Shown piece by piece: positions 1 through 64,000 of a stretch of 64,000 nucleotides of DNA; within the stretch, counting starts at the first letter, position 1, and each line of letters begins with the position of its first letter. The notes beneath the pieces were generated by a model. It was given only the letters and a program-made list of their open reading frames with translations, made no database searches and was not told the origin of the DNA. The position numbers and the translations under genes are program-made. The DNA comes from an uncultured Gammaproteobacteria bacterium (GTDB lineage Bacteria; Patescibacteriota; Microgenomatia; Daviesbacterales; UBA10151). Where the stretch lies: contig CAYMZD010000002.1 of the NCBI GenBank assembly GCA_964394855.1, forward strand, positions 131,964 through 195,963, read 5' to 3'.

Positions 1-223
1 AGCAATTGAGAGAGTTATGAGAGCCGGGGCCAAAGGGGTCAGAATAGTTTTATCTGGTAGAATCGGCGGTGCAGAAATTGCCCGAGTGGAACGAAAATCC
101 AATGGTACAATGCCGTTACATACCCTCCGCAGTGATATTGATTTTGTGGTTTATCCGGCTTTAACCAAATCTGGTTACATTGGTGTAAAAGTTTGGATTA
201 ACAAGGGGGAAGTGGAGATATAA
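1..223 (+). CDS. rpsC: 30S ribosomal protein S3, C-terminal fragment (gene starts upstream of window)
   Basis: ORF 17..223 translation matches S3 C-terminus (GAEIARVE...[11 protein letters not shown]); reading frame open to window edge; followed by L16 as in S10 operon. Confidence 0.8.
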
Positions 224-639
224 TGGCTTTATTAGCTCCCAAAAGGACAAAATTTAGAAAAGCTTTTAGGGGTAAAAGAGGTGGAATGGCAACCAGAAAT
301 AATAAAATTGCTTTTGGACAGTTTGGACTGAAAGCCATGGGGGTGGGATGGCTGACTTCTCGCCAAATTGAAGCAGCTAGACGAGCCATGACCAATTATA
401 CCAAAAGAGGCGGCCGAATTTGGATTAGGATTTTTCCTGATAAACCAATCACCAAACATCCGGCAGAAAGCAGGATGGGTTCAGGTAAAGGTGATGTAGA
501 AGGGTATGTGGCAGTTGTTAAGCCTGGGCAACTGATTTTTGAAATGGGAGCTGTCACACCAGTAGTAGCCAGAGAAGCTATGCGCTTGGCAGCCCACAAA
601 TTGCCGATTGAAACAAGATTTATTATCAAAGGAGAATAA
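223..639 (+). CDS. rplP: 50S ribosomal protein L16
   Basis: 138 aa, [13 protein letters not shown]...GKRGG motif typical of L16; operon position after S3. Confidence 0.9.
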
Positions 640-640
640 A

Positions 641-862
641 GTGAAAAAACAGCAGTTAAAAGAAATAAAAACAGCAGCGGTAGCAGAACTTAAGAGTAAA
701 TTAAGGCTTTATCAAAAAGAGCTGGCTTCTTTGGTGCTGGATAAAAATAGCAAAAAATTAAAAGACATTAAGGCTGTTTATAAAAAGAGAAAAGATATAG
801 CCCAAGTGTTAACAATTTTAAGACAGAAAGAATTGTTGAAGAAGATGGAGGCTAAAGTATGA
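641..862 (+). CDS. rpmC: 50S ribosomal protein L29 (probable GTG start)
   Basis: ORF 608..862; L29-like coiled-coil KKQQLKEIK...; in-frame GTG at 641 directly after L16 stop with GGAG 8 nt upstream gives canonical-size protein. Confidence 0.75.
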
Positions 863-1206
863 TCGGACGGGTAGTTTCAACAAAAATGGCTAAAACCGCC
901 ACAGTCTTGATAGAGATGACCAAAAAGCACCCTTTGTATAAAAAAACTTATACCAGCAGTAAAAAATATCTGGTTTTAAACCCAATAGCAGTCGAAATAG
1001 GAGACATGGTGGAAATTGAAAAGATTAAACCGGTGTCAAAAAGAAAACATTGGAAAATAGTAAAAGTGGTGGGCAGGAATATTGAAGAGCTAGCAAAAGA
1101 GCAGTTAAAAGAAGCAGCTGCCAAGGAAGTAGCAGAAGTTATGGGACCAGAAAAGGAGGAGAAAGACGATGGTGCAACATCGGACAATTCTAAAAGTGGC
1201 AGATAA
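859..1206 (+). CDS. rpsQ: 30S ribosomal protein S17 with acidic/low-complexity C-terminal extension
   Basis: 115 aa; S17 OB-fold core [11 protein letters not shown]...; C-terminal 30 aa extension overlaps L14 start by 38 nt. Confidence 0.85.
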
Positions 1207-1537
1207 TTCAGGAGCCAAACTATTGCAGGTTATTCAACCACTGGGTGGTTCGGGTAAGAAAAAAGCATCTCTAGGTGAGATGCTAGTAGCTGTTGTCAAA
1301 CAGGCTGATCCAGAAGCCCAGGTGAAGGATGGAGAAATAGTTAGGGCAATTTTAGTGCGTAGTAGAAAAGAAAAAAGGCGGGCGGATGGTTCTTATATAA
1401 AATTTGATGATAATGCGGCGGTGATAATAGATAAGGAAGGAAATTTAAAAGCTACCAGGATTTTTGGTCCGGTAGCAAGAGAAGTAAGAGAAGCGGGATA
1501 CAATAAGATTGTGTCTTTAGCGCAGGAGGTATGGTAA
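1169..1537 (+). CDS. rplN: 50S ribosomal protein L14
   Basis: 122 aa, [17 protein letters not shown] typical of L14. Confidence 0.9.
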
Positions 1538-1869
1538 TGAAGATAAAAAGGGGTGATAAAGTTTTAATTTTGTTAGGGAAAAACCGTGGTAAGGAAGCCA
1601 CAGTAGAAAAGGTGTTACTAAAGCATGGTCAGGTATTGGTGCCGGGAGTGAATGTTGTTAAAAGGCATGTGGGAAAAAGAGCGACTGGGGCAGAAGGTGG
1701 CATTATTGAAATTGCTAAACCAATTGATATTTCTAATGTGGCTTTAATTTGCCCAAATTGTGGAAAAGCCACCAGAGTTAAATTTAGAAAAGATGGCGGT
1801 ATCAAATTAAGAATATGCTTAAAATGCGGAAAGGAGTTTAAAGATATAAATGTCAAGACTAAAAGATAA
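1531..1869 (+). CDS. rplX: 50S ribosomal protein L24 with C-terminal CxxC-x17-CxxC zinc-ribbon
   Basis: KOW motif [17 protein letters not shown]; extra CPNCG...CLKCG segment. Confidence 0.85.
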
Positions 1870-2389
1870 ATATTTAAAAGAGGTTTTGCCAAAATTAATG
1901 ACAGAATTAAGTTTAAAAAATATATGGGCCGTGCCAAGACTTGGCAAAGTAGTAATTAATGTGGGTTTGGGGGAGGCCAAGGACAATCAGGGTATTTTAG
2001 AGAAGGTGTCAAGTTATTTGACAGCTTTATCAGGACAAAAACCACGGATAACTTCGGCTAAAAGATCTATTGCTAATTTTAAATTGAGCAAGGGTCAACC
2101 TATTGGTTTAATGGTGACACTGCGAGGTGATAAGATGTATAGCTTTTTAGATAAATTATTTAATATTGTACTTCCAAAGTTAAGAGATTTTAGGGGTATT
2201 TCCGCTGATTCTTTTGACTCATCAGGCAATTTTACCTTGGGGCTAAAAGAACAACTCATCTTTCCTGAAGTAGACTATAAAACTATTGATAAAATAAGAG
2301 GTTTGGCAGTGACAATTGTTACTTCTGGGAAAAAAGAGGAAGGTAAAAGGTTATTGGAGCTTTTAGGCATGCCGTTTAAAAAGGGGTAG
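1850..2389 (+). CDS. rplE: 50S ribosomal protein L5
   Basis: 179 aa, [13 protein letters not shown]... typical of L5. Confidence 0.9.
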
Positions 2390-2392
2390 TTA

Positions 2393-2572
2393 TGGCAAAA
2401 AAGAGTAATTTTGTTAAAATTAAAGTTAAATTTAAAGTCCAAGAAAAAAATCGTTGTATGCGATGTGGTAGACCGCGGGCATATCTTCGTCGATTCGGTC
2501 TGTGCAGACTTTGTTTTAGAGATTTAGCTCATCAAGGGCAATTACCCGGGGTGAGGAAAGCGAGTTGGTGAA
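2393..2572 (+). CDS. rpsZ: 30S ribosomal protein S14 type Z (zinc-binding, 59 aa)
   Basis: Hand-translated ORF absent from track (below 60 aa): [59 protein letters not shown] with C-x2-C-x12-C-x2-C; sits exactly between L5 and S8. Confidence 0.8.
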
Positions 2573-2953
2573 ATGGTTTCAGATCCAGTTGGTGATGTAT
2601 TAATTAGAATAAAAAATAGCTACTTAGCCTCAAAAAGTGAGGTAATTGTGCCGTATTCAAAATTAGTATTTAATATTTGCCAGATTATTTTACAGGCAGG
2701 ATACTTATCTGATGTTAAAAATGAGGATAAAGTGCTGAAGTTAACTTTAAAATACCAAAACAGAGCTCCTGTTTTAACTGATGTCAAAAGGATTTCTAAA
2801 CCAGGCTTAAGGGTTTATAAGGGGTCAAGGGTTTTGCCATATGTACAAAATGGTTTAGGAATAGCTATTATCTCCACCCCACAGGGATTAATGACTGATA
2901 AGGAAGCTCGGCAGAAAGGAGTAGGAGGCGAAATAATGGCCTTCGTTTGGTAA
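2573..2953 (+). CDS. rpsH: 30S ribosomal protein S8
   Basis: 126 aa, S8-like; operon context. Confidence 0.9.
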   Translation: MVSDPVGDVLIRIKNSYLASKSEVIVPYSKLVFNICQIILQAGYLSDVKNEDKVLKLTLKYQNRAPVLTDVKRISKPGLRVYKGSRVLPYVQNGLGIAIISTPQGLMTDKEARQKGVGGEIMAFVW

Positions 2954-2954
2954 T

Positions 2955-3509
2955 ATGTCAAGAATAGGTCGTTTACCAATTAATATCCCCAGTGGTGTGA
3001 CTGTAGAAAAATCAAATAGTCGTGTGGTGGTTAAAGGAGCAAATGGTCGCTTGGAAATGGATATCAGTCCTAAGATTAGTGTGGAGGTGAGTCAGGATAA
3101 AATTTTGGTAACCAGAAAAGATGATCAAAAGTTAACCCGTTCCCTGCATGGATTAACCCGTTCACTTATCTACAATATGATAGTAGGGGTAAGTGAGGGC
3201 TGGTTCAAGAAATTACAGTTGGTGGGAGTTGGTTATAAGGCTTTGCAAACAGGAGATAAATTGATATTGTCAGTTGGTTTTTCTCATCCGGTTGAAATAC
3301 AAACTCCAACTGGAGTGACCCTAGAAGTTTTTGATAACACCAATATTACAGTTTCTGGGGTCGATAAACAACTTGTTGGTCAAGTGGCTGCCAAAATTAG
3401 AAAAATTAAACCACCAGAAGTTTATAAAGGTAAAGGGATCAGATATGAGGGTGAATATATTAGAAGAAAACAAGGTAAAGCAAGTAAGGTAGGTGTTGGG
3501 GGTAAATAA
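2955..3509 (+). CDS. rplF: 50S ribosomal protein L6
   Basis: 184 aa, MSRIGRLPI... typical of L6. Confidence 0.9.
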   Translation: MSRIGRLPINIPSGVTVEKSNSRVVVKGANGRLEMDISPKISVEVSQDKILVTRKDDQKLTRSLHGLTRSLIYNMIVGVSEGWFKKLQLVGVGYKALQTGDKLILSVGFSHPVEIQTPTGVTLEVFDNTNITVSGVDKQLVGQVAAKIRKIKPPEVYKGKGIRYEGEYIRRKQGKASKVGVGGK

Positions 3510-3512
3510 ACA

Positions 3513-3851
3513 ATGGATAAAAGTCTAAGATTAAGAAGACACAGCAGGATAAGAAAATATCTTAGGGGAACAACTACTGTTCCCAGAGTATCGGTTTTTC
3601 GGTCTGGTAAACATATCTATGTTCAAGTAGTTGATGATGTTCAAGGTAGAACCTTAGTTAGTCAGTCTGATTTAAGGTTAAAAAAGGGCACGCCCAAAAA
3701 AACAAGAGCCTATGAAGTCGGTAAAAAATTAGCAGAGAAAGCCAAAGTTAAAAAAATTACCAAAGTGGTATTTGACAGAGGTGGATTTCTGTATCATGGG
3801 AGAGTAGAAGAGCTGGCTCGGGGTTTGCGAGAAGGAGGTATTAAATTTTGA
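3513..3851 (+). CDS. rplR: 50S ribosomal protein L18
   Basis: 112 aa, basic, L18-like; operon context. Confidence 0.85.
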   Translation: MDKSLRLRRHSRIRKYLRGTTTVPRVSVFRSGKHIYVQVVDDVQGRTLVSQSDLRLKKGTPKKTRAYEVGKKLAEKAKVKKITKVVFDRGGFLYHGRVEELARGLREGGIKF

Positions 3852-4291
3852 TGGAAGAACAAGAATTTTTTGAAAAAGTCGTTCAAGTAAATAGAGTTTC
3901 CAAAAAAACTCAAGGTGGCGATAAAAGATCGTTGTCTGTTTTGGTGGTAGCAGGTGATAAGAGAGGAAAAGTAGGTGTTGGCTTGGGTAAAGCGGCTGAT
4001 GTACAATCGGCAGTTAAAAAAGCCACCGCCTATGCTAAAAAGCACCTAATTGAGGTTCCTCTTAAGGGTAGAACTATCCCTCATCAAATTTTAATTAAAA
4101 GAGGAGCAGCTAAAGTATTACTTAAACCAGCCCCTGAAGGAAGAGGGGTTATTGCTGGCGGAGCAGTTAGAGTAGTTGTGGAGGCAGCTGGTATCCACGA
4201 TATTGTTTCCAAAATTCTGGGCACCAAAAATCAAGCCTCAAATGTTTATGCCACACTTGAAGCACTGAAGAAATTGAAAGGAGTAAGATGA
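3848..4291 (+). CDS. rpsE: 30S ribosomal protein S5
   Basis: 147 aa, S5 dsRBD and C-terminal domain motifs (VVVAGDKRGKVGVGLGKA); followed directly by L15 with no L30 gene. Confidence 0.9.
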   Translation: MMEEQEFFEKVVQVNRVSKKTQGGDKRSLSVLVVAGDKRGKVGVGLGKAADVQSAVKKATAYAKKHLIEVPLKGRTIPHQILIKRGAAKVLLKPAPEGRGVIAGGAVRVVVEAAGIHDIVSKILGTKNQASNVYATLEALKKLKGVR

Positions 4292-4719
4292 GACTAGATG
4301 AGTTAGCAAAAATAAAAACAAAATCTCATAAACGCCTGGGGCGGGGAATTGCATCAGGAAAAGGTAAAACTGCCGCCCGGGGCAGCAAAGGACAAAAAGC
4401 AAGAGGTAAAATCCCAGCTCAATTTATTGGCGGCACCCTACCACTGTATAAAAAATTACCGCTTAAGAAAGGTCAAGGAAATAAATCAATCAAGGCGAAA
4501 GAGAAAATTTTATCTTTAGCAGATTTGCAAAGTTTTAAATCTGGGGAAGTGGTAAATTTGCAGACTCTTTTAGAACACCACTTAATCAGTCAACAAGACA
4601 TCAAAAAAGGTGTTAAAATTTTAAATAAAGGAGATGTAAAAAACGCCTTAATAGTTAAAGTGCCCATATCCAAATCGGCCAAAGAAAAAATTATTAAAGC
4701 GAAAGGAACGCTGGAGTGA
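4288..4719 (+). CDS. rplO: 50S ribosomal protein L15
   Basis: 143 aa, Gly/Lys-rich N-terminus typical of L15. Confidence 0.85.
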
Positions 4720-6008
4720 ATACTTCAATACTATCACCCATCTTTAATGCTTTTAGAATAAAAGAACTCCGTCAAAAAATTATCATGACGGTTTTGATAG
4801 TGATTATTTTTAGAATGATTGCTCATGTTCCAGTGGGAGGAATTGATTTAGAAGCAATGCGGGCTCTTTTTCAAAGCAATCAGTTTTTAGGCCTTTTGGA
4901 TATATTTTCTGGTGGAACTTTGGCTAACTTTTCCATCATCTCCTTGGGTTTAAATCCTTATATTAATGCCTCAATTATTATGCAGCTTTTAACCATGGTC
5001 TTTCCCAAGCTAGAAGAGTTATCAAAAGAAGGAGAGATGGGTAGGCAACAGATAAATCAATATACCAGAATGTTGACAATTCCGCTGGCTCTTGTGCAAT
5101 CAATAGGAATGTTTGTCTTACTTCGCAATCAAGGAGTCTTGGGAATGACAACTCCTCTGCAGATGACGTCCATTGTGGTGGGAATGACCGCGGGTACCAT
5201 TCTTTTAATGTGGTTGGGAGAGCTCATTAGCGAATACGGTATTGGTAATGGTATATCTTTGTTGATTTTTGCTGGGATAGTAGCCAGATTGCCGGTAGTT
5301 TTGACCCAAACTGCCTCTTTGGCCGATTCAGCCCAAATGTTGAATATCTTGGTATTTGCGATACTAGGTTTGGTGGTTATTTCGGGTATAGTTTTTATCA
5401 ATGAAGCTCGTCGACAAATTACTATCCAATATGCCAGAAGATTTATTGGAGGTAGGGAATCCGGTGGATCTCAAACATATTTACCCCTCCGGGTTAATCA
5501 AGCTGGAGTGATCCCTATTATTTTTGCTGTATCTTTAGTTTTGGTACCATCTTTTGCTGGTAGCTATTTAGCTGGGACTACTAATCCACAGCTTTCATTT
5601 TTGGGTCGCTTTTTGGTAGCCAATTTTCATCCCAGCAGCTTATTTTATAATAGCGTTTATTTTTTACTGGTGGTCGGTTTTACTTATTTTTATACGGCAG
5701 TTATTTTTAATCCCACTAAAATTGCCGATGAGATTAGAAAGGTAGGAGCCTTTATTCCTGGCATTAGACCAGGTAGCTCCACCACCTCCTATCTTAACTA
5801 TATTTTAGTAAGGATTACTCTGGCTGGAGCAATTTTTTTGGGGGTGGTGGCAATTTTACCATCAATAGCCTCTCAAATTACGGGAATCACCACATTAATT
5901 TTAGGTGGGACTGGAATGTTAATTGTGGTTTCGGTCATTATGGATACTGCCAAACAGTTTGAAAGTAAATTAATTGAACGAAGTTATGAAGGGTTTTTAA
6001 AAAGATGA
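4716..6008 (+). CDS. secY: Preprotein translocase subunit SecY
   Basis: 430 aa polytopic membrane protein with SecY signature regions; canonical position after L15. Confidence 0.9.
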
Positions 6009-6544
6009 AAATACTCATCAGTGGGCCCATTGGTTCTGGTAAAACAACACAAGGGAAGCTGTTAGCTGCTTTTTTAAATATACCGCTTATTGGTACGGGT
6101 GAAGCTTTGCGCCAAATGGCAGAGGCACCAAATAGCTTGGGTGAAAAAATTAAACAGGAGCTTAAAAAGGGAGATTTAGTAGACGATAATCTGGTAGCCG
6201 AGGTTGTTAAGGAAAGAATATCTTGCGGGGATTGTCAAAATGGATTTGTCATGGATGGTTACCCTCGGGCATTTAGTCAACTTCAATTATTTGATCCAAA
6301 ATTTAACAAAGTATTTTATCTGCAAATTTTAGATGAGGAGATTATAAAAAGACTTATTAAAAGAGGCAGAAGCGATGATCAGCCAGATATTATTCAAAAA
6401 AGGTTGGCTCTTTATCATCAGCTGACTGAACCAGTACTGGCATATTTTAAAAATCAAGGGGTGCTTATAGAAATTGATGGTTTAGGAACCATCGATGAGA
6501 TTCAAAGAATGATCAGACAAAATCTAGATGAAACCAAGAAGTAA
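6005..6544 (+). CDS. adk: Adenylate kinase (short form)
   Basis: P-loop [13 protein letters not shown] region with CGDC; follows secY. Confidence 0.85.
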
Positions 6545-7283
6545 GTATGAATTGAAATTGATGCGCCAAAGCGGCAAAATCACAGCTGCTGCTTTAAAAA
6601 AAGTTTTAGATAATATCAAGGTGGGAGTGAGTGCGCTAGATCTAGATAAACTGGCAGAGAAAGAAATTAAAAAATTAGGGGGAAAGCTTTCTTTTACCAC
6701 AGTTACAGGATACAGATGGGCAAGTTGTATTACCTTTAACGAACAAGTGGTGCATGGTATACCAACCGACAGAAAGCTAAAATTAGGTGATGTAGTCAGT
6801 ATTGATTTAGGAGTAGTCTATAAGGGTTGGCATACGGATGCTGCTTGGAGTGTTTTGGTAGGAGGTAAAAGGGAAAAGTTTTTAGAGGTTGGGGAAGAGG
6901 CCTTGTGGGAGGGAATATCCCAGGCGATAGATGGGAACACAGTAGGTGATATTTCATCTGCCATCCAGCAAAAAGTTGAAGGCGAAGGTTACTCTATGGT
7001 TCGAAGTTTGGTTGGGCACGGTGTTGGCAGAAGTTTGCATGAAGAGCCAGAAATTCCCGGATATGGAATTAAAGGAACAGGGATGCTACTAAAAAAAGGT
7101 ATGACTTTGGCGATTGAGGTGATTTATACACAGGGGAAAGCAGATGTTTTATTAGAAAGTGATGGCTGGACTATTTCCTCGAGCGATGGAAGTTTGGCAG
7201 GACTTTTTGAAATGAGTGTGGCGGTGGGAAAGGAGAAAGCAGAAGTTTTAACAGCCTGGCCAAATTTAAAAATTATAGGTTGA
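6528..7283 (+). CDS. map: Methionine aminopeptidase type I
   Basis: 251 aa, pita-bread fold metal ligands (D..D..H..E..E pattern), position after adk. Confidence 0.85.
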   Translation: MKPRSKYELKLMRQSGKITAAALKKVLDNIKVGVSALDLDKLAEKEIKKLGGKLSFTTVTGYRWASCITFNEQVVHGIPTDRKLKLGDVVSIDLGVVYKGWHTDAAWSVLVGGKREKFLEVGEEALWEGISQAIDGNTVGDISSAIQQKVEGEGYSMVRSLVGHGVGRSLHEEPEIPGYGIKGTGMLLKKGMTLAIEVIYTQGKADVLLESDGWTISSSDGSLAGLFEMSVAVGKEKAEVLTAWPNLKIIG

Positions 7284-7311
7284 TTTTCCAGCTAAGAGTT
7301 GTTAAAATAAC

Positions 7312-7557
7312 TTGTTTATGGATGACACTATTGAGGTAGAAGGCAAAGTGGTTGAAGTTTTACCTAACACCTTATTTAGAGTAGAGATTGAAAAAAGTGA
7401 AGGCTTGCCCGAACTTATTGGGCGGATCATTTTATGTCATATTTCTGGGAAAATGAGGATGCACTATATTAGACTTTTGGCAGGCGATAGGGTCAAAGTG
7501 GAAATGTCGCCAAGGTATGATCTGGATAAAGGTAGAATCACCTTTAGATTAAAATAA
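7312..7557 (+). CDS. infA: Translation initiation factor IF-1
   Basis: 81 aa S1-like OB fold, [18 protein letters not shown]. Confidence 0.85.
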
Positions 7558-7572
7558 GAACCTGAATATAAA

Positions 7573-7689
7573 ATGAAAGTACAGGCAAGTATAAAAAAAA
7601 GATGTAAATTTTGTAAAGTGGTCAAAAGGGAGGGCATTTTATATGTCATCTGCCCCCGTGACCCAAGGCACAAGCAAAGGCAAGGATAA
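7573..7689 (+). CDS. rpmJ: 50S ribosomal protein L36
   Basis: Hand-translated 38 aa: [38 protein letters not shown] (C-x2-C...C...H zinc ribbon); between infA and rpsM. Confidence 0.8.
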
Positions 7690-7692
7690 AAT

Positions 7693-8088
7693 ATGGCTAG
7701 AATTGCAGGAGTTGATTTACCAGAGGGAAAACGAGTAGATATCGGTTTGACCTATATTTTTGGTATAGGTCGCTCTAATGTGGTGGAAGTTTTAAAAGAG
7801 GCCAAAGTGTCATCAGCCAAAAGGATAAAGGATTTGACTGAAGAGGAAATTAATAAATTGCAAAAGGCGCTGGAGCGGTTTAAGGTGGAGGGTGATCTGC
7901 ATCAAGAGATACAGCAAAATATTAAAAGGTTAGAAGAAATTGGCAGTTACAGGGGACTTAGGCACAAGAGAGGTTTACCAGTCAGAGGGCAAAGAACCAG
8001 ATCAAATGCCAGGACTAAAAGAGGGAAAAGACAAACTGTGGGTACGGTGCGAAAAGAAGTAACGGCTAAAATGGGAGGAACTAAATAA
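7693..8088 (+). CDS. rpsM: 30S ribosomal protein S13
   Basis: 131 aa, [10 protein letters not shown]... typical of S13. Confidence 0.9.
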
Positions 8089-8486
8089 TGGCTAAACAAA
8101 AAATAGCAATTAAAAGAAATAAAAAACAGACAGGAAAAACATTTACTGCGGGTAGAGTTTATGTTACTGCTACCTTTAATAATACTTTAGTGACATTGAC
8201 CGATACCACTGGTGATACTCTGTCCTGGAATTCTTCTGGTGCAGCCGGTTTTAAAGGAGCCAGGAAGGCTACTCCCTTTGCTGCTATTTCAGCGGTAGAG
8301 GTAATTGCCCAGAAAGCAAGAGAGTTGGGAATGAAGGCAGTTGAAGTATTTATCAAAGGTCCTGGTCCGGGAAGAGATGCAGCCATCAGAGCCCTAAGAG
8401 GCGCAGGTATAAATATTACCATGATTGCTGATGTCACACCCATTCCCCACAATGGTCCCAGAGCCAAAAAAAGGAGACGGGTATAA
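8088..8486 (+). CDS. rpsK: 30S ribosomal protein S11
   Basis: 132 aa S11-like. Confidence 0.9.
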   Translation: MAKQKIAIKRNKKQTGKTFTAGRVYVTATFNNTLVTLTDTTGDTLSWNSSGAAGFKGARKATPFAAISAVEVIAQKARELGMKAVEVFIKGPGPGRDAAIRALRGAGINITMIADVTPIPHNGPRAKKRRRV

Positions 8487-9088
8487 TGGCACGTTATATT
8501 GGACCAAAAAGAAGATTATCAAGGCGAGAAGGGATGGCTTTATTTGCTAAAGATGCTAGAGCACTAGAGCGAAAAGGGATAGTTCCACCAGGTCAACACG
8601 GTTTGGGAAGACGTAGAAGAGCTTCCGAATATGGGTTGCAACTTAGAGAGAAACAAAAAGCAAAAAGATTGTTTGGTATTTTGGAGAGGCAATTTAGAAG
8701 ATATTTTAAAGAGGCAAGTAAAGTTAAAGGGGCAACAGGTAAGGCACTTCTTGAAATACTGGAAACAAGATTAGATAATGTAGTATATAGGCTGGGTTTT
8801 ACTAAAAGTCGGGCAGAAGCAAGGCAATTAGTTAGCCATGGGCATATTACAGTAGATGGCCAAAAAATTGACATCCCCTCATACAATGTTAAAGCAGGCC
8901 AAGTAGTTGCATTATCACCTAAATTAGTGGATAATATACAGGTCAAAAAGAACTTGCAGGAGGGGGTAACCTTGCCTGGGTGGCTTCAGAAGAAAGCTAT
9001 CAGTGGCAAGGTTTTAAAAATGCCCGAAAGGGAAGATATGGAACAATCGGTTGATGAACAATTAATCGTTGAGTATTATAGTCGTTAA
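8486..9088 (+). CDS. rpsD: 30S ribosomal protein S4
   Basis: 200 aa, MARYIGPKRRLSRREG... plus S4 RNA-binding domain. Confidence 0.9.
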   Translation: MARYIGPKRRLSRREGMALFAKDARALERKGIVPPGQHGLGRRRRASEYGLQLREKQKAKRLFGILERQFRRYFKEASKVKGATGKALLEILETRLDNVVYRLGFTKSRAEARQLVSHGHITVDGQKIDIPSYNVKAGQVVALSPKLVDNIQVKKNLQEGVTLPGWLQKKAISGKVLKMPEREDMEQSVDEQLIVEYYSR

Positions 9089-9095
9089 TTGATAT

Positions 9096-10001
9096 ATGTT
9101 TAAAGTTAAGAAAGAATTAGAAAAAGGAAACTTTGTGAAGTTTGTATTGGAACCTTTAGAGGCTGGTTTTGGTCATACCCTTGGTAACAGTTTAAGGAGG
9201 GTGCTTTTAACTTCTCTAGATGGAGCAGCAGTGACCTCTGTTAGAATAGAGGGGGTGGCACATCAATTTTCCACTATTGCAGGAGTAAGTGAGGATGTGA
9301 CAGAGATTCTTTTGAATATTAAAAAACTTAGAATCAAGCTGCATTCTGATAAACCAATCAAATTAACACTAAAAGTATCAGGTAAGAAAGAAGTTACCGT
9401 CAAAGATATAGAAGTTTTGGGTGACGGAGAAGTAGTTAATCTAGATCAACATATTGCTACTTTAAATAGTGCCAATGCTAAACTCAATATGGAGATGACT
9501 GCAGAAGCTGGCAAGGGTTATTCAATATCAGATGAGCGTAAATTAAATGAAATAGGTCTAATTGCTGTGGATGCGCTTTTTTCTCCAGTGTTAGATGTCA
9601 ATTATAGCATTGAATCAACCCGGGTGGGTAGAAGAACTGACTTAGACAAGCTAATTTTAGAGATTACCACTGATGGTACCATGACACCTCAAGAGTCTTT
9701 AGAAGAGGCAGCCAAAATTCTTTCCCTCTCCTTTAAACAAATCTTCGAGCCTATAGTCGAAGTGGAAGATGATGGTTTAAAAAGCCAAGGTGCAGTTTTT
9801 GATGAGGTTTTAAAGATGAGTGTAGAAGAGATTGACTTACCTGTCCGTATCACCAATGCCCTAAAAGCTATTGATATAAATACTATTGAGGATTTGATAA
9901 AAATGCCAAGAGGACAACTTTTGAAAGCCAAAAACTTAGGTACCAAATCTTTAAGTCTTATTTCAGAAAAACTTTCAGAGAGGGGGTTGTCCCTCCAGTG
10001 A
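9096..10001 (+). CDS. rpoA: DNA-directed RNA polymerase subunit alpha
   Basis: 301 aa, N-terminal dimerisation domain and C-terminal CTD. Confidence 0.9.
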   Translation: MFKVKKELEKGNFVKFVLEPLEAGFGHTLGNSLRRVLLTSLDGAAVTSVRIEGVAHQFSTIAGVSEDVTEILLNIKKLRIKLHSDKPIKLTLKVSGKKEVTVKDIEVLGDGEVVNLDQHIATLNSANAKLNMEMTAEAGKGYSISDERKLNEIGLIAVDALFSPVLDVNYSIESTRVGRRTDLDKLILEITTDGTMTPQESLEEAAKILSLSFKQIFEPIVEVEDDGLKSQGAVFDEVLKMSVEEIDLPVRITNALKAIDINTIEDLIKMPRGQLLKAKNLGTKSLSLISEKLSERGLSLQ

Positions 10002-10420
10002 GGCATAGAGTTTATGGTAGAAAACTTACGAGAAATAAAAATCAAAGAACTGCACTTTTTAAAAATTTAGTGCAAAGTTTAATTTTACACGGTAGTATTA
10101 AAACCACCGAGGCTAAAGTTAAAGCGGTCAAGGGCTTGGTTGATAAAATTATTAACCAAGCAAAAAGTCAAAACAGCAAAGTACAAACTTTTTTAACAAA
10201 CAAAGAAGTTAGGGAAAAACTGCTTAAAGAGATTATTCCCACCTTAAAAAATAGAAACTCTGGCTATACTTCTTTTGTGAGATTGGGCCCCAGAAAAGGA
10301 GATGGAGCTATGATGATGAGGATGTCTTTATTGGTCAACGAAGAAGAAAAGTTAACACCTTCCTTAAAAACTCGTGATGGACGATCTAGTAGAAACAAAA
10401 AACCAAAAACCAAAAAATGA
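9998..10420 (+). CDS. rplQ: 50S ribosomal protein L17
   Basis: 140 aa, MRHRVYGRKL... typical of L17. Confidence 0.85.
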   Translation: MRHRVYGRKLTRNKNQRTALFKNLVQSLILHGSIKTTEAKVKAVKGLVDKIINQAKSQNSKVQTFLTNKEVREKLLKEIIPTLKNRNSGYTSFVRLGPRKGDGAMMMRMSLLVNEEEKLTPSLKTRDGRSSRNKKPKTKK

Positions 10421-10809
10421 GCACGGTCAGATTATCAGCTAAAGATATTAGAAGGGAAAAACATGTCATTGATGCCAATGGTAAAATTTTAGGAAGATTG
10501 GCCACAGAGGTGGCCAGGCTTTTGCAAGGAAAACACAAGACATACTTTGTGCCCTATTTGGATACAGGAGATTTGGTGGTGGTAACCAATGCTGCCAAAG
10601 TAAAAGTTAGTGGTAAAAAAGCAACTGATAAATTCTATATCCGTCATTCAGGATATCCAGGGGGTTTAAAGGAAGAAAGTTTTAACAAGCTCATCAGTAG
10701 AAGACCAGAAGTTATTATTGAACATGCAGTCAAAGGGATGTTGCCTAAAAATAAATTGGGAAGAGCTAGATTTAAAAAATTAAAAGTTTTTGCTGGGGAG
10801 GAAGAATAA
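10417..10809 (+). CDS. rplM: 50S ribosomal protein L13
   Basis: 130 aa L13-like. Confidence 0.85.
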   Translation: MSTVRLSAKDIRREKHVIDANGKILGRLATEVARLLQGKHKTYFVPYLDTGDLVVVTNAAKVKVSGKKATDKFYIRHSGYPGGLKEESFNKLISRRPEVIIEHAVKGMLPKNKLGRARFKKLKVFAGEEE

Positions 10810-11208
10810 GTGGCTAATTCATATAGTGTTTCTGTGGGAAGAAGAAAAGAGTCAGTAGCCAGAGTAAGGCTTTTTTCGGGCAAAGGGGAAACAATTGTTA
10901 ATGGTAAAAAAATTAATGAATATTTTCCAGGAGAAGTGGCTAAAAAAACCTATCTGAAACCCTTTGAGGTTTCCAAAACTCAAGATAAATACTTCGCCAC
11001 TGTCAAAGTTGAAGGTGGGGGAATTTCTTCTCAACTAGGCGCTGTAGTACATGGAATTGCGCGTAGTTTAGCCAAAGCTGATGCGACCCAGTACAGAAAA
11101 CCATTAAAAATAGAGGGGTTGCTGACTCGTGACCCCAGGGCAAAGGAACGACGCAAATATGGTCATGCCCATAAGGCACGGGCTATGAAGCAATCACCCA
11201 AAAGATAA
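10810..11208 (+). CDS. rpsI: 30S ribosomal protein S9 (GTG start)
   Basis: 132 aa, C-terminal ...RKYGHAHKARAMKQSPKR typical of S9. Confidence 0.85.
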   Translation: MANSYSVSVGRRKESVARVRLFSGKGETIVNGKKINEYFPGEVAKKTYLKPFEVSKTQDKYFATVKVEGGGISSQLGAVVHGIARSLAKADATQYRKPLKIEGLLTRDPRAKERRKYGHAHKARAMKQSPKR

Positions 11209-11209
11209 T

Positions 11210-11794
11210 ATGGTAGCAGTGGATCAACCATTTATTGATTTTGAACTGTCTTTTTATGATCCCCAAACTAAAAAAGTGGGGAAAGTTTCACTGAGTAGTA
11301 TTCTCAAAAAAAAGGAGTGGTTTACTCTCTTTTTTTATCCGGCTGATTTTACCTTTGTTTGTCCAACAGAACTGGCAGACTTAGCCAAAAGATATCAAGA
11401 GTTTAAGAATGCAGATTGTCAAATTTATGCTGTTTCCACCGATACAGTTTATACACATAAAGCTTGGCTGGAAAAGGAAAAATTGCTGGAAAATGTTAAA
11501 TACCCGATGCTCTCGGATCATAGTGGAAAATTGTCACAGGAACTTTCAATTTTGGATGATAACGGTATGGCCCAGAGAGCCTATTACATCATTGATCCCA
11601 AAGGGGTGCTGCGAGCCATGCAAGTTGTCAGTGATAATATTGGTAGATCAGCTCAAGAAATTCTAAGACAGGTTAAGGCTTTAAAATATGTATCAGAACA
11701 TCCGGGTTTGGCGTGTCCTGCCAGTTGGGATATTGGTGAAAAAACTCTAAAACCCGATATTGCCATCTCCGGCAAGGTTTTTGAGAAACTGTGA
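11210..11794 (+). CDS. Peroxiredoxin (typical 2-Cys, AhpC/Tsa family)
   Basis: FTFVCPTE peroxidatic Cys motif and C-terminal resolving Cys region. Confidence 0.8.
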   Translation: MVAVDQPFIDFELSFYDPQTKKVGKVSLSSILKKKEWFTLFFYPADFTFVCPTELADLAKRYQEFKNADCQIYAVSTDTVYTHKAWLEKEKLLENVKYPMLSDHSGKLSQELSILDDNGMAQRAYYIIDPKGVLRAMQVVSDNIGRSAQEILRQVKALKYVSEHPGLACPASWDIGEKTLKPDIAISGKVFEKL

Positions 11795-11812
11795 GCAGTA
11801 AATCAGTGGTCT

Positions 11813-12559
11813 ATGGAGATACCTAAAACATTAGATCAATTAAATGAACAGTTAGATGGTTGGTCGGATATGTTAAAAGACCCATTATGGTATCAACAAG
11901 CTATGCCCATACTTTTAGATTGGTGGGAGAATTTCCCCAAGGATGAAACTAGAGAATTATTAAAGGATCGAATTTATCAATATTTTGCGGACAAATTAGA
12001 AAAAGGAGAAATTGTCCTTGGTCGTAAAGGACCAAATTTTGATCAGGAGAGGAAACCTGTTGACACTATCATTATTCATCACAGCAGCAGGAAACCGGGT
12101 GTATCTTGGCAAGAATTATCAGCCATTGGTTTTTTAAGACAATATGTTCATGATTACTATTTATATGATGACGTTTTTGATCAAGATACAAAAGATCAAC
12201 CTATCTGGTCCGGTCATTTTAGAGATGGTATCCAGGTATTTTATGCTTATCACTGGTTGGTTAGGATGAATGGTGAATCAGTTAGGTTGTTGGAGGATCA
12301 CTACTTGGGTTGGCATGCAGGTAATAGAGATGTTAACAGAAGAAGCATAGCTATAGTTTTAGATGGAGATTTTCAAAACAGTGAACCATCCCATCTATCC
12401 TTGGAAGGTGTTGCCAGACTAATGAGGGAACAGTATCCACATATTAAAACTGCCAAAATCTTAGGACATTTAGAAGTAAGTAAAACTGAATGTCCTGGTA
12501 GATTATTTTTACCTGTTTGGAAAAATAAACTACTTTCCAAATTCTTTGAGCCACAATAG
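11813..12559 (+). CDS. N-acetylmuramoyl-L-alanine amidase (Amidase_2/PGRP fold) with N-terminal extra domain
   Basis: IIIHHS...GWHAG...H..ECPG zinc-amidase motif pattern. Confidence 0.6.
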   Translation: MEIPKTLDQLNEQLDGWSDMLKDPLWYQQAMPILLDWWENFPKDETRELLKDRIYQYFADKLEKGEIVLGRKGPNFDQERKPVDTIIIHHSSRKPGVSWQELSAIGFLRQYVHDYYLYDDVFDQDTKDQPIWSGHFRDGIQVFYAYHWLVRMNGESVRLLEDHYLGWHAGNRDVNRRSIAIVLDGDFQNSEPSHLSLEGVARLMREQYPHIKTAKILGHLEVSKTECPGRLFLPVWKNKLLSKFFEPQ

Positions 12560-14162
12560 CATTGAAGTATGATGGATGATAAAATACTAGAGTTACGGGG
12601 TGTAGTTCATCGGTAGAACGCTCGCATGGGGTGCGAGAAGTAGCAGGTTCAATTCCTGTCACCCCGACCAAAAGTGAATCCGCAAGGCTGGCCGGAATTT
12701 GGCTCTGGCTGGGTGGGGTCAGCCAGAGCTCTGCAAAGCCCTGATTATATTTTGGGACAAGCCGCCGATCAGTTAAAAAGAAGTTCGAGCCGACAGTTTT
12801 TGCTCCGATTGCTAAATCGGAGCATGTATTTTTTGCGCGCGCGATTTTTGCGCACGATAGTGCGCTACCAATGAAGTTTTTGAAAGGTTCGAGCCAACTC
12901 GAACCATTTATGTTTATTTGTCCCAATTCTTCATTAATTTTTAATTTTTCTTCGAAAAATTCGTTCTTTTTTGACTTGTAAACTTCGGGTTCAATAATCC
13001 CTTCTAAATATCCATCAAGAAGTTTATTAAGTTTTATATCCATGTCTTTCAGTTCCAACTCCAATTTTTCAATGTTCTCATGAATGGATACAGTTTCTAA
13101 TTTTTTATCTTCCTCTAACCGTTTGTACCAGTCATTAGCCCACTCTTGGGGTAACGCTACATCGTCAATGGCTTTTCTAAATTGGGTTTCTAATTCCGGT
13201 TCTGAAATATATTTTTGAGTGCAAGGTTTTAACTTTTTAGTGCAACGGTAGTAAATATATTCTACAGTTCTATCGGTACCTTTATAATATTTCTTGTGAG
13301 ATTCAGCGGTGATGCTTGCCCCGCACTCTCCGCATTTTATCAAACCCATAAAGGCAAAGTTATATCTTCTTTTTTTGTGTCTGTCTCTAAACTTTAATTC
13401 TTGCTGGACTTTTTGGAATAACTCTTTTGAAATTATTGTTTTATGATTTCCTTCGTGATACTCTCCGTTGTACTCCATAATGCCAACATAAAATCTATTG
13501 GCTAAAATTCTTCTGATTTCGTTTATATGTAATGGCTTATTATTTTTTCTTTTAAGATGAAATTTATGGAGAAACAAAGCAATATCGGTAAATGTTTTGT
13601 TGCCTTCTGCAAATAATTCAAATGCCTTCTTAATTGCTTTTAATTTTTCCGGCTCAACATCTATCCCTCTAGTTTTTGGATTGTTAATATAACCATCAGG
13701 AGCTTTGCCAGGATAAACACCGTTTCGGAGTTTTTGACGTAACCCTCTTTTTACATTTTCCGATAAATTATCCACATAATACTTAGACTGTCCAAAAGCT
13801 ATATTTAACATGAATTTTCCTTGGGGAGTATTTTCAAACCAAGAGGTCGGAAACTTTAGATCAAGCAGTTTTCCGGTATCAAGAAGATAAATTATTTTCC
13901 CGCCATCAATACTATTTCTTGCTAATCGGTCGGGGTGCCAGGCGATAATCCCTCCTATCTGTTGTTTTTCTATCTTCTTTAAAACTTCTGCAAATTTCTC
14001 TCTGCCAGGAACCTTAGCTGTTTTTTCTTCTTCCACAAATTCAGTAATTTCCAAACGTTCTCTTTTTGCGTACTCCTTCAACTCCGCTATTTGAGCAGAG
14101 ATAGATAATATCTGTTTGTCTTTTTCTTCCCGAGATTTTCTGCAATAGGCTATGTATTTCAT
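12444..14162 (-). CDS. Large serine recombinase (resolvase catalytic domain + recombinase domain + zinc ribbon + coiled coil); C-terminal about 107 codons read through IR1, the tRNA and the antisense end of the amidase gene
   Basis: N-terminal YCRKS...Q catalytic motif as in TnpX/Ccr/SpoIVCA-type large serine recombinases, DRLARN region, CGECG...YYRC zinc ribbon, long coiled-coil; no in-frame stop until 12444. Confidence 0.8.
   Translation of the reverse strand: MKYIAYCRKSREEKDKQILSISAQIAELKEYAKRERLEITEFVEEEKTAKVPGREKFAEVLKKIEKQQIGGIIAWHPDRLARNSIDGGKIIYLLDTGKLLDLKFPTSWFENTPQGKFMLNIAFGQSKYYVDNLSENVKRGLRQKLRNGVYPGKAPDGYINNPKTRGIDVEPEKLKAIKKAFELFAEGNKTFTDIALFLHKFHLKRKNNKPLHINEIRRILANRFYVGIMEYNGEYHEGNHKTIISKELFQKVQQELKFRDRHKKRRYNFAFMGLIKCGECGASITAESHKKYYKGTDRTVEYIYYRCTKKLKPCTQKYISEPELETQFRKAIDDVALPQEWANDWYKRLEEDKKLETVSIHENIEKLELELKDMDIKLNKLLDGYLEGIIEPEVYKSKKNEFFEEKLKINEELGQININGSSWLEPFKNFIGSALSCAKIARAKNTCSDLAIGAKTVGSNFFLTDRRLVPKYNQGFAELWLTPPSQSQIPASLADSLLVGVTGIEPATSRTPCERSTDELHPVTLVFYHPSYFNAIVAQRIWKVVYFSKQVKIIYQDIQFYLLLNVLRFWQF
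12596..12670 (+). tRNA. tRNA-Pro (anticodon GGG), CCA encoded
   Basis: Cloverleaf folds by hand: acceptor CGGGGTG/CACCCCG, D stem GTTC/GAAC, anticodon stem CTCGC/GCGAG with loop ATGGGGT (U33, GGG, G37), T arm GCAGG-TTCAATT-CCTGT, discriminator A, CCA. Confidence 0.85.
12665..12767. repeat. IR1 left copy (103 bp), starts inside tRNA-Pro 3' end (CGACCA)
   Basis: Perfect reverse-complement of 14209-14311; contains internal hairpin GCTCTGGCTG-N8-CAGCCAGAGC at 12702-12729. Confidence 0.9.
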
Positions 14163-14208
14163 ACAAGTAAAATTTTTGCGTGTCTTCCCGTTTTTTGTTC
14201 TTTTTAAC

Positions 14209-14395
14209 CGGCGGCTTGTCCCAAAATATAATCAGGGCTTTGCAGAGCTCTGGCTGACCCCACCCAGCCAGAGCCAAATTCCGGCCAGCCTTGCGGATTC
14301 ACTTTTGGTCGAGCTTTACAAAAAAATTCGAACCCGCTTTAAGTCGAATCGGTAGCCCGCCTTCGGCGGGCTTTTGTTCCGCTCGGCCTTCGGCC
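14209..14395. repeat. 187-bp composite repeat block: IR1 right copy (14209-14311) fused to IR2 left copy (14308-14395)
   Basis: Reverse complement equals 21405-21492 joined to 12665-12767 with 4-nt CGAC overlap; includes terminator-like hairpin AGCCCGCC-TTC-GGCGGGCT followed by TTTTGTT. Confidence 0.9.
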
Positions 14396-14659
14396 GAAGC
14401 TCTAAAACTGTCGGCCGAACTCCGCCAAAGGCGGACAAAAAACGCAAAAATTTAATGCACCCCTCGCCAAAGGCGAGGCAAAGAACTTTTCAAAAATTAA
14501 AATGGCCGCTCTGGCGTACTCAAATCCTTGCGAATGTGTCCAAAGCGGCCATTAAAAAACCGAGAGTCAAATTTGAGCACCGTTTTAATATAGCAGGTTA
14601 TAAGAAGTTTTCAACTGAGAGTTTCTGTATCAAAATGCTAAGGTTTTTTTAAACTTTTC

Positions 14660-14899
14660 TTAATGTTCGGTATCTTTTCTCGAAATCGGATCGTTGCTAT
14701 TTATTGTATCTTTGCTTCTAATCTGCCCATGTTGATTTTGAGTAATTAACTCTCCTCCACCATTGTTTTGTAGAACATTTCTTCCGTAATTCTCTGCATC
14801 TCTTTGAGTATCGAAGATACGAGAGGCTCTCTCGGCTCCTTCTTTCTGTGCTTTCCACTGATCACTATCTGGAGATATCCAAATATTTTTACTTGCCAT
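14660..14899 (-). CDS. DUF2188-family small protein (79 aa from internal ATG)
   Basis: MASKNIWISPDSDQWKAQKEGAERASRIFDTQRDAENYGRNV... matches DUF2188 pattern; strong SD AAAGGGGGTGGGG 7 nt upstream of ATG at 14899. Confidence 0.55.
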   Translation of the reverse strand: MASKNIWISPDSDQWKAQKEGAERASRIFDTQRDAENYGRNVLQNNGGGELITQNQHGQIRSKDTINSNDPISRKDTEH

Positions 14900-15833
14900 T
14901 CTTTTCCCCACCCCCTTTAATAAGTTCTTCAATCTTTTTCTTCCAACCGACGCGATGTATTACCCGGGCTTTTTGTAATTTTTCATTCAATATTTCCGCC
15001 TTTGTTTTTTTGGATATCTCTTCCCACAATTCACTGAGCACATAAGTTGCATTACCGTAATACATGCTTTCTAAGACATAGAGCTTGTTTTCTGTAAAGC
15101 CATGCACAATATAACCATGAAATCCTCCAGTCCCGATGGCTCTAAAATCCGGCTTAAGCGCGTTTACGGTTTTCAAACGATAGTAGAGTATTTGCTGATT
15201 TCCCCTTGGCGCACTTTTAACTATTGGCTCTACCTCTTTTCTAAATTTTTCCCATGGCATCTCTCCTTGCGGAAGCACTACCCAGTTGAGTCTTTTTAAA
15301 GGAGTCTTTAGAATTACTTCCAAATTTTCAGTAAAAAATTCACACTCTCCAAAATATTCAAGGAATAAGTTTACAACATGTTTTAAAACTTTATTGTTCT
15401 CTTCTGTTTTTTCTAGTGCTGGTGCAGTTAGTAAAAATATATCTTCCGCATTCAGAGATAGCATAAGCTCAATTGAGGGTGGAGGTATGAAGGAACGAGG
15501 ATATCTTTTGTAAGGAACATCGACAATTTTGGATTGTTCAACTCTATATGGACCATGCCATTCCGTCCAATGCCAATCAATTTGCCTGTAAGCGGTTTCC
15601 ATTGGCGAATCTTTATGTTTAATTATCTTACCTTCTGCATTATACTTACTAATATTTCCAAGCGATGCTGGAAGGATAGATTGTCCTTTTTGATAAGGCT
15701 CTAAAAAACCTAGGCGTTTTAAAGTTGTGGAAAATCTTAAAGGATCAGTAATGCCAATAATAATTTTAGAGCCATTTTGGATATGGCTAATATATGGAGA
15801 TATGTTTCGAATACGCTTTTTCTGTATAATCAT
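14889..15833 (-). CDS. Hypothetical protein (314 aa), no recognisable family
   Basis: Long ORF, divergent from lexA-like gene, co-directional and overlapping by 11 nt with DUF2188 gene. Confidence 0.5.
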   Translation of the reverse strand: MIIQKKRIRNISPYISHIQNGSKIIIGITDPLRFSTTLKRLGFLEPYQKGQSILPASLGNISKYNAEGKIIKHKDSPMETAYRQIDWHWTEWHGPYRVEQSKIVDVPYKRYPRSFIPPPSIELMLSLNAEDIFLLTAPALEKTEENNKVLKHVVNLFLEYFGECEFFTENLEVILKTPLKRLNWVVLPQGEMPWEKFRKEVEPIVKSAPRGNQQILYYRLKTVNALKPDFRAIGTGGFHGYIVHGFTENKLYVLESMYYGNATYVLSELWEEISKKTKAEILNEKLQKARVIHRVGWKKKIEELIKGGGEKNGK

Positions 15834-15912
15834 TTTTATAATAACCGTTTTTCTTAGACAGTAAGAAATCTATACTTGACATTATTATAACAGATGTGGT
15901 AGGATTTACAAG

Positions 15913-15932
15913 GTGGTAAATAATAACCACCT
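15913..15932. promoter_or_regulatory. Inverted repeat GGTGGT-N8-ACCACC immediately upstream of lexA-like start; intergenic region also has three direct copies of ATAATAAC(C)
   Basis: Seen directly; candidate operator or SD-sequestering hairpin in the divergent promoter region 15834-15935. Confidence 0.35.
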
Positions 15933-15935
15933 ATT

Positions 15936-16559
15936 ATGCAATATTTACCCTCAAAAACAGAAAAAGTTTTACAAACTCTTATTCAATTCCAAAACAAAAA
16001 CGGTTACTCTCCTTCGATAACAGAGTTAAAAACTATCGTTGGAAATAAATCCACGCGCGGAATTGTTTTGCAATTAGATAAACTGCAGAAACTGGGTTAT
16101 ATCCAGCGTGAAAAAAACTCGAGGCGGGCAATTAAAATATTACGTAAGCCCATAAAAATTAATAAGGAAACTATGATTAATGTTCCTGTCCTTGGCGAGA
16201 TTAGGGCCGGCTATGGTTCTTTGGCTGAACAAAATATTGAAGGCTATGAAAAGATTCCCCTACTCTTGGCGAAAGGTCAAAGAGATGTCTTCATACTTCG
16301 GGTCAAAGGGACAAGTATGTTAAAAGCGGGCATAAATCCAGGAGATTTAGCCATAATAGCACCACAAAACAACGCTAATAACGGAGACATTGTAATTGCT
16401 TTTGATCCAGATGATGAAACAGCAACGCTAAAAAGATTTAAGCGATTGCAAGATTATGTTATGCTTTTACCAGAAAGCGATGATCCAAGTTATCAGCCTA
16501 AAATCGGAAAACAATTTGTAATACAAGGTAAATTTATAGACTTATTAAGAAAAAACTAA
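15936..16559 (+). CDS. LexA-family repressor (winged-helix DNA-binding domain + S24 peptidase domain)
   Basis: N-terminal LexA DNA-binding domain (GYSPSITELKTIVGNKSTRG...LQKLGYIQRE...RAIKIL), Ala-Gly cleavage site (IRAGYG), catalytic Ser in GTSM and Lys in KRFKR. Confidence 0.75.
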   Translation: MQYLPSKTEKVLQTLIQFQNKNGYSPSITELKTIVGNKSTRGIVLQLDKLQKLGYIQREKNSRRAIKILRKPIKINKETMINVPVLGEIRAGYGSLAEQNIEGYEKIPLLLAKGQRDVFILRVKGTSMLKAGINPGDLAIIAPQNNANNGDIVIAFDPDDETATLKRFKRLQDYVMLLPESDDPSYQPKIGKQFVIQGKFIDLLRKN

Positions 16560-16564
16560 CTCTT

Positions 16565-18463
16565 ATGATTTTTAAACCTGCCATAAATAATTCAAAAAAG
16601 ATTTTCTCAATATACAATTCTCTTTCTTCAAGTGGCTTATCAGATGCTCAAATAATTAGTGCCCTTTTAAATTTGTTGAAGACAAAAAATATTGATAATG
16701 ACCTGACGTTGCTCGTTTTATTTTCTGATCTCTACACAAATCATAATTTAGATTTTATTAGTGTAATAGAATTAATTGGCCTTGCTCACCAAAAAGCTAA
16801 AGAAAAATCCTCCATTTCAGGCACTGATGAAAGAAAACATAATGGGATCTACTATACTAATTATTCCATTGCTAAACGAATAGCCGAAGAAACTCTTTCT
16901 TTTTATGGTAAAGATTTTGATCCTGCCAAAAATAAATTTCTTGAACCCTGTGCCGGAACGGGGATATTTGGGATTGCTTATTTAGATACAATTTTTCAGT
17001 TAGATAAAAAGTATATTTTAAATGCACAAAATATTATAAATAATATGTTTTTTGCTGACATAGACGGAGAAGCTATTGCATTGTTAAAAACAATTATTAA
17101 TCTTTATCTTAAAGCAAAATATTCTGTTAACGCATCAGTACCGGATAAAAATATCTTTATTGGCAACGTCCTATTTAGAAATAATACTGATGGGTCTATA
17201 TCAAAAAATGATCTTACAATTCAATTCAATATAAAAGATGGGTTCGATGTAGTATTAACAAACCCTCCTTACAAATTACTTAAGGCAAATTCAAACAAGT
17301 ATAATGAGGTTACGGACAATTACAAAGATGAGATAACAAAAATATTGGATTTTATTAGAAAACACAATGCTTATAAATTTAATTCAGGTACTTTAAATCT
17401 TTATAAACTTTTTGTTGAAGAAATTCTCGAAAATTATACTAAAAAAGATGGCAAGATAGGATTGCTTATTCCATCTACATTACTTAGTGATAAACAAAGT
17501 TACGAATTAAGAAAAAGAATACTTGAGAATTACTACCTCTCAACAATATATACGATTCCAGAAAAAAATAACTTCTTTTTAGATATTAGCCAAGCATTCT
17601 GTTTTTTTTCCCTAGATAAAAGTAATTCTTCGGGTGAATTAATACTAAAAACAAATGTATCCGATGTGGGAGGGTTTAATAAAGAAAATATATCCGTAAG
17701 CAAAATGCGGATAAGTATGATTTCCACCTTACAGGAAATAATTTCTACCGACAAAATAGGCTGGCAGATCTTAAATAAGATGCACAAAAATAAAAAACTT
17801 AAAGAGATTTCATCTATTACTAATTTAAGAGGCGAACTCGATTTAACTCTGGATAAAAAATTCATCATAAATGAAGGAAGTGAATATAATCTCCTTCGTG
17901 GTAATGGAATAAAGGAGTTTATTTTCAGTAAAGACAATCTATTTGTTGATAATAAATTTATTAACAAATTAAACGGAAAAGCAAAATTTTTATTATCAGA
18001 GAGAATAGTATGCCAACAAATATCAAATATAAATCTTACAAAGAGATTAAAGTTCTCTAAAGTGCCCAAAAATATTGTTTTAGGAAACTCTTGTAATTTC
18101 ATTGTCACAAATTCAGATACTCTATTCTTGGAATCCAATATTAGCCTAGATTATTTACTGGGCGTTCTTAATTCATTTCTCTTAAACTGGCGGTTTCAAT
18201 TAACTAGCTCCAACAATCACATAGGCAACTATGAATTAGACGAACTTCCTTTGGCGATTCCTGACTTAAAACAAAAATCAATAGTAGAGGATTTTGTTGA
18301 TAAACTTGTTGAAGATCCAAACAATAATGAATATAAAGTTAAATTAAATGTTGCAGTATTTGATATATATGGATTAGACCATGAAGAAGCTTTATACATA
18401 TTAGATAAGCATCGAAAAAACGATGTGGCAGAATTAACAGGTAAATATATGCATCAACTATGA
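16565..18463 (+). CDS. N6-adenine DNA methyltransferase, gamma class (motif X - I - IV order), with C-terminal target-recognition region
   Basis: GIYYTNYSIAKRI (motif X), EPCAGTGIFG (motif I), NPPY (motif IV); starts 5 nt after lexA-like stop. Confidence 0.8.
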   Translation: MIFKPAINNSKKIFSIYNSLSSSGLSDAQIISALLNLLKTKNIDNDLTLLVLFSDLYTNHNLDFISVIELIGLAHQKAKEKSSISGTDERKHNGIYYTNYSIAKRIAEETLSFYGKDFDPAKNKFLEPCAGTGIFGIAYLDTIFQLDKKYILNAQNIINNMFFADIDGEAIALLKTIINLYLKAKYSVNASVPDKNIFIGNVLFRNNTDGSISKNDLTIQFNIKDGFDVVLTNPPYKLLKANSNKYNEVTDNYKDEITKILDFIRKHNAYKFNSGTLNLYKLFVEEILENYTKKDGKIGLLIPSTLLSDKQSYELRKRILENYYLSTIYTIPEKNNFFLDISQAFCFFSLDKSNSSGELILKTNVSDVGGFNKENISVSKMRISMISTLQEIISTDKIGWQILNKMHKNKKLKEISSITNLRGELDLTLDKKFIINEGSEYNLLRGNGIKEFIFSKDNLFVDNKFINKLNGKAKFLLSERIVCQQISNINLTKRLKFSKVPKNIVLGNSCNFIVTNSDTLFLESNISLDYLLGVLNSFLLNWRFQLTSSNNHIGNYELDELPLAIPDLKQKSIVEDFVDKLVEDPNNNEYKVKLNVAVFDIYGLDHEEALYILDKHRKNDVAELTGKYMHQL

Positions 18464-19590
18464 TTCATAATCACATAACTTATCCATTGAGTGATCTAGA
18501 TATGCAAATGGTAATAGCCGTGCCACAAGGAGGCAATTGGCGCAATATTCCTCTCGACATTCCTTCAAAAAGACTCGAACAAATCAGAAAATCAGGCGGT
18601 AGAACTACACTGTATGGACGGCTTTCTTGGGATAGTCCAAGCTATACGGTAACTACTTATTTTAATCGTCCCGGAAATGGAACATATGTGCATCCCGAAC
18701 AAAATAGAGTTCTTAGCGCAAGAGAAGCAGCAAGACTACAATCATTTACAGATAGCTTCGTGTTTTCTGGTACAAAAGGAAGCTTGTGTATCCAAATAGG
18801 AAATGCTGTTCCACCATTAATGGCTTATTTTTTAGGTAAACAAATTAAAAAGCAAACAAACACAACTAATGTTGTTGACTTATTTTGTGGTGCAGGTGGT
18901 TTAAGCAAAGGATTTGAATGGGCAGGATATAATATTATTGCTGCAAACGATAACTATAAACAGGCATGCGAAACATATAAAATTAATCACCCACATACTA
19001 TTCTTATTGAAGGAGATATTACTAAAAAGATGGTGAAAGATGCTTTATTCGGAGCTATTAAAGACAAGAAAATAGATATCGTTATTGGAGGTCCTCCTTG
19101 TCAAGGTTTTTCTCATGCAGGGAAGAGGCTAGTAGATGATCCAAGAAATTTTCTTTTCAAAGAATTTGTTGAGATTGTAAAGAAAATAAAACCTAAGGTT
19201 GTTGTATTAGAGAATGTAGAAGGGATTCTAACAATGAATTATGGGAAAAGTTTTGAAAGCATAAAGGAGAGTTTCCGTGAACTAGGGTACAAATTGGATG
19301 GAAGAAAACTACATGCTGTTAAATATGGCGTGCCACAAAAGAGAAAAAGAGTTGTTATGATCGGTGTTTTGGAAGGAGATCCTAGCAAATGTTATCCGGA
19401 AGAGGTAATAAAAAATGAAAATCGATATTTAACTGTTCGGGAAGCAATAGATAATCTACCAGAAATAGTGGTAAATGGTGGTAACCATATTATAAGAAAG
19501 AAAACTAATCCAAAATCTGAATATCAAAAATTCTTAGCAGGCTTAACGGCAATAGAAGATTTTTCAGATTATTTGTCTGCAAGAAGTTAA
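18460..19590 (+). CDS. C5-cytosine DNA methyltransferase with circularly permuted motif order (IX-X then I-IV-VI-VIII)
   Basis: N-terminal SAREAARLQSFTDSF (IX) and QIGNAVPP (X), followed by DLFCGAGG (I), GGPPCQGFS (IV), ENV (VI), QKRKR (VIII), TVREAIDNLP; 4-nt ATGA overlap with upstream MTase. Confidence 0.8.
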   Translation: MIHNHITYPLSDLDMQMVIAVPQGGNWRNIPLDIPSKRLEQIRKSGGRTTLYGRLSWDSPSYTVTTYFNRPGNGTYVHPEQNRVLSAREAARLQSFTDSFVFSGTKGSLCIQIGNAVPPLMAYFLGKQIKKQTNTTNVVDLFCGAGGLSKGFEWAGYNIIAANDNYKQACETYKINHPHTILIEGDITKKMVKDALFGAIKDKKIDIVIGGPPCQGFSHAGKRLVDDPRNFLFKEFVEIVKKIKPKVVVLENVEGILTMNYGKSFESIKESFRELGYKLDGRKLHAVKYGVPQKRKRVVMIGVLEGDPSKCYPEEVIKNENRYLTVREAIDNLPEIVVNGGNHIIRKKTNPKSEYQKFLAGLTAIEDFSDYLSARS

Positions 19591-20756
19591 TAGATAAGTT
19601 TCTGCGATAATTTTTCAGCAACTAATTTAAAAATATTTCTTAGTTCCTCTAAGGCTTCGTTTTCTTTCTCTAATTTTAAATAATTTAGTAATACTTTCAG
19701 TTTTCCACGGATTTCATCGGTCTGCCAATCCTTTAAATGTCGGTTTGTTTTTGAAGAATATTCTAATAGTGATTCAAACGAAATTCTTATATATCTCTTT
19801 GCATTGTTTTTATATTGCTTTTTATTTCCTTCCACCTTAATCATTTCCTTATAGTATCCAGTTTTTGGATCGAAACCATCGAATTTAATAGAATAGTTTG
19901 CGTATTCGGGATGGAGAAAATTTTTAATTAAAAAGTTCTTGTGACCCTTTTGGTAGACTTCTGAAAAAATTGAAAGAACGTAGTGCATGTTTTCTCGCAT
20001 AAGTTTACTTGCCAGTAGAGCATCGGGTTCATTTTTAACATTGTGTTTTATCAAGTCCCATAATGCTTTTGAATGTTCGGAAATTACTTCCTGATTTTTC
20101 TCTTCTTTTATTAAGGCTTGAATATCACCTAATGTCATCCTATTGTTTCTTGCAGAATTGGCGGCTCTCGAAAGTGGCCTAAAACTCGGCCTATGTCTAA
20201 AACCTAATGAAATAGGACCAAGGTGATCAGCGCTTATGTCATTTTTTTGAAACTCTTTCATCAACCAGCTTGCTGCTTTCCAATCTCCATCAGACCAATT
20301 TTCATATGCACGTCTATCCTCGCCATATCTTGAAAGATTGCTTTTATGTCTTCCTTTATCGAATTTACTCCTGCAACAGAGGTTATAACTGTGATAACCA
20401 TCAAGCCTATCGGGAGCATTACTCATTGCTCCTGGACTAAGCCCTCCCTTTTTATTAGGATAAATATAATCAAGTTTCATTGATCTACCACAAATTTGGC
20501 AAGGTTTATCCCCAGTAGGATGAATTGCTCTCGCGGTTTTTGATATCCACGCACCCTCCTTAGGTATTCCAAGTTTTTCTCTCTGCTCATCCCACCATTT
20601 CAACCGGGCTAATCCCATTTCACTACTTCTGGCAACAATCCATCTTATTCCACCATTTTCCTTATACAGAAAAGGCATGCCTCTGTAATTAGGATGATTC
20701 ACAATAAATTTCATGTACTTAATGAAGTTTGGATGCCAAGTCCTTTTAGTTCTCAT
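19587..20756 (-). CDS. Putative restriction endonuclease (Cys-rich, possible HNH-like D-H motif), convergent with the MTase pair
   Basis: CQICG...NLCCRSKF...ADHLGPISLGFRH; stop codons of MTase (19590) and this ORF (19587) overlap; no confident family assignment from sequence alone. Confidence 0.45.
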   Translation of the reverse strand: MRTKRTWHPNFIKYMKFIVNHPNYRGMPFLYKENGGIRWIVARSSEMGLARLKWWDEQREKLGIPKEGAWISKTARAIHPTGDKPCQICGRSMKLDYIYPNKKGGLSPGAMSNAPDRLDGYHSYNLCCRSKFDKGRHKSNLSRYGEDRRAYENWSDGDWKAASWLMKEFQKNDISADHLGPISLGFRHRPSFRPLSRAANSARNNRMTLGDIQALIKEEKNQEVISEHSKALWDLIKHNVKNEPDALLASKLMRENMHYVLSIFSEVYQKGHKNFLIKNFLHPEYANYSIKFDGFDPKTGYYKEMIKVEGNKKQYKNNAKRYIRISFESLLEYSSKTNRHLKDWQTDEIRGKLKVLLNYLKLEKENEALEELRNIFKLVAEKLSQKLIY

Positions 20757-21404
20757 AAAATTTTGACTGCAAAGATTATCGCTAGCAATTATATAGCTTT
20801 TTGCTCCGAAATGCCAGAAAAAATGAATGTTTTTGTTTCTTTTTGGCGGCTCCGCCGCCCCCGCTCGCCTCCTGGGATAATTTCCCTTAAAGGAGGGCTG
20901 CCGTCAGAGAAAATCTCGGAGTTTGGAATTTTCTAAAAACTTTCGGATAGGCAGCCCGACATTCGCGAGCCCCGTGAGAATTACTACATTTTTTTAAAAG
21001 ACGGGGCGAGCCATCGGAATTAGTTGCGCAGTCCCGCCTCGAGGCGGGACAAGCGATAGGAAACAGAAGGGGTACAAATAAGAAAGGCGGGGGCGAAAAG
21101 CGGAATACCCCCGCAACGGCAGGCGATACTAAAACAGAACCAAAGATTACCAGAGACTGTAAAGCGAAAATAGAAAAGCAAAGATATCGGCGAGTCGCCC
21201 CCTAGGGCGACCTCTCGCCCAAAAGCGGGGGTGCCGCTTCCATTATTTTGGGTGGGTGGGTTAATGGGAATTTAGTACAGCCTACATTCTGCATTTTTGT
21301 TTTAAATATTTTTCTGCTAAAATAGGGAGGGTAGGCGGATTATAAATAATAAAAATCGCGCGCATTAAAATACTGAAAGTATTTTGCAAAAAATACTAGA
21401 GCGA

Positions 21405-21492
21405 GGCCGAAGGCCGAGCGGAACAAAAGCCCGCCGAAGGCGGGCTACCGATTCGACTTAAAGCGGGTTCGAATTTTTTTGTAAAGCTCGAC
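21405..21492. repeat. IR2 right copy (88 bp), right boundary of element
   Basis: Perfect reverse-complement of 14308-14395; contains hairpin AGCCCGCC-GAA-GGCGGGCT. Confidence 0.9.
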
Positions 21493-21581
21493 TGAAAGAG
21501 GGTTTCCGTCCGATCAGACCCGGATGTTTTCTAAACTTGACATTTTAGAGTCAATCTTGTTAGTATATAGATACTAAAATC

Positions 21582-21617
21582 TCCTGCGACACCGAAAGGT
21601 CTTCGCAGGATTTTTTT
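21582..21617 (+). terminator. Rho-independent terminator-like hairpin (TCCTGCGAC-ACC-GAAA-GGT-C-TTCGCAGGA + T7)
   Basis: Strong GC stem with GAAA tetraloop followed by TTTTTTT, preceded 40 nt upstream by TTGACA; no upstream + strand CDS. Confidence 0.5.
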
Positions 21618-21655
21618 GACAAAAATTTCCCTCTATTTGATGTATAATCAATTTT

Positions 21656-22204
21656 ATGAAGAAACAAAGATGTATCATTCTTATTGATGGAAGCAACCTT
21701 TACTTCAAGCTAAAGGATTTGAAACTACATAATCTCCTAAGTTTTGATTTTTCTAAGTTCGTAAAGAAACTAGCAAAAGATTGTGATGTTGTTAGTATTA
21801 CTTACTATGTGGGGAAAATAAGGACAGATGGAAGTGAAAAGACCCAAAAACTATTCAATAACCAACGAAAGCTATTTGCTCACCTTAAAAAGAATGGAGT
21901 AACCTATTCTCTTGGTTATCTTTTAAAGTCTGATGGCGTTTTCCATGAAAAAGGTGTTGATGTAAATATTGCAGTGGATATTCTTGTAGCCACATACGAG
22001 GACTTAGCTGATAGAATAATTATTACTTCTTCAGATACAGATCTTCTGCCTGCTATTAAGAAAGCAAAAGAGAAAGGTAAGATAGTTGAGTATGTGGGAT
22101 TTTCCCATAAACCCAGTGTGGCAATGGTGGCTAATTGTTCAGAATCGACACTTCTTAAAAAAGAAGATTTAGAACCTTTTACTCTTAAATCCTATTCGAT
22201 TTAA
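21656..22204 (+). CDS. NYN-domain (LabA/DUF88-like PIN-fold) protein
   Basis: IDGSNLY...GVDVNIAVD...SSDTDL acidic residues in NYN arrangement. Confidence 0.7.
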   Translation: MKKQRCIILIDGSNLYFKLKDLKLHNLLSFDFSKFVKKLAKDCDVVSITYYVGKIRTDGSEKTQKLFNNQRKLFAHLKKNGVTYSLGYLLKSDGVFHEKGVDVNIAVDILVATYEDLADRIIITSSDTDLLPAIKKAKEKGKIVEYVGFSHKPSVAMVANCSESTLLKKEDLEPFTLKSYSI

Positions 22205-22237
22205 AGCGAGTTCGGATTTTTTTAAAAAGGTCGACCC
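22199..22237. repeat. Degenerate third copy of the element-end motif (TTCGAy-TTAAAGCGrGTTCGrATTTTTTT-N5-AAAGs-TCGAC)
   Basis: About 33/38 identity with 21455-21492 (end of IR2); lies between NYN and NUDIX genes. Confidence 0.4.
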
Positions 22238-22738
22238 ATGAAAATTTCACTGGAAAAAGCCAAGCAGAATAAGCTTTTTTATTTTGTAGTTACTGGGGTA
22301 ATTTATCATCCCAAATTAAAAAAATGTTTAATACTGCAGCGGTCCAAAAAAGAAGTAGCTCATCCTGGGCTATGGGGGGTTATCGGCGGAAAGCTGGAAT
22401 GGGATGATTTAAAAAATAACCCCATTACTCGTAAAAACTTTGATATTTTGGATTGGGAGGGAATGGTAGAAAAATTAATCTTGCGAGAAGCTAAGGAAGA
22501 ATGTGGTCTGGAAGTCGTTGACCCAAGATATCTAAATAGTGTGGCTTATCTTCGAACAGACAGAGTGCCAACCATTTGTTGCAAATTTGCTGTTAAAAGA
22601 AAAAAGGGGAGAATAAAATTAGCCCCGGAATTTGATGATTTTAACTGGGTTAATGTTCAAGAAGTGAAAAAGTATAAATGTATTCAGGGAATTGCGGAAG
22701 AAGTTGGTAAAACTATAAGAATATACTTACCTACTTGA
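22238..22738 (+). CDS. NUDIX hydrolase
   Basis: Nudix box G-x5-E-x7-REAKEECG-x-E. Confidence 0.8.
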   Translation: MKISLEKAKQNKLFYFVVTGVIYHPKLKKCLILQRSKKEVAHPGLWGVIGGKLEWDDLKNNPITRKNFDILDWEGMVEKLILREAKEECGLEVVDPRYLNSVAYLRTDRVPTICCKFAVKRKKGRIKLAPEFDDFNWVNVQEVKKYKCIQGIAEEVGKTIRIYLPT

Positions 22739-22822
22739 GTGTAACATATATGTATGGATACACGAATACTTAGGAAAAGTTGGTACCTTGCAAAAAGTTT
22801 TATAGTGTGATTTAATCAATAT

Positions 22823-23893
22823 ATGGTTGGAAGTTCCAATAATGCAGATGCTAAATTAGCTGCTATTACGGCTGCCATAGCCGGTATCCAAAAACAATAT
22901 GGTACAGGTGCCATTATGCGCTTGGGTGAGCGGGTGGAGAGACTGACCATTGATGTCATCCCGACAGGCTCTATTGCTTTGGACTTGAGCTTAGGTGTGG
23001 GGGGTTTACCCAAAGGTCGAGTGATTGAAATTTACGGACCAGAGGCTTCTGGAAAGACTACCATAGCTTTACATGTTATAGCAGAGGCGCAAAAAAAAGG
23101 CGGGGTGGCAGCCTTTATAGATGCCGAGCATGCGCTAGATCCTCAACGCGCTCAAAAAATTGGAGTTAATTTAGATGACCTGCTGATTTCCCAACCTGAT
23201 ACTGGTGAGCAAGCTTTGGAAATTGCCGAAGCGCTGATCCGTTCTGGTGGGATTGATGTGGTGGTGATAGATTCGGTAGCAGCGCTAACTCCCCGGGCAG
23301 AAATTGAAGGAGAAATGGGAGATGCAGTGATGGGCATGCAAGCTCGGTTAATGTCACAAGCTCTTAGAAAGCTGACAGCTGCTATTGCTAATACCAGAAC
23401 GATCGTAATTTTTACCAATCAGCTGCGACAAAAAATTGGGGTGATGTTTGGTAATCCGGAAACAACCCCAGGTGGTTTGGCATTAAAATTTTATGCATCA
23501 GTTCGCCTAGATATTAGAAAAATTGAAAATATCAAAATGGGTGATGTGGTAGTTGGTTCGCGCCACAGGGTCAAAGTAGTTAAAAATAAAGTGGCTCCCC
23601 CATTTCGTATGGCCGAATTTGATATGGATGAAAATGGTATATCAAAAGAAGGCGAGCTTTTAGATATTGGTGTGGAGCTGGGAATTTTGACAAAATCAGG
23701 AGCCTTTATCAAATGGGATGATAATATTTTGGGGCAGGGTCGGCCGGCAGCTGTAGTTTATTTAAAGGAAAACCCCAAGGAAAAGGAAAAACTGGAAAAA
23801 GAAATTAGGGAGGCTTGGGGCGCGCAGAAACAAGGTAAGGAGATGGTTGTTGGAAAAGAAGAAGAGGATAAAGACATAGAAGAAGCAGTTTAA
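22823..23893 (+). CDS. recA: Recombinase A
   Basis: Walker [11 protein letters not shown]1/L2 loops, full-length similarity pattern to RecA. Confidence 0.9.
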
Positions 23894-25380
23894 TGTTCAG
23901 GCTTCTAATTTTAATCATTTTCTTGCTGGCCGTATTATCTCGTTTTTTATATTTCCCCGAAGATTTATATTTTGCCTTTGATCAAGCCAGAGATGGTTTT
24001 AAATCTCTGGAAGTAGTAAATGGAGATATTAAAATAATTGGTCCTCCGTCTGCCGCCTCGGATAAAATTTTTGCCGGACCGCTGATTTATTATATTTTCG
24101 GCCCGATTTATTTTTTAGGAAACAACAATCCGGAAGTTGTCTCTGCATTTTTGCGAGTTTGGAATAGCTTGGGTGTATTTTTGGTTATCGGGATAGGATG
24201 GATTTTATTTAATAAATGGGTGGGATTTTTAGCCGGCTTTTTCTATGCCATCTCCTATGAAGCTAGCCAATATTCTTTATTTTTATCCCATCAACCAATG
24301 GCTTCAGTCACTGTTTTACTTTTTTATTTAGGCCTGGCACTATTTATTTTTAAAAAAATCCAATGGGGACTTACTTTATCTTTTCTGGGATTAGGTCTTT
24401 CTATACAATTCCACTTTGTCTATACATTATTAATGGTAGTGCTTATATTATTTTTCATAATTTTCAAAAAACATTACCAGTTTAGTTTAAAACATATTTT
24501 TTATGCAGTAACAATTTTTCTTATAACCAGCTCTACATTTATTTTGGCGGAGGCGAAATTTCAATTTAGATTCTTAAGAACTTTTTTTGAGGGAGGAGGT
24601 TTTAAATTTTATCCTCAAGCAGCTACTTACTCTATGAAGAGGTTTTTACATGATAATATTTTGGCAAGTGATGTACTTTTATGGATAGTGGGTCTGCTAC
24701 TTACTGGTGCCTTAATTTATTTTTTAAAAAAGAAAGAAGTTAAATTTCCCATAATATTTTTAATGGTTTGGTTTCTAGTTGGAGTGTCTCCCTATCTTCT
24801 TTCGGGAACTAATAGTTATTATTACTCTGCAGCAGCTAATGTTTCACTTTTGCTTTTTATATCCTATGTTATCTATTACTTACTATCAACTAAAATTCTT
24901 CTGGCTCTTTTAATTTTGATAGCAGTTTCAGTAAATAACTTATACTTGATTATTAACAATAACCCAAAGGGGGTTAATAGAGAATTTATAATTCAACCTG
25001 GGATGCTGCTAACATCAGAAAAACTTGTCCTGGATTATATTTATCAAAAAGCCCAAGGTCGTTTTTTTGCAGTCAATGGTTTAACCGTTCCTTTGGGAGT
25101 AAATACCACTTGGAGTTATTTATTTGAATGGTACGGACAACAAAAATATGGATACCTACCGGTTTGGGGTATGGAAGTGGCTTTAGGTTTTCCAGGACAT
25201 TTAAAAGTAGAAACAAAAAGATCAAACCTTCCAGATAAAAGATTTACTATACTAGAGCCAACAGTCGGTATTAGAGATGTTGATATAAAAAAATTTTTTC
25301 AAGAAGAAAATTTTTTTTCTAAGGTCGTGGAAGAGAAAAAATTTGGTACTATAGCTGTACAATATAGACAAAGAATTTAA
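23893..25380 (+). CDS. Polytopic membrane protein, GT-C-fold glycosyltransferase-like (ArnT/PMT-like)
   Basis: about 12 TM helices, N-terminal periplasmic-loop acidic motif region; family call by architecture only. Confidence 0.5.
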   Translation: MFRLLILIIFLLAVLSRFLYFPEDLYFAFDQARDGFKSLEVVNGDIKIIGPPSAASDKIFAGPLIYYIFGPIYFLGNNNPEVVSAFLRVWNSLGVFLVIGIGWILFNKWVGFLAGFFYAISYEASQYSLFLSHQPMASVTVLLFYLGLALFIFKKIQWGLTLSFLGLGLSIQFHFVYTLLMVVLILFFIIFKKHYQFSLKHIFYAVTIFLITSSTFILAEAKFQFRFLRTFFEGGGFKFYPQAATYSMKRFLHDNILASDVLLWIVGLLLTGALIYFLKKKEVKFPIIFLMVWFLVGVSPYLLSGTNSYYYSAAANVSLLLFISYVIYYLLSTKILLALLILIAVSVNNLYLIINNNPKGVNREFIIQPGMLLTSEKLVLDYIYQKAQGRFFAVNGLTVPLGVNTTWSYLFEWYGQQKYGYLPVWGMEVALGFPGHLKVETKRSNLPDKRFTILEPTVGIRDVDIKKFFQEENFFSKVVEEKKFGTIAVQYRQRI

Positions 25381-25382
25381 TA

Positions 25383-25844
25383 ATGGAACAAGCGAAGTTA
25401 CTACAGAAAATTTATAGACTTTTATCCCAAAGAGTGCGAAGTGAAAAAGAAATTCGTGATTATCTAAAAAGGAAAAAAGCTGACATTGATGTTGTGGAAA
25501 AAATAATTGATCAATTAAAACAAATGAGTCTTATAGATGATGGGAAGTTTGCTAAGGATTGGGTAGAGTCTCGAAGAAGATCTAGGCAGAAAGGTATAAA
25601 AGCGCTCAAAATAGAGCTTTTACAAAAGGGAATCGAGCGCCAAATTATTGAGGAAGTTATCAGTAGAGAGATTCTAGTTGTTAGTGAAACGCAAGTCGCA
25701 GAACGGGCATTAGAGATGAAAATGAGGGTATGGAAAAATTTTGATCAAATGAATTTTAAGAAAAAAGCCATTGATTTTTTACTTCGCAAAGGCTTTGAAT
25801 ATGAGGTAGTAAAAGGAGTTATTGATAAATTTTTAAGAAAATAG
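25383..25844 (+). CDS. recX: RecX-like regulatory protein
   Basis: 153 aa three-helix-repeat pattern similar to RecX; near recA. Confidence 0.65.
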   Translation: MEQAKLLQKIYRLLSQRVRSEKEIRDYLKRKKADIDVVEKIIDQLKQMSLIDDGKFAKDWVESRRRSRQKGIKALKIELLQKGIERQIIEEVISREILVVSETQVAERALEMKMRVWKNFDQMNFKKKAIDFLLRKGFEYEVVKGVIDKFLRK

Positions 25845-25972
25845 TATAATAATTATTGCTTAAGGTAGTGGATAATACCAAAAAGTTTATGAGAAGTTAT
25901 AGTGTAAATACAAATCTTATCTTCTCCAAGCCAGTTTAGTTTGGTCTAGCTTCCGCACCTTTAAGTATCAAA

Positions 25973-27295
25973 ATGCAAAAAAGTTTTAGTCCCAAAATAA
26001 CCAGTGAATCGGAACTCGCTAAACGTGAGGGAATTTTAGAAGAGCGAGAAAGACAAATAGCAGAGAAACAAAGATTAATTGAGGAAAAACTACAGGAGTT
26101 GGAAAAGCTTCGTAAAGAGTTAGTGGAAAAAGTGCAAAAAGTTGCCAAGATGTCCTCTGATGAAACTAAAAAAATTCTTCTGGAACAGGTAGAAAAAGAT
26201 TTAAGTAGTGAAATTTCCCAAAAAATAAAGCAAGCAGAAGATGAGATTAAATTGCAATCAGATGAAAAAGCGAAAGAAATTTTAGCTGATGCCATTCTTC
26301 ATGGAGCGACTGATTATATAGCTGAATTTACCACCTCCTCTGTTAATCTCCCTGATGAAGAGATGAAGGGTCGAATTATTGGAAAAGAAGGCCGAAATAT
26401 CAAAGCTTTTGAGGGAGCAACCGGGGTTGATGTGTTAATGGATGATGAGCTCCCCAATATTTTAACTATTTCTTCCTTTGATCCGATACGGCGGGAAGTG
26501 GCCAAAGTGGCCCTGGAGCGGCTTATTGCCGATGGCAGAATTCAACCCCAAAGAATTGAAGAAATAGTGGAAAGAACCAAGGAGGATTTGGAAAAATTAA
26601 TGTGTCAGGCTGGTGAGAAACTTTGTCAGGATGTGGGGGTTTATAACATGCCGACTGAAGTAGCCTGTTTATTGGGGCGCTTCAAATATCGCTACTCATA
26701 CGGACAAAATATGATTGTTCACACTTTGGAGGAAACAAAAATTGGTATAGAGCTAGCTAAACAAATCGGCGCTGATATTAATGTGGTGCGTTTGGGGTGT
26801 CTTTTACATGATGTGGGAAAAATTTTAACTGATTGGGAGGAAGGAACCCATGTAGAAAGAGGAGTACAGCTGGCTAAAAAATTCAGCTTTCCACAGCAAG
26901 TGGTAAATTGTATTGCCGAACATCATGAGGATCAACCCTTTTCTTCGGTTGAGTCAATAGTAGTTTATGTGGCTGATGCCATATCAGGGGGAAGACCCGG
27001 GGCCAGACATGAAGATATCCAAGATTATATCAAAAGATTAGATGATATTGAGAAAATTGCCACCTCTTTTGATGGGGTGGAAAAGGCCTTTGCCCTGCAA
27101 GCCGGAAGAGAGGTTAGGGTGATTGTCACTGCGGAAAAAGTATCTGATGAGGAGTTGCCTAAGCTAACTCATGACATTGCCCAAAGGATTGCTAAAGAGG
27201 TGATGGTACCAGGAGCTGTTAAAATTACCGCCATTCGCGAGACTCGATATTCCGAAAGCACCATGACCACACCACAGAGTTTAACTAATAGTTGA
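25973..27295 (+). CDS. rny: Ribonuclease Y (KH + HD domains; no N-terminal TM segment in this ORF)
   Basis: coiled-coil N-term, KH motif IIGKEGRNIKAFE, HD motif HTLEE...LLHDVGK. Confidence 0.8.
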   Translation: MQKSFSPKITSESELAKREGILEERERQIAEKQRLIEEKLQELEKLRKELVEKVQKVAKMSSDETKKILLEQVEKDLSSEISQKIKQAEDEIKLQSDEKAKEILADAILHGATDYIAEFTTSSVNLPDEEMKGRIIGKEGRNIKAFEGATGVDVLMDDELPNILTISSFDPIRREVAKVALERLIADGRIQPQRIEEIVERTKEDLEKLMCQAGEKLCQDVGVYNMPTEVACLLGRFKYRYSYGQNMIVHTLEETKIGIELAKQIGADINVVRLGCLLHDVGKILTDWEEGTHVERGVQLAKKFSFPQQVVNCIAEHHEDQPFSSVESIVVYVADAISGGRPGARHEDIQDYIKRLDDIEKIATSFDGVEKAFALQAGREVRVIVTAEKVSDEELPKLTHDIAQRIAKEVMVPGAVKITAIRETRYSESTMTTPQSLTNS

Positions 27296-27344
27296 CAGAT
27301 TAAGTCTGGAATGTTAATTTATCCACATCTATCCGAGAAACTCA

Positions 27345-28202
27345 ATGGCTGTAGAAACTTTAACAGAATTAAAAGAAAGATTGAAGATACATCAAGGTGA
27401 ACCAGTATTAGTGGTAACAAGAGTTTTAAGGGGTAATGGTCCTTGCAGCGGGCCCATAATAGATATTTCTCTTGAAGAAACTCTTTGTTTGGGCATTTGT
27501 ACTCCCCCTTTTTTAGATCAAGTAAGAAATAGAATGCTTGATTTTACTATTCCCACTCCTTATCAAGCTGTCAGTACTGATAGATTTCATAGAGAGATGA
27601 TAAAAAAAGAAGATGGTCCGATTGCGCATTGGAGAATGTTAAGTGGACATTTTGGGAGAACCTTAACACAGATTGATGGCGATCCAGAAGGTCCCGCCTC
27701 CCTTACATATAAAAACCATAAAGCTAAAAATATACTTGAGGTAGAAGTTGGAGACGAAGAAGTGACAACGTGGTTTATAAATCATGCTTATTTTGGCAGG
27801 ATGCCAGTTTACGATAAAATGCTTCTAGACAGATTGGAAAAGACAGGCGAGAGAGTTGATTTGCAGCAATCCACTAAAGAAAAGCACTTTGATGCAACCG
27901 TACTTTATGGTTATCAAAAAATGAGAAAAGCCCTAGGGCTTGTACCGGCTATTTTACCGGTAGATATTCAAGAAATGGTTGATTCAGGAATTGAAACAAG
28001 AAGATTACAAATTCTCGATTTACTTGAGAGTTTATACGACGGCAGAAAGAGAACTAGTTTAAAAGAAAAGTTGCCAGAGGCTATTGATTGGGAAATGGAT
28101 ACCGGAGAATGGGTAGTTAGGAGAAATCCATTTCCGGGAGCTACACTTGAGATAGATGTCCCAAAATTTATCATAGCTATTAGAGAAATGATTGGGGCTT
28201 GA
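27345..28202 (+). CDS. Hypothetical protein (285 aa)
   Basis: Long ORF with typical local composition; no recognisable motifs. Confidence 0.4.
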   Translation: MAVETLTELKERLKIHQGEPVLVVTRVLRGNGPCSGPIIDISLEETLCLGICTPPFLDQVRNRMLDFTIPTPYQAVSTDRFHREMIKKEDGPIAHWRMLSGHFGRTLTQIDGDPEGPASLTYKNHKAKNILEVEVGDEEVTTWFINHAYFGRMPVYDKMLLDRLEKTGERVDLQQSTKEKHFDATVLYGYQKMRKALGLVPAILPVDIQEMVDSGIETRRLQILDLLESLYDGRKRTSLKEKLPEAIDWEMDTGEWVVRRNPFPGATLEIDVPKFIIAIREMIGA

Positions 28203-28233
28203 CAATAGCCTAAACTTACACTATAAATAATTC

Positions 28234-28506
28234 ATGACCAAAAATGAGTTAATTGAAAAAGTGGCCAAAAAAGCCTCTTTAACTAAAAGGGCTTCAGCTG
28301 ATGCTGTCAATAGCGTTTTTAACTTAACCAGGGATGCACTAGTGAGGGGGGAAAAAGTGGTTATTACCGGATTTGGTACTTTTTTAATTAGATCCAGAAG
28401 AGCCAGACGTGGTAGAAATCCTCAAACAGGGGAAACTATCCAAATCCCCAATAAAAAAACTCCCGGTTTTGTAGCCGGAAAAACCCTCAAAAGATTGATA
28501 AAATAG
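28234..28506 (+). CDS. hup: DNA-binding protein HU
   Basis: 90 aa; MTKNELIEKVA..., GFGTF, RNPQTGE arm motif. Confidence 0.85.
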   Translation: MTKNELIEKVAKKASLTKRASADAVNSVFNLTRDALVRGEKVVITGFGTFLIRSRRARRGRNPQTGETIQIPNKKTPGFVAGKTLKRLIK

Positions 28507-28525
28507 TGGTATACTGTGTCCATAC

Positions 28526-28831
28526 ATGAGTAAACCTAAATTGGATGAGCAAAGCTCGCACGCTAAAAACATCAAAATTCCTCTGGAAGTTTTAAATGAG
28601 TTGTTAACTCCCAGCGAAGCTCGGATGTTAAAAAATCGCTGGCAAATCTTAAAACTTTTGGAAGATGGTTTATCAATTAGACAGGTGGCCAAAGAGGCCA
28701 AGGTCGGTACTGATACGGTTGTTCGAGTGGCCCGGATGTCTGATAAAAATTCTTTAAGAAAAGCTTTGGATAAAAATAGAGAATTAAATATTAAACCTAA
28801 AACCCCTTGGATTTTTGGCAAAAGTGAATAA
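28526..28831 (+). CDS. TrpR/YerC-YecD-like helix-turn-helix protein
   Basis: LTPSEARMLKNRWQILKLLEDGLSIRQVAKEAKVGTDTVVRVAR resembles Trp-repressor-like fold. Confidence 0.45.
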   Translation: MSKPKLDEQSSHAKNIKIPLEVLNELLTPSEARMLKNRWQILKLLEDGLSIRQVAKEAKVGTDTVVRVARMSDKNSLRKALDKNRELNIKPKTPWIFGKSE

Positions 28832-28833
28832 GT

Positions 28834-29589
28834 TTATTTAAAAGTGGTAGCTAGTTTTTCCCACTGGGCCAAACGCAATTTTAATTGCGGATTAGCATCA
28901 ATTATTTCTTTGGCTTTTTGCAAATGTTCCTTAGCTTGTGGCGGGTCATCTTCTCTTAACATCTCTGCTATTCTCATATGTCCGCCGGAGACCCAAACAT
29001 CTTTATTGTAAGCCACTTCCTGATTAAATTCTAATTTTTTACCACCTGCCTCAAAATCTTCATCAGATAAAACCGGTACTGCTTCAAGTTCTACTAGAGC
29101 TTTTTCTGCTCTTTCTAAGGCTGATTTATCCCCTGCTTTATAGGCACAAGTTTCCAGATGGACTTTAAAATCAGCCACAATAGCAGCTCTTTTGTGAGGT
29201 TCCGGTGGGTTATTGATGATATTTTCCACAGCTTTTTGGTATGTGGCTACTGCATCTGGCAACTCTCCCAAAGTTTCCTGTGCTTTGGCCAGATTAAAAA
29301 GCGGTAGCGCTAAAGCCTGTTTATCCCCACTTGCTTGGGCCAGTTCCACAGATGCCATGGCTGTATGTTTGGCCAAAATTAAATAGTTTTTATCATCGGT
29401 TTTTTCAAATAAGTGACGGAGAGTTAAAAACCTGGAAGCTTGTACTTCAGCAAATCCCAGAGAATCACCACCTTGCTGATATGACACCGTGGCTTGATCA
29501 GTTAATTCCAAGGCTCTGGTAAAATCACCGCTTTCTCTGGCTTGTTCAGCCAAACCATGTAATCTTCTTCCTTCAGATTCCATGGCCAT
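28834..29589 (-). CDS. Hypothetical helical-repeat (TPR-like) protein
   Basis: 251 aa, Ala/Leu-rich helical repeats. Confidence 0.4.
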   Translation of the reverse strand: MAMESEGRRLHGLAEQARESGDFTRALELTDQATVSYQQGGDSLGFAEVQASRFLTLRHLFEKTDDKNYLILAKHTAMASVELAQASGDKQALALPLFNLAKAQETLGELPDAVATYQKAVENIINNPPEPHKRAAIVADFKVHLETCAYKAGDKSALERAEKALVELEAVPVLSDEDFEAGGKKLEFNQEVAYNKDVWVSGGHMRIAEMLREDDPPQAKEHLQKAKEIIDANPQLKLRLAQWEKLATTFK

Positions 29590-29600
29590 ATTATACCATA

Positions 29601-30896
29601 TTATATAAAGGGATTTTTGGTCAGATTAGTGAGAAAGAATAACTGGACCAGATTTTTAGGTAAAGGTATTCCTGTAAAAAATGGGAAAAATAAAAGAAAA
29701 CTTAAGAACATTAAAATTAAAAGTGCCATGACAAAACTTTTATCTTTAATTTTATCTACTTGATATCCTAAAGCTAATACTAAAAAAGGTATGGAGGGGG
29801 AGTAATGGTATAAAAACATTACCCGAGGTGATAAGGCCCAGGGTAGCCAAAAAATAAAATATCCCAACAAAATGATAAATAAATTTCTTGAGCGCGTTTT
29901 AAGAAAATCAAATATGGTCAGAATTATGGCCAACACTCCTGTCCAAAAAACCAATGGATTACCCGATGCAAAAATGTTGGCAATTTTATCTTTTTGGTAA
30001 TCCACGAAATACCAAACAGGATAAAGATTAAACGGCCAACTCCACCAGGGAGAACCATAATCATGAGTGGCTTTAAGGTTAGTATTATACCACCACATTT
30101 GTTTTTGCAATTCTAAAAAATTATTCCAACTACCGCCCAATAAAAAATACTGTGTATATGTAAAGGTATATATGATGAAAGGAATAAAAATAAAGATCGA
30201 GCTTAAAATAATGAAATCTTTAATTACTAAAAATAAAGAAAGTTTTTTAAATTCCTTTATATCATGGTTTATTTTTTCTAATCCAATCCAAAACCCAATT
30301 GCTATTAGCAGATAAGCGCCAGTCCATTTAGTAGCTATAGTTAATCCCAAACAAATACTAAGTATGAGTAGTCTGACATTTTTTTCCTCTGGTGGACCGG
30401 TTTTATATTTTATAAACGCCAAAAAACTCACCAAAATAAAAAAGACGATTACTATATCATTCATATTGATGCGGGATTGCACCAGCAGCAGACCATCCAA
30501 AGAGGCAATAAAAGAAGCCACAAGGGCAATAGTTTTTTTATCAGGGAAAAGCGAGCGGGCTATTAAATATATTAGAAAAATTATACCTACCCCTAAACCG
30601 ACATTAACCACTCTCCACCCAAATGAATTAACGCCAAAAACTAAAATTCCCATGGCATCAATTAATTTAGCCAGGGGTGGATGAGTCCATCCATATGCGG
30701 TGCCGGCAATGGGAGATGTAGACTTCCACTCATAAGCCTCCTTGCTTCCTTTGGTAAATTCTATAGTGGTAAAGGCATTATAAACTTCATCAAAAACATA
30801 ATTTTTGGGATAATCTAATCTATAAATCCTGGAAAAAAGGGAAAATATCAATATTAAAATTAAAGCAAGCGTTATTTTATTAAATTTTTTTAGCAT
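29601..30896 (-). CDS. GT-C-fold membrane glycosyltransferase (PMT_2/ArnT-like)
   Basis: 431 aa polytopic membrane protein, N-terminal DE-containing loop typical of family 39/83 GTs. Confidence 0.55.
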   Translation of the reverse strand: MLKKFNKITLALILILIFSLFSRIYRLDYPKNYVFDEVYNAFTTIEFTKGSKEAYEWKSTSPIAGTAYGWTHPPLAKLIDAMGILVFGVNSFGWRVVNVGLGVGIIFLIYLIARSLFPDKKTIALVASFIASLDGLLLVQSRINMNDIVIVFFILVSFLAFIKYKTGPPEEKNVRLLILSICLGLTIATKWTGAYLLIAIGFWIGLEKINHDIKEFKKLSLFLVIKDFIILSSIFIFIPFIIYTFTYTQYFLLGGSWNNFLELQKQMWWYNTNLKATHDYGSPWWSWPFNLYPVWYFVDYQKDKIANIFASGNPLVFWTGVLAIILTIFDFLKTRSRNLFIILLGYFIFWLPWALSPRVMFLYHYSPSIPFLVLALGYQVDKIKDKSFVMALLILMFLSFLLFFPFFTGIPLPKNLVQLFFLTNLTKNPFI

Positions 30897-30957
30897 AGCC
30901 TTTCTTAGAAATTATAGCAAAGATGGTAGAGTATAATCTAACCTGCTACTTAAAAAG

Positions 30958-31938
30958 ATGAAAAAAATTTTAGTAATTTTAGGACCAACTGCCACCGGCA
31001 AAACTGATTTGGCTCTTGTCTTGGCCAAAAAATTTAATGGTGAGCTAATTGCTTGTGATAGTCGGCAAGTTTATATTGGTTTAGATATAGGAACTGGCAA
31101 GATGCCATCTAAAAAATTACCAATTAAAAAAGTAAGTAGATTTTGGGAAATAAATGGAATACGAATCTGGATGTATGATGTGGTTAGCCCCAACACTCAA
31201 TACAGTGTGGCAAATTATGTCAAAGAGGCAACTCTAGTAATAGAGGGTGTTTTATCAAGAAAAAAATTACCTATTGTTGTTGGCGGAACAGGACTTTATT
31301 TAAAATCATTGCTTGAGGGATTATCTAATTTGGCAGTACCTGTTGATCTAAATTTAAGAAATGAACTGGATCAGCTAACTGTTGATAAGTTACAACAAAA
31401 ATTAAAGAAGCTCTCACCAAAAAGATGGCATACCATGAATCAATCAGATAGACAAAATAACAGAAGATTAATTCGTTCTATTGAATTAGTCACTATGTAT
31501 GGATACATGGAAACTAATAAAAAATATGATGGTTTGATAAAGAAATTTAAGGTGTTAAAGATTGGGCTGACTGCTCCCAGAGAGGTTCTTTACAAAAGAG
31601 TTGATCTACGAGTTTTATCGAGAATAGACCAAGGAATGATTGAAGAAGCAATAAGCTTATATAAAAATGGTCTAACTTTAAAAAGAATGAGAAAGTTAGG
31701 TCTTGAATATAGAGTACTGGCAGATTATCTAGATGGCAAGATTCAGACAGTGGATGAGTTAATAAAAATTATGCAAGGTAAAATCCATGGATATTTAAGA
31801 CGCCAACTTACTTGGTTTAATAAAGAAAAAGATATTCACTGGTTTGATTTAACAGATGATCAATCTATGCCAGAAATAGAAAAATTAATTATTAAATGGT
31901 ATGATAATGCACGAATAGACGATGTCTCGCAAAATTGA
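30958..31938 (+). CDS. miaA: tRNA dimethylallyltransferase
   Basis: P-loop GPTATGKT, CDSRQVYIGLDIGTGK. Confidence 0.8.
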   Translation: MKKILVILGPTATGKTDLALVLAKKFNGELIACDSRQVYIGLDIGTGKMPSKKLPIKKVSRFWEINGIRIWMYDVVSPNTQYSVANYVKEATLVIEGVLSRKKLPIVVGGTGLYLKSLLEGLSNLAVPVDLNLRNELDQLTVDKLQQKLKKLSPKRWHTMNQSDRQNNRRLIRSIELVTMYGYMETNKKYDGLIKKFKVLKIGLTAPREVLYKRVDLRVLSRIDQGMIEEAISLYKNGLTLKRMRKLGLEYRVLADYLDGKIQTVDELIKIMQGKIHGYLRRQLTWFNKEKDIHWFDLTDDQSMPEIEKLIIKWYDNARIDDVSQN

Positions 31939-32890
31939 TATTTCACACAAGACAATAATTTTTGTCACCATATTTTTGTTAAGTCTTTGGATTGTTTATC
32001 ATATCCTAGATTTATTATTACTTTTATTTGTGGCTTTAATTTTTATGTCTGCTCTATCTCCTTTGATAAGTTTTCTTCAAAAACTAAAAATTCCTAAGGT
32101 TTTGGGAGTTTTGATAATTTATCTATTATTTTTGGGAGCAATTGGCGGACTGTTGACAGTTTCTTTTACTCCTTTGATTGAAGAAACAACCAAACTGGCA
32201 CTGACTCTGCCATCTGCTTTGGCAGATTTGCTAAAAGTTAATAATTTAGATCCAAATGTTATTCAATCTGAAGTGAGTAATTTATCAAAAAATTTGTTTT
32301 CCACTACTAGGGCAATTTTTGATAACATCATTACCATAATTTTTCTTTTGGTCTTGACATTTTATCTATTGCTGGAAAGAGAAAACTTGGAAAAAAGAGC
32401 TGCTTTCTTATTCACGGGCCAAGAAGACAGGATACAAAAGTTATTAATGGAGATAGAGGGAAAATTAGGTGCCTGGCTTCGTGGACAACTTTTTTTGAGT
32501 TTAATTATTGGGGTGCTGGTTTATTTAGGGCTATCTGTTTTACAGATTCCTTATGCCCTATCGCTGTCAATTTTAGCTGCCTTTACTGAAGTTATTCCTG
32601 TAATCGGCCCAATTATTTCTGCTATTCCAGCCATTCTTTTAGCATTGACTATTTCTCCGGTTTTAGCGGCAGTTGTTACAGCAATGTATTTTGTTATCCA
32701 ACAATTAGAAAATCATCTGGTGGTGCCACAGGTAATGAAAAAGGCGGTAGGTTTAAATCCTTTGGTGGTAATTTTGGCAATTGCTGTCGGGGGAAGGCTT
32801 TTAGGTATTGGCGGAGCCCTTTTGGCAGTACCTATTGTGGTGGTTTTGCAAATAATTGTGTTGGATATTCTAAGAGAAAAAAATGCCTAG
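31922..32890 (+). CDS. AI-2E family transporter (PerM/UPF0118)
   Basis: 8 TM segments with conserved C-terminal FTEVIPVIGPIIS...AVPIV region. Confidence 0.75.
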   Translation: MSRKIDISHKTIIFVTIFLLSLWIVYHILDLLLLLFVALIFMSALSPLISFLQKLKIPKVLGVLIIYLLFLGAIGGLLTVSFTPLIEETTKLALTLPSALADLLKVNNLDPNVIQSEVSNLSKNLFSTTRAIFDNIITIIFLLVLTFYLLLERENLEKRAAFLFTGQEDRIQKLLMEIEGKLGAWLRGQLFLSLIIGVLVYLGLSVLQIPYALSLSILAAFTEVIPVIGPIISAIPAILLALTISPVLAAVVTAMYFVIQQLENHLVVPQVMKKAVGLNPLVVILAIAVGGRLLGIGGALLAVPIVVVLQIIVLDILREKNA

Positions 32891-33216
32891 GAAGCTTGTA
32901 AGCCAGATTCTGTTTTAAGGCGATTATTTATCTAGTGCTCCTGACTTAGACCTTTAGGCGAGTAACCTGGTCATATCTAGGATTGCAGCGGGGAGGATTG
33001 CCTCTTTTCACCCTCTACCCCATACCAGATGGTATAGGGTGAGTCGTAGTCTCTGTGGCTCTCCAGCCAAAGGCTGGTCGTCCTTTGGACGAAACTAGCG
33101 GTTACCCGTGGATCGATTACTCGACCCCACCCTTACTCTGTGCTGTCTGGACTTTCCTGAACGTAACAAATCACTTGGTGACTGTGTACGTCCCAATCAC
33201 CCATCTTCCTAGGCCC
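32885..33216 (-). ncRNA. rnpB: RNase P RNA (bacterial), about 332 nt
   Basis: Minus-strand read contains CAGGAAAGTCCAGAC (CR-I/P4 5' strand) and AACAGAATCTGGCTTACA (CR-V/P4 3' strand); P1 formed by 5' GCCTAGGAAG and 3' CTTCCTAGGC; lies in an ORF-free gap. Confidence 0.8.
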
Positions 33217-33245
33217 TGATATTATACTATAAAATAATGTAGGAA

Positions 33246-33617
33246 TCAATCTTTGGGAAGATAAGAATGAATTTCTTGTAGTAATTGATCCAAGTTTAAA
33301 GATGATTTAATAATATACCCTACAGCACCCAGCTTTAAGGCTTTATCAATAATTTCTTTTTCTCCTACTACTGTTAAAATCACCACCGGAATAGTTTTAG
33401 TCTGGGAGTTATTTTTTAATTTTTCCAAAACCTGAAGACCATTTAAGTTGGGCATGATGATATCTAAAAGTATTAAATCCGGGTTATTGTCTTGAGCTCT
33501 TTTAATCCCCTCCTCGCCGGAAGTAGCTAGTTCCACTCGAAAATTTTCTAAACTCAACATATTTTGATACATCCGACCCATATATTCGTTATCCTCAATG
33601 ATTAATATTCTTTTCAT
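33246..33617 (-). CDS. Response regulator receiver domain protein (CheY-like, no output domain)
   Basis: DD...D phospho-acceptor region LILLDIIMP, T and K conserved positions. Confidence 0.75.
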   Translation of the reverse strand: MKRILIIEDNEYMGRMYQNMLSLENFRVELATSGEEGIKRAQDNNPDLILLDIIMPNLNGLQVLEKLKNNSQTKTIPVVILTVVGEKEIIDKALKLGAVGYIIKSSLNLDQLLQEIHSYLPKD

Positions 33618-33625
33618 ATCTTAAA

Positions 33626-34888
33626 TTATACAATATTGGCCAAGGGTAAGGTAAAATCAAAAATCGAACCCTTGCCAATTTGGGAATACTCCAGTTTAAT
33701 TTGTCCCCCCATACCCTCAACCATAAACTTAGCAATATAAAGCCCAACCCCAGTACTTTTGGAAGTGGCTCGGGTGAGGATATCATCAGATGCCAGCTGA
33801 AATTTTCTAAATATTAATCTTTGATTTTGGGTTGATATTCCCTGACCGGTATCCTTAATAATAATTTTGGCCATATTTTCCTCGACTTTTAAGTCAATGG
33901 TAATTCCTCCCTGACTGGTAAATTTTATGGAATTATCCAAAAGATTTAGTAAAACTTGTTTAACTTTATTTTGGTCAGCCCCAACCCTGGGTATCTTAGC
34001 TGCAGAGTTAAATTTAATGTAGAGTCCTTTGTCTTGAGCGAGCTGTTTTAAGTTTTGGATGATTTCTTTTATCAGAGTTTTAACATCAAAAACTTCCTTT
34101 TTAAATTCAATCTTTCCTTGTTCAAAACGAGAGATATCAAGAAAATCATTGACAATATTAATAAGCTGTAGGCTGGAATCATAGATATCATCTAAAATTT
34201 TATTAAATCTTTCATTCTCGTGATTATAATGTTTTTTGATAATTTCAGTATTTCCCCTAATCACAGCTAGAGGAGTTTTTAACTCATGGGTAGCAATAGA
34301 GAAAAAATCCTTTTTAGAGCGCTCGAGGATATTTCCTTCTGTGACATCCTCAACTAAAATTACCGCCCCAATAAATTCTAAACGGATTTTTGGTTTTTTA
34401 TTAACTAAAACAATGGGGGTTAAATAAATATGTAAAAAAAGATTTTTGAAACTTAAATTATTGGCACTAAATGATTTTCTTTCTTCCAGGCATTTTTTAA
34501 CTTGAGTTCTAATATCAAAACAATCTTTTAAATTTGAGGAGACAAGATTCATATCACATTTTAAATTGATTAAATTAGGATCTGTCATAGCATTTTTTAT
34601 ATTGGGATAATCACTACAAAGAAGAACTTTGGCCGCAGTATTGATAGTTTCAATCTCGCCTTTTTGATCTGTAATAATAAATCCGACATTAATTGAGTTT
34701 AGAGCAGCTTCTAATTTGGCCTTTTCTTTTTTAAGCTGGGATAAATATTTTTGAAATGGGAAAAATATCATAATTTTAGTATATACTAAAATGGATGCTG
34801 GCAAAAGTTCTATCTGGCGCCAATGTGGGTTTGGATGCTGTGGCTGTAAATGTGGAAGTTGATATTGCCTCAATGGGACTGCCTTCAT
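33626..34888 (-). CDS. Sensor histidine kinase (PAS + HisKA + HATPase_c); true start may be the ATG at 34771
   Basis: H-box HELKTPL, N/G1/G2 boxes in C-terminus; first 39 codons overlap comM antisense. Confidence 0.75.
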   Translation of the reverse strand: MKAVPLRQYQLPHLQPQHPNPHWRQIELLPASILVYTKIMIFFPFQKYLSQLKKEKAKLEAALNSINVGFIITDQKGEIETINTAAKVLLCSDYPNIKNAMTDPNLINLKCDMNLVSSNLKDCFDIRTQVKKCLEERKSFSANNLSFKNLFLHIYLTPIVLVNKKPKIRLEFIGAVILVEDVTEGNILERSKKDFFSIATHELKTPLAVIRGNTEIIKKHYNHENERFNKILDDIYDSSLQLINIVNDFLDISRFEQGKIEFKKEVFDVKTLIKEIIQNLKQLAQDKGLYIKFNSAAKIPRVGADQNKVKQVLLNLLDNSIKFTSQGGITIDLKVEENMAKIIIKDTGQGISTQNQRLIFRKFQLASDDILTRATSKSTGVGLYIAKFMVEGMGGQIKLEYSQIGKGSIFDFTLPLANIV

Positions 34889-36330
34889 TTACCATTGTTG
34901 GTTTGGGTGATAGAGCGATAGAAGAAAGTAAAGAAAGAGTCAGGGCCGCCATTAGAAATACCGGTGGCGATTTTCCCGCAAGGAAAATAACCATCAATTT
35001 AGCTCCGGCAGATCTGCCCAAAGAAGGCCCCTCGTATGATTTACCAATCGCTCTGGGTCTTCTTTTAGCGGCAGAGCAGATTCCAAAGATCAGTCCGGGT
35101 TTTAATTTAAACGAAACGTTGGTGGTGGGAGAACTTTCATTGGACGGAACTTTGAGAAGAACACAAGGTATATTGCCTTTGGCAATTTTGGCTCATCAGC
35201 TAGGTTTAAAAAAAATAATAATTCCTCAAGCTAATGCTGAAGAAGCAGCCATAGTAGAGGACTTGGAAATTTTTGCCTTTGATAATTTACAACAAGTTAC
35301 ACAGGTATTATTAGGTCAAACAAAGATAAAGGCTGTTAAAAAGAAAAAAGTTCATCTAGAAGAAGATCTCAATTACGAATATGATTTTTGCCAAATTAAG
35401 GGTCAAGAGCAAGCCAAAAGAGCCTTGGAGATTGCAGCAGCAGGAGGACACAACGTTTTACTCAAAGGTCCACCTGGAGCTGGTAAAACCATGTTGGCCA
35501 GAAGCTTTCCTTCAATTTTGCCTCCTTTGACTTTGGAAGAGGCCATAGAAGTGACTAAGATTTATTCTATTTCTGGTAATTTACTCACGGGTCAATCTCT
35601 GATTGTCACTAGACCATTTCGCAGCCCTCATCATACTGCTTCGTATGTTGGTTTAATCGGCGGGGGAAATTCCATTAGACCAGGGGAAGTGTCGTTGGCC
35701 CATCGCGGGGTACTATTTTTGGACGAATTGCCAGAGTTTCAAAGACAGGTTTTGGAAGCACTGCGGCAACCCCTAGAAGATCACCATGTGACCATTTCCC
35801 GAGCCTCTGGGTCTTTAACTTTTCCCTCCCAATTTATTTTAATGGCTGCTCAAAACCCCTGTCCATGTGGATTTTTAGGGGATAGAAGAAGGAACTGTAG
35901 CTGCATGCCAGGGCAAATTGCCAAATATCAACGTCGTGTATCTGGACCATTTTTAGATAGGATTGATATTCATCTGGAAATACCAGCGGTTGAAGTAGAA
36001 AAACTTTCAGGCAATCTGCTTGCAGAGGACTCTAAAACTATCAGGCAAAGAGTGACCTTGGCCAGGAAGAAACAGCAGCAAAGATTTAGGGGAAAGTTTC
36101 TGACCAATTCAGAAATGGGCAATAGTGAGATCAGAGAATTTTGTCAAATTACCCCGGATGGTTTGAATTTACTCAAAATGGCTATATCTTCTTTGAATCT
36201 CTCCGCCAGGGGTTATCATCGGGTACTTAAACTTTCCAGAACTATTGCTGATTTGGCTGGCTCTGAACCAATTTTAACTGAGCATGTGGCTGAAGCCTTG
36301 CAATATAGGGCCAGAGATGAGGCGGTGTGA
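34795..36330 (+). CDS. comM: Mg-chelatase-like AAA+ ATPase ComM/YifB
   Basis: N-terminal MLAKVLSGANVGLDAVAVNVEVD, Walker A GPPGAGKT, C-terminal ChlI/MCM region. Confidence 0.85.
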   Translation: MLAKVLSGANVGLDAVAVNVEVDIASMGLPSFTIVGLGDRAIEESKERVRAAIRNTGGDFPARKITINLAPADLPKEGPSYDLPIALGLLLAAEQIPKISPGFNLNETLVVGELSLDGTLRRTQGILPLAILAHQLGLKKIIIPQANAEEAAIVEDLEIFAFDNLQQVTQVLLGQTKIKAVKKKKVHLEEDLNYEYDFCQIKGQEQAKRALEIAAAGGHNVLLKGPPGAGKTMLARSFPSILPPLTLEEAIEVTKIYSISGNLLTGQSLIVTRPFRSPHHTASYVGLIGGGNSIRPGEVSLAHRGVLFLDELPEFQRQVLEALRQPLEDHHVTISRASGSLTFPSQFILMAAQNPCPCGFLGDRRRNCSCMPGQIAKYQRRVSGPFLDRIDIHLEIPAVEVEKLSGNLLAEDSKTIRQRVTLARKKQQQRFRGKFLTNSEMGNSEIREFCQITPDGLNLLKMAISSLNLSARGYHRVLKLSRTIADLAGSEPILTEHVAEALQYRARDEAV

Positions 36331-36357
36331 AAACCCCATACCAGATTGGTACAGGGC
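36329..36357 (-). terminator. Intrinsic terminator (minus strand: GCCCUGUACC-AAUCU-GGUAUGGGG + U4) between convergent comM and small Zn-ribbon gene
   Basis: Stem with G-U wobbles only on minus-strand RNA, followed by UUUU. Confidence 0.45.
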
Positions 36358-36372
36358 TTTCACAGATTGAAG

Positions 36373-36516
36373 TTAAACACCACCGATTCTAAACATAGAA
36401 GTGCCACAAACAGGACAAGTACCTTTGGCGGCTTTTTTGCCATTTTTCATAGTCACTTCTTGAACATTTTGTGCATCTCTTTTTTGTCGACATTTTACGC
36501 AATACATTTGTGCCAT
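36373..36516 (-). CDS. Small zinc-ribbon protein (47 aa; DUF5679-like)
   Basis: Hand-translated: MAQMYCVKCRQKRDAQNVQEVTMKNGKKAAKGTCPVCGTSMFRIGGV; CxxC...CxxC; strong SD AAAGGGGGTGAGG. Confidence 0.55.
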   Translation of the reverse strand: MAQMYCVKCRQKRDAQNVQEVTMKNGKKAAKGTCPVCGTSMFRIGGV

Positions 36517-36535
36517 AGTTATACCTCACCCCCTT

Positions 36536-36556
36536 TCAATCCGATTAAATCGGATT
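36536..36556. promoter_or_regulatory. Palindrome copy 1: AATCCGATT-A-AATCGGATT (core CCGATTAAATCGG)
   Basis: 20-40 nt upstream of the Zn-ribbon gene start (minus strand). Confidence 0.4.
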
Positions 36557-36868
36557 TCAAAATAGTCTCAGCTTGCTAGATAGCTGGCTAAAATAAATTA
36601 TGAACTGGGCTGCAATTGCCAGGGAGGCGAGAATTAAAATCTTGCGAAGGTCCTGTTTGAGATAAGCAAGGTCAGTTCGGAAGGAACCGGAAGGACTCTG
36701 TAAGTCGGAGATATCAGAAGATCTGATAGATCTGGTTGGTTGATTATCCGAAACACCGATTTTCCGAGTTATTCCGAGTTGTTCTGAACCCTTGCCATAC
36801 AGCTGCATATTGAGCAGTTTGAGGCGCTTTTCTATGTCAGACTGTTTATGAGTACGCATAATAGGCAT
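36557..36868 (-). CDS. Possible small membrane-anchored protein (103 aa, C-terminal TM); uncertain
   Basis: ORF flanked on both sides by palindrome copies 1 and 2; Ser-rich; no SD. Confidence 0.3.
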   Translation of the reverse strand: MPIMRTHKQSDIEKRLKLLNMQLYGKGSEQLGITRKIGVSDNQPTRSIRSSDISDLQSPSGSFRTDLAYLKQDLRKILILASLAIAAQFIIYFSQLSSKLRLF

Positions 36869-36908
36869 GACATGAGCCTACCACGCACAAGCGAGCTTTG
36901 TCAAGCAC

Positions 36909-36928
36909 CAATTCCGATTAAATCGGAA
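36909..36928. promoter_or_regulatory. Palindrome copy 2: TTCCGATT-A-AATCGGAA (core CCGATTAAATCGG)
   Basis: about 45 nt upstream of polysaccharide deacetylase start, followed by TTGAAC and TGtTAAAAT promoter-like elements. Confidence 0.4.
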
Positions 36929-36972
36929 CCAATTGAACCTAAAACTATAAGATTTGTGTTAAAATATGAAAG

Positions 36973-37662
36973 ATGATAAATAGAAGGGAATTTTTGGAAG
37001 TTTCAGCTGCTGTGGTGGGTGCTCCTTTTATACCCAAAGTACCTTCTTTTTTGGAAGATGCAAGAGTAATCACTCATGGGGATAGGGATAAACCTCAAGT
37101 GGCTTTAACTTTTGATGACGGGTTTTTGCCTCGGCAGGTTGAAAAAATTGCCGAGATAGCAGATCAATATGGGTTAAAATTTACCTTTTTCCCGGTGGGT
37201 TGGAGGGTGATGGATAGAAATCCAGATTTGTGGAGAGATGTTTACCTAACCGGTCATGAAATTGAAAATCATAGCCATTCCCACAGGATTCTTAATTCTA
37301 GATTAGTTAAACCGTTGGAAATGGTTTATGATATCGGTTTGCACGGGCAGGTCCTAAATGAAATTTTAAGAGAGGAATATCAAGAAAAGTTTTTCCGTCC
37401 TCCCGGAGGGTATATTGAGCAGGCAGTAATTGAAGCGGCTAATGGTTTAGGTTTAGCAGTAGTGACATGGTCACTATCAAGCGGAGGAACATCAAGGTTA
37501 GCTTCACCAGATAGTTCATTTGCCAATGTGTCCAGGGCCACAAATGGGGATATTGTACTGTTGCATTGTATTCCTAATGATACTGCGAGGCTTCCTGATA
37601 TGATAGAAGTTTTAGAGCAAAAGGGTCTTGATTTGGTCACCTTGGCCACTTTATTGGAGTAA
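36973..37662 (+). CDS. Polysaccharide deacetylase (NodB homology domain) with twin-arginine signal peptide
   Basis: RREFLEVSAAVVGAP Tat motif; TFDDG, H-x-H-S-H-S-H NodB motifs. Confidence 0.8.
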   Translation: MINRREFLEVSAAVVGAPFIPKVPSFLEDARVITHGDRDKPQVALTFDDGFLPRQVEKIAEIADQYGLKFTFFPVGWRVMDRNPDLWRDVYLTGHEIENHSHSHRILNSRLVKPLEMVYDIGLHGQVLNEILREEYQEKFFRPPGGYIEQAVIEAANGLGLAVVTWSLSSGGTSRLASPDSSFANVSRATNGDIVLLHCIPNDTARLPDMIEVLEQKGLDLVTLATLLE

Positions 37663-37681
37663 ACAAAATTTATTCAATTGA

Positions 37682-37702
37682 TCCCGATTTAATCGGGATT
37701 GA
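37682..37702. promoter_or_regulatory. Palindrome copy 3: ATCCCGATT-A-AATCGGGAT abutting TTGACA-N17-TATGAT promoter
   Basis: Immediately 5' of a well-spaced -35/-10 pair upstream of the gene at 37741. Confidence 0.45.
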
Positions 37703-37740
37703 CAAAATTTTTTACTCAAGTTATGATAAAAGAGTAACTT

Positions 37741-38205
37741 ATGTATTCGGATTGGGTGATTGTTCTAAGCGCGGTTTTTTTGGTTTGGCTGGTAATTTTA
37801 ACATATCAGAACTGGAAAGAGAGAAAACTTTTATCAGAGCTTTTTGCAAAATCTGGGGAGCGAGATATCAGGAAAAAATTTGAAGAGATTTTAAAGGGTG
37901 TAGGGGAAGCAAGACTCAAAAGTTTGGATCTAGATAAAAAAATTGCGACTTTAAGAGAAGATAGCTTAAGCTACATCCAAAAAGTAGCCCTTTTGCGCTA
38001 TAACCCTTACGAAGATACAGGTGGGGACATAAGTTTTTCTTTAGCTTTACTGGATGACAGGGGAAATGGGCTAGTGGTGACTAGTTTACACGGTAGGGCA
38101 GGGACCAGAATTTTTGCCAAGGATGTCACAGAAGGAAAAGTAGGAAAGTATAACTTTTCTAAAGAAGAAGAGCGAGTAATTAAGAAAGCTATGGGAATTA
38201 AATAA
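37741..38205 (+). CDS. DUF4446-family protein (N-terminal TM)
   Basis: LLRYNPYEDTGGDISFSLALLDDRGNGLVVTSLHGR pattern. Confidence 0.55.
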   Translation: MYSDWVIVLSAVFLVWLVILTYQNWKERKLLSELFAKSGERDIRKKFEEILKGVGEARLKSLDLDKKIATLREDSLSYIQKVALLRYNPYEDTGGDISFSLALLDDRGNGLVVTSLHGRAGTRIFAKDVTEGKVGKYNFSKEEERVIKKAMGIK

Positions 38206-38209
38206 TTTT

Positions 38210-39394
38210 ATGAATAATATTAAGGAAGTTTTTGAAAATTTAACTGATTTACAAAAAATTTTGGTAACTTTAATTTTGATATTGGTGTTATATGGTGCCT
38301 CCGCCACTGTTTCTTACTCCATATTTAGCCGTGTTAATATTTCCGGCGGTCCTATCAGTTTAGTCACCTCTTTACCTGGTCCATCAAATATAGTAGAGGA
38401 AGATCCCAACGAACCAAAAACTGAAAGTTGTCCCCTAGATGGTAGTAAACATACCCAAAAGGCTTTCCAGTCTTGGGAAAAAAGACGCCCCTTGGCAGTG
38501 ATGATTGAAAACCACTCGGAAGCAAGGCCACAATCCGGGCTATCCTCTGCCAATATTGTTTATGAGGCAGTAGCCGAAGGAGGTATTACTCGCTTTATGG
38601 CTATTTTTTATTGTAATTTAGCTGATGTTCAGGTAGGGCCAGTGCGCTCTGCCAGGACATACTATTTAGATTGGCTGGGTGAATATGACGCTCTTTATGC
38701 TCATGTGGGCGGGGCCAATACTCCGGGGCCAGCTGATGCCCTCTCGCAAATTATAAAATATGGAGTTAAGGATTTAAACCAATTTAGTATTGGCTTTCCA
38801 GTTTTTTGGAGAGATTATCAAAGATTGGGTCATCCTGTGGCCACTGAACACACCATGTACTCGACCACTCAAAAATTGTGGGAGATAGGAGCTAAAAGAG
38901 GTTGGACCAACCAAGATGAGGATGGTCTTTCTTGGCAGAAAAATTTTACTCCCTGGAAGTTTAAAGATTCCACGTCAACTGCCCCAGGCCAGGCCACCAG
39001 CATTACAGTTAATTTCTGGGAAAGCCAATCAGCTTATAAAGTGGAATGGGTTTTTGATGTAGATAATGGTTCATATAAAAGAAAAAATGGAGGAGTCCCT
39101 CAGATGGACTTCAATAATAATCAGCAGCTGATGGCTAAAAATATTATCATCCAATTTGAGAGAGAATCCCATGCTAATGATGGTTACGAAAATAATGTTC
39201 ACCTTCTTTATGGAACAACGGGTAGCGGCCGTGCTTTAATATTCCAAGATGGGAAGGTAGTGGAAGGTAAATGGATAAAAAATTCCAGAACTGCCAGAAG
39301 TAAATATGTTGATGATAAGGGTAAAGAAATAGAATTTAGTAGAGGTTCAATTTGGATTCAGACTGTCCCGGAAGGATCAAAGGTTGCATACTAG
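38210..39394 (+). CDS. DUF3048 (YerB-like) secreted/lipoprotein-like protein
   Basis: N-terminal TM/signal, RPLAVMIENHSEARPQSGLSSANIVYEAVAEGGITRFMAIF core. Confidence 0.6.
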   Translation: MNNIKEVFENLTDLQKILVTLILILVLYGASATVSYSIFSRVNISGGPISLVTSLPGPSNIVEEDPNEPKTESCPLDGSKHTQKAFQSWEKRRPLAVMIENHSEARPQSGLSSANIVYEAVAEGGITRFMAIFYCNLADVQVGPVRSARTYYLDWLGEYDALYAHVGGANTPGPADALSQIIKYGVKDLNQFSIGFPVFWRDYQRLGHPVATEHTMYSTTQKLWEIGAKRGWTNQDEDGLSWQKNFTPWKFKDSTSTAPGQATSITVNFWESQSAYKVEWVFDVDNGSYKRKNGGVPQMDFNNNQQLMAKNIIIQFERESHANDGYENNVHLLYGTTGSGRALIFQDGKVVEGKWIKNSRTARSKYVDDKGKEIEFSRGSIWIQTVPEGSKVAY

Positions 39395-39427
39395 CTAATC
39401 TTAGCTGTCCAGAAAGGTGGTGAATAA

Positions 39428-40012
39428 ATGGAAGAGCTAATTGTTTCCCGCGTCCGGGTAAAAATACTACAACTTTTCCTTTCTCAACTAGAAAGTTTAT
39501 TTCATGTCCGTGAAATTGTCCGCCGCACAGAAGAAGAAATTAATGCGGTCAGGCGTGAGCTTGCTCGGATGGAAAAGTTTGGTATGGTAGTATCTGAATG
39601 GCGAGCTAACAGAAGATTATATCGTTTTCGAAAAGATTACCTTTTTTTTAGAGAACTTTTGGCAATGGTGGCTAAAACCACTGGACTGGGCGGAGCTATT
39701 GTGAAACATAGAGCAAAGTTGGGCAAAATAAGATTTGCCTTTTTATCTACCAGGTATCTTTATTCCAAGCAGTCTGGATCAGAAGATGTTGATCTGCTTT
39801 TGGTAGGACAGATAGTTTTACCGGAATTGCAAGCCATAGTCAATAATGAGCAAGTTAAAAGAGAGTTAGAGATTAACTATTCTCCTATGCCGGAAGAAGA
39901 ATTTCGCTTTAGAGTGAAGCGGCGCGATCCCTTTATTTTAAGAGTACTGATTCAACCAAAAGTGATGCTAATTGGTGAAGAAGCAGATTTGTTAGAAGGT
40001 GTCATAGCTTAA
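39428..40012 (+). CDS. Hypothetical protein (194 aa)
   Basis: ORF only. Confidence 0.4.
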   Translation: MEELIVSRVRVKILQLFLSQLESLFHVREIVRRTEEEINAVRRELARMEKFGMVVSEWRANRRLYRFRKDYLFFRELLAMVAKTTGLGGAIVKHRAKLGKIRFAFLSTRYLYSKQSGSEDVDLLLVGQIVLPELQAIVNNEQVKRELEINYSPMPEEEFRFRVKRRDPFILRVLIQPKVMLIGEEADLLEGVIA

Positions 40013-40063
40013 TTTTTGGACAATCCTACTTACCTTCTCGCGGATCAAAAATACTTTTAAAAG

Positions 40064-41278
40064 ATGAAATCTAAAATACTTCTATCTTTAATTTTATTAA
40101 TTACTTTGGCAGCTATTTTAGTAAATTTTTTACCCTTTTTCCCGTTGAAGCTGGGGTTAGATCTGCAAGGCGGAACACAGCTTATTTTACAGGCGCAAAT
40201 GGATAAAATAGAGGAACAAAATCGTGATAGCGCTTTGGAATCCGCCAGGCAGGTGATAGAAAAAAGAGTCAATTTATTTGGAGTGACAGAGGCAGTTGTG
40301 CAGTCTTCCAAAATAGGGGAGGAACGAAGAATCTTGGTGGAACTACCTGGTTTAAAAGAGCCTGAAGCCGCTGCCAATTTAGTTGGGAAAACCGCCCAGC
40401 TCGATTTCAGAGAACTTCCGGCTACGGGTGAGGCTAAACCAACTGGTTTAACAGGAGCTGATCTTAAAAAAGCCCAAGTTAGTTTTGGTGGAGGAGGTAA
40501 TGTAAAAAGTGGGCCAGAAGTTGCAATTGAGTTTACAGATGAGGGAGCTAAAAAATTTGCGGAGCTTACCAAAAGAAATATCAATAAACCTCTGGCTATC
40601 TTTTTAGACAACCAATTAATTTCTGCCCCAATTGTACAACAAGAAATTGTCGGTGGCAGTGCTGTTATCACCGGTCAGTTTAGTGTGGAAGAAGCTAAAA
40701 ATTTAAGCATCCAGCTTAATGCCGGAGCCTTGCCAGTGCCAATTAAAGTCTTAGAAGAAAGACGGGTTGGTCCCACACTGGGCCAAGAATCAGTCAATAA
40801 AAGTTTGGTGGCAGGGATTATTGGACTTTTGGCAGTCGTAATTTACATGGGTTTATATTATGGTTGGTGGGGATTGTTGGCTGATACATCTTTGCTTATT
40901 TATACCTTTTTAGTACTGGCCATTTTTAAGACTGGAGGTTTTATTTTGCCGCCGATCACTTTAACCTTGGCTGGAGTGGCCGGATTTATTCTTTCAATCG
41001 GTATGGCAGTGGATGCTAATATCTTAATTTTTGAAAGAATGAAAGAAGAAAGACGATGGGGTAAGTCAAAACAATTAGCCCAAGAATTGGGATTTAATAG
41101 AGCTTGGACATCCATCTGGGCATCTAATGTTTCCTCCTTAATAACTGCTATAATTCTTTATGCATTTGGGACATCTTTAGTAAGGGGGTTTGCCATAACT
41201 TTGAGCATAGGAGTTTTGATTTCCATGTTTACAGCAGTGGTGGTAACCAGGACACTTTTGAGATTAATCATAAAATGA
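40064..41278 (+). CDS. secD: Protein translocase subunit SecD (short form)
   Basis: N-terminal TM, LGLDLQGGT, C-terminal 5-TM SSD-like bundle. Confidence 0.85.
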   Translation: MKSKILLSLILLITLAAILVNFLPFFPLKLGLDLQGGTQLILQAQMDKIEEQNRDSALESARQVIEKRVNLFGVTEAVVQSSKIGEERRILVELPGLKEPEAAANLVGKTAQLDFRELPATGEAKPTGLTGADLKKAQVSFGGGGNVKSGPEVAIEFTDEGAKKFAELTKRNINKPLAIFLDNQLISAPIVQQEIVGGSAVITGQFSVEEAKNLSIQLNAGALPVPIKVLEERRVGPTLGQESVNKSLVAGIIGLLAVVIYMGLYYGWWGLLADTSLLIYTFLVLAIFKTGGFILPPITLTLAGVAGFILSIGMAVDANILIFERMKEERRWGKSKQLAQELGFNRAWTSIWASNVSSLITAIILYAFGTSLVRGFAITLSIGVLISMFTAVVVTRTLLRLIIK

Positions 41279-41279
41279 T

Positions 41280-42161
41280 ATGACAAAAAAGTTTAATACA
41301 AAAAAACCACACTTCGAATATTTAAGGAAGAGATGGACCCAAAAACACCGTCAGTTGCAAAATGAACTTTGGGAAAAACATAAAGATGTTGGTAGACAAC
41401 TGGCTATTAGTGGAATTGGAGGATTAATGCTTTTGACTACCCCGGCAGCAGCAGCCTTGCCAACTACCCATCTTTTGGCTGGTGGAGGACAAATTGTCCG
41501 GGATACAGATAAAAATGTTTTATTGGCAGCAAAGCTAAGTAGTATAGTTCCCAATGAGATGAGGAGTTTAAATGCTGAAGAAGAAAAAGAAATTGCCAAA
41601 ATTTTATCAAATAGTTTTGGCTTTCCAATTATGCCAGAACTACAAGGAAAAAGATTAAACAGGACTTATGGTTTAATTGGTGGGGAACAACACTTATATC
41701 GTTACCCTGGGGATAATTTATATAAACATGCAGATACAGCTGTAGATGCAGCCATGTATGGACCGGCTGGTATTGCTCCTGGTTTGGGAGCATGGGGTCA
41801 CTTTGCCCCCAGCGAAGCAGAGTTTAGTGAAAAAAATAAGTTACAAGAGAGATATTATTTGGCAGTGCAAACTTTTTTAGCCCCGGGGTTTGCAGAAAGA
41901 GTAGGAGAATATAGAGACTTTTTTAAATTTAGAAAAATGTTGGTGGTAAATCCCAAAACTGGTCAAGCCGTGGTGGCGGTGGTGGGGGATGCAGGGCCAT
42001 CCCAATGGACAGGAAAACATTTAGGCGGTTCCCCTGAAGTAATGCATTTTTTGGGTTTGGCACAAGGGCCAAGAAAAGGAGCAGTGCTGTATTTTTTCGT
42101 TGATGATCCAGATGACAAAGTTCCTTTGGGACCAGTGAAAGCACAAAACATCCAAGGATAA
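41280..42161 (+). CDS. Hypothetical secreted protein with C-terminal RlpA/3D-like double-psi beta-barrel region
   Basis: LVVNPKTGQAVVAVVGDAGPSQW...GSPEVMHFLG resembles DPBB of RlpA/MltA-3D; inserted between secD and secF. Confidence 0.4.
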   Translation: MTKKFNTKKPHFEYLRKRWTQKHRQLQNELWEKHKDVGRQLAISGIGGLMLLTTPAAAALPTTHLLAGGGQIVRDTDKNVLLAAKLSSIVPNEMRSLNAEEEKEIAKILSNSFGFPIMPELQGKRLNRTYGLIGGEQHLYRYPGDNLYKHADTAVDAAMYGPAGIAPGLGAWGHFAPSEAEFSEKNKLQERYYLAVQTFLAPGFAERVGEYRDFFKFRKMLVVNPKTGQAVVAVVGDAGPSQWTGKHLGGSPEVMHFLGLAQGPRKGAVLYFFVDDPDDKVPLGPVKAQNIQG

Positions 42162-42163
42162 AT

Positions 42164-42502
42164 ATGAATTACTTTTTTACCAAATATATTGTCATAGAAG
42201 ACATTTTAGAAAAAATGGATGAGATGGATCTTTCAGACGAAGAAAGATGGTACCTAGCTAGCTTGATTGATTCCTCCCTGCATCATGCTATTTTAAGTGA
42301 GATCTTATCCAATTTAAATGCAGATGATAAAAGACTATTTATTAAACACTTTAATAACAATCCAGGAAATGAAAAATTATTGGAATTTTTAAATGAAAGG
42401 ATTGACCACATCGAAGACAAAATTAAAAAAGTTACAGAAGATTTAAGAAAGGAAATGCATGAGGATATTAAAAAAGCCAAAAAAGTTAAGAATGCAGAAT
42501 AG
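42164..42502 (+). CDS. Hypothetical small acidic/helical protein
   Basis: ORF only. Confidence 0.35.
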   Translation: MNYFFTKYIVIEDILEKMDEMDLSDEERWYLASLIDSSLHHAILSEILSNLNADDKRLFIKHFNNNPGNEKLLEFLNERIDHIEDKIKKVTEDLRKEMHEDIKKAKKVKNAE

Positions 42503-42513
42503 ATGCTAAAAAT

Positions 42514-43398
42514 ATGGATTTGATGCGCTTTAAGCTATTATACTTTGTGTTTTCTCTTGTCCTAATTTTGCCAGGATTATATTTTTTGATAACTGCTGGA
42601 TTAAAATTAGGGATTGATTTTACAGGAGGAGCACTACTGGAATATAAATTTGAAAAACCAGTCAATTTACAAGAATTAAAAAATATAGTCACTGAAAATG
42701 ATGTCACGGTTGGTCAGATTTTATCTGCTGGTAGTAACTCCTATATTGTTCGTACTAAACCACTTGATCAAGAGAAAATTAACTCCCTTAAAAAATCTTT
42801 AACAGAAAAATACGGCCAAGTGATTGAGCGACGGGTGGAAAATGTGGGACCGGTGATTGGTCAGGAGTTACAAAAAAAAGCTCTGCTGGCACTCTCCGCA
42901 GCATCCGTTGCGATTGTTTTATATATTGCTTTTACTTTTAGAAAAATTCCTAAACCAGCCAGTTCTTGGAGGTTTGGGGTAACTACCATTGTGGCACTGT
43001 TGCATGATGTGCTAATGGTGATTGGTGCTTTTGCCATTTTGGGAAAGTTTTTAAATGTGGAAGTTGATGCTTTATTTATCACGGCACTTTTAACAATTAT
43101 TGGTTTTTCGGTTCATGATACCATTGTAGTTTTTGATCGGATTAGGGAAAATCTTTTGAAAAATATTAACAAAAAATTTAGTGAGGTGGCCAATTTGGCA
43201 GTGGTACAAACAATGGGAAGGTCTTTAAATACTTCATTAACTGTGGTTTTTGTTTTGTTGGCCCTGCTACTTTTTGGTGGGGAAACTATCAAATGGTTTG
43301 TGGTGGCCCTTTTAATAGGAGTGATTTCCGGTACCTATTCTTCCATTTTTAATGCTACTGCTTTGCTTGTTTGGTGGGAAGAAAAACTAGGTCATTGA
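42514..43398 (+). CDS. secF: Protein translocase subunit SecF
   Basis: N-terminal TM, GIDFTGG motif, 5-TM C-terminal bundle. Confidence 0.85.
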   Translation: MDLMRFKLLYFVFSLVLILPGLYFLITAGLKLGIDFTGGALLEYKFEKPVNLQELKNIVTENDVTVGQILSAGSNSYIVRTKPLDQEKINSLKKSLTEKYGQVIERRVENVGPVIGQELQKKALLALSAASVAIVLYIAFTFRKIPKPASSWRFGVTTIVALLHDVLMVIGAFAILGKFLNVEVDALFITALLTIIGFSVHDTIVVFDRIRENLLKNINKKFSEVANLAVVQTMGRSLNTSLTVVFVLLALLLFGGETIKWFVVALLIGVISGTYSSIFNATALLVWWEEKLGH

Positions 43399-44772
43399 GA
43401 TTGCTTTGATTCTTCTTAAAAGATAATCTCTAGTATTTTTAGAAGAATCCTCCAAGACTTCTTCAAAGAGTTTTTGTAAGATTTCACCAACTTTGGGGCC
43501 TTCCTTAATTCCCAAAACTTTCATTACCTCATGGCCGCTGACTTTTAAATCAGAGATGGAAAAGGGTTTTTGCATGACTTGATGAATACGCTCGCGGAAT
43601 TTTTCCATTCTCCAAGAAACAGCCTTCTGGGTTCCTCCTCCCAGTCGATCCCCAATACGAAGATCCATCATATCATCAATATTTTCTACCCCGATATTTT
43701 TGATGAAGCGGCGGATAGCAGCATCGGTTTGTCGCTCGTCAACAGTAAATAAATGCCATCTGACTAATTTAAAAAGTTTATCAGTCTGTTTTTTAGACAA
43801 ATTAAATCTTTTAGCAAGCGCCAAAACTAGTCTTCCGCCAACTACGTCATGATTATAAAAAGTGACATTACCATCAGGGGTAATTTTGTGGGTATCTGGT
43901 TTGCCAATATCATGAAGTAGGGCTGCCAGCCTTACCAAAGGGTCTTTTGACGGACAGTGTTTAAGTGTTAATAGGGAGTGTTCTCCAATATCATAAACTC
44001 TGTCATGTTTTGGTCCTTCCTGCACAATTCCAAAACATCTCTCGAGCTCTGGTAGAATAATTTCCGCTATCCCCAACTCCCTTAATCTCATTGTACCTAT
44101 GTATGGATTCGTGGATGCAAGAAGTTTAAATAATTCATCACGCACCCTTTCATGGGAAACTTGCTTAATAAGCTGAATATTTTTTCTAATAGCCTCAAAT
44201 GTATCATTTTCTATATCAAATTTAAGTTCTGTGGCAATTCTAGCAGCTCTTATTAAGCGAAGAGCATCTTCATTGAACCGATCATTGGGATTACCCACTG
44301 TACGGATTATTTTTTTTCTGATATCATCTTGCCCATTGAATGGGTCGAAGACTTTTGGAGGGCTTAGGGCTATAGCATTAATAGTAAAATCACGTCTTGC
44401 CAAATCCTCCTCAATTCTATTAGTCCAAGCAATTTTCCCAGGATGGCGGAAATCTTCATAGGCCCCCTCTTTGCGCATGGTGGTAATTTCATACACATTC
44501 ATGTTTATAGCAGACACCTGGAAGGTGGGCTTTGACTCCTTCCAGGTGGTTTTAACAGGAATTCCAACAGTGCCAAATTTATTATCGTAAAATCCTTCAG
44601 GAAAAATTTTTAGGATTTCTTCCGGTTTAGCATCAGTGGTAAAATCCCAATCGGAAACTGCTCTTTTCATCAAAAGATCGCGTACTGCCCCACCGACAAT
44701 GTAAATTTGAAATCCGGCTTTTTGGAATTTATCTAATATATTTTTTACATCATGCGGTAGTGTATAATTCAT
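43387..44772 (-). CDS. cca: CCA-adding tRNA nucleotidyltransferase with HD domain (start taken at internal Met; ORF extends to 44844)
   Basis: GGAVRDLLM...D.D pol-beta head motif, HD motif LLHDIGK. Confidence 0.75.
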   Translation of the reverse strand: MNYTLPHDVKNILDKFQKAGFQIYIVGGAVRDLLMKRAVSDWDFTTDAKPEEILKIFPEGFYDNKFGTVGIPVKTTWKESKPTFQVSAINMNVYEITTMRKEGAYEDFRHPGKIAWTNRIEEDLARRDFTINAIALSPPKVFDPFNGQDDIRKKIIRTVGNPNDRFNEDALRLIRAARIATELKFDIENDTFEAIRKNIQLIKQVSHERVRDELFKLLASTNPYIGTMRLRELGIAEIILPELERCFGIVQEGPKHDRVYDIGEHSLLTLKHCPSKDPLVRLAALLHDIGKPDTHKITPDGNVTFYNHDVVGGRLVLALAKRFNLSKKQTDKLFKLVRWHLFTVDERQTDAAIRRFIKNIGVENIDDMMDLRIGDRLGGGTQKAVSWRMEKFRERIHQVMQKPFSISDLKVSGHEVMKVLGIKEGPKVGEILQKLFEEVLEDSSKNTRDYLLRRIKAISMT

Positions 44773-44796
44773 GATGTAATTGTACCTCCAAGCCAT

Positions 44797-46365
44797 ATGA
44801 AATGGAAAGTATTGCCCAAAAAATCTAATGATTTGATTAAACAACTGCTTATTAATAGGAGGATAAAAACCAAGGAAGAATTTGAAAAATTCTTTAATCC
44901 TAATTTAGGAGATTATCAAAAAGATTTGTCAATTCCCGGGATTTCCAAAGCCACAGAGCGAATAAAAAAAGCCATTAAAACGCAAGAGTTAATTATAGCC
45001 TATGGAGATTTCGATGTTGATGGGATTGCTGGGGCAGCTATTTTATATTTAGGGCTTACTAAAATGGGGGCTAAAGTCTTGCCTTACATCCCTCATCGGG
45101 AAAAAGAAGGTTATGGTTTATCTTTTGTGGGTTTGGATTTTGCCAGAGATGCCGGTGCTTCTATAGTGGTGACAACAGATACCGGCATTGTGGCTTTTAG
45201 GGAGGCCAAATATGCCAAAAGTTTAGGACTAGATTTAATTATTACTGATCACCATGAGCCCCAAGGGGTAAAAAGGCCTGATGCTTTTGCCATTGTCCAC
45301 TCGCTTACTCTTTGTGGGGCTGCAGTAGCTTGGACGCTAGTAAAAGATGAAGAACTTCTGGATTTAGTGGCCATTGCCACAGTAGCAGATATGATGCCTC
45401 TTTTAGGAGTAAATCGGGTTTTGGTAAAAAAGGGTTTAGCAAAGTTAAATTTAACCAAAAGAATTGGGTTATTGGCTCTTTTTCATGAGGCAGGAATATC
45501 TTTGGGGAAAATTGGTGCATATGAAATTGGCCATATTATTGCCCCACGTTTAAATGCCATGGGAAGATTGGAACATGCTATAGATTCCTTAAGACTTCTT
45601 TGTACTAAAGATGTAAATAAAGCCAGAAGACTGGCCAGTTTGGTAGGGGAAACAAACACAAAACGCCAACTCCTAACTCAAGAAGCTGTCAATGAGGCCA
45701 AACTGCAAATAGATGGCAAGGAAAAAATTCATATTTTGACATCAGCTGCTTGGTCTCCAGGCATAATTGGTTTGGTGGCAGCCAGAGTTTGTGAGGAAAC
45801 GGGAAAACCAGCCATTGCTATTTCTCTGGGGCAGGAAGAGTCAAGAGGTTCTGCTCGCTCCAATGGTACAGTTAATGTGGTGGAGGTTATCCGAAGTTGT
45901 TCTGATATTTTAGTGGCAGTAGGAGGACATTTTGGTGCGGCTGGATTTACCATTGCCACAAAATATTTAAAAGTATTCCAAAAAAGATTGGAAAGCATGG
46001 ATTTACCAATAGATCAAGAGGAAAGAATTTTGGAAATAGAAGCTGAAATGCCTGTCAAAGAATTAACTTTGGAACTGGCCAAAAACTTAGAGGATTTTGA
46101 ACCTTTTGGAATAGGCAATCAAAAACCTATTTTGGCCACATCTAATATGCAGATTTCAGATTTAAGAACAGTTGGTGATAATAAACATCTGAAAGGTAAA
46201 GCAGATGGAATAGATTTCATTGCCTTTGGTATGGGGGAGCTCATAAATCAGTTGGTTTACCCTGAGCGAAGTCAAAGGGTTAACATGGCTTATACTTTGG
46301 AAATAGATAAGTGGGACGGTAGGGAAAAACTGCAGCTTAAGGTTAAGGATATAAAACTTAATTAA
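44797..46365 (+). CDS. recJ: Single-stranded-DNA-specific exonuclease RecJ (DHH + DHHA1)
   Basis: DFDVDG, ITDHH, GGH..AAG motifs. Confidence 0.75.
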   Translation: MKWKVLPKKSNDLIKQLLINRRIKTKEEFEKFFNPNLGDYQKDLSIPGISKATERIKKAIKTQELIIAYGDFDVDGIAGAAILYLGLTKMGAKVLPYIPHREKEGYGLSFVGLDFARDAGASIVVTTDTGIVAFREAKYAKSLGLDLIITDHHEPQGVKRPDAFAIVHSLTLCGAAVAWTLVKDEELLDLVAIATVADMMPLLGVNRVLVKKGLAKLNLTKRIGLLALFHEAGISLGKIGAYEIGHIIAPRLNAMGRLEHAIDSLRLLCTKDVNKARRLASLVGETNTKRQLLTQEAVNEAKLQIDGKEKIHILTSAAWSPGIIGLVAARVCEETGKPAIAISLGQEESRGSARSNGTVNVVEVIRSCSDILVAVGGHFGAAGFTIATKYLKVFQKRLESMDLPIDQEERILEIEAEMPVKELTLELAKNLEDFEPFGIGNQKPILATSNMQISDLRTVGDNKHLKGKADGIDFIAFGMGELINQLVYPERSQRVNMAYTLEIDKWDGREKLQLKVKDIKLN

Positions 46366-46591
46366 AAGGATCCCATCTGAAACGCTTCACCACTCGTTCC
46401 ATGGTCGCGAAGTCTCCAGAAACTATAGCATCCTCCAATAATTGAACTATATCTGGTTGGCCAACCCCACTACCATTTGCTCGACTCTTTCGAACCTCGG
46501 CATCAAAGTTGTAGCTTATTTTTGGTGGCGGCTCTTGAGAGTTAGCGACATCTCCCATTACACCACCTCCTTCTTTTTCACAATCTGCCAT
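46358..46591 (-). CDS. Hypothetical small protein (77 aa), strong SD AAAGGGGGTG
   Basis: ORF plus canonical SD spacing; GC-richer than surroundings. Confidence 0.45.
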   Translation of the reverse strand: MADCEKEGGGVMGDVANSQEPPPKISYNFDAEVRKSRANGSGVGQPDIVQLLEDAIVSGDFATMERVVKRFRWDPFN

Positions 46592-46613
46592 AATTTACAC
46601 CCCCTTTCAAGTA

Positions 46614-46640
46614 TTAAAAAACCTCCCCTTGTGGGAGGTC
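46614..46640 (-). terminator. Intrinsic terminator on minus strand (CCTCCC-ACAA-GGGAGG + U6)
   Basis: GC hairpin followed by TTTTTT in minus-strand sense, downstream of 46804 gene. Confidence 0.5.
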
Positions 46641-46803
46641 TAAGTCCTTTCTTTTTTAGATAAAAATTTACCTAAAAAGACCTCCCAAAAAAGTGGTCAA
46701 GATGACCACCAAAAGGAGGCCAAGCAAAATTTCAATTCTTCTTAAATCCAAACTTTCAACTTTTGACATGTAAAAAGCAAAGCTTAAATAAACTTTGCTA
46801 TTT

Positions 46804-47247
46804 TTATTTTAGCATTGCTTCTAACCTTTTGTCAAGGATTTGTGTATGAGCTGGTAATTTGCCATTTGTTCCACCATTAACTATTCTAATCCACTTCAGA
46901 TCTCCTCTTTGCAAAGGACACTCGACTCCGCCTCCTGGTTTTGGTAAAACACCATCCTCGTGAGTACAATGTCTTAATCCTGTAGGATCCATGTAGCGAC
47001 ATCTGATTACTCGTTTATCCTCTACTTGCTCGCAGGGCTGAATTAATCCACCGTTCTCAATAACTTGTCTTGCAGCCATTACAGCTGCGATTGGTGAGTA
47101 GATCGGCTGCGTTACCAATTGTCCATAGGGAAACCGATTCCAGCATTTACCATCCCATTCAAACATGGCTGTCTCGCCACTACTTGGATTAGTAGATAAC
47201 GCTCTTTCTCCTGGTTTATAAATTAATTCAGTTTTTTCTACTGGCAT
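46804..47247 (-). CDS. Hypothetical Cys/His-containing protein (147 aa from MPVEK start)
   Basis: SD GAAAGGAGG 7 nt upstream of ATG at 47247; ORF track version starts 6 codons earlier. Confidence 0.5.
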   Translation of the reverse strand: MPVEKTELIYKPGERALSTNPSSGETAMFEWDGKCWNRFPYGQLVTQPIYSPIAAVMAARQVIENGGLIQPCEQVEDKRVIRCRYMDPTGLRHCTHEDGVLPKPGGGVECPLQRGDLKWIRIVNGGTNGKLPAHTQILDKRLEAMLK

Positions 47248-47348
47248 AATTTTTCCTCCTTTCAAAAAGAATTAAATATGTAATTTCTTTTGCGGTTGGG
47301 CGAACGATGGTAATTCAACCCAACCGTATTTAAAGTTATCCTCGTCCA

Positions 47349-47747
47349 TTATCTTCTCATCCATCGAGGATTATGGTAAGTTCTTTTAACTTCTTGATAA
47401 TACCCTCCTTCATTTGGACCACCTAAGGTTCGTGCACGTTCAACATAAACCTTATCCCAGTAGGATATCCTGATAGGACGCTCACACAGAGTAACAGCGA
47501 GAATCGGCTGTTTTCCGTCTCCACCTTTTCTAAGTTTATCGGTAGCTCCTTTTCCTTCTTGAGTTAAACCAATAACCCTTCTACCTCCAACAGCCGGGCT
47601 TTCTACCACAAGAATTTGTCTGTTTTGTCTTGCTTCTATTCCGCTGACATCTACATATAATGGGCTTCCATCTAGCATGTGATATGGTCCAGTTTCATCT
47701 GGCACATCAGCAACTAATTGACCATTTATTCTTATTTCTGGTGACAT
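47349..47747 (-). CDS. Hypothetical protein (133 aa from MSPEIR start), first gene after T-box leader
   Basis: SD AAAGGAGGTGAG upstream of ATG at 47747. Confidence 0.5.
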   Translation of the reverse strand: MSPEIRINGQLVADVPDETGPYHMLDGSPLYVDVSGIEARQNRQILVVESPAVGGRRVIGLTQEGKGATDKLRKGGDGKQPILAVTLCERPIRISYWDKVYVERARTLGGPNEGGYYQEVKRTYHNPRWMRR

Positions 47748-47777
47748 ATCTCTCACCTCCTTTCAAATGTTGGCATT

Positions 47778-48036
47778 AAAAAACGCCCGTATCTCCTTTC
47801 CATTTCTGAAAAAGAAATACGGGCGATCTTTCGCGGTACCACCGTACTTTTGTACTTATCCTTGCTCCATACTTCGGCTTCGCTCAGTACGACACAAGTT
47901 TGTTCTATAACGGGAACTTCCCGTGCAAGACTACTTTTAGTTCACCTTGCCGGCTCATAGGGGAATCTTTCCTAATCAATGCCTTTGAATATTCAGTTGT
48001 AAATAAAGTATACCATAAAATTTTCATCTTGTCAAC
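47778..48036 (-). promoter_or_regulatory. T-box riboswitch leader with its promoter (minus strand)
   Basis: TTGACA(48035-48030)-17nt-TATACT(48012-48007); distal Stem I-like GUGAA/AGUAG motifs; T-box ACGGUGGUACCGCG (top 47832-47845); antiterminator A1 ACGG/CCGU, 7-nt bulge UGGUACC, A2 GCG/CGC; terminator GCCCGUAU-N24-AUACGGGC + U6 (47778-47824). Confidence 0.65.
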
Positions 48037-48067
48037 CTTATGCCGAGACTGTTATGATGCAGGAAGG

Positions 48068-49390
48068 ATGGAACGGACATTAATTTTAGATTGTAACAAT
48101 AAAATCGGTGAAAAAGTTAAAATTTGTGGCTGGGTTTGGACCCGCCGAGATCATGGCAAGATTTTATTCTTGGATGTGACTGACCGGTCTGGTTTAATTC
48201 AAGTAGTGGTAGAGGCAGCTAAAGCTCCTGATTTACATCCCCAAGATGTGGTATGCATTGAAGGCAAAGTCAACAAAAGGCCAGAGAATCTGGTGAATAA
48301 AAATATTCCTACAGGGGAAATTGAAATTTCTGCAGAATCTGTCGAAGTTTTATCCAAAGCTAAAGAGCTACCTTTTGACATGGGAAGACCAACTCTTAAT
48401 TTGGAACTACCCACTCTTTTGGACTGGCGCTCTCTTACTTTGCGCCATGCATCAGTCAAAGCCATTTTTAAAATAGAAGAGGTAGTTATCGATGCCTTTC
48501 GTCGAGCCCTACAGGCTAAAGATTTTGTGGAATTTCAAGCCCCAGCTATTATTCCATCAATACCTGAAGGCGGTTCAGAAGTATTTGCAGTGAAATATTT
48601 TAATCATCAAGTTTATTTATCCCAAAGCCCCCAACTTTATAAATCACTCTTAGTAGGAGTTTTTGAGAGGGTTTTTAGTGTTAATAAAGTATTTCGGGCA
48701 GAGCCTAGTGTAACTTCTACCCATATTACAGAATTTGTTAGTTTGGATGCCGAGTTTGGTTTTATAGACTCTTGGGAAGAAGTAAGAGATATGGCAGATT
48801 ATGTTATTAAATTTATCTTGAGAGAGGTAGGGGAAAAGTGCGCCAAGGAACTCGCTATGTTTAATGCAACAGTGCCAGCGGTAAGTGAAAAAATACCAAC
48901 CATCAAAATGAGAGAGGCGCAACAGATTATCTTTGAGCGGACCGGACGCGATTGTCGCCAAGAAAAAGATCTCTCTCCCGAGGATGAAAGAGAAATATGT
49001 AAGTGGGCCAAGGAAAACCAAAGCTCAGATTTGATATTTGTTTCTCATTATCCGACCAAATATAGACCGTTTTATACTTACCCAGATGAGGAAAATCCAG
49101 AATTTAATCAAGGATTTGATTTATTGGGACGGGGAAGGGAGTGGTTGACCGGTGGGAGAAGAATTAATGACTATGAAGTATTGATGGAGCATGTCAGGCA
49201 GTGGGGTGTAGATCCGGAAGAAATAAAATTATATTTGCAGGCTTTTGAATATGGTGTGCCCCCATTGGGAGGTTTTGCTTTTGGTGCCGAAAGAGTGACA
49301 ATGTTTATTTTAGGATTATCAAATATTCGTGAAGCTTCACTTTTTCCGCGAGATATGGAAAGGGTAGATATTAGATTGAATAAAGAATGA
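48068..49390 (+). CDS. Aspartyl/asparaginyl-tRNA synthetase, class IIb (archaeal/short type); start at MERTL with SD AGGAAGG
   Basis: N-terminal OB anticodon-binding domain, class II motifs 1-3 (FRAE..., GGFAFGAERV...). Confidence 0.8.
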   Translation: MERTLILDCNNKIGEKVKICGWVWTRRDHGKILFLDVTDRSGLIQVVVEAAKAPDLHPQDVVCIEGKVNKRPENLVNKNIPTGEIEISAESVEVLSKAKELPFDMGRPTLNLELPTLLDWRSLTLRHASVKAIFKIEEVVIDAFRRALQAKDFVEFQAPAIIPSIPEGGSEVFAVKYFNHQVYLSQSPQLYKSLLVGVFERVFSVNKVFRAEPSVTSTHITEFVSLDAEFGFIDSWEEVRDMADYVIKFILREVGEKCAKELAMFNATVPAVSEKIPTIKMREAQQIIFERTGRDCRQEKDLSPEDEREICKWAKENQSSDLIFVSHYPTKYRPFYTYPDEENPEFNQGFDLLGRGREWLTGGRRINDYEVLMEHVRQWGVDPEEIKLYLQAFEYGVPPLGGFAFGAERVTMFILGLSNIREASLFPRDMERVDIRLNKE

Positions 49391-50304
49391 AACCCCTTAT
49401 TATATCCTTATTGCTGATAATTTTTGCCACCCTGGTAATCACTACCCTATCTTTTCTGGTAGATTCTGCGGAAAATTTCTTAACAGGCGCATCAATCCCT
49501 AAAAATAATGCAGAGGTGGCTGGAGTGCAAAAATATAATATCCCCCCTATCTCAAAAAGTATTAACCCTCCACAATTTAGTGCCCGGGCTGTTTTGGCAA
49601 AAGATTTAGAAAGCAGCACCATACTTTTTGAAAAAAATTTAAAAACCAAACTTCCCATTGCCTCTACCACTAAAATAATGACAGCCTTGGTTAGTAGTGC
49701 CTATTTTGCTCAAAATGCTCCCCTGACAGTCAACAGTGGTGCCGGTATAATTGGTGCATCGGCCGGGTTTTTAAAAGGGGAAACATTATCGTTTAGGTCC
49801 TTGCTTTACGGCATGCTTTTAAACTCTGGCAATGATGCAGCCTACTCTATAGCTGAAAACTATCCTGGGGGAGTGACTGGTTTTGTGACGGCTATGAACC
49901 AAAAAGCCAAAGAGTTAAACTTACTTTATACCCATTTTGATAATCCGGCAGGTTTTGACAGCCCCAATCATTTTTCCTCTGCCGAGGATTTGGCCATTAT
50001 CACCCAGGAAGCTCTCAAAAATCCCCAATTGGCTAAAATTTTTGCCACCAAAGAGACAGAGGTTTCATCAATGGATAAAACTAAGACTCATTCCTTACGT
50101 AATTTAAATAAACTGTTATCTTCCGTGGTGGGAGTTTTGGGGGTGAAAACTGGTTATACCAAAGAAGCCAAGGAAAACCTAGTGGGGTTGGTGGAGAGAA
50201 ATAATCATCGCATTTTAACGGTTGTTTTGGGATCAAATGATCGGTTTGGAGAAACCAGCGCCCTGATAGAATGGGTTTATAAAAATTTTACTTGGTCGAA
50301 CTAA
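49387..50304 (+). CDS. D-alanyl-D-alanine carboxypeptidase (S11 peptidase, PBP5/6-like)
   Basis: SxxK ASTTK, SGN LNSGND, KTG VKTGYT. Confidence 0.75.
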   Translation: MKPLIISLLLIIFATLVITTLSFLVDSAENFLTGASIPKNNAEVAGVQKYNIPPISKSINPPQFSARAVLAKDLESSTILFEKNLKTKLPIASTTKIMTALVSSAYFAQNAPLTVNSGAGIIGASAGFLKGETLSFRSLLYGMLLNSGNDAAYSIAENYPGGVTGFVTAMNQKAKELNLLYTHFDNPAGFDSPNHFSSAEDLAIITQEALKNPQLAKIFATKETEVSSMDKTKTHSLRNLNKLLSSVVGVLGVKTGYTKEAKENLVGLVERNNHRILTVVLGSNDRFGETSALIEWVYKNFTWSN

Positions 50305-51367
50305 TGTATTCTTCTTTAATGGCTCCCACATAAGCCACAAACCTAGGACCCTCAAATACAAAAACAGGTTGTAAATATGGAGTATAGCTTTCCTGCTCGA
50401 AATAAGCCAAATACACCGCAGTGATAGAAACTTGGGGCAGAGGAGGTTGGATAATCACCACCCCCTTACCTAATTTTAAATCTTCAAAAGCTTGAGTAGC
50501 TTCTTTTAAGGGATATGTGGCAAAAGTTTTGATATCAACGGGCCAAAAGGTGTACTCTAGAGATTGGTAGTTTTCCAGTAGTCGGGCAGATTTTAAAACA
50601 GTCCCTACTACCAAAGCATCATTAAATTTGGGGGTGACAATAGGTAATTTATTAATATTCTCTGGCCAAAGAGAAAGAGTTTTTAGGTTATTATCTAAAG
50701 AGAGATTGATTACTTTAGCTTGGGATGGACGCAACTCGTCTTTTAACAAGCCTTTGGAAAGAAGAAACTCCTTAAAGTTCTCACCAAGAGTTTTATCATC
50801 TTCTGCTGGCTCGGCAGAGGAACTAGCTTCAGCTAAATAGATAAAATTACCAGTATCTAAATCTATGTCTAGAATTCTGGACCCGTCTTGATAACGGTAT
50901 TTGACTTCAGTTAAAATTTCCGGCGGATTGGTAAAGTTAAATTTGGCGGCTTGATTATTGGCTTTATCCCCGGAGAGTAAAGTGGCTGTAGGTTTAGGCA
51001 TAAAATAAACTTTAGTAAGTTTGGGAAAAGTGGGCAGTCCTCCTGTTGTGGTATCAAGTGAGTAAGAAAAATTTGAGCTGGTCACATTTACCGGTGGAAA
51101 AGATGGCTGTGGTAGGGTGCCAAATTTAGTATCTGGTTGTTCCAGCTTGGGGGGGAGTGAGGCAATATAGCGACTATACCAAATTTGATAACCAATAAAG
51201 CCAGTTATTCCCAAAAAAATAACTATCACCAGGGATAAGATAAAACGTTTGGTTAGTTGAGCAGCTTGAGTCAGTGTCACACAATAATTATACAGGAAAT
51301 TCATGTATAATATGGGCATGGAAGTTAAAACTCGCTTTGCTCCTTCCCCAACCGGATTGATGCACAT
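50288..51367 (-). CDS. Hypothetical membrane-anchored protein (359 aa)
   Basis: single N-terminal TM, no motifs. Confidence 0.4.
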   Translation of the reverse strand: MCINPVGEGAKRVLTSMPILYMNFLYNYCVTLTQAAQLTKRFILSLVIVIFLGITGFIGYQIWYSRYIASLPPKLEQPDTKFGTLPQPSFPPVNVTSSNFSYSLDTTTGGLPTFPKLTKVYFMPKPTATLLSGDKANNQAAKFNFTNPPEILTEVKYRYQDGSRILDIDLDTGNFIYLAEASSSAEPAEDDKTLGENFKEFLLSKGLLKDELRPSQAKVINLSLDNNLKTLSLWPENINKLPIVTPKFNDALVVGTVLKSARLLENYQSLEYTFWPVDIKTFATYPLKEATQAFEDLKLGKGVVIIQPPLPQVSITAVYLAYFEQESYTPYLQPVFVFEGPRFVAYVGAIKEEYISSTK

Positions 51368-52598
51368 TGGATCAATTCGAACTGCCCTTTATGCGTATTT
51401 AGTGGCTAAAAAAGCCAGTGGCACTTTTTCTTTAAGGATAGAAGATACCGATCAAACACGTTTGGTAGAAGGTTCAGCAGAGGATATTGTGTCCACTTTA
51501 AAATGGCTGGGTTTGCAATTTAATGGAGAAATAATTTATCAGTCGAAAAGACTGGATATTTATAAGGAGCATGCCAAAAAGTTGCTGGAAGAAGATTTTG
51601 CTTATGAAAAAGATGGAGCTGTGTGGTTTAAAACTAAAAAAGAGGATAAAACTTCTCTAACTGATTTGGTGGGCCAAAGAGTTATAGAATTTCAAAACGC
51701 CACCCAAGATGATTTTGTGATTTTAAAATCTGATGGCTTTCCCACATATCATCTTGCACATGTAGTTGATGATCATTTAATGGAAACAAATCCAGTGATA
51801 AGGGGAGCAGAATGGATCTCATCCATCCCCAAACATGTCATGCTTTTTGAGGCTTTTGGCTGGCCGCTACCGCAATATGCCCATTTGCCGATTATTTTAG
51901 GGCCTGATAAATCAAAACTGTCCAAAAGACACGGGGCAAAGCCGGCTTCAGAATTTAGAAAAGATGGGTTTTTGCCGGAGGCAGTATTAAATTATATGGC
52001 CCTGTTGGGTTGGACTCCTCCTTCCGGAAAAGAAATTTTATCTCTTCCGGAAATGATTGAGGAATTTGATCTGGCAGATGTCCACATTACCAACCCTGTT
52101 TTTGATATTACCAAGTTGGAATGGATGAATGGGGAATATATTAGGAAAATGTCAGACGGAGAATTAACAAAAAGACTGCAGGAGTGTTTGGTGGACCACC
52201 CGCAAAAGGATAAAATTGCCCCTGTTGCACCTTTTATAAAAGAAAGGATTAAAAAACTATCTGATTTTGTACCACTCACTGACTTTCTTTGGGAAAAACC
52301 AGAGTATGACAGTGAAGTTTTCAAAAAATTAAAAATTTCTGATAAAAATAAAGTCTTACAAATGGTGTTGGAGAAAATGCTAGAGTTAGAAAAACCATGG
52401 CAGGCAGAAACTTTTGAAAAAGCTTTTAAGAGTCTGGCAGAGGAGCTGGGAATAAAACCGGGTGATTTATTTCAGTTAATCCGAGTGGCGGTTTCCGGAC
52501 AATTGGTTACCCCTCCTCTTTTTGCAAGTATTAAAATTTTAGAAGAGGAAGAAACTTTACAAAGAATAAAAAGGGCCTTGAATTTCCTGCAAGAGTAA
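51318..52598 (+). CDS. gltX: Glutamyl-tRNA synthetase (start at MEVKTRF; ORF opens at 51303)
   Basis: HIGS and KLSKR class I motifs; RFAPSPTG. Confidence 0.85.
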   Translation: MEVKTRFAPSPTGLMHIGSIRTALYAYLVAKKASGTFSLRIEDTDQTRLVEGSAEDIVSTLKWLGLQFNGEIIYQSKRLDIYKEHAKKLLEEDFAYEKDGAVWFKTKKEDKTSLTDLVGQRVIEFQNATQDDFVILKSDGFPTYHLAHVVDDHLMETNPVIRGAEWISSIPKHVMLFEAFGWPLPQYAHLPIILGPDKSKLSKRHGAKPASEFRKDGFLPEAVLNYMALLGWTPPSGKEILSLPEMIEEFDLADVHITNPVFDITKLEWMNGEYIRKMSDGELTKRLQECLVDHPQKDKIAPVAPFIKERIKKLSDFVPLTDFLWEKPEYDSEVFKKLKISDKNKVLQMVLEKMLELEKPWQAETFEKAFKSLAEELGIKPGDLFQLIRVAVSGQLVTPPLFASIKILEEEETLQRIKRALNFLQE

Positions 52599-52613
52599 CT
52601 TATAATTTAGCAC

Positions 52614-52907
52614 ATGGAAGATGTTGCTAAGTTCAAGATGATTATTGTATTGGGATTGGTGGTTGTGGGACTGGTAGTAGGATATGTCATATTTACTCAA
52701 AGATTTGCCAGTACACAGTCTTTACCTAACAGGCCGGTTCAACAAATAGATCAGGTGACACCTTCTCCCACACCAGAAACTTTAGGTCAACAAGCACCTG
52801 CTGCAACAAAAACACTGCCCAAAACCGGTTTCCCCATAGGGCTTTTAGGAATCTTTGCCACATCTGCTGCCATCTCTGGCTATTTCCTGCGCCAATTTCC
52901 CCGCTAA
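52614..52907 (+). CDS. Small LPXTG-type cell-wall-anchor protein (N-terminal TM, LPKTG, hydrophobic stretch, RQFPR tail)
   Basis: Sortase sorting signal architecture. Confidence 0.5.
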   Translation: MEDVAKFKMIIVLGLVVVGLVVGYVIFTQRFASTQSLPNRPVQQIDQVTPSPTPETLGQQAPAATKTLPKTGFPIGLLGIFATSAAISGYFLRQFPR

Positions 52908-53707
52908 AGAAGGTGGTTTTGAAAGATGAAATCTGCCATCTCGCGGCTTAAAAAAATTATTCCATTGGGTGAAGGATGGATATGGTCGGTATCTGAAATA
53001 TATTCCAACTTGGTATCTCCATTTTTATCTAAAGATTTTTCATAAACATTAATAACGGGAATCTGATTTTTTTGGGCAAAGTCAAGATGGTTTTTAATAT
53101 AAGCAATTCTCTCATTTGCCCACTGTATTCTTTTTTCCGGAGATAAATCTACAGCTCGGTAAGCATATAATTTTTTATTAGGTCCTAACGTCCCCACAAA
53201 AATAATTTTGGCTCTGGGACCCCCCTTTTTAATAGTAGCAACTGCTTTTTCCAGAGCTTGCGTTTGTTTTTGCAAACCTTCCTGCAAGGGAAAATCCGAC
53301 AAAGGATTGTGACCAAAAGATTCTATGAGTAGGACATCAAAATCTATATCCAAAATAGGTCTAAATTCTCTTCCATGAAAAGTTTTCTCTTCTAATCTTT
53401 TCTGCAGGGATAAGATATTAGTAGAACCAAAACCGTAATTTAGAACCTCAAAAGTTTTATCTGGATAATAATTTTTTAGGTAGGTTCGGAGTTCATCACT
53501 ATTACCCAAATATTCGGTCATGGAATCACCCACTAAAACAATAGTAAAATCCTGCGGGTATTTAACTTTTGTTTTCCCCTGTACCTCTATCAGAGTTGGT
53601 TTGGTGGAATTTTCTTTTTTAGGATTGGGAAGAAGATGAATGGTAAATAAAGTGAGACCCAAAATAGCTAAAGGTATCAATCCTACCCCAATCTTTTGCA
53701 GTGGCAT
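52904..53707 (-). CDS. SGNH/GDSL-family hydrolase
   Basis: GDSMTEY block I, signal peptide, DxxH near C-terminus. Confidence 0.6.
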   Translation of the reverse strand: MPLQKIGVGLIPLAILGLTLFTIHLLPNPKKENSTKPTLIEVQGKTKVKYPQDFTIVLVGDSMTEYLGNSDELRTYLKNYYPDKTFEVLNYGFGSTNILSLQKRLEEKTFHGREFRPILDIDFDVLLIESFGHNPLSDFPLQEGLQKQTQALEKAVATIKKGGPRAKIIFVGTLGPNKKLYAYRAVDLSPEKRIQWANERIAYIKNHLDFAQKNQIPVINVYEKSLDKNGDTKLEYISDTDHIHPSPNGIIFLSREMADFIFQNHLL

Positions 53708-53796
53708 GGCAATTTATTATGACATATTTATAAAGACTCTAAAATGTTGCAAACATACACCTGGGGGGTGGACTAGGTAGACACCTAGGGATTTTG

Positions 53797-53867
53797 CTGC
53801 GGGACTAGGATTTGAACCTAGATAAACAGATCCAGAGTCTGTTGTCCTACCATTAGACGATCCCGCA
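53797..53867 (-). tRNA. tRNA-Gln (anticodon CUG), CCA not encoded
   Basis: Minus-strand cloverleaf: acceptor UGCGGGA/UCCCGCA (U1-A72 as in bacterial tRNA-Gln), anticodon stem ACAGA/UCUGU, loop CUCUGGA, T arm CTAGG-TTCAAAT-CCTAG, discriminator G. Confidence 0.8.
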
Positions 53868-53925
53868 ATACCCATAGATTATACCTAAGATATGCTATTT
53901 AATCTACTAATGCTATGATGAGGGT

Positions 53926-55407
53926 GTGTTCAAGCTAAAAAAGATTCACTTAATTTTATTAGCCCTGATACTTTTAATTGCCCTATTTTTTCGCACTTTT
54001 CAAATAGTGGAAAGGTTTGAATTTGCTCATGATGGAGATTTGTATTCTTGGATTGTGAAAGACATGGTGGTGGATGGACATTTTCGTTTAATTGGTCAGC
54101 TCACAACCGCTCCCGGAGTTTTTATTGGCCCTTTTTTTTACTACCTGTTAATTCCATTTTTTCTTTTAACCAAGATGGATCCTATTGGCGGTCTTATTCC
54201 CATAACTTTCTTGGGACTTTTGACGGTTTTTAGTTATTATTTCTGTTTTTCCAGACTTTTTTCTAAACAGGTAGGACTGATTGCAGCATTTTTACACGCC
54301 GTACTTTTATCACCAGTCATTTTTGATAGAGCGGTTGTTCCATCTACCCCCACTCATCTGTGGATGATTTGGTATTTTTATACAGTCATTTCTCTTGTCA
54401 GGGGTAATTTCAAAGTTTTACCTATTTTGGGGGTGTTAATAGGTCTTATTTGGCATATCCATGTGGCCCTTTTCCCGCCACTTTTGGCAGTACCGGTGGC
54501 TTTGATTTTAGCCAAAAAGCTTCCCCCTAAAGATGAAATTTTAAAGTTTATAATTTTACTGCTTGTTACCTCTCTACCCCTGCTGGGTTTTGAAATAAAA
54601 CACTATTTTTCTCAAACCGTGAGCTTAATCCATAATTTATCGATTAATCAAGGTGGAGGCCAAGGAGTAGAAAAATTAAACTTAATTTTAATTTATTTGG
54701 GAAGAAATATCTCAAGGTTATTTTTATATCCTCAGATGCTGCCCGAAATTACCTGGAGGGCTTGGTTTTTCATTATTTTGCTGCCACTGATTTTTTTTGT
54801 GCAAAGAAAAATTTTGGCAACAAAAGAGGTTTTGGTACTTTTGCTGTGGATGGGAGGAGTAATTGGTTTTTACAGTCTTTCCTCAACAGTTATTTCCGAA
54901 TACTACTTTACCAATCTGGAAGTCATTTTTATGATGATTGTCAGTTTGAGTTTGGTAAAACTTATTAATTTGGGAAAATGGTGGAAAGTGGCTATATTTG
55001 CCCTTTTGGGAATATTACTTTTAAAAAATCTCTATTTTTTTATCACCCAACCCATTTACAAAAAGGGTTATCTTGAAAGAAAAGCTGTTGCAGAGTTTAT
55101 TACCCGGGACAGCCAGAAAAGAGGTTTTCCCTGTGTGGCTGTTTCTTACATTACTCCTCCAGGAGAAAATGTCGGTTTTAGGTATATGTTTTGGTTAAAT
55201 CGCTTACATGTTAATCAGCCCTTTTCTGGTTCCCCTGTTTATACTATTGTTTTTCCGGCGGATTTAGCCCGAGGTGCTATAGATGAGCAGTATGGTCAAA
55301 TTGGGGTGATCCTTCCAGAAAATGTACCTTCTGTTGAAAAAATCAAATTTAGCTGCTCTGGCGCAAATTCTAACCTGACAGATCCTTTATTTGGATTTCC
55401 CAAATAA
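53926..55407 (+). CDS. GT-C-fold membrane glycosyltransferase (ArnT/PMT-like)
   Basis: 493 aa polytopic membrane protein similar in architecture to 23893 and 29601 genes. Confidence 0.55.
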   Translation: MFKLKKIHLILLALILLIALFFRTFQIVERFEFAHDGDLYSWIVKDMVVDGHFRLIGQLTTAPGVFIGPFFYYLLIPFFLLTKMDPIGGLIPITFLGLLTVFSYYFCFSRLFSKQVGLIAAFLHAVLLSPVIFDRAVVPSTPTHLWMIWYFYTVISLVRGNFKVLPILGVLIGLIWHIHVALFPPLLAVPVALILAKKLPPKDEILKFIILLLVTSLPLLGFEIKHYFSQTVSLIHNLSINQGGGQGVEKLNLILIYLGRNISRLFLYPQMLPEITWRAWFFIILLPLIFFVQRKILATKEVLVLLLWMGGVIGFYSLSSTVISEYYFTNLEVIFMMIVSLSLVKLINLGKWWKVAIFALLGILLLKNLYFFITQPIYKKGYLERKAVAEFITRDSQKRGFPCVAVSYITPPGENVGFRYMFWLNRLHVNQPFSGSPVYTIVFPADLARGAIDEQYGQIGVILPENVPSVEKIKFSCSGANSNLTDPLFGFPK

Positions 55408-55415
55408 CCACAAAA

Positions 55416-55440
55416 AATCCCGCACGAAGCGGGATTTCTT
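55416..55440 (+). terminator. Intrinsic terminator AATCCCGC-ACGAA-GCGGGATT + TTCTT
   Basis: 8-bp GC-rich stem immediately after stop codon. Confidence 0.5.
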
Positions 55441-55543
55441 GAAAACCTGTGGTTTAAAACAGGTAGTTACTTTATAACAATGTTTACCACCAGTCGTCAA
55501 CTATGATAAAGTAGATCAAAAGTATTCATGATACAATAAGAGT

Positions 55544-56257
55544 ATGGTGGAAGTAACCCTAGGCCTAGCCTTTTTAGCAGGACTAACTTCTTTCTTTGCT
55601 CCTTGTGTGACAGTTTTAGTGCCGGCTTTTCTATCACATATGGCAGGAGTTAGTTTGTCAGATGTAGAAGGGTATAAGAGAAGACAAACTAAGATCTTTT
55701 TAAACACCATTTTTTTCATTATTGGTTTTACCGCTGTCTTTGTGTTGCTGGGTGCATCACTGGGCTTTTTATCCGTCTTGATACGTGATTTTCAAATATG
55801 GCTAGGTAGGATTGGGGGATTGGTAATAATTTATTTGGGTTTGGCTTCCCTGAAACTTACTCCCTCTCCATTTGCCAGGTTGCACGCGGGGTTGCCTGTT
55901 AGAAATTCGGTAGGGTATTTATCGTCAATATTAGTGGGGTCTGCCTTTGCCATTGCCTGGACACCATGCGTGGGACCCATTTTAGCGGCCATTTTGGTAT
56001 TGGCAGGTACCAGCGCATCTTTAACTTCTGGTATAATCTTGCTGCTAGTCTATTCTTTTGGCTTGATGATACCGTTTTTAATAGTAGGTATGTTTACATC
56101 CAGCGCCTCTCAATTTTTATCAGTTCACCCTAAGTTAATCAACACCATCAGTCTGATTGGTGGGATAATTTTGATTATTTTGGGAATTCTTGTATTCACC
56201 AACAACTTTGCTTTGCTGGTTGCTAAATTATATTTTTTAAGTCCATTTAGACTATGA
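55544..56257 (+). CDS. ccdA: Cytochrome c-type biogenesis/thiol-disulfide transporter CcdA (DsbD core)
   Basis: Two conserved Cys in TM1/TM4 (FFAPCVTVLVPAF...WTPCVGP). Confidence 0.75.
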   Translation: MVEVTLGLAFLAGLTSFFAPCVTVLVPAFLSHMAGVSLSDVEGYKRRQTKIFLNTIFFIIGFTAVFVLLGASLGFLSVLIRDFQIWLGRIGGLVIIYLGLASLKLTPSPFARLHAGLPVRNSVGYLSSILVGSAFAIAWTPCVGPILAAILVLAGTSASLTSGIILLLVYSFGLMIPFLIVGMFTSSASQFLSVHPKLINTISLIGGIILIILGILVFTNNFALLVAKLYFLSPFRL

Positions 56258-56793
56258 AGAACAAGAATATTATTTTAATCATTGTGGGAGTTGTCATAGT
56301 TGGGGCAATTTTAGTTCTGACCAATCCTTTTAAGAAACAACAATCGCCCTTTGTGCCCACCAATGGTTCGACAAGCTCTGCGCAAGTGGCAGATTTTGAA
56401 CTGGAGAGTTTTGCGGGAGAAAAAATTAAACTGTCCCAGTTTGCCGGCCAACCCATCTTTATTGATTTTTGGGCGGCTTGGTGTCCGTTTTGTATTGAAG
56501 AAATGACGGAGATTGAAAAGATTCATCAGGAATTTCCCCAGCTAGTGATTTTGGGGATTCACAGATCTGAAACAGAAGGAGTAGATGTGGGTACAAAATT
56601 TGCCAAGGAAAGAGGGGTGAAGTATCCCTTACTGAAGGATTTAACAGGAGAGGTTTATAAAACCTTAACAGGCGGACGCCAGTTTATGCCCTATGCTCTT
56701 TTTATAGATAAAGCAGGTCAAATAGTTAAAGTAAAGGCGGGTCCCAAGACTGCCGAGGAGATGCGCCAGATTGTCAAGGAGCTTGTGCCATGA
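56254..56793 (+). CDS. TlpA/ResA-like thioredoxin-fold thiol-disulfide oxidoreductase
   Basis: N-terminal TM, WCPFC active site. Confidence 0.75.
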   Translation: MKNKNIILIIVGVVIVGAILVLTNPFKKQQSPFVPTNGSTSSAQVADFELESFAGEKIKLSQFAGQPIFIDFWAAWCPFCIEEMTEIEKIHQEFPQLVILGIHRSETEGVDVGTKFAKERGVKYPLLKDLTGEVYKTLTGGRQFMPYALFIDKAGQIVKVKAGPKTAEEMRQIVKELVP

Positions 56794-57710
56794 AATGGGT
56801 GATTGTCGGTTTGGTGATAGCGGCAGTGGCAGTTTTGCTCATCAGGCAAACCGGTCAGGATATTAAAATAGAGAAAGAAAAAGCCAAAATTGATTTATCC
56901 AAGTTAAAACAGGGTTGTCCGGTGAAGGATTGTATCCCCTCTATTGATAACCCTAAGTTTATCTCGGCAGAGGAAGCGGAAAAGAAAAGACAAATTGAAG
57001 ATAACGATGTAGTCTTTGCCATAAATCATAAAGGAGTGTCCAGAGCCTATCCTCAAAGAATCTTAAATTGGCATGAGATAGTAAATGATGTGGTGGCAGG
57101 AGATCCTATTATGATCACTTTTTGCCCCCTTTGTGGCACAGCCATTGGATATGAGCGACCGGCTGATACCACCTTTGGAGTTTCGGGGAAACTGGTTAAT
57201 TCCAATTTGGTGATGTATGATAGAAAGACCGAAACTTTGTGGCAGCAACTGGGAGGTGAGGCGATTGTGGGGGAGTTGGTAGGACAAAAGTTAAAACCCT
57301 TCCCTGTGGATACTGTTTTGTGGAAGGATTGGAAAAAACTCCATCCCGAGACCCAAGTTTTGTCTCAAGATACAGGCTATTCAAGAGATTACAGTCGCTA
57401 TCCTTATGGAAGTTATGAATCTGATAGATCAGTTTATTTCCCTGCCGAGGGAGCAGTTGATACCAGGCTTCATCCCAAACAAATAGTTTGGGGAATAGAC
57501 ATTAATGGAAAGTTTAAGGCTTATGATGATAAAAAATTGTCAGAAGTGGGTATGTTAAAAGATACATTTAACGGTCAAAACTTAACAATAGAGAGAAATA
57601 AAGAAGGCCAAGTTAGAATTACCAAGGGTAGGGGAGATCAAATAATTCCTGACAGATCAATGTGGTTTGCCTGGGTGTCATTTCATCCGCAAACAGAACT
57701 TTATAAATGA
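56790..57710 (+). CDS. DUF3179-domain protein
   Basis: IDNPKF...ITFCPLCGT pattern. Confidence 0.55.
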   Translation: MKWVIVGLVIAAVAVLLIRQTGQDIKIEKEKAKIDLSKLKQGCPVKDCIPSIDNPKFISAEEAEKKRQIEDNDVVFAINHKGVSRAYPQRILNWHEIVNDVVAGDPIMITFCPLCGTAIGYERPADTTFGVSGKLVNSNLVMYDRKTETLWQQLGGEAIVGELVGQKLKPFPVDTVLWKDWKKLHPETQVLSQDTGYSRDYSRYPYGSYESDRSVYFPAEGAVDTRLHPKQIVWGIDINGKFKAYDDKKLSEVGMLKDTFNGQNLTIERNKEGQVRITKGRGDQIIPDRSMWFAWVSFHPQTELYK

Positions 57711-57724
57711 AGGGAGGTGTAAAA

Positions 57725-57973
57725 ATGGCCAAAGTAACAATGTATAAGACAACAACCTGTCCTTATTGTAAAATGGAAGCAGAATACCTAAATTCCAAAG
57801 GGGTTAAGTTTGAGGAAATTTATGTTGACCAGGATCCAAAAGCGGCCGAGGATATGATCAAAATTTCCGGTCAAATGGGAGTACCTTTTACAGTCATCCA
57901 AAAAGATGATGAAGGACAGGTTACTATTTTAGGTTTTGATAGGGAAAAGCTGAATGAAGTTTTAGGACTTTAA
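57725..57973 (+). CDS. Glutaredoxin-like protein (NrdH/YruB-type), start at MAKVT after SD AAGGGAGGTG
   Basis: CPYC active site in thioredoxin fold. Confidence 0.7.
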   Translation: MAKVTMYKTTTCPYCKMEAEYLNSKGVKFEEIYVDQDPKAAEDMIKISGQMGVPFTVIQKDDEGQVTILGFDREKLNEVLGL

Positions 57974-57974
57974 G

Positions 57975-58184
57975 TCATAACCTACCTGGTAATTGAAAAA
58001 GGAAACCTGCAACAATAAAAATGATGCCAATTAAAACCAGCCAAACCTCGTGTTTAATTTCAGAAAGCACAGGTTTATCAATCTTTCGCTCTTTCTTTAT
58101 TCTGATGTGGACCCGTAGAACTGAAATACCGATTAAAAGTTCGCCAATGGTAGTTAAAATGAACCCCCAGAATGAAAAATCCAT
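57975..58184 (-). CDS. Possible small 2-TM membrane protein
   Basis: ORF only. Confidence 0.3.
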   Translation of the reverse strand: MDFSFWGFILTTIGELLIGISVLRVHIRIKKERKIDKPVLSEIKHEVWLVLIGIIFIVAGFLFQLPGRL

Positions 58185-58202
58185 AATTTTATTTTATACC
58201 AA

Positions 58203-59408
58203 ATGTTAAACTCTAATCAAACTATTAGAAAACAGATTTTAGATTTGATGTTAAGAAATAGAAAACACTGCGACGGCTATCAGTACACTGTTCCCTCGAC
58301 AGTTACTTATCCCTATCAATGGCTTTGGGATTCCTGTTTTCATGCCATAATTTTGTCACACTTAAATATTGAAGACGCCCAAAAAGAGCTTTTATCTTTA
58401 GTTTCAAAGCAGTTTGAAAATGGCATAATTTCTCATATTATTTATTGGGAAAATCATCACAAAACAACTTTTCCCAAAATTGATTGGGGCAAAAAAGGCA
58501 CCAGCAGTATTACCCAGCCTCCACTTCTGGCTTTGGCTGCTTGGTTAGTTTTTCAGAAAAGTAATGATAAAAACTTTTTAAAAACAATTTATCCTCATTT
58601 GTATCACTTTTATAAATATTTGTTGACAGAGCGAGATCCTCATGAAAAACACTTGGTTGGTATTATGAATCCTGATGAATCGGGAGAAGATAACTCTCCA
58701 CGTTTTGATTTACCTTTGGGACTCCCACCCACTCACAGCTTGAAAGATAATGCGAAAAGAAGATTTAAGTTGGTTGAGCAAAACATTGAATGTAATTTTG
58801 ACGCCCCTTTTTGTATGAGAAACTTTTTTTGGGTGAAAGATGTACCTTTTAATTCCATCATGGTGGAAAATTTAAGTATGTTATCACAGATAGCAAAAGA
58901 ACTTGGATTTAATGATGACTCATTTTACTTTAAAAAAGAGAAAGAAAGAATCATCCAAGCTATGAGAAAGTTAATGTTTGATCAGGGGATTTTTTACTCC
59001 ACTTTTGGTGAGAATTATCAAAAGATTAAAGTTAAAACTTGGGCTATTTTTGCTCCACTTTTTGCTAAAATTTACACTAAAAATGAAGCTAGGGAACTAA
59101 TTTATAAACATCTTTTGAATCCAAAAGAGTTTTGGGCAAAATATCCCATTCCCAGCGTATCTTTGGATGAACCATCATTTAATGCCAAAGGTTTCTGGCG
59201 AGGATCTGTTTGGATGGCTATTAATTGGTTTGTTTATAAGGGATTAAAAAATTATGGATTTGATGATATAGCAGAAAAAATTTTACAAATTAGTTTAACT
59301 CTCATTCAAAAATCTGGCTTCAGAGAGCAATTTAACCCCTTAACAGGAGGGGGTTTGGGAGCCAAGAATTTCACCTGGGGCGCTCTAGTGCTGGATATGG
59401 AGAGTTGA
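58203..59408 (+). CDS. Six-hairpin (alpha/alpha)6 glycoside hydrolase-like protein (GH63/GDE_C-like)
   Basis: YQWLWDSCFHAI and downstream acidic catalytic-region pattern. Confidence 0.5.
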   Translation: MLNSNQTIRKQILDLMLRNRKHCDGYQYTVPSTVTYPYQWLWDSCFHAIILSHLNIEDAQKELLSLVSKQFENGIISHIIYWENHHKTTFPKIDWGKKGTSSITQPPLLALAAWLVFQKSNDKNFLKTIYPHLYHFYKYLLTERDPHEKHLVGIMNPDESGEDNSPRFDLPLGLPPTHSLKDNAKRRFKLVEQNIECNFDAPFCMRNFFWVKDVPFNSIMVENLSMLSQIAKELGFNDDSFYFKKEKERIIQAMRKLMFDQGIFYSTFGENYQKIKVKTWAIFAPLFAKIYTKNEARELIYKHLLNPKEFWAKYPIPSVSLDEPSFNAKGFWRGSVWMAINWFVYKGLKNYGFDDIAEKILQISLTLIQKSGFREQFNPLTGGGLGAKNFTWGALVLDMES

Positions 59409-59422
59409 TATATAATGGAACT

Positions 59423-59872
59423 ATGATTTATTTGGGAGCTGATCATCGGGGATTTGAGCTAAAGACAAGATTAAAAAAACGTTTATTGGATGAAGGCTAT
59501 ATGGTGGTTGATTTAGGAGCGGATCATCTAGATCCTCAAGATGATTATGTTTTATTTGCCCACAAGGTGGCTGAAGCCACAGTTGCTGATCCTAAAAATC
59601 GCGGTATCATTCTTTGTGGTTCTGGGGCAGGGGTAGATATGGTGGCCAATAAAATAGAAGGTGTAAGATCTGCCCTGGTTTTTGATGTGCCCAGGGCAGT
59701 GCAAGCCCGAGAGCATGAAGATGCCAATGTCATATCACTTCCGGCTGATACCCTGGATGAAGAACAATCTTTTGAAATAGTGAAAGCCTTTTTGGAAACT
59801 GAATTTTCCGGAGAAGAACGCCATCGAAGAAGACTGCAAGAAATACAGGAAGTAGAAGAAGAACATTCATGA
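59423..59872 (+). CDS. rpiB: Ribose-5-phosphate isomerase B
   Basis: MIYLGADHRGF...ILCGSGAGV motifs. Confidence 0.8.
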   Translation: MIYLGADHRGFELKTRLKKRLLDEGYMVVDLGADHLDPQDDYVLFAHKVAEATVADPKNRGIILCGSGAGVDMVANKIEGVRSALVFDVPRAVQAREHEDANVISLPADTLDEEQSFEIVKAFLETEFSGEERHRRRLQEIQEVEEEHS

Positions 59873-60477
59873 TTCAGATTATACCTGCCATATTGGCAAC
59901 CACAGAGGAAGAATATATTCAGAAACTTAAAAAAATAGAAGAAAATTGGCAATTTAAGAATGATTGGGTACAAATTGACCTCATGGATAATAAATTTGTT
60001 CAAAACAAATCTGTAGGCCCGAAAATTATTGCCAAATACCCCACTGATTTAAAAATTGAAACTCAACTGATGGTGGAATATCCGGAAAATTGGATTGATG
60101 AACTTATAAAAATTCCTGTAGCTAGAATTATTTTCCCGGTTGAAGACAAAGAAGGGATAGCAGAAAGAATAGTTCATATAAAAAATCATGGCATTGAAGT
60201 AGGTTTATCGCTAAACCCGGAAACTGCTGTTGAAACCTTAGAGCCGTTTGCTGATACAATAGATTTAGTGTTGGTGATGTCAGTTCAGCCGGGCTTTGGC
60301 GGACAGGAGTTTATTCCCGAATCCGTGGAAAAGGTCAAAAAAATTAAAGGAATGGGCTGGCCGGTTAAAATTGAAGTGGACGGGGGAATTAATAAAGAGG
60401 TAGCGAAAGATTTGGAAAGATCGGGCGCAGATTATTTAGTGGTGGGATCCCATTTATGGGAGATGTATGGAAAATAA
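59869..60477 (+). CDS. rpe: Ribulose-phosphate 3-epimerase
   Basis: TIM-barrel RPE motifs (QIDLMD, VDGGI). Confidence 0.8.
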   Translation: MIQIIPAILATTEEEYIQKLKKIEENWQFKNDWVQIDLMDNKFVQNKSVGPKIIAKYPTDLKIETQLMVEYPENWIDELIKIPVARIIFPVEDKEGIAERIVHIKNHGIEVGLSLNPETAVETLEPFADTIDLVLVMSVQPGFGGQEFIPESVEKVKKIKGMGWPVKIEVDGGINKEVAKDLERSGADYLVVGSHLWEMYGK

Positions 60478-61081
60478 CCAGATTCAACAAATAGCCATTT
60501 TTGGATATGCCGATACCAAGCCCGGCGAGGAGCTTTATGAAAGTGTGGTTAAAGTTACTAAAGCTTTGGCAGAAGCTGGATACACAGTGGTTGACGGGGG
60601 TGGTCCAGGAGTGATGAGGGCAGCCACAGAAGGAGCCAAACAGGGCGGCGGACACGTTATTGGGGTAACTTTTTATCCCAAAGATAGCATGGATTTTGAG
60701 GGCAGGGATTTGGAAAACCGCTTTGATGAAGAAATTAAAACCCAAAATTATGTGGAAAGGACACTGACTCTTTTAAGAAAAGGGCAAGTTTATGTTATTT
60801 TTAAAGGAGGAACCGGGACGATTTCGGAGTTTGGTATGGCCTGGGGACTGGCCCGGCTTTATTTTGGCCACCACAAACCTTTAATTTTGTATGGCAGATT
60901 TTGGGAAAATATCATCAATAATTTATCGGAAAATATGTTGCTTAGGCCAGAGGAGCTCAAGGTTTTTAAAGTCGTTGACTCCCCATTGGAGGTCTTGCAG
61001 GCCATCAAAGAGTTTGAAGAAGAGATCCAAAAAGGAGAACATAAACATTTAAAAATCTCCGAAAGCGACTTTTCAATTTAA
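60467..61081 (+). CDS. LOG-family (TIGR00730) Rossmann-fold protein, cytokinin riboside 5'-monophosphate phosphoribohydrolase-like
   Basis: GGGPGVM and GGTGT/E motifs. Confidence 0.7.
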   Translation: MENNQIQQIAIFGYADTKPGEELYESVVKVTKALAEAGYTVVDGGGPGVMRAATEGAKQGGGHVIGVTFYPKDSMDFEGRDLENRFDEEIKTQNYVERTLTLLRKGQVYVIFKGGTGTISEFGMAWGLARLYFGHHKPLILYGRFWENIINNLSENMLLRPEELKVFKVVDSPLEVLQAIKEFEEEIQKGEHKHLKISESDFSI

Positions 61082-61084
61082 GTT

Positions 61085-61696
61085 TTACTCTATAACCGCA
61101 ATAGATCTTGGTTCAAATGTTTTTTTATCTCTGGTGGTAATCCGAAGTCCTGTCGTGCCTCTTGCCAGAGAAAATCCACAGTAGCGTGTATCTGGTACCT
61201 CAATAAATTTCTTTATTCCGTCAACCTCCAATGGAGTACTCATTAAAAGACACCTACCCATAAATCTATACCAACCCTCACGATCTGTGATATTCATACC
61301 CAGTAATTGATAAGAGCTACCAGTTTCAATTAAAAAACCACCACCAAACCATGGTAAAACTTGAGATCTGTATCTATCCATAATCAAAGCTTGATTTTCA
61401 GCTGATTTTGTAGGTTGTAAGTCCATCATCAGCAAAAAAGCCTGCCTACCAGCTGTTATTTCCAAAGTAGAATCCAGTGCTATATTGGATTTATTATCAT
61501 CCCTACCGATTAAATCACAAGGATCAAACCCACTTAAAAAACAGTCTCTGGTTACTCTGGTGATGACTTCATCGTTCCAAGAAGGCTTTTGTGGTACATA
61601 AATGTATCTTCTAAAGTTAACAGCCCGTATATCAGGATGTTGGGATACTACCTTTCTAGCGCAATCAATAGTAGATAATCCTAAAAGTGTTTCCAT
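61085..61696 (-). CDS. Hypothetical protein (203 aa)
   Basis: ORF only. Confidence 0.4.
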   Translation of the reverse strand: METLLGLSTIDCARKVVSQHPDIRAVNFRRYIYVPQKPSWNDEVITRVTRDCFLSGFDPCDLIGRDDNKSNIALDSTLEITAGRQAFLLMMDLQPTKSAENQALIMDRYRSQVLPWFGGGFLIETGSSYQLLGMNITDREGWYRFMGRCLLMSTPLEVDGIKKFIEVPDTRYCGFSLARGTTGLRITTRDKKTFEPRSIAVIE

Positions 61697-61726
61697 GAGC
61701 GGTATTATATATGATATGATAAATTT

Positions 61727-62581
61727 ATGCTATCTGACCATGATATTAAACTGCTGGAAGAGAAAGCTGTTTTAATTCGTGAAGATATTATCAAGATGTT
61801 GCTTGAGGCAGGGTCCGGTCATTCGGCCGGGCCTTTGGGCATGGCTGATATTTTTACGGCTTTATACTTTAATGTTTTAAACCATGATTCTAAAAAGCCG
61901 GACTGGAGCGAGCGGGACAGGTTGGTTTTATCCAATGGCCATATCTGTCCGGTTTTGTATGCCAGCCTGGCCCATGCCGGATATTTTCCCGTTTCCGAAC
62001 TAAAAACTTTACGAAAACTGGGTACCAGATTACAGGGTCATCCTCACAGGGGAACTTTGCCCGGGATTGAAACAACTTCCGGGCCTCTGGGTTCAGGACT
62101 TTCTCAAGCTTGCGGCATGGCTTTAGCCGGATTAATGGACAAAAAAAAGTGGTGGGTTTATTGTTTAACATCAGACGGTGAGCATGATGCCGGTAATACT
62201 TGGGAAGCAATCATGTTTGCTGGTAAAAATAAACTCAATAATTTAACTGTCATCATTGATCGAAATAACATCCAAATTGATGGATTTACAGAAAATATCA
62301 TGCCACTTGAGCCCTTAAAAGAAAAATATGAAGCTTTTAATTGGCATGTTTTGGAAATCGATGGACATAATTTTGAAGCGATTATTGCAGCTTGCAACGG
62401 CGCCAAGGCTATTTTTAACAAACCAGTGGTCATTATAGCCCATACCATTCCCGGAAAAGGGGTGGATTTCATGGAAAAAAATTATCAGTGGCATGGAAAA
62501 CCCCCCAATGCAGAGGAAGAAAAGCTGGCTTTGGCAGAACTTAGAACTTTACAAGGAAAGATTCATTCGGAGCATGAATGA
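61727..62581 (+). CDS. tkt: Transketolase, N-terminal (TPP-binding) subunit
   Basis: GHSAGPLGMADIF, split-transketolase arrangement with next gene. Confidence 0.85.
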   Translation: MLSDHDIKLLEEKAVLIREDIIKMLLEAGSGHSAGPLGMADIFTALYFNVLNHDSKKPDWSERDRLVLSNGHICPVLYASLAHAGYFPVSELKTLRKLGTRLQGHPHRGTLPGIETTSGPLGSGLSQACGMALAGLMDKKKWWVYCLTSDGEHDAGNTWEAIMFAGKNKLNNLTVIIDRNNIQIDGFTENIMPLEPLKEKYEAFNWHVLEIDGHNFEAIIAACNGAKAIFNKPVVIIAHTIPGKGVDFMEKNYQWHGKPPNAEEEKLALAELRTLQGKIHSEHE

Positions 62582-63576
62582 TAAATAAAAACGCTTATCT
62601 TAATCCAAAATTATTTGACAGCGATATTGAACAAGTACCATCCAGAAATGGTTATGGAGAGGGTTTGGTTTTGGCAGGGGAGGAAAATAAAAATGTGGTG
62701 GCGCTTTGTGCCGATTTAACGGAAAGTACTCGCACGGAAGCTTTTAAAGAAAAATTCCCTGACCGTTTTGTAGAAATGGGGGTGGCAGAACAAAATTTGG
62801 CTGCTTTAGCTTCGGGCATGGCCGCAGTAGGGAAGGTACCTTTCATTACCTCTTATGCCATGTTTTCTCCCGGCAGAAACTGGGAACAAATAAGAACTAC
62901 CATCTGTTACAATGACCGGCCTGTTAAAATAATTGGTTCTCATGCGGGAATTTCAGTTGGTCCGGATGGAGCCACCCATCAAGCCTTGGAAGATATGGCT
63001 ATTACCAGAGCCCTGCCCAACATGGTGGTGATCGCTCCAACTGATGCAATTGAAGCTAGAAAAGCCACCCTGGCTATTGCCAGATTACCCAAACCTTGTT
63101 ATATGAGGCTGTCCCGAGAAGGAATACCGGTTATCACCACGGAAAATACTCCTTTTGAAATAGGCAAGGCGCAAGTTTTCTGGGGTGGTGATAATCCCAA
63201 AGTGGCCATTGTCGCCTGTGGTCAGATGGTTTATAGAGCGCTGCTTAGTGCCAAAGAGTTGGAAAAGCATAAAATTAGTGTTCGAGTAATAAATTGTCAC
63301 ACTATTAAACCTTTGGATAATATAACCATCCTAAAAGCAGCAGAGGATTGTGGAGCTGTGGTAACAATAGAGGAACATCAAGTTCAGGGTGGTTTAGGTT
63401 CTGCTGTGGCGGAGTTAGTTTCCCAACACTTCCCTGTGCCCATGAAAATTGTGGGAATAGAGGATCATTTTGGGGAGTCTGGTGAGCCCAATGAACTCCT
63501 TTCAAAATTCGGCCTGACTACTGATGCTATTATCAAGGCTGTCACCTCGGTCCTGCGCATGAAGGAAAAGGCTTAA
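62578..63576 (+). CDS. tkt: Transketolase, C-terminal (pyrimidine-binding + C-terminal domain) subunit
   Basis: 332 aa; pyrimidine-binding domain motifs; 4-nt overlap with N-terminal subunit. Confidence 0.85.
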   Translation: MINKNAYLNPKLFDSDIEQVPSRNGYGEGLVLAGEENKNVVALCADLTESTRTEAFKEKFPDRFVEMGVAEQNLAALASGMAAVGKVPFITSYAMFSPGRNWEQIRTTICYNDRPVKIIGSHAGISVGPDGATHQALEDMAITRALPNMVVIAPTDAIEARKATLAIARLPKPCYMRLSREGIPVITTENTPFEIGKAQVFWGGDNPKVAIVACGQMVYRALLSAKELEKHKISVRVINCHTIKPLDNITILKAAEDCGAVVTIEEHQVQGGLGSAVAELVSQHFPVPMKIVGIEDHFGESGEPNELLSKFGLTTDAIIKAVTSVLRMKEKA

Positions 63577-64000
63577 GGAGAAAGTAAATCTATAATTTTG
63601 GTCATTAAAGATTTTTGGGTTTCCACTAACTCTCCGGTTTCAGCTGAAACTATGGCTGTTAGAGGTTGAGAAACTGGAATAAATCCTAAAAGTTTAAAAT
63701 CGCGAATGCCGGGGATCTCATATACAGGTACATTATTTTGTAATCCCAATGTTACCACATCACTGACTGAAGTTAACTGCCCGCTGGCGGTACTAACTAT
63801 GGCATTTCTGATAAATGGTGGACCCAGTCTACTTATCACATTGGCTGCCAGCATGTTTTGCACAGCCCGATCCGGCAGAATTGTTAATACTCTGGGGCCA
63901 GCAGAAGTTGAAGCAATCAACTGATTGGTATTAAGATCAATTTGCAAGGGAAAATTAGATAAAGCCCCCACGTTATTTCGGGTTACCAAAAGCTTCCCTC
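63573..64000 (-). CDS. Hypothetical protein, 3' part (gene likely continues beyond window end)
   Basis: ORF 63573..63989 open toward the window edge. Confidence 0.3.
   Translation of the reverse strand, partial: GKLLVTRNNVGALSNFPLQIDLNTNQLIASTSAGPRVLTILPDRAVQNMLAANVISRLGPPFIRNAIVSTASGQLTSVSDVVTLGLQNNVPVYEIPGIRDFKLLGFIPVSQPLTAIVSAETGELVETQKSLMTKIIDLLSP

What the first reader, a model, noticed from the sequence alone, without database searches (positions are those of the whole stretch)
12596..21492. About 8.8-kb element inserted at tRNA-Pro, carrying a large serine recombinase and a complete R-M module
tRNA-Pro(GGG) ends at 12670, and from 12665 (its last 6 nt, CGACCA) the element begins. The next gene, on the opposite strand, has the YxRxS...Q catalytic motif, zinc ribbon and coiled-coil of large serine recombinases (phage-integrase/TnpX/Ccr class). 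The cargo is a DUF2188 protein, a 314-aa unknown protein, a LexA-like repressor, two MTases, a putative REase and a 900-bp GC-rich noncoding stretch. Core housekeeping genes (recA, recX, rny) resume after 21.6 kb. The element ends are marked by perfect long inverted repeats rather than the short direct repeats usual for integrase islands, which is an unusual architecture.
Basis: partly seen in the sequence, partly recalled or inferred. Interest (0 to 1): 0.75.

Follow-up and report, generated by a model that had tools for sequence, protein, structure and literature searches.

The report
tRNA-targeting serine-integrase element with internal attP
This 8.8-kb stretch is a mobile element inserted at the end of a tRNA-Pro gene, and it belongs to a large family in Patescibacteria, apparently undescribed, whose members keep a second, inverted copy of their own attachment site plus two conserved structured RNAs.

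Summary

The repeats are not terminal inverted repeats. Each element end pairs with one half of a single internal 187-bp site, S (14209-14395). S is the exact reverse complement of the joined element ends. It is therefore a full, inverted attP copy lying in the LSR 5' leader. The true ends are attL and attR, sharing a short core (CGAC).

About 60 further loci, from separate MAG and metagenome contigs of many Patescibacteria lineages, show the same layout at more than 15 tRNA species with unrelated cargo. This rules out an assembly artefact.

The P arm mimics the tRNA T-loop (GTTCGAA) but sits 4-5 bp further from the core. That matches the known attP/attB half-site rule for serine integrases.

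The backbone also holds two covariation-supported RNAs with no Rfam match: a pseudoknotted leader upstream of the LSR, and a ~430-nt RNA next to attR.

Not obtained: an empty site, a circular form, or the function of S.

Verdict: a new variant of a known kind, and clearly interesting.

The parts
12596..12670 (+). tRNA-Pro(GGG). Its 3' half is the B-type half-site of attB. The gene stays intact after insertion.
   Evidence: ARAGORN; Rfam RF00005, 60.7 bits; junction alignment.
12665..12668 (+). attL core CGAC (tRNA positions 71-74). It is identical in attL, S and attR, so the crossover lies within it.
   Evidence: Sequence; three-way alignment.
12665..12767 (+). X arm (P' side of attP). On the minus strand it encodes LSR residues about 466-499. 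It is 100% complementary to 14209-14311.
   Evidence: the repeat finder I1.
12444..14162 (-). Large serine recombinase ORF. The conserved part is 12768-14162. The last ~73 codons (12444-12664) are accidental read-through of the antisense tRNA and the amidase 3' end.
   Evidence: Pfam; PHROG 95 integrase, 5.7e-79; homologue tails; stop-codon statistics.
14209..14395 (+). Site S: a complete inverted copy of the attP region (X' 14209-14311, core GTCG 14308-14311, Y 14308-14395). On the + strand it carries the native LSR tail ...SLLVELYKKIRTRFKSNR, the stop at 14353-14355, and a terminator-like hairpin at 14354-14372.
14466..14597 (-). nc1: a pseudoknotted RNA motif (P1, P2 and a 14-bp P3) at the start of the LSR leader. 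It is preceded by an extended -10 type promoter-like site (14587-14614).
   Evidence: Promoter scan; nhmmer hits in 74 loci; 98.1% of cells paired, 14 of 20 pairs with double changes, 0 of 500 shuffles reach the observed values; no Rfam hit.
14660..14932 (-). DUF2188 protein (PADLOC candidate defence gene PDC-S16). Second gene of the 314-aa operon.
14889..15833 (-). 314-aa protein from a widespread family with no annotation. Transcribed divergently from LexA.
   Evidence: No hit in Pfam, NCBIfam, PADLOC, PHROGs or PDB sequences; at least 715 homologues; AF2 pLDDT 89.7; no informative fold match.
15936..16559 (+). LexA-type repressor (LexA DNA-binding domain plus S24 peptidase).
   Evidence: Pfam; TIGR00498, 150.7 bits against a cut-off of 110.95.
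16565..18463 (+). Alw26I/Eco31I/Esp3I-family N6-adenine DNA methyltransferase.
   Evidence: Pfam Eco57I, N6_Mtase and TaqI_C; TIGR02987, 313 bits, below its cut-off of 353.5.
18460..19590 (+). C5-cytosine DNA methyltransferase, circularly permuted (motif X GNAVPP comes before motif I FCGAGG).
   Evidence: Pfam PF00145, 248.7 bits in two stretches; sequence; collinear with the C-terminal half of the fused PADLOC model PDLC03237.
19587..20756 (-). Type IIS restriction endonuclease of the Alw26I/Eco31I/Esp3I family.
   Evidence: PF09665, 398 bits; TIGR02986, 388 bits, below its cut-off of 443.9; PADLOC REase_II, 7e-121.
20843..21277 (+). nc2: a conserved structured RNA of ~430 nt (52 predicted pairs) just inside the Y' arm.
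   Evidence: Conserved in 16 loci; RNAalifold -68.6 kcal/mol on the + strand against -57.3 on the - strand; 95.1% of cells paired, 20 pairs with double changes, 0 of 500 shuffles reach the observed score; no Rfam hit.
21405..21492 (+). Y' arm (P side of attP) with the T-loop mimic GGGTTCGAAT. It ends in the attR core CGAC (21489-21492).
   Evidence: the repeat finder I2.
21493..21655 (+). B' host flank. It holds a terminator-like hairpin with a T-run (21507-21526), plausibly the original tRNA-Pro terminator. It also holds a promoter-like site and a leader conserved upstream of NYN genes.

Best explanation
SHOWN
- Window 12665-21492 is an integrated member of a large family of Patescibacteria mobile elements built around a large serine recombinase (LSR).
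- The left junction is tRNA 3' end, then core, then X. The right junction is Y', then core, then host DNA.
- An internal site S is X', core, Y. This is exactly the reverse complement of Y'-core-X, the attP that a circularised element would carry.
- The LSR frame stays open through X up to the core. attP therefore lies about 14 codons before the native stop, and insertion swaps the native tail and terminator for whatever lies antisense to the tRNA.
- The P arm carries a GTTCGAA T-loop mimic 4-5 bp further from the core than the real T-loop in the tRNA.

INFERRED (mechanism)
- A circular form integrates by LSR-catalysed attP x attB exchange at the discriminator/CCA end of a tRNA gene. The T-loop serves as the zinc-ribbon-domain motif, and the acceptor end serves as the inner specificity region and core.
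- The free form would carry two inverted ~190-bp attP copies bracketing the LSR gene.
- After insertion, the split copy gives the two long inverted-repeat pairs.

INFERRED, less secure (role of S)
- S lies between a conserved promoter with a pseudoknot leader (nc1) and the LSR start codon.
- It could act as an operator for autoregulation. It could also act as a 5'-UTR segment complementary to the mRNA 3' end. Either way, LSR expression would depend on the integration state, in the manner of lambda int/sib.
- The ~100-bp repeats also make the LSR module and the cargo module invertible.
- Because S is an intact attP, it can capture a second attB.

CARGO
- An Alw26I-type type IIS R-M system and a portable module of LexA, the 314-aa protein and DUF2188.
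For: - Anatomy: and the three-way junction alignment for the window plus 33 loci. This was extended to 63 loci with both repeat pairs.
- Recurrence in GTDB genomes: 57 of 80 loci have an antisense tRNA within 260 nt after the LSR, and 61 of 80 have the flanking repeat. Repeat identity has a median of 98%, whereas X arms from different loci share a median of 31%.
- Recurrence in metagenomes: most of 80 further contigs show the same layout.
- The same tRNA-Pro(GGG) site in another MAG carries a different cargo: a LexA-MTase fusion, a HindIII-like REase and an HTH protein.
- Half-site offset: the Y motif is 4 or 5 nt further out than the tRNA T-loop in 25 of 26 loci. B-versus-Y identity peaks at shifts +4 and +5 (0.44 and 0.37, against a background of ~0.25). 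This matches the rule stated in PMC11722253.
- The ORF is open up to the core in 55 of 57 loci. A few database homologues and loci carry native tails ...Y.KIRT.F....
- A terminator-like hairpin follows the native stop in Y. A terminator-like hairpin in B' sits 15 nt past the core.
- nc1 lies ~300-480 nt upstream of the LSR on the same strand in nearly all of 74 loci.
- Rearrangements: the cargo is inverted in L071. An LSR module sits between two convergent tRNA-Glu genes in L046. There are nested insertions.
- No conserved cargo protein exists that could be a dedicated directionality factor.
Against: - No empty tRNA-Pro site was found in a relative. Gene order around the NYN gene is not conserved.
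- No circular contig was found among 80 metagenome loci, and there was no hit in viral contigs. Excision and the two-attP circle are therefore inferred, not seen.
- The right half-sites (X versus B') show no shared motif at any offset. This departs from the usual four-half-site symmetry.
- Canonical LSRs do not recombine attP with attL or attR. The observed inversions may therefore be RecA-driven rather than LSR-driven.
- The conserved 'native tail' cannot be separated from the DNA motif it overlaps, so its protein function is unknown.
- Transcription start sites and RNA roles rest only on consensus matches and covariation.
Confidence: 0.75

Rival explanations
1. Two separate, abutting modules rather than one element. 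One is an IS-like LSR module bounded by inverted X repeats. The other is a non-autonomous cargo module bounded by inverted Y repeats. Each moves or inverts on its own, and S is merely where they touch.
For: - Modules occur in other combinations. An LSR module sits alone between two tRNA-Glu genes in L046.
- L089 has an R-C-R chain, and L131 has an S-R-S arrangement.
- The cargo is inverted on its own in L071.
- Some minimal cargo modules are only 556-800 nt long.
Against: - In every locus, X', the core and Y form one continuous site sharing its 4-11 nt core with both outer junctions. Chance abutment would not give this.
- Serine recombinases excise between directly repeated sites, not inverted ones.
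- The cores are often non-palindromic, for example TCAC, so site polarity is fixed.
- The Y arm carries the T-loop mimic with the P-type offset, as expected for the partner half of one attP.
Confidence: 0.12
2. A domesticated invertible switch, not a currently mobile element. The LSR or RecA flips the recombinase and cargo segments to vary expression of the R-M system or the LSR (phase variation).
For: - The perfect 100-bp inverted repeats are kept identical within a locus while diverging between loci.
- Both orientations of the cargo (L071) and of the LSR relative to S occur (native-tail proteins, L088).
Against: - One orientation dominates. An antisense tRNA follows the LSR in 57 of the first 80 loci, against only 2 loci (L046, L050) with a tRNA on the 5' side.
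- Closely related LSRs (84-90% identity) sit at different tRNAs: Pro GGG, TGG and CGG, and Glu TTC.
- Cargo is unrelated between loci.
- Nested insertions occur inside other LSR genes.
- All of these indicate mobility.
Confidence: 0.08
3. Assembly artefact: a chimeric or fold-back join in a metagenome-assembled genome created the inverted repeats.
For: - The window comes from a MAG.
- Many related contigs break exactly at the repeats.
- Two Logan contigs with the identical amidase gene end inside the tRNA.
Against: - The same layout, with locus-specific repeat sequences, recurs in ~60 loci from many contigs of different projects and assemblers. These include complete genomes CP011210 and OZ246414.
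- Contig breaks at 100-bp inverted repeats are the expected consequence of real repeats.
Confidence: 0.02
4. A decayed prophage or phage satellite that uses a serine integrase.
For: The LSR matches PHROG 95 'integrase', the DUF2188 protein matches PHROGs of unknown function, and a LexA-like repressor is present.
Against: - No structural, packaging or replication genes occur in the window element or in the conserved backbone.
- There were no relatives in 2.9 million viral contigs.
- Elements can be as small as ~2.5 kb.
Confidence: 0.03

Closest known systems
Serine-integrase integrative elements and prophages (phiC31, Bxb1, A118/LI, SPbeta SprA)
   Same: Same three-domain LSR. Short core at the crossover. 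attP and attB half-sites distinguished by a 4-5 bp offset of the outer motif (PMC11722253). Hybrid attL/attR after insertion.
   Different: The target is the 3' end of tRNA genes, recognised through a T-loop mimic. attP lies inside the integrase ORF. A second, inverted, full attP copy sits in the integrase leader. No conserved directionality-factor gene exists. The right half-sites show no shared motif.
Tycheposons of Prochlorococcus (cargo-carrying tRNA-targeting elements; bioRxiv 10.1101/2020.12.28.424599)
   Same: Small cargo-carrying elements that seed variable islands next to specific tRNAs in streamlined genomes. The integrase clade determines which tRNA is used.
   Different: 474 of 501 tycheposons use tyrosine recombinases and are flanked by partial-tRNA direct repeats. 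Here an LSR is used, there is only a 4-11 nt core, and there are long inverted repeats to an internal site.
Lambda int/sib retroregulation, and SSV1-type integrases whose attP lies inside the int gene (from general knowledge, not tested here)
   Same: The position of attP relative to the integrase 3' end makes the integrase transcript differ between the free and integrated states.
   Different: Those systems use tyrosine recombinases and have no inverted spare copy. The RNA-level effect here is only inferred.
Yeast 2-micron plasmid (FLP with FRT sites inside 599-bp inverted repeats; general knowledge)
   Same: The inferred circular form would carry two long inverted repeats, each holding the recombinase target, bracketing the recombinase gene. 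Repeat copies stay identical.
   Different: That system uses a tyrosine recombinase, is a non-integrating plasmid, and uses inversion for copy-number amplification. No replication function is known here, and the circle itself has not been observed.
LSR transposases and cassette recombinases (TnpX of Tn4451, CcrAB of SCCmec, XisF)
   Same: These are the best NCBIfam matches (CcrB 2.8e-30, XisF 3.6e-30). They are LSRs that move or excise small elements, some without a separate directionality factor.
   Different: All scores are far below the equivalog cut-offs (105 bits against 900 and 375). The targets differ, and none has the internal inverted site architecture.

Membership tests
Large serine recombinase (serine integrase) | N-terminal resolvase catalytic domain with the serine nucleophile in a YxRxS context | tested here: met
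   PF00239, E = 4e-22, residues 4-149; sequence AYCRKS at residues 5-10.
Large serine recombinase (serine integrase) | Recombinase domain (DBD1) followed by a zinc-ribbon domain (DBD2) | tested here: met
   PF07508, 1.1e-15 (residues 171-257); PF13408, 6.8e-11 (residues 271-332).
Large serine recombinase (serine integrase) | Coiled-coil inserted in the zinc-ribbon domain | not tested
   The region after residue 332 is charged and repeat-like in sequence, but no coiled-coil or structure prediction was run.
Large serine recombinase (serine integrase) | The outer (DBD2) motif lies 4-5 bp closer to the centre in attB than in attP half-sites | tested here: met
   Left half-sites: the offset is 4 or 5 nt in 25 of 26 loci and identity peaks at +4/+5. 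Right half-sites: no motif is detectable at any offset, so the feature is met on one side only.
Large serine recombinase (serine integrase) | Catalyses attP x attB recombination; the reverse reaction needs a directionality factor | not testable with these tools
   Needs biochemistry. No conserved cargo ORF could serve as a family-wide factor.
Site-specific integrative element (genomic island at a tRNA) | The insert is bounded by junctions that share a core with the element's own attachment site | tested here: met
   Three-way identity of attL, S and attR over 4-11 nt in 39 distinct sites.
Site-specific integrative element (genomic island at a tRNA) | Presence/absence polymorphism (an empty site) in relatives | tested here: inconclusive
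   Look-ups of exact and homologous flank proteins and an all-against-all flank search found no empty site. NYN gene context differs between relatives.
Site-specific integrative element (genomic island at a tRNA) | Same backbone with different cargo and different targets across genomes | tested here: met
   More than 15 tRNA species are used. Cargo ranges from 556 to 8695 nt with no shared protein.
Site-specific integrative element (genomic island at a tRNA) | A circular excised intermediate | tested here: inconclusive
   No circular contig among 80 metagenome loci and no viral-contig relatives. Reads were not available.
Transposon or IS with terminal inverted repeats | The two outer ends are inverted repeats of each other | tested here: not met
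   12665-12767 and 21405-21498 are not reported as a pair. Each pairs only with the internal site.
Serine invertase switch (Hin/Gin/Pin type) | A small (~190 aa) serine recombinase with a C-terminal HTH acting on short inverted sites | tested here: not met
   The protein is a three-domain LSR of about 500 aa. The repeats are ~100 bp and contain an attP-like site.
Alw26I/Eco31I/Esp3I type IIS restriction-modification system | Family endonuclease together with both an adenine and a cytosine methyltransferase | tested here: met
   PF09665 at 398 bits, Eco57I/N6_Mtase, and PF00145 at 249 bits. The NCBIfam 'exception' models TIGR02986 and TIGR02987 score 388 and 313 bits, just below their cut-offs of 443.9 and 353.5.
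Any Rfam 15 RNA family (for nc1 and nc2) | Covariance-model score at or near the family gathering threshold | tested here: not met
   Best scores are 9-20 bits against thresholds of 35-153.

The most novel reading that the evidence does not exclude
The internal inverted attP copy, with or without the two conserved RNAs, is a functional device that replaces a protein directionality factor. Two forms of this are possible. In one, the element senses its own integration state through the swapped LSR 3' end and the 5'-3' RNA complementarity. In the other, two inverted attP sites serve for natural cassette exchange or reversible insertion at tRNA genes, possibly with an RNA cofactor. Either would be a new way of controlling serine-integrase directionality in a phylum that lacks classical conjugative and phage-borne systems.
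Probability: 0.2. Interest if true: 0.9.

Novelty: new variant of a known kind. Interest (0 to 1): 0.72.

Why it matters
- **Gene flow in Patescibacteria.** These bacteria have tiny genomes and few recognised mobile elements. This family has more than 7,600 LSR homologues at E <= 1e-10. It looks like a major carrier of defence cargo such as R-M systems into tRNA-adjacent islands.
- **Integrase targeting.** Serine integrases are prized genome-engineering tools, and how they choose targets is a live question. This is a natural series of closely related enzymes retargeted among more than 15 tRNA genes, with a fixed T-loop anchor and a variable acceptor-end core. It is a ready-made data set on how specificity is reprogrammed.
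- **Directionality control.** The attP inside the ORF, the inverted spare attP in the leader, and the lack of any conserved directionality factor make control of direction directly testable in a minimal system. Some members consist of the LSR plus less than 1 kb.
- **New RNAs.** Two RNA motifs with strong covariation support and no Rfam match are new candidates for regulatory or structural RNAs tied to recombination.

Tried and rejected
**Empty site**
- Exact look-ups of the NYN and amidase proteins returned only the source MAG and two Logan contigs that break inside the tRNA.
- NYN homologues at 81-86% identity sit in other gene contexts: ftsZ-NYN and Clp_N-NYN-GatC.
- An all-against-all search of B' flanks across ~170 loci found only duplicate contigs and nested insertions.

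**Free form**
- The viral-contig scan found no relative.
- No metagenome contig had terminal overlaps.

**Ideas rejected**
- A palindromic core allowing either orientation: many cores, such as TCAC, have no palindromic dinucleotide.
- A selected antisense-tRNA extension of the LSR: stop-free read-through occurs in 24 of 57 loci, against 19 and 25 in the other two frames.
- A conserved cargo ORF as directionality factor: no cargo protein cluster spans more than 5 loci, and the largest is a spurious ORF inside nc1.
- The ~900-aa 'homologues' as a new domain architecture: they are fusion ORFs from one element inserted inside another LSR gene.
- L050 as a clean flipped isomer: it is a decayed, rearranged copy.

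**No result**
- Literature: seven full-text searches found no description of this family or architecture. The library is limited to open-access papers.

Full report
**Source and observation**

The window is contig JACQIZ010000003.1 of a Candidatus Daviesbacteria (Patescibacteria) MAG, GCA_016198205.1.
- tRNA-Pro(GGG) lies at 12596-12670.
- A 572-aa minus-strand ORF at 12444-14162 has Resolvase, Recombinase and Zn_ribbon_recom domains.
- The cargo holds a DUF2188 protein, a 314-aa protein with no family, LexA, two DNA methyltransferases and an RE_Alw26IDE endonuclease.
- NYN, Nudix, recA, recX and RNase Y genes follow.
- Two inverted repeats stand far above background. 12665-12767 pairs with 14209-14311 (103 nt, 100%). 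14302-14395 pairs with 21405-21498 (94 nt, 98%). The next longest is 35 nt at 71%.

**What the repeats are**

The two internal arms abut and overlap, so 14209-14395 is one 187-bp site, which I call S.
- Its left half is the reverse complement of the left end of the element (X).
- Its right half is the reverse complement of the right end (Y').
- S is therefore the exact reverse complement of the junction Y'-X that would form if the element circularised. It is a complete attP in inverted orientation.
- The outer junctions are ordinary hybrid sites. attL is the tRNA 3' end, then CGAC, then X. attR is Y', then CGAC, then host DNA.
- The ends thus share a short direct core: CGAC, with 8 of 10 nt matching. 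They are not inverted repeats of each other.
- The host side of attR carries a terminator-like hairpin and T-run 15 nt past the core. This is plausibly the tRNA's own terminator.
- It is followed by a promoter-like site and a leader that is 86-88% conserved upstream of NYN genes in other Daviesbacteria.

**Not an artefact, not unique**

The LSR has more than 7,600 homologues at E <= 1e-10, and hundreds share 60-90% identity.

Among the 80 best loci from GTDB species genomes:
- 57 have an antisense tRNA within 260 nt after the LSR, and 11 more end before that point.
- 61 have the ~100-nt repeat flanking the LSR.
- 34 also have the second repeat pair enclosing the cargo.

A further 80 metagenome contigs show the same picture, and 63 loci overall have both repeat pairs.

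The lineages include Davies-, Gottesman-, Levy-, Collier-, Woese-, Ames-, Beckwith- (complete genome), Shapiro-, Magasanik-, Giovannoni- and Peregrinibacteria. The targets include tRNA-Pro, Gln, Glu, Leu, Lys, Ser, Trp, Gly, Val, Phe, Asp, Thr and Arg.

In every locus examined, S equals Y-arm + core + X-arm, and the same core appears at both outer junctions. The core is 4-11 nt long.

A second MAG has the element at the same tRNA-Pro(GGG), next to recA, but with a different cargo: a LexA-MTase fusion, a HindIII-like endonuclease and an HTH protein.

Repeat arms are a median 98% identical within a locus. X arms from different loci share only a median 31% identity. The copies therefore evolve in concert.

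**Attachment-site logic**
- The Y arm carries a conserved GTTCGAAtTTTTTcGTAAA, which mimics the tRNA T-loop GGTTCGAATCC.
- In 25 of 26 loci this motif is 4 or 5 nt further from the core than the real T-loop.
- Identity between the tRNA arm and the Y arm peaks at offsets +4 and +5 (0.44 and 0.37, against ~0.25).
- This is the rule that distinguishes P-type from B-type half-sites of serine integrases (PMC11722253). It supports calling Y'-X attP and the tRNA end attB.
- The right half-sites (X and the host flank) share no detectable motif at any offset. Recognition therefore appears one-sided, which is unusual.

**The recombinase gene**
- The frame stays open through X up to the core in 55 of 57 loci. 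attP therefore lies inside the ORF.
- In S, read in the other direction, the frame continues for ~14 codons (…SLLVELYKKIRTRFKSNR), then reaches a stop and a terminator-like hairpin.
- A few database homologues (about 6 of the 120 listed) and loci carry such native tails (…Y.KIRT.F…). Most of the rest end in translations of antisense tRNA.
- Read-through of the whole antisense tRNA is at chance level: 24 of 57, against 19 and 25 in the other frames. The 572-aa length is therefore accidental.
- NCBI did not call this gene at all.
- The native tail's conservation coincides with the DNA motif (ATT CGA ACN encodes I-R-T). Its role as protein is therefore undecided.

**Conserved RNAs**

The 'noncoding' stretches are backbone parts.

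nc1 (14466-14597, minus strand):
- It starts right after an extended -10 type promoter-like site.
- It folds into P1, P2 and a 14-bp pseudoknot helix.
- On 29 sequences, 98.1% of cells pair and 14 of 20 pairs show compensatory changes. No shuffle out of 500 reaches the observed values, and slid controls fall to 27-45%.
- It occurs in 74 loci, nearly always ~300-480 nt upstream of the LSR on the same strand. S therefore lies inside the LSR leader.

nc2 (20843-21277, plus strand):
- It has 52 predicted pairs, 95.1% of cells paired, and 20 pairs with compensatory changes.
- Its G-U pairs and folding energy favour the plus strand.
- It occurs in 16 loci, always just inside Y'.

Neither RNA matches any Rfam 15 family.

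**Cargo**
- The R-M system belongs to the Alw26I/Eco31I/Esp3I type IIS family. Its separate m6A and permuted m5C methyltransferases correspond to the two halves of a fused family member.
- LexA is transcribed divergently from the 314-aa gene plus DUF2188. The same three-gene module occurs elsewhere in a Patescibacteria chromosome with no LSR within 4 kb.
- The 314-aa family has at least 715 members. A confident model (pLDDT 89.7) has no informative match.
- Across loci, no cargo protein is conserved.

**Rearrangements**
- In L071 the cargo is inverted between its repeats.
- In L088 and similar cases the LSR reads into an intact X-Y junction.
- In L046 the LSR module lies between two convergent tRNA-Glu genes. 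This is the product expected if S recombined with a second attB.
- In L089 and L078 one element sits inside another LSR gene near codon 120. This creates the ~900-aa 'homologues'.

**Mechanism**

Shown:
- The junction anatomy.
- Its recurrence across lineages.
- The half-site offset.
- The ORF/attP overlap.
- The position of S in the leader.
- The existence of both module orientations.

Inferred:
- A circular form with two inverted attP copies bracketing the LSR gene.
- Integration by attP x attB exchange at the tRNA end.
- State-dependent LSR expression, because insertion removes the native tail and terminator and leaves a leader segment complementary to the mRNA 3' end.
- Inversion through the ~100-bp repeats, whether by RecA or by the LSR.

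The purpose of S is the main open point.

**Comparison and novelty**
- It works like a serine-integrase element, and the protein passes the LSR domain tests.
- It is not a TIR transposon, not a Hin-type switch and not a prophage.
- It resembles tycheposons in ecology but not in enzyme.
- Seven full-text searches found no description.
- I file it as a new variant of a known kind.

Noticed in passing
window 14466-14597 (- strand): A pseudoknotted RNA motif (P1, P2, 14-bp P3) with very strong covariation and no Rfam match. It sits directly after a conserved extended -10 promoter-like site at the start of the LSR leader and is found in 74 related loci. It looks riboswitch-like or attenuator-like; no ligand or role is known.
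   Followed up: yes
window 20843-21277 (+ strand): A ~430-nt structured RNA with long-range helices and three covarying hairpins. It is conserved in 16 related elements, always just inside the Y' arm. No Rfam match; function unknown.
   Followed up: yes
L089 1-9724; also L078, and proteins P0010-P0015, P0017, P0070: The ~900-aa 'recombinases' in public protein sets are fusion ORFs. A complete element is inserted inside another LSR gene near codon 120, and its LSR reads in frame into the host LSR. One sub-lineage therefore targets the LSR gene itself rather than a tRNA.
   Followed up: partly
window 14660-16559; L175 3239-5183; L176 2364-4308: LexA (S24) transcribed divergently from a ~314-aa protein plus DUF2188 is a conserved three-gene module. 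It is also found outside LSR elements. The DUF2188 partner matches the PADLOC candidate defence family PDC-S16.
   Followed up: partly
[not shown]
   Followed up: yes
L005/L010 6916-9560: The cargo of the sister element at the same tRNA-Pro encodes a single protein fusing the LexA DNA-binding domain and S24 peptidase to an N6/N4 methyltransferase. It lies next to a HindIII-like endonuclease and an HTH protein. LexA-like domains recur with R-M cargo (also L025, L060).
   Followed up: no
window 21551-21618; L090 9906-9973; L092 352-425; L173 895-1077: A noncoding block with a promoter-like site, a hairpin (CTCCTGCG...CGCAGGA) and a T-run is 86-88% conserved upstream of NYN-domain genes in several Daviesbacteria, even where the neighbouring genes differ. 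It may be a leader or a small RNA.
   Followed up: no
window 12444-14162; L001/L002 gene tables: The source annotation has no gene call for the LSR. Most homologues in public protein sets carry C-terminal tails that are translations of antisense tRNA (…GIEP…STDELHP). This will mislead length-based or C-terminus-based analyses of this family.
   Followed up: yes
L046 9796-11582: An LSR module without cargo lies between two convergent tRNA-Glu genes (TTC and CTC). This is the product expected if the internal attP copy recombined with a second attB, implying a chromosomal inversion or a cassette-exchange event.
   Followed up: partly
window 18460-19590: The C5-cytosine methyltransferase is circularly permuted. 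Motif X (GNAVPP, around residue 113) precedes motif I (FCGAGG, around residue 141) and motif IV (PPCQGFS).
   Followed up: partly
record titles of L008, L010, L012, L025 and others: Many contigs carrying this Patescibacteria-type element are titled 'uncultured Gammaproteobacteria' (binchicken co-assemblies), although their gene content matches candidate-phyla-radiation genomes. The taxon labels are probably wrong.
   Followed up: no

What the first reader, a model, noticed from the sequence alone, without database searches (positions are those of the whole stretch)
14209..14395. Internal 187-bp block is an inverted copy of the joined element ends (attP-like), giving nested perfect IRs of 103 bp and 88 bp
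Seen in sequence: 12665-12767 is perfectly inverted at 14209-14311, and 14308-14395 is perfectly inverted at 21405-21492. The two halves overlap by CGAC, the same CGAC as the tRNA 3' end. Reverse-complementing 14209-14395 therefore reproduces exactly what a right-end-to-left-end circular junction of the element would look like. The first IR brackets only the recombinase gene (1.44 kb) and the second brackets the cargo (7 kb). Each 103-bp copy carries a 10-bp-stem hairpin GCTCTGGCTG-N8-CAGCCAGAGC that could be a crossover core. This suggests either a 2-micron-like flip-flop element (recombinase arc invertible relative to cargo) or an excision intermediate captured internally.
Basis: seen in the sequence. 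Interest (0 to 1): 0.7.

Follow-up and report, generated by a model that had tools for sequence, protein, structure and literature searches.

The report
Internal inverted attP in a tRNA-targeting recombinase element
The 187-bp block is a second, inverted copy of the attachment site of a mobile element inserted at a tRNA gene, and nearly every member of a large, apparently undescribed family of serine-recombinase elements in Patescibacteria carries the same copy.

Summary
12665-12767 and 14209-14311 are a perfect 103-nt inverted repeat. 14308-14395 and 21405-21492 are a perfect 88-nt one. They share CGAC, the 3' end of tRNA-Pro.

The locus reads attL (tRNA|A), recombinase, inverted attP (A'|B), cargo, attR (B'|flank). 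It is neither a one-off nor an assembly artefact. Of 82 related loci with enough upstream sequence, 77 carry the inverted A' arm. 37 nested double repeats were mapped.

New points:
- The B half-site mimics the tRNA T-loop but lies 4-5 bp further from the crossover. That is the known attP/attB offset of large serine integrases.
- The recombinase ORF runs through arm A. Only across an A|B junction does it gain a conserved 11-15-residue tail and a stop, so integration splits the gene.
- Orientation is fixed: 120 split genes against 10 intact ones, and cargo polarity is 32/32. A free 2-micron-like flip-flop is not supported.
- The arms evolve in concert.
- The hairpin in arm A is conserved but lies 38-65 nt from the crossover.

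What the internal copy does is unresolved. My best guess is a recombinase-binding site in the recombinase gene leader that also serves as a spare 3' end. Two conserved structured non-coding modules with no Rfam match flank the cargo.

The parts
12596..12670 (+). tRNA-Pro(GGG), the integration target (attB left half, 'T'). Its last bases (from CGAC, 12665, onward) are supplied by arm A.
   Evidence: ARAGORN; Rfam tRNA 60.7 bits. In related loci a tRNA or tmRNA gene abuts arm A in 120 cases.
12665..12767 (.). Arm A, outer copy. Together with the tRNA it forms the attL-type site (crossover core CGAC, 12665-12668). On the minus strand it also encodes about the last 35 residues of the recombinase up to the crossover. 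It contains the conserved hairpin (12702-12729).
   Evidence: With one indel the repeat extends to 12782.
12444..14162 (-). Large serine recombinase ORF (572 aa as it stands). Residues 1 to about 499 are the real protein. From 12664 down to 12444 the frame runs on through the antisense tRNA and the amidase gene, giving a junk tail.
   Evidence: Pfam Resolvase, Recombinase and Zn_ribbon_recom; translation; no stop inside arm A in 36 of 36 loci.
14163..14208 (-). Short leader between arm A' and the recombinase ATG. It holds the motif ACGCAAAAATTT (14170-14181), whose inverted twin lies at 14442-14453 on the other side of the att block.
   Evidence: The motif is conserved in alignment A2.
14209..14311 (.). 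Arm A', the inner inverted copy of arm A: left half of the finding and P'-type half of the internal attP.
   Evidence: Present upstream of the recombinase gene in 77 of 82 related loci, median identity 98.9% to the outer arm.
14308..14395 (.). Arm B, inner copy: right half of the finding and P-type half of the internal attP. It holds the T-loop mimic GTTCGAA (14327-14333, minus strand). On the + strand, continuing the frame of A', it holds the last codons ELYKKIRTRFKSNR, a stop at 14353-14355 and a terminator-like hairpin at 14354-14372.
14396..14640 (.). 'prox' module, a conserved non-coding backbone next to the internal att block. It includes a pseudoknotted element of about 95 nt (14497-14592) and a promoter-like site on the minus strand (14614-14587) that points towards the att block and the recombinase gene.
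   Evidence: No Rfam match.
14660..20756 (.). Cargo genes: DUF2188 protein (14660-14932, -), unknown 314-aa protein (14889-15833, -), LexA-like S24 protein (15936-16559, +), Eco57I/TaqI-type m6A methylase (16565-18463, +), m5C methylase (18460-19590, +), Alw26I-type restriction enzyme (19587-20756, -).
   Evidence: GC content 26-33% against 36-40% in the flanks. Cargo is unrelated between elements.
20830..21275 (+). 'dist' module, a conserved GC-rich structured element of about 430 nt just inside the distal arm. The likely RNA strand is + in the window, opposite to the recombinase gene.
   Evidence: No Rfam match.
21405..21492 (.). Arm B', the outer copy of arm B. Together with the flank it forms the attR-type site (core CGAC, 21489-21492).
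   Evidence: mirror terminator-like hairpin at 21446-21428, minus strand.
21493..21530 (.). Chromosomal flank 'F', the right half of the original attB. Its start, TGAAAG, resembles the CAAAAG of arm A.

Best explanation
The 187-bp block is a complete second attP-type site, in inverted orientation, inside an 8.8-kb integrative element inserted at the 3' end of tRNA-Pro.

Shown:
- The locus has three sites that share the core CGAC: tRNA|A (attL type), A'|B (attP type, inverted) and B'|flank (attR type).
- This three-site layout is a conserved property of a large family of tRNA- and tmRNA-targeting large serine recombinase (LSR) elements in Patescibacteria.
- Half-site B carries a copy of the tRNA T-loop motif GTTCRA, placed 4-5 bp further from the crossover than in the tRNA. 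That is how LSRs tell attP from attB.
- attP lies inside the recombinase gene. Arm A encodes about the last 35 residues before the crossover. Arm B encodes a conserved tail of 11-15 residues (x-V/L-Y-E/K-K-I/V/C-R-T-x-F), the stop codon and a terminator-like hairpin.

Inferred:
- The normal cycle uses only the outer sites. attL x attR gives a circle in which the gene is intact. The in-gene attP x tRNA attB gives the integrated form, in which the tail is replaced by antisense-tRNA junk.
- The internal copy is not consumed in that cycle. It lies about 40-120 bp upstream of the recombinase start codon, downstream of a conserved promoter-like site in the 'prox' module.
- I think it most likely acts as a cis-acting recombinase-binding site (an operator or lock) in the leader of the recombinase gene. 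As an inverted spare of the gene's 3' end, it would also allow a rare inversion of the recombinase arc to rebuild the intact gene.
- The inverted orientation is the only stable way to carry a second copy, because a direct copy would delete the gene.
- Sequence exchange between the copies (gene conversion or an unknown copying step) keeps the arms identical.

Confidence is about 0.9 for what the block is and that it is a conserved family feature, about 0.75 for the split gene, and about 0.35-0.4 for the proposed role of the internal copy. The single figure given (0.6) is a blend of these.
For: Anatomy.

Family-wide architecture:
- 80 genome loci and 80 metagenome loci hold relatives of 46-90% identity.
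- 37 nested double repeats were mapped, with cargo of 0.56-8.7 kb.
- 77 of 82 loci carry the inverted A' arm upstream of the recombinase gene, median identity 98.9%.
- The architecture is present in closed genomes (L053 and L055 = CP011210.1; L043 = OZ246414.1).

Target and insertion:
- A tRNA or tmRNA gene abuts arm A, convergent with the recombinase gene.
- In L047 a whole unit lies between tRNA-Leu and tRNA-Val, which are adjacent in L031, L038 and L043.

attP versus attB:
- GTTCRA is 4-5 bp further from the crossover in B than in the tRNA in 22 of 27 cases, and the other 5 look like errors of the motif-matching pattern.
- PMC11722253 gives this offset as 5 bp, and 4 bp for SPbeta.

Split gene:
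- There is no stop codon in arm A in 36 of 36 loci.
- Read across A|B, the same frame gives the ..YEKIRTxF.. tail and a stop after 10-15 codons in 28 of 35 loci; 3 are frameshifted and 4 run on for 19-73 codons.
- 9 of the 120 best database homologues end in this tail; most of the rest that are not truncated end in antisense-tRNA junk.
- AlphaFold places the crossover in a disordered stretch after the last folded helix.

Fixed polarity: 120 split against 10 intact. The prox and dist modules are never swapped in 32 elements.

Concerted evolution: arms are 35-81% alike between elements and 97-100% alike within an element.

Position of the internal copy: between a conserved -35/-10-like site and the recombinase ATG. 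Arm B carries the terminator-like hairpin.
Against: - No reads, RNA data or biochemistry are available, so nothing shows that the recombinase binds the internal site or that the promoter-like site is used.
- An operator would need about 50 bp, not about 190 bp of near-identity. The concerted evolution of both arms is therefore not explained by this role and needs an extra assumption (gene conversion).
- If homologous exchange between the arms is frequent, flipped cargo arcs should also be seen. None was found in 32 elements.
- The tail could be conserved partly because the same DNA is the T-loop mimic. One counter-indication: Arg is encoded by CGA or AGA (the reverse complement of GTTCGAA or GTTCTAA), so the residue is kept while the DNA motif changes.
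- The proposed circle has two identical attP sites, yet integrants through the second one are essentially absent. This needs a further assumption: that such integrants keep an intact recombinase gene and are therefore unstable.
Confidence: 0.6

Rival explanations
1. Regulated inversion switch ('resurrection cassette'). The main purpose of the internal block is to pair with the outer arm A so that the recombinase arc (12768-14208) can invert. That joins the gene body to A'|B and restores the tailed, active recombinase in the integrated state. The intact enzyme then mobilises the element. Most copies rest in the split state because that state makes no active enzyme.
For: The block contains exactly the missing 3' end, stop codon and terminator in the orientation that an inversion would use. 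Contigs L083, L086 and L155 show the recombinase 3' end joined through A'|B to the prox module, as a flip of the recombinase arc alone would give. Arms of about 100 bp are long enough for homologous exchange, and they evolve in concert. Many public contigs break exactly at the arms, as a mixed population would cause.
Against: Only 3-5 candidates in about 130 resolved loci, all short contigs broken at the arms. An assembler's arbitrary choice at a repeat, or arrays such as L125 and L082, could give the same picture. Large serine integrases are not known to recombine attL with attP (my own knowledge of the phiC31 work). Elements descended from a flipped copy would carry the dist module next to the internal site, and 0 of 32 do. 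AlphaFold suggests the tail-less protein keeps all folded domains, so it need not be inactive.
Confidence: 0.25
2. 2-micron-like flip-flop. The recombinase inverts both arcs freely, so both orientations of the recombinase arc and of the cargo arc coexist, perhaps serving copy-number amplification of a circular form.
For: Formal resemblance: the excised circle would carry two inverted 187-bp repeats, each holding a recombination site, separating two unique arcs of which one encodes the recombinase. L085 looks like a permutation of such a circle.
Against: The recombinase 3' end faces the tRNA in 120 loci against 10 with an intact gene. Several of the 10 are arrays or nested insertions rather than flips (L081, L100). 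The prox and dist modules keep the same places in 32 of 32 elements. No replication gene is conserved. No relatives were found in the viral contig collection.
Confidence: 0.05
3. A one-off rearrangement: an excision intermediate, or a second copy of the element, captured inside this particular copy.
For: The block equals the circular junction. Nested and tandem insertions of related elements do occur (L081, L100).
Against: The same block, with arms matching each element's own ends, is present in 77 of 82 loci from many lineages. A single capture event cannot explain arms that differ between elements and match within them.
Confidence: 0.01
4. Assembly artefact: a fold-back or mis-join at a repeat in a metagenome assembly.
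For: Inverted repeats are a classic source of assembly errors, and many related contigs end at the arms.
Against: The same structure occurs in assemblies from different projects and assemblers (MEGAHIT k141 and k127, SPAdes) and in closed chromosomes (CP011210.1, OZ246414.1). In older copies the arms differ by 1-12%, which a path traversed twice cannot give. The structure also makes functional sense: reading frame, terminator-like hairpin and half-site spacing.
Confidence: 0.01
5. Two independent transposons with terminal inverted repeats that happen to abut: a recombinase unit with 103-bp ends and a non-autonomous cargo unit with 88-bp ends.
For: Each arc is bounded by its own inverted repeat. 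Recombinase units flanked only by tRNA genes exist (L040).
Against: The two repeats always abut and share the crossover core (overlap of 1-15 bp in 35 of the 37 mapped cases; the two with small gaps are contig-edge cases). Arm A is coding sequence and arm B completes that reading frame. The core is part of the inverted repeat rather than a direct target duplication. The half-sites follow attP/attB logic.
Confidence: 0.03

Closest known systems
Large serine integrases of phages and integrative elements (phiC31, Bxb1, A118/LI, SPbeta SprA)
   Same: Same domain set (Resolvase, Recombinase, zinc ribbon with a long coiled-coil insert). Very short identity between attP and attB. The outer DNA-binding motif lies 4-5 bp further out in attP half-sites than in attB half-sites.
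   Different: The target is the 3' end of many different tRNA/tmRNA genes, and attP mimics the T-loop. attP lies inside the recombinase ORF. The integrated element keeps a second, inverted attP. No conserved candidate directionality factor gene is present.
SSV1-type 'suicidal' tyrosine integrases of archaeal viruses and plasmids
   Same: The attachment site lies within the integrase gene, so integration splits the gene. Targets are tRNA genes (PMC8371274).
   Different: A different enzyme family (tyrosine, not serine). In SSV1-type elements the gene is fragmented; here only a disordered C-terminal tail is removed. There is no internal spare copy of the site.
Yeast 2-micron plasmid (Flp/FRT in 599-bp inverted repeats)
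   Same: If excised, the circle would have two long inverted repeats, each holding a recombination site, dividing it into two unique arcs, one of which encodes the recombinase.
   Different: Flp is a tyrosine recombinase. The 2-micron plasmid exists as two isomers in equal amounts (my own knowledge). Here the orientation is fixed, the element is chromosomal, and there is no replication module.
Tn3/gamma-delta res site
   Same: A serine recombinase binding site placed between the recombinase gene and its neighbours, serving both as recombination site and as operator (my own knowledge). This is the model for the proposed regulatory role of the internal block.
   Different: res is a three-subsite resolution site for a small resolvase. 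It is not a copy of the element ends and does not overlap coding sequence.
SCCmec/ccrAB and Tn4451/Tn5397 (TnpX, TndX)
   Same: Large serine recombinases that excise and insert cargo-carrying elements without a known separate directionality factor. Arrays build up at one target site (my own knowledge; compare L081 and L100).
   Different: Those elements have direct repeats at their ends, and no internal inverted attP and no att site within the recombinase ORF are described for them (my own knowledge, not tested here). Their targets are rlmH or short GA-containing sites, not tRNA T-arms.

Membership tests
Large serine recombinase (integrase) family | N-terminal resolvase-type catalytic domain with the nucleophilic serine | tested here: met
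   PF00239, E=4e-22, residues 4-149. R8 and S10 are invariant in 55 homologues.
Large serine recombinase (integrase) family | Recombinase domain, zinc-ribbon domain and inserted coiled-coil | tested here: met
   PF07508 and PF13408. The AlphaFold model of homologue P0066 has long paired helices at 339-386 and 392-419 after the zinc ribbon.
Large serine recombinase (integrase) family | attP and attB half-sites share motifs but differ by about 5 bp in the position of the outer motif | tested here: met
   GTTCRA is 4-5 bp further from the crossover in B than in the tRNA in 22 of 27 elements. Literature values are 5 bp, and 4 bp for SPbeta.
Large serine recombinase (integrase) family | A separate recombination directionality factor controls excision | tested here: not met
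   No gene other than the recombinase gene is conserved. Small elements carry one unrelated gene each. A small or distant factor cannot be excluded.
Large serine recombinase (integrase) family | Catalyses attP x attB recombination with a 2-bp staggered crossover | not testable with these tools
   Only inferred, from junction sequences and the empty-site comparison.
2-micron-like flip-flop element | Both orientations of the unique arcs coexist at comparable frequency | tested here: not met
   120 split against 10 intact genes. Cargo polarity is 32 of 32. This is tested across assemblies, not within one population.
2-micron-like flip-flop element | Recombination sites lie inside long inverted repeats on an autonomously replicating circle | tested here: inconclusive
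   The sites do lie in inverted repeats. One contig (L085) fits a circle permutation. No replication gene was found.
Hin/Gin-type invertible switch | Small serine invertase with short (about 26 bp) sites and an enhancer, switching expression of flanking genes | tested here: not met
   The enzyme is a large serine recombinase. The sites are att-type hybrids with a tRNA. No alternative gene ends are offered, because both arms are identical.
'Suicidal' (SSV-type) integrase elements | Attachment site inside the integrase ORF, so that integration splits the gene | tested here: met
'Suicidal' (SSV-type) integrase elements | Tyrosine recombinase of the SSV1 type | tested here: not met
   Serine recombinase domains only. 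The resemblance is in design, not descent.

The most novel reading that the evidence does not exclude
These elements are a previously undescribed class of bacterial 'suicidal' serine-integrase cassettes with built-in, factor-free control of direction. Integration at the tRNA removes a conserved C-terminal peptide from the recombinase. The internal inverted attP/3'-end cassette serves as the operator and, through inversion of the recombinase arc or the arrival of a neighbouring element, as the means to restore the tailed enzyme. Two new structured RNAs (the prox pseudoknot and the 430-nt dist RNA) take part in the control. The T-loop-reading specificity would make the family a source of integrases aimed at tRNA genes.
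Probability: 0.25. Interest if true: 0.85.

Novelty: new variant of a known kind. Interest (0 to 1): 0.72.

Why it matters
Large serine integrases are leading tools for inserting DNA. Their direction is normally set by a separate protein, and known examples rarely target tRNA genes. This family is abundant: more than 7,700 homologues at E<=1e-30 in one search.

- It reads the universally conserved tRNA T-arm.
- Its attachment site lies inside the recombinase gene.
- It keeps an intact second attP after integration.

If the C-terminal tail or the internal site controls direction, that would be a new and very compact way to regulate a serine integrase.

The family also explains two practical nuisances. 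Patescibacteria assemblies often break next to these genes. Public protein databases are full of recombinases with antisense-tRNA tails.

It also shows how small-genome CPR bacteria exchange single accessory genes and restriction-modification systems. The two structured non-coding modules are new candidates for functional RNAs tied to a recombinase.

Tried and rejected
1. Palindromic central dinucleotide. CG within CGAC would make the sites non-polar. Rejected as a general rule: aligned on the B motif, the cores in other elements are CC, CA, CT and GA.
2. RNA panhandle. I asked whether the two A arms are kept complementary in the recombinase mRNA. At the 152 positions where the arms differ, G.U and A.C pairs are equal (38 against 38), so there is no sign of RNA-level selection.
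3. A gradient of arm identity away from the crossover, expected if broken sites were repaired from the other copy. Differences are flat at 2.5-4.6% over 0-75 nt and rise only at the fuzzy distal ends. Uninformative.
4. A single-stranded circular intermediate whose paired arms would form one double-stranded attP. Worked through on paper. With a serine recombinase it would cut the chromosome into hairpin-capped ends and would predict the opposite arc orientation. Dropped.
5. Transfer through the internal attP via a cointegrate. It predicts new copies with the dist module next to the internal site. None was seen.
6. A conserved partner or directionality gene in the cargo. None found.
7. Exact-protein look-up of the window's 572-aa ORF: not on record.
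8. Viral contig collection: no relatives.
9. Rfam search for both non-coding modules: only chance-level hits.
10. Literature searches for this architecture: nothing found.
11. An empty attB site for this window's own tRNA-Pro was not found. Synteny with L004, L005, L009 and L016 instead showed an unexplained inversion of the tRNA-plus-element block.

Full report
**1. The observation**

The repeats are exactly as described.
- 12665-12767 and 14209-14311 are 103 nt and 100% complementary.
- 14308-14395 and 21405-21492 are a perfect 88-nt pair. extends this to 94 nt at 98%, because the flank after 21492 (TGAAAG) resembles the start of arm A (CAAAAG).
- The two repeats overlap by GTCG at 14308-14311.
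- tRNA-Pro(GGG) lies at 12596-12670. CGAC at 12665-12668 is the end of its acceptor stem, the discriminator and the first C of CCA.
- No other long repeat and no second recombinase exist in the 64-kb window.

I name the half-sites as follows: T is the tRNA side, A and B are the two arms, and F is the right flank. The three sites are then T|A (12665), A'|B (14308, inverted) and B'|F (21489). In integrase terms these are attL, an inverted attP and attR.

**2. What lies between the repeats**

The 1.44-kb arc encodes a large serine recombinase (LSR) with Resolvase, Recombinase and zinc-ribbon domains. The 7-kb arc carries low-GC cargo:
- an Alw26I-type restriction enzyme;
- an m6A and an m5C methylase;
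- a LexA-like protein;
- a DUF2188 protein;
- one unknown protein.

**3. The layout is a family trait**

Searching genomes and metagenomes with the recombinase gave 160 related loci (46-90% identity), nearly all titled Patescibacteria or related candidate lineages (some titles read Gammaproteobacteria or Actinomycetota).
- Self-comparison shows the same nested pair of inverted repeats again and again. I mapped 37 complete cases among the first 80 loci plus the window. Cargo ranges from 556 bp to 8.7 kb, and the two repeats overlap by 1-15 bp in 35 of them.
- Of 82 loci with the split gene and at least 900 nt upstream, 77 have the inverted A' arm. Its median distance from the start codon is 97 nt, its median identity to the outer arm is 98.9%, and 35 copies are perfect.
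- Loci that seemed to have only the A repeat still carry the B half next to A'. In L010 the distal end simply lies 9.6 kb away.
- The structure is present in closed chromosomes (CP011210.1, OZ246414.1) and in assemblies made with different programs.
- In older copies the arms differ by up to 12%.

An assembly artefact and a one-off capture are therefore excluded.

**4. Target and insertion**

In 120 loci a tRNA gene (Pro, Gln, Glu, Leu, Gly, Phe, Val, Lys, Trp or Ser), or once a tmRNA gene, lies convergent with the recombinase gene, and its 3' end abuts arm A.

In L047 a 2.8-kb unit sits between tRNA-Leu(gag) and tRNA-Val. These two genes are separated by only 3-24 nt in L031 and L038 (about 150 nt in L043). 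The join is exactly after GCAC at the end of tRNA-Leu. The whole unit, cargo included, is therefore the insertion.

**5. The sites follow large-serine-integrase logic**

Half-site B is conserved across the family as GTTCGAA, then a T-rich stretch, GTAAA, 3-4 nt and the core. GTTCGAA copies the tRNA T-loop.
- In 22 of 27 elements this motif lies 4 or 5 bp further from the crossover in B than the real T-loop does in the tRNA. The other five look like errors of the motif-matching pattern.
- This is the published distinction between attP and attB half-sites: the outer DNA-binding domain sits 5 bp (4 bp in SPbeta) closer to the centre in attB (PMC11722253).
- The shared core varies with the tRNA (CC, CA, GA, CT and others). 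It sits at the acceptor-stem end and the discriminator.

The internal block is thus a true P-type/P-type site. The hairpin in arm A is not the crossover.

That hairpin is nevertheless conserved. Five of its six consensus pairs show compensatory changes, for example GGCTG/CAGCC against GCGCG/CGCGC. It lies 38-65 nt from the core, and its role is unknown.

**6. attP lies inside the recombinase gene**

- In 36 of 36 loci the recombinase frame has no stop inside arm A. The crossover falls at about codon 500. In the integrated state the frame runs on into antisense tRNA for a variable distance. In the window this adds 72 junk residues after the crossover.
- Read across an A|B junction, the same frame continues with a conserved tail (x-V/L-Y-E/K-K-I/V/C-R-T-x-F) and stops within 10-15 codons in 28 of 35 loci, giving about 511-515 aa. 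Three are frameshifted and four run on for 19-73 codons. In the window the tail is ELYKKIRTRFKSNR, with the stop at 14353-14355.
- A terminator-like hairpin follows at once, at 14354-14372. Its mirror copy is at 21446-21428.
- The conserved DNA of half-site B is, on the other strand, the coding sequence of YEKIRT. Arg is encoded by CGA or by AGA in different elements, which argues for selection on the protein as well as on the DNA.
- Of the 120 best database homologues, 9 end with this tail; most of the rest that are not truncated end in antisense-tRNA peptides such as GIEPATSRT.
- AlphaFold on an intact homologue (mean pLDDT 77) folds confidently up to residue 485. The last 26 residues are disordered.

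Integration therefore removes a tethered short peptide, not a folded domain. Arm A encodes the last beta-strand, the last helix and the linker.

**7. Orientation is fixed**

Across 167 loci, 120 have the split gene facing the tRNA, 10 have the intact tail, 27 are unclear and 14 are cut by a contig end.

Two conserved non-coding modules mark the cargo ends and never swap in 32 elements. 'prox' lies next to the internal block and 'dist' lies next to the outer B' arm. A 2-micron-like equilibrium is therefore not supported.

The 10 intact cases are a mixed group:
- L100 is a tandem array at tRNA-Lys. The inner recombinase regains a tail from its neighbour's B arm.
- L081 is best read as one element inserted into the internal attP of another.
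- L085 has the order recombinase, A'|B, dist, cargo, prox, which fits a permutation of the excised circle.
- L125 and L082 have diverged A|B-prox blocks on both sides of the recombinase gene.
- L083, L086 and L155 have the recombinase 3' end joined to prox, as a flip of the recombinase arc alone would give. All three are short contigs broken at the arms.
- L040 has a recombinase gene between two convergent tRNA-Glu genes. That is the product expected if the internal attP recombined with a second tRNA gene.

**8. Concerted evolution**

Between related elements the A arms are 58-81% identical and the B arms 35-77%. Within each element they are 97-100% identical.
- The differences that do exist look neutral: 2.1% overall, with G.U and A.C pairs equal.
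- They are evenly spread over the first 75 nt.
- Conservative site-specific recombination cannot copy sequence.

Some gene conversion or copying step is therefore required. I could not identify it, and any model must account for it.

**9. How it most likely works**

The simplest cycle consistent with the fixed polarity has two steps.
- attL x attR gives a circle in which the recombinase gene is intact across the new B'|A junction, followed by dist.
- That in-gene attP then recombines with a tRNA attB, which regenerates the observed layout.

The internal block is not used in this cycle, yet it is conserved and kept identical to the ends, so it must do something else.

Its position is constant. 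It sits in the leader of the recombinase gene, downstream of a conserved promoter-like site in prox. In the window this is TTGAAA, 16 nt, TATATT on the minus strand (14614-14587). Across the family it reads TTGTnT, 17 nt, TATATT.

I therefore favour a cis-acting recombinase-binding site, an operator or lock, by analogy with res of Tn3. Its content also makes it a spare 3' end, which an inversion or a neighbouring insertion can join to the gene body. I put this role at about 0.35-0.4. The pure inversion-switch version stands at about 0.25.

Because the tail-less protein keeps all folded domains, the tail may set direction rather than activity. Integration would then be a switch of protein form, replacing the missing directionality factor. 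This is inference only.

**10. Comparison with known systems, and novelty**

- The enzyme is a member of the large serine recombinase family. Domains and half-site spacing were tested and met.
- The design resembles archaeal 'suicidal' SSV-type integrases in having the att site inside the gene (PMC8371274). Formally it also resembles the 2-micron plasmid.
- It is not a member of either family. The enzyme class differs, and the flip-flop test was not met.

Full-text searches found no description of tRNA-targeting LSR elements with an internal inverted attP. The large LSR survey does not mention tRNA targets or Patescibacteria. I rate it a new variant of a known kind.

**11. Side findings**

prox module:
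- It contains a pseudoknotted element of about 95 nt (window 14497-14592).
- 96.9% of cells are paired, and 12 of 21 pairs show changes on both sides. None of 500 shuffles reaches these values, and slid controls give 24-41%.
- A third helix changes completely between subfamilies yet stays complementary.

dist module:
- It is a GC-rich structured element of about 430 nt, found in 26 loci, always at the same place and on the same strand.
- Folding energy, the G.U to A.C balance and invariant G.U pairs in the closing helix point to the strand opposite the recombinase gene.

Neither module matches Rfam.

Noticed in passing
window 14497-14592 (within the prox module, 14396-14640); same place in L036, L037, L038, L041, L047, L050-L052, L055, L062, L069, L070 and others: A conserved pseudoknotted element of about 95 nt next to the internal att block. 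It has three covarying helices: AATGGCCGCTCTGG/CCAAAGCGGCCATT, GTACTCAA/TTGAGTAC, and a variable third helix. There are no G-U pairs at all. An invariant TATATT (-10-like) follows on the opposite strand. No Rfam match. It may be the 5' leader of the recombinase transcript.
   Followed up: partly
window 20830-21275 (+ strand); 26 related loci, e.g. L012 2072-2263, L054 4308-4499, L004 5100-5338: A GC-rich structured element of about 430 nt (rec-sense 5' ACCCACCCACCCA ... GGGCGGGGGCGGCGGA), always just inside the distal arm B'. 15 of 41 predicted pairs show compensatory changes. Invariant G-U pairs and the folding energy favour the strand opposite the recombinase gene. No Rfam match. A candidate new large RNA tied to these elements.
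   Followed up: partly
window 14170-14181 (-) and 14442-14453 (+): The motif ACGCAAAAATTT occurs as an inverted pair flanking the 187-bp att block. One copy lies 9-30 nt upstream of the recombinase ATG and the other at the start of prox. It is conserved across the family (alignment A2). Whether it is a promoter part, a bend or a protein-binding site is unknown.
   Followed up: no
window 9212-11210 and 22889-23764 compared with L004, L005, L009 and L016: Relative to the homologous flanking genes, the block [tRNA-Pro + element] is inverted in this window compared with four other genomes that carry related elements at tRNA-Pro(GGG). I cannot tell whether the tRNA gene was already inverted or the element caused the inversion.
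   Followed up: no
L040 9796-11582; L081 6467-11542; L100 286-6027; L125 9580-11699: Rearranged relatives. A recombinase gene lies between two convergent tRNA-Glu genes (L040). One element is inserted into the internal attP of another (L081). In a tandem array at tRNA-Lys, the inner recombinase regains an intact tail from its neighbour's B arm (L100). A recombinase gene is flanked by diverged A|B-prox blocks on both sides (L125, L082). Resident att sites are evidently reused as targets.
   Followed up: partly
window 12444-12664 (-); database proteins P0001-P0120: Gene callers extend these recombinases through the attachment site into antisense tRNA. Public databases therefore hold thousands of recombinase entries with spurious C-termini such as ...GIEPATSRTPCERSTDELHP. 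In this window the false extension also overlaps the amidase gene (11813-12559).
   Followed up: yes
related loci L001, L002, L005, L006, L008, L016-L018, L022, L033, L039, L042, L056, L085, L086: Many public contigs end inside or right at the A or B arms. The repeats, or mixed populations, seem to be a recurrent cause of breaks in Patescibacteria assemblies.
   Followed up: no
window 15936-20756: The cargo is a restriction-modification system with an Alw26I-type enzyme, one m6A and one m5C methylase, preceded by a LexA-like S24 protein that may be its controller. The m5C methylase has its C-terminal motifs (GNAVPP) ahead of motif I (DLFCGAGG), so it looks circularly permuted.
   Followed up: no
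L046 9508-9996, L047 9486-9998, L053 9583-9999: Some elements carry an extra unrelated gene (a membrane protein, a P-loop kinase-like protein) between arm A' and the recombinase gene. The recombinase arc is thus a second cargo slot.
   Followed up: no
proteins P0010, P0011, P0013, P0014, P0026, P0040, P0053, P0108 (817-894 aa); L084 3958-6411: Double-length recombinase-like proteins with two sets of Recombinase and zinc-ribbon domains. They look like read-through fusions of adjacent or nested elements. In L084 an IS110-family transposase gene lies upstream in the same contig.
   Followed up: no

Follow-up and report, generated by a model that had tools for sequence, protein, structure and literature searches.

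C proteins are XRE-type helix-turn-helix activator/repressors of about 80–100 aa that are usually co-transcribed with the restriction endonuclease gene and are not known to undergo proteolytic inactivation. In C-regulated type II restriction-modification (R-M) systems (C.PvuII, C.BamHI, C.AhdI, C.Esp1396I), the gene of this small autoregulated factor heads the R-M operon, and the factor is believed to govern when and in what ratio methylase and endonuclease are made (PMC3874152). No LexA-controlled R-M system is listed in that review. In type I systems, restriction alleviation proceeds by ClpXP degradation of HsdR after DNA damage; in response to damage or unmodified chromosomal sites, the host is shielded for a time from its own restriction (PMC4231737).

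The regulators CapH/CapP, ImmR/ImmA, DdrO/IrrE and BrxR/CapW comprise repressors that are destroyed upon damage and are located divergently upstream of defence operons. CapH/CapP consists of a helix-turn-helix repressor and a separate ssDNA-activated metallopeptidase. DUF2188, DUF3892 and ubiquitin-like 6a proteins are cargo families under such DNA-damage-activated regulators, and the R-M-like DISARM is found under regulators of this type as well (bioRxiv 10.1101/2022.04.27.489752).

Here we analysed a stretch of 64,000 nt (from here: the window) from a Candidatus Daviesbacteria genome, in which a lexA gene is followed by the genes of an R-M system:

15936–16559, plus strand: lexA, 207 aa (Pfam, NCBIfam, orthologue alignment, PDB match)
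16565–18463, plus strand: m6A DNA methyltransferase of the Alw26I/Eco31I/Esp3I type, 632 aa (Pfam Eco57I, N6_Mtase, TaqI_C)
18460–19590, plus strand: m5C DNA methyltransferase, 376 aa, circularly permuted (Pfam DNA_methylase PF00145, E 1e-73, in two stretches)
19587–20756, minus strand: type IIS restriction endonuclease of the Alw26I/Eco31I/Esp3I family (Pfam RE_Alw26IDE, E 1e-118, 398 bits)

The lexA product is a bona fide LexA-family repressor and is predicted to cleave itself. The preliminary description of this DNA had claimed a LexA DNA-binding domain, an S24 domain, an Ala-Gly site and a Ser/Lys dyad, and all four were borne out. The N-terminal winged helix-turn-helix (residues 1–65) matches LexA_DNA_bind (PF01726) with E 4.5e-9 and 36.4 bits, above the cutoff of 23.7, the C-terminal domain is a Peptidase_S24 (PF00717, E 9e-24), and Pfam detects no HTH_3 domain. 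The closest PDB entry, with a full-length alignment, is the Thermotoga maritima LexA (3K2Z, E 1e-24), and the A91-G92 cleavage site and the S127/K166 dyad are invariant in alignments of 22–28 orthologues. The protein hence resembles canonical SOS LexA (E. coli 1JHH, T. maritima 3K2Z) in its two domains, Ala-Gly site and Ser/Lys dyad, and its genome also carries recA. It may then simply be the ordinary SOS repressor of the host, with a 3′ flank that is a recombination hot spot where R-M cassettes borrow transcription without any selected regulatory meaning. In line with this, it passes the NCBIfam lexA equivalog model TIGR00498 (150.7 bits, cutoff 110.95), shares about 40% identity with Firmicutes LexA and has orthologues whose identity declines gradually from 94% to 46% across the Microgenomates, as would be expected from vertical inheritance. 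We regard this explanation as unlikely on the whole, for reasons that emerge from the genomic context.

The lexA TAA (16557–16559) and the m6A methyltransferase ATG at 16565 leave the 5-nt gap noted previously, and the ATGA overlap of the two methyltransferase genes was located at 18460–18463. Given intergenic distances of 5 and −4 nt and a promoter scan that yielded no promoter-like site in the 3′ end of lexA, the three genes are almost certainly co-transcribed, as had been proposed. In the m5C enzyme, motifs IX-X precede motif I in the translated sequence. The endonuclease gene is convergent, with a stop codon overlapping that of the m5C methyltransferase gene, and has its own predicted promoter-like site (20817–20788); this endonuclease converging on the methyltransferase operon was absent from the preliminary description. 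The R-M genes resemble Alw26I, Eco31I and Esp3I in the endonuclease family and in the pairing of m6A and m5C methylases for opposite strands of an asymmetric site. They differ in scoring just under the trusted NCBIfam cutoffs (m6A methyltransferase, TIGR02987, 313 against 353.5 bits; endonuclease, TIGR02986, 388 against 443.85 bits) and in having separate methylase genes with a permuted m5C enzyme; to our knowledge, no preceding lexA has been described in the characterised systems. The R-M cassette lacks a C-protein gene, and no other small helix-turn-helix ORF occurs in 16560–20840. Like the C-protein systems, the locus has a regulator gene at the head of the operon, but its product is LexA, 207 aa long and equipped with an S24 self-cleavage domain, and the gene comes before that of the methylase rather than that of the endonuclease.

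This arrangement was compared with LexA orthologues (46–94% identity to the window LexA) on other Microgenomates contigs, with 18 assessable loci. At 14 of these a DNA methylase is the first or second gene downstream of lexA on the same strand, with at least nine different architectures (locus identifiers beginning with L or P):

Alw26I-type m6A plus m5C: window, L094
Vsr plus m5C: L100, L095
N6_N4 methyltransferase: L003, L109
type IIG: L093
m5C-m6A fusion: L013, L098
Eco57I-like N6 methyltransferase: L099
ParB-N6_N4: L101, P0058
two D12 methyltransferases: L255
one D12 methyltransferase: L258

The remaining four loci are L256 and L257, where the R-M genes lie on the strand opposite to lexA, and L096 and the WWE3 locus L014, which have no same-strand methyltransferase in the sequence examined. 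A methyltransferase was never the immediate upstream neighbour of lexA, and essentially none was found downstream of lexA at 105 control loci from other phyla (71 from genomes, 34 from metagenomes), in which respect the Microgenomates lexA departs from canonical lexA. The earlier link between lexA and R-M genes is therefore not a one-off. This recurrent lexA-methylase synteny in the Microgenomates is a new finding of the present analysis. A strict methylase-first, same-strand order with at least nine unrelated methyltransferase types and none upstream would hardly arise by neutral insertion behind a host gene. Judged from gene order, the recurrent layout suggests a coupling of DNA self-protection to a DNA-damage signal in these cells.

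Only the promoter and lexA itself (15876–16559) form the conserved block; both flanks are swapped, with breakpoints at the −35 element and at the stop codon. The same R-M system has stayed with lexA across saturating synonymous divergence between the window and L094. At seven loci (window, L094, L100, L003, L013, L255, L258) a convergent downstream gene overlaps or abuts the methyltransferase gene tail to tail; it is an identified endonuclease in the window, L100 and L013, whereas in L003, L255 and L258 it matched no family. In several relatives the spacer between lexA and the methyltransferase holds its own extended −10 element (TGTCTATAAT, TGTTAGAAT), so that methylase expression in these relatives may depend little on lexA. 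These −10 elements, found at many relatives' methyltransferases, and the exchange of cassettes between two conserved anchors, lexA and a GC-rich element, fit a host LexA with a recombination-prone 3′ flank.

The lexA gene sits in an 8.8-kb element that is bounded by inverted repeats, encodes a serine recombinase and is located at a tRNA-Pro gene:

12444–14162, minus strand: large serine recombinase (Pfam Resolvase, Recombinase and Zn_ribbon_recom; PHROG integrase E 1e-78)
12596–12670, plus strand: tRNA-Pro(GGG), its 3′ end being the left junction (site 1; ARAGORN, Rfam)
12665–12767, unstranded: inverted-repeat arm a, pairing with 14209–14311 over 103 nt with 100% complementarity (repeat search)
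14209–14395, unstranded: central junction, arm a′ (14209–14311) abutting arm b (14302–14395; repeat search)
20841–21262, unstranded: GC-rich, strongly structured non-coding element bordering the variable R-M slot on its right (conservation and folding)
21405–21498, unstranded: inverted-repeat arm b′, the right junction (site 3), pairing with 14302–14395 over 94 nt at 98%

The left arm begins at 12665 and takes in the final 6 nt of the tRNA gene, and the pair a/a′ flanks the recombinase gene, whose reading frame continues outwards through the repeat arm and along the antisense strand of tRNA-Pro. Read as its reverse complement, the central junction is attP-like (right-end arm, core, left-end arm), and its core CGAC|C is common to site 1 (12665) and site 3 (21489). 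Textbook large-serine-recombinase elements have simple attL/attR flanks with a short common core, whereas the window carries an extra internal, inverted attP-like copy, creating two inverted-repeat pairs of about 100 nt. The independent contig L100 shows the same inverted-repeat architecture (106 nt, 98%) and recombinase/att-like layout beside a tRNA-Glu gene, with equivalents of the b/b′ arms at 5001–5101 and 11601–11708. The window recombinase is 62% identical to that of L100 and gives weak CcrB/XisF-like NCBIfam matches. The GC-rich element is about 70% identical to L100 11101–11506 with compensatory stem changes, has folding z-scores of −3.6 for one strand and −3.3 for the other, and matched no Rfam family.

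Such a setting raises the question whether LexA, as a repressor comparable to lambda CI or SXT SetR, confers immunity on the integrative element or maintains it by controlling recombinase-driven excision, inversion or transfer, the R-M genes being cargo or an addiction module. In two independent genomes lexA lies within such an element at a tRNA gene, other orthologues adjoin terminase (P0058) or type IV secretion system genes (L256), and PHROG matches to phage repressors were obtained. The recombinase gene, however, lies 1.7 kb away beyond two other genes, no copy of the direct repeat in the lexA promoter precedes it, and no recombinase is near most orthologous loci (L003, L013, L094, L255, L258). 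The DNA-binding domain is moreover of the LexA type rather than the XRE/HTH_3 type usual for mobile-element repressors, and the invariant neighbour is a methylase instead of mobility genes. Control of element mobility as the role of this LexA is thus quite improbable.

Mobility of the region also bears on whether lexA belongs to the host core. The window contains recA 6 kb downstream, but the syntenic region from the ribosomal operon to recA in a relative is devoid of lexA. The preliminary description had named a lexA-recA neighbourhood without methyltransferases in relatives as the sign of simple insertion; none was found, the recA neighbourhoods of relatives being entirely without lexA. The LexA clade comprises about 64 protein clusters compared with more than 120 RecA clusters of the same lineage (at ≥80% identity), and none of the large recA-carrying Daviesbacteria contigs (1.15 Mb, 770 kb, 512 kb, 339 kb) was among the LexA matches. 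The closest LexA relative is 94% identical, the closest RecA only 88%. Because it lies in an inverted-repeat-bounded element at tRNA-Pro, is absent from the relative's recA region and belongs to a clade that is rare relative to RecA, the window lexA looks accessory, not like part of the host core. Patchy distribution and placement in a mobile defence island set it apart from canonical SOS lexA. The previously raised alternative, a host lexA behind which R-M genes were inserted, holds insofar as cassettes are swapped exactly behind the lexA stop codon, but its premise of a core host lexA appears not to hold. We slightly favour the reading that this accessory LexA is the damage-sensing controller of a mobile defence island and raises methylase expression.

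Upstream, lexA is separated by a short control region from two divergent genes:

14660–14899, minus strand: DUF2188 small protein (PADLOC candidate PDC-S16; Pfam E 9e-18, PADLOC E 2e-19)
14889–15833, minus strand: 314-aa protein, divergent from lexA (ORF)
15876–15935, unstranded: conserved bidirectional control region (promoter scan and homology with relatives)

Two divergent promoters are predicted to interleave within this compact region, a rightward lexA promoter (TTGACA 15876–81, N18, TGn-TAGGAT 15900–05) and a leftward one with the reverse complements of 15906–11 and 15884–89 as −35 and −10. Relatives are homologous from position 15876 onwards, exactly where the lexA −35 lies. A direct repeat GTGGTA-N11-GTGGTA (units at 15896–901 and 15913–18) lies across the rightward −10, with one unit on either side of the leftward −35. 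It was found in 16 of 17 orthologous lexA promoters, with both copies co-varying between clades, and the window has a single occurrence where 0.14 would be expected. As a LexA operator this repeat is a candidate only, and the assignment is a guess. Unit spacing ranges between 15 and 17 bp, which is awkward for a rigid LexA dimer, and with unit 1 on the −10 element and unit 2 itself resembling a −10, the repeat could instead reflect RNA polymerase/sigma binding. No second copy was found at recA or elsewhere in the window, and recA bears a different palindrome, common to a TrpR-family gene; that no operator common with recA was found within the window differs from canonical SOS LexA and speaks against a host SOS regulator. 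The GGTGGT-N8-ACCACC proposed in the preliminary description is present once (15912–15931), with no further perfect copy in the window, but it is no conserved palindrome. Its right arm decays to ACCACT, ACCATT, AATCAC or AAACAT in orthologous promoters and is absent in a more distant group, and it was rejected as a conserved operator. The three ATAATAAC repeats reported there were overstated: only those at 15838 and 15920 are exact, next to one ATTATAAC, and with 6 occurrences in the window compared with 4.1 expected the octamer shows no enrichment.

The upstream partners of lexA across loci are defence genes: DUF2188, DUF3892, ubiquitin-like, DRT and Shedu. A divergent DUF2188 gene occurs at 6 of about 17 loci, as immediate lexA neighbour in L255, L256, L258 and P0058 and as second gene in the window and L094. 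The 314-aa protein has more than 700 homologues across phyla; it has no Pfam, NCBIfam or PHROG match, and its AF2 model (pLDDT 87) no fold match in PDB or BFVD. Other partners are a macro-domain protein (L094, L013) and a 495-aa DUF2779-like protein (L013, L096, L257); their recurrence across genera hints at a conserved chromosomal neighbourhood, as a host lexA would have. The cargo is in part that which CapH/CapP-type regulators control divergently, and with the interleaved promoters this could mean that the divergent defence operon (DUF2188, 314-aa protein etc.) is the main target and the methylase a passenger in the lexA transcript. The upstream partner varies more than the downstream methyltransferase, and control of the divergent genes is compatible with a damage-sensing LexA that raises methylase expression, not exclusive of it; as an explanation of its own it appears very unlikely. 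The locus is akin to CapH/CapP, ImmR/ImmA, DdrO/IrrE and BrxR/CapW in the placement of the repressor gene divergently from defence genes and in that cleavage of the repressor upon damage is predicted. It differs from CapH/CapP in having one LexA/S24 protein, no IrrE/ImmA-type metallopeptidase gene at the locus and a methylase predicted to be co-transcribed downstream.

A damage-sensing LexA could act on the methylases as follows. LexA bound to GTGGTA-N11-GTGGTA would keep both promoters low and be autoregulated, the rightward transcript beginning with lexA and continuing into the m6A and m5C methyltransferase genes, the leftward one covering the 314-aa protein and DUF2188. RecA-ssDNA filaments arising from phage attack, other DNA damage or self-restriction of under-methylated DNA would trigger autocleavage at Ala91-Gly92 and increase methylase output. 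Since the endonuclease gene is convergent with overlapping stop codons and no terminator, read-through from the methylase operon may also dampen endonuclease expression. The net circuit would provide a transcriptional restriction alleviation and safe establishment in place of a C protein. If so, type II, IIS and IIG R-M systems gain such a circuit, whereas the ClpXP-dependent alleviation is post-translational and confined to type I. More tentatively, and with rather less than an even chance of being correct, the mobile CPR (Microgenomates) LexA clade may be the dedicated damage sensor of an exchangeable hub. R-M systems would dock behind it methylase-first and abortive-infection-type genes (DUF2188, DUF3892, ubiquitin-like, DRT, Shedu) divergently in front, RecA-triggered cleavage switching on both.

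The pentanucleotide GAGAC/GTCTC, the type of site recognised by Alw26I/Eco31I/Esp3I systems, is mildly depleted in the window, occurring 28 times compared with 41 expected; it is the fourth lowest 5-mer and is far less avoided than CTCAG.

Ribosomal-protein operons occupy the beginning of the window (1-11800). Behind them lie an amidase gene, tRNA-Pro and the lexA region, and then NYN, NUDIX, recA, the gene of a PMT_2 membrane protein, recX and rny. The features of the lexA region are:

12596-12670, tRNA-Pro
12665-12767 and 14209-14311, perfect 103-nt inverted repeats flanking a large serine recombinase gene
14302-14395 and 21405-21498, second pair of repeats (94 nt) flanking a 7-kb lexA/R-M cassette
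14660-14899 (-), DUF2188 protein
14889-15833 (-), 314-aa protein
15936-16559 (+), lexA, 207 aa
16565-18463 (+), m6A methylase, 632 aa
18460-19590 (+), m5C methylase, 376 aa
19587-20756 (-), restriction endonuclease, 389 aa
20841-21262, GC-rich non-coding element between the endonuclease promoter and the right repeat arm
22823-23893, recA

The identification of the 207-aa protein as LexA is borne out by matches to LexA_DNA_bind and Peptidase_S24, by a score of 150.7 bits against the NCBIfam LexA equivalog (cutoff 110.95) and by end-to-end alignment with solved LexA structures, best with T. maritima 3K2Z (E 1e-24). Alignments of 22 and of 28 LexA orthologues show no variation in the proposed cleavage pair A91-G92, in the nucleophile S127 or in the general base K166. 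As in the preliminary description, 5 nt separate the lexA stop codon from the ATG of the m6A methylase gene, the stop of which overlaps the ATG of the m5C methylase gene within ATGA. The m6A methylase possesses Eco57I, N6_Mtase and TaqI_C domains and matches the Alw26I-type family TIGR02987 with 313 bits, below the cutoff of 353.5. In the translated m5C methylase the IX-X region (…HPEQNRVLSAREAARLQSF…QIGNAVPP) precedes motifs I (DLFCGAGG), IV (PPCQGFS) and VI (ENV), hence this enzyme is circularly permuted. The endonuclease belongs to the Alw26I/Eco31I/Esp3I family (E 1e-118); its gene has its own promoter-like site, and its stop codon overlaps that of the m5C methylase gene. A promoter scan of the lexA 3′ end yielded no promoter-like site, and among the ORFs of the window no C-protein-like reading frame was found in the cassette. 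The descriptive part of the earlier finding is correct, while its interpretation, a LexA heading a methylase operon and placing the R-M system under SOS or autoregulatory control, is partly supported and is substantially extended by the comparison with relatives.

The gene contexts of LexA orthologues come from look-ups of exact protein matches and from a metagenome scan, with the domain calls checked. Including the window, lexA was followed on its own strand by a DNA methylase gene, in first or second place, in 14 of the 18 assessable loci, with at least nine MTase architectures and lexA-MTase gaps of 1 to 158 nt.

Methylase genes downstream of lexA in contigs and loci of relatives (L and P handles), with the amino acid identity of LexA to that of the window
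L100/L001 (94%) and L095 (81%): Vsr plus m5C MTase
L093 (89%): HSDR_N-Eco57I type IIG enzyme
L094 (83%): the same IIS R-M system as in the window
L003-6 (83%) and L109 (62% over a partial LexA): N6_N4 MTase
L255 (72%): two D12-class MTases
L099 (55%): N6 MTase
L013 (Levybacteria) and L098 (both 53%): 836-aa m5C-m6A fusion
L258 (53%): one D12-class MTase
L101 (51%) and P0058 (52%): ParB-N6_N4 MTase

Where a convergent gene follows the methylase, the two genes meet at their 3′ ends, with stop codons that overlap or abut. The convergent gene is an identified restriction endonuclease in the window, L100 and L013; in L003, L255 and L258 it matched no family and is presumed to encode one. R-M genes adjoin lexA on the opposite strand in L256 and L257, no same-strand MTase was found in L096, and the ORF list of the WWE3 locus L014 (LexA identity 39%) contained no R-M-like genes. 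An MTase gene was in none of the loci the immediate upstream neighbor of lexA. As controls we used 71 lexA loci from GTDB genomes, obtained by a genome-contig scan with a LexA alignment; these were mostly from Firmicutes because the back-translated LexA patterns were too general. Downstream of lexA these loci carried genes for Met gamma-lyase, RsfS, NAD synthase and similar proteins, and the 25 commonest kinds of downstream gene included no MTase family. PP2C, rhodanese, GNAT and others took this place in 34 further loci, from metagenomes and belonging to other lineages. In view of the orientation and the control loci, the linkage is positional, oriented and clade-specific. In L094, which has kept the same R-M system, lexA and the methylase genes have diverged together from those of the window to near-saturation at synonymous sites; therefore, the linkage of lexA and R-M genes is old and stable.

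The surroundings of lexA are exchangeable. In BLASTN comparisons of window positions 12000-22900 with L100, L093, L095 and L003, homology starts exactly at the -35 hexamer (15876) and stops at the lexA stop codon (16558/9), with the sequences to the left and right of this promoter-lexA block wholly replaced. In the comparison with L100, the slot on the right ends at a second conserved anchor, the GC-rich structured element of ~420 nt (L100 11101-11506). This element has a GC content of ~47%, is ~70% conserved between the two genomes, shows compensatory stem changes (e.g. GTCGCCC/GGGCGAC versus GTCCCGC/GCGGGAC) and folding z-scores near -3.5 on both strands, and matches no Rfam family; it might act as a structured RNA or, on the right-hand side, anchor the recombination by which cassettes are exchanged. 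The recurrent, oriented lexA-methylase linkage at an exchangeable defense hub in Microgenomates is new.

The upstream slot of lexA is occupied by defense-type genes:

DUF2188 (PADLOC PDC-S16), six loci
DUF3892, L094
DUF1508, L003
UG13 defense reverse transcriptase with Cas4-like and Cas2-like proteins, L100
Multi_ubiq/ThiF/BubE ubiquitin-like system, L011
ThsB-TIR, L096
Shedu SduA, L256
OLD-family ATPase, L258

CapH/CapP consists of a repressor and an ssDNA-activated protease that cleaves the repressor upon DNA damage. According to Lau et al. (bioRxiv 10.1101/2022.04.27.489752), it is located divergently upstream of CBASS, DISARM, DUF2188, DUF3892 and ubiquitin-like '6a' operons. The LexA studied here shares with CapH/CapP its position and several cargo families, and by this analogy looks like a one-protein analogue of it. 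Regulation might be aimed mainly at these upstream genes, which would be compatible with control of the methylases, although as the principal function we consider it quite improbable. In L100, the UG13-class reverse transcriptase lies at 5233-7911 between the Cas4-like nuclease and a Cas2-like protein of 88 aa (phrog_1090); judged by N-terminal sequence similarity, apparently the same small protein is encoded by the divergent neighbor of lexA in L099 (155-412). For the 314-aa protein, which was assigned to no family, more than 700 homologues of about 50% identity occur in Patescibacteria, Omnitrophota and Cyanobacteria; its confident AlphaFold model (pLDDT 87) gave no fold match in the PDB or BFVD. 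Two of its close homologues (83-85% identity) lie on contigs equal in length to those of two 54%-identical LexA homologues, a hint at a repeated link to lexA.

The lexA and R-M genes are part of an 8.8-kb unit that begins at the 3′ end of tRNA-Pro. Where the two repeat pairs meet (14302-14311), the sequence resembles an attP and copies, in inverted orientation, the outer junctions at 12665 and 21489. L100 (3351-11708), which was assembled independently and comes from a different site, has this double-repeat layout as well, next to tRNA-Glu. Its arms are ~74% identical to those of the window and 90-98% identical to each other, thus the layout is not an assembly artefact. Divergence of the arms between genomes together with near-identity within a genome suggests ongoing inversion or gene conversion; inversion would change the C-terminus of the recombinase. 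LexA could be the immunity repressor of this element and control its recombinase, an explanation we regard as unlikely. From element to element LexA is 94% identical versus 62% for the recombinase, with third-codon-position identities of 0.71 and 0.48, respectively. A scan of viral contigs yielded no close LexA relative (full-length matches ≤32%), so a phage origin of the LexA clade is unsupported.

Several observations point to lexA as an accessory gene rather than the host SOS LexA: it resides in the tRNA-Pro element, is absent from the syntenic region of a relative, is rarer than RecA and differs from RecA in its identity values, and its candidate operator is absent upstream of recA. In a Daviesbacteria relative with 86% identical RecA, the stretch from the ribosomal operon to recA-recX-rny contains PGM, MetK and acylphosphatase genes instead and no lexA, R-M or recombinase gene, and two further relatives have no lexA within 10 kb of recA. 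The LexA clade comprises ~64 protein clusters among 5.8 billion sequences, whereas RecA from this lineage forms more than 120 clusters at ≥80% identity. The large Daviesbacteria contigs with recA (1.15 Mb, 770 kb, 512 kb and 339 kb) were all missing from the LexA matches. The closest LexA is 94% identical, the closest RecA 88%. A wider LexA regulon may exist beyond the 64 kb, and the main rival explanation, an ordinary SOS LexA located next to an insertion hot spot, has some plausibility but is the less probable reading.

The region upstream of recA contains a conserved 12-bp palindrome, TGTAT[GG/CC]ATACA, with sites conserved in three Daviesbacteria genomes (window 22751-22762, 28514-28527 and 31496-31507; L252 9928, 14239 and 20190; L253 2086, 8099 and 12480). 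One copy directly abuts the start of a Trp_repressor-family gene (28526-28831) and another lies inside miaA. This arrangement suggests that recA might belong to the regulon of an autoregulated TrpR-like protein rather than to that of LexA. An 18-nt similarity upstream of lexA and recA (TAACA...GGAT) initially resembled an SOS box and was rejected after comparison with three relatives, since the conserved part at recA is this different palindrome, which is absent from lexA promoters.

Two interleaved promoters, a rightward one (TTGACA-N17/18-TGnTA..AT) and a leftward one, are kept upstream of lexA across 46% to 94% LexA identity. In the window, the leftward -35 element TTGTAA and -10 element TATAAT are the reverse complements of 15906-11 and 15884-89; in the Levybacteria-like group the matching -35 element is a perfect TTGACA. 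Two operators had been proposed here. GGTGGT-N8-ACCACC is present once (15912-15931) and was rejected as a conserved palindrome: in orthologous promoters its left arm never varies, but the right arm has accumulated one-sided changes (ACCACT, ACCATT, AATCAC, AAACAT) and is missing from the more distant, Levybacteria-like group. The ATAATAAC repeats showed no enrichment, and one variant copy is the -10 element of the leftward promoter. Conserved along with the two promoters is a direct repeat, found in 16 of 17 orthologous promoters, with its first unit overlapping the rightward -10 element and the second 15-17 bp downstream. Both of its units are GTGGTA in the Daviesbacteria-like group and both are [A/G]GTAGA in the other, hence the two copies change together; in the 64-kb window the repeat was found once versus 0.14 times expected. 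This repeat is the best operator candidate, with both units being -10-like as well.

We propose that LexA autorepresses this bidirectional control region. The rightward transcript would span lexA and both methylase genes, which in the window lack another promoter. RecA filaments, formed when phages attack, when DNA is damaged otherwise or when the cell restricts its own under-methylated DNA, would trigger LexA autocleavage and thereby raise methylase synthesis. Read-through could at the same time lower endonuclease expression, because no terminator separates the operon from the convergent endonuclease gene. Upon entry into a naive cell, the unrepressed promoter would allow a burst of methylase before LexA builds up. 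Such a circuit would perform the functions of C proteins plus a transcriptional restriction alleviation. Judged from sequence, we consider the mechanism as a whole, with its candidate operator, on balance probable. One weak point is that several relatives have their own extended -10 element in the lexA-MTase spacer (L100 8625-8656; L013 8616-8654; L098; L093). These elements (e.g. TGTCTATAAT, TGTTAGAAT) end 6-10 nt before the methylase ATG, which would imply transcripts with little or no leader, and a basal promoter of the methylase gene besides read-through from lexA.

R-M systems need methylation ahead of restriction, which is known to be achieved through C proteins, autorepression of the methylase and antisense RNAs. 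ClpXP-mediated restriction alleviation is, to our knowledge, confined to type I enzymes. If the model is true, a methylase operon headed by LexA and conserved in many unrelated R-M types would add another way to keep this balance, coupling self-protection directly to the DNA-break signal and extending restriction alleviation to type II systems. LexA would then join the few damage-responsive regulators of defense islands (CapH/CapP, BrxR/CapW), and in genome-reduced CPR bacteria it could be accessory and island-borne, not the core SOS master. The system combines known kinds, R-M controllers and damage-responsive defense regulators. A review of R-M regulation (PMC3874152) contains no LexA-controlled system, and nothing on LexA together with R-M in CPR bacteria turned up in our literature searches; a Patescibacteria LexA motif or the LexA-DUF2188 link was possibly described earlier (Sanchez-Osuna et al. 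2017; Burroughs and Aravind 2020).

Over the whole window, CTCAG/CTGAG is strongly avoided (10 found versus 58 expected, ratio 0.17), which suggests that the genome may encode another R-M system of that specificity. The expected Alw26I-type site, GAGAC/GTCTC, is mildly depleted in the window (28 versus 41 expected).
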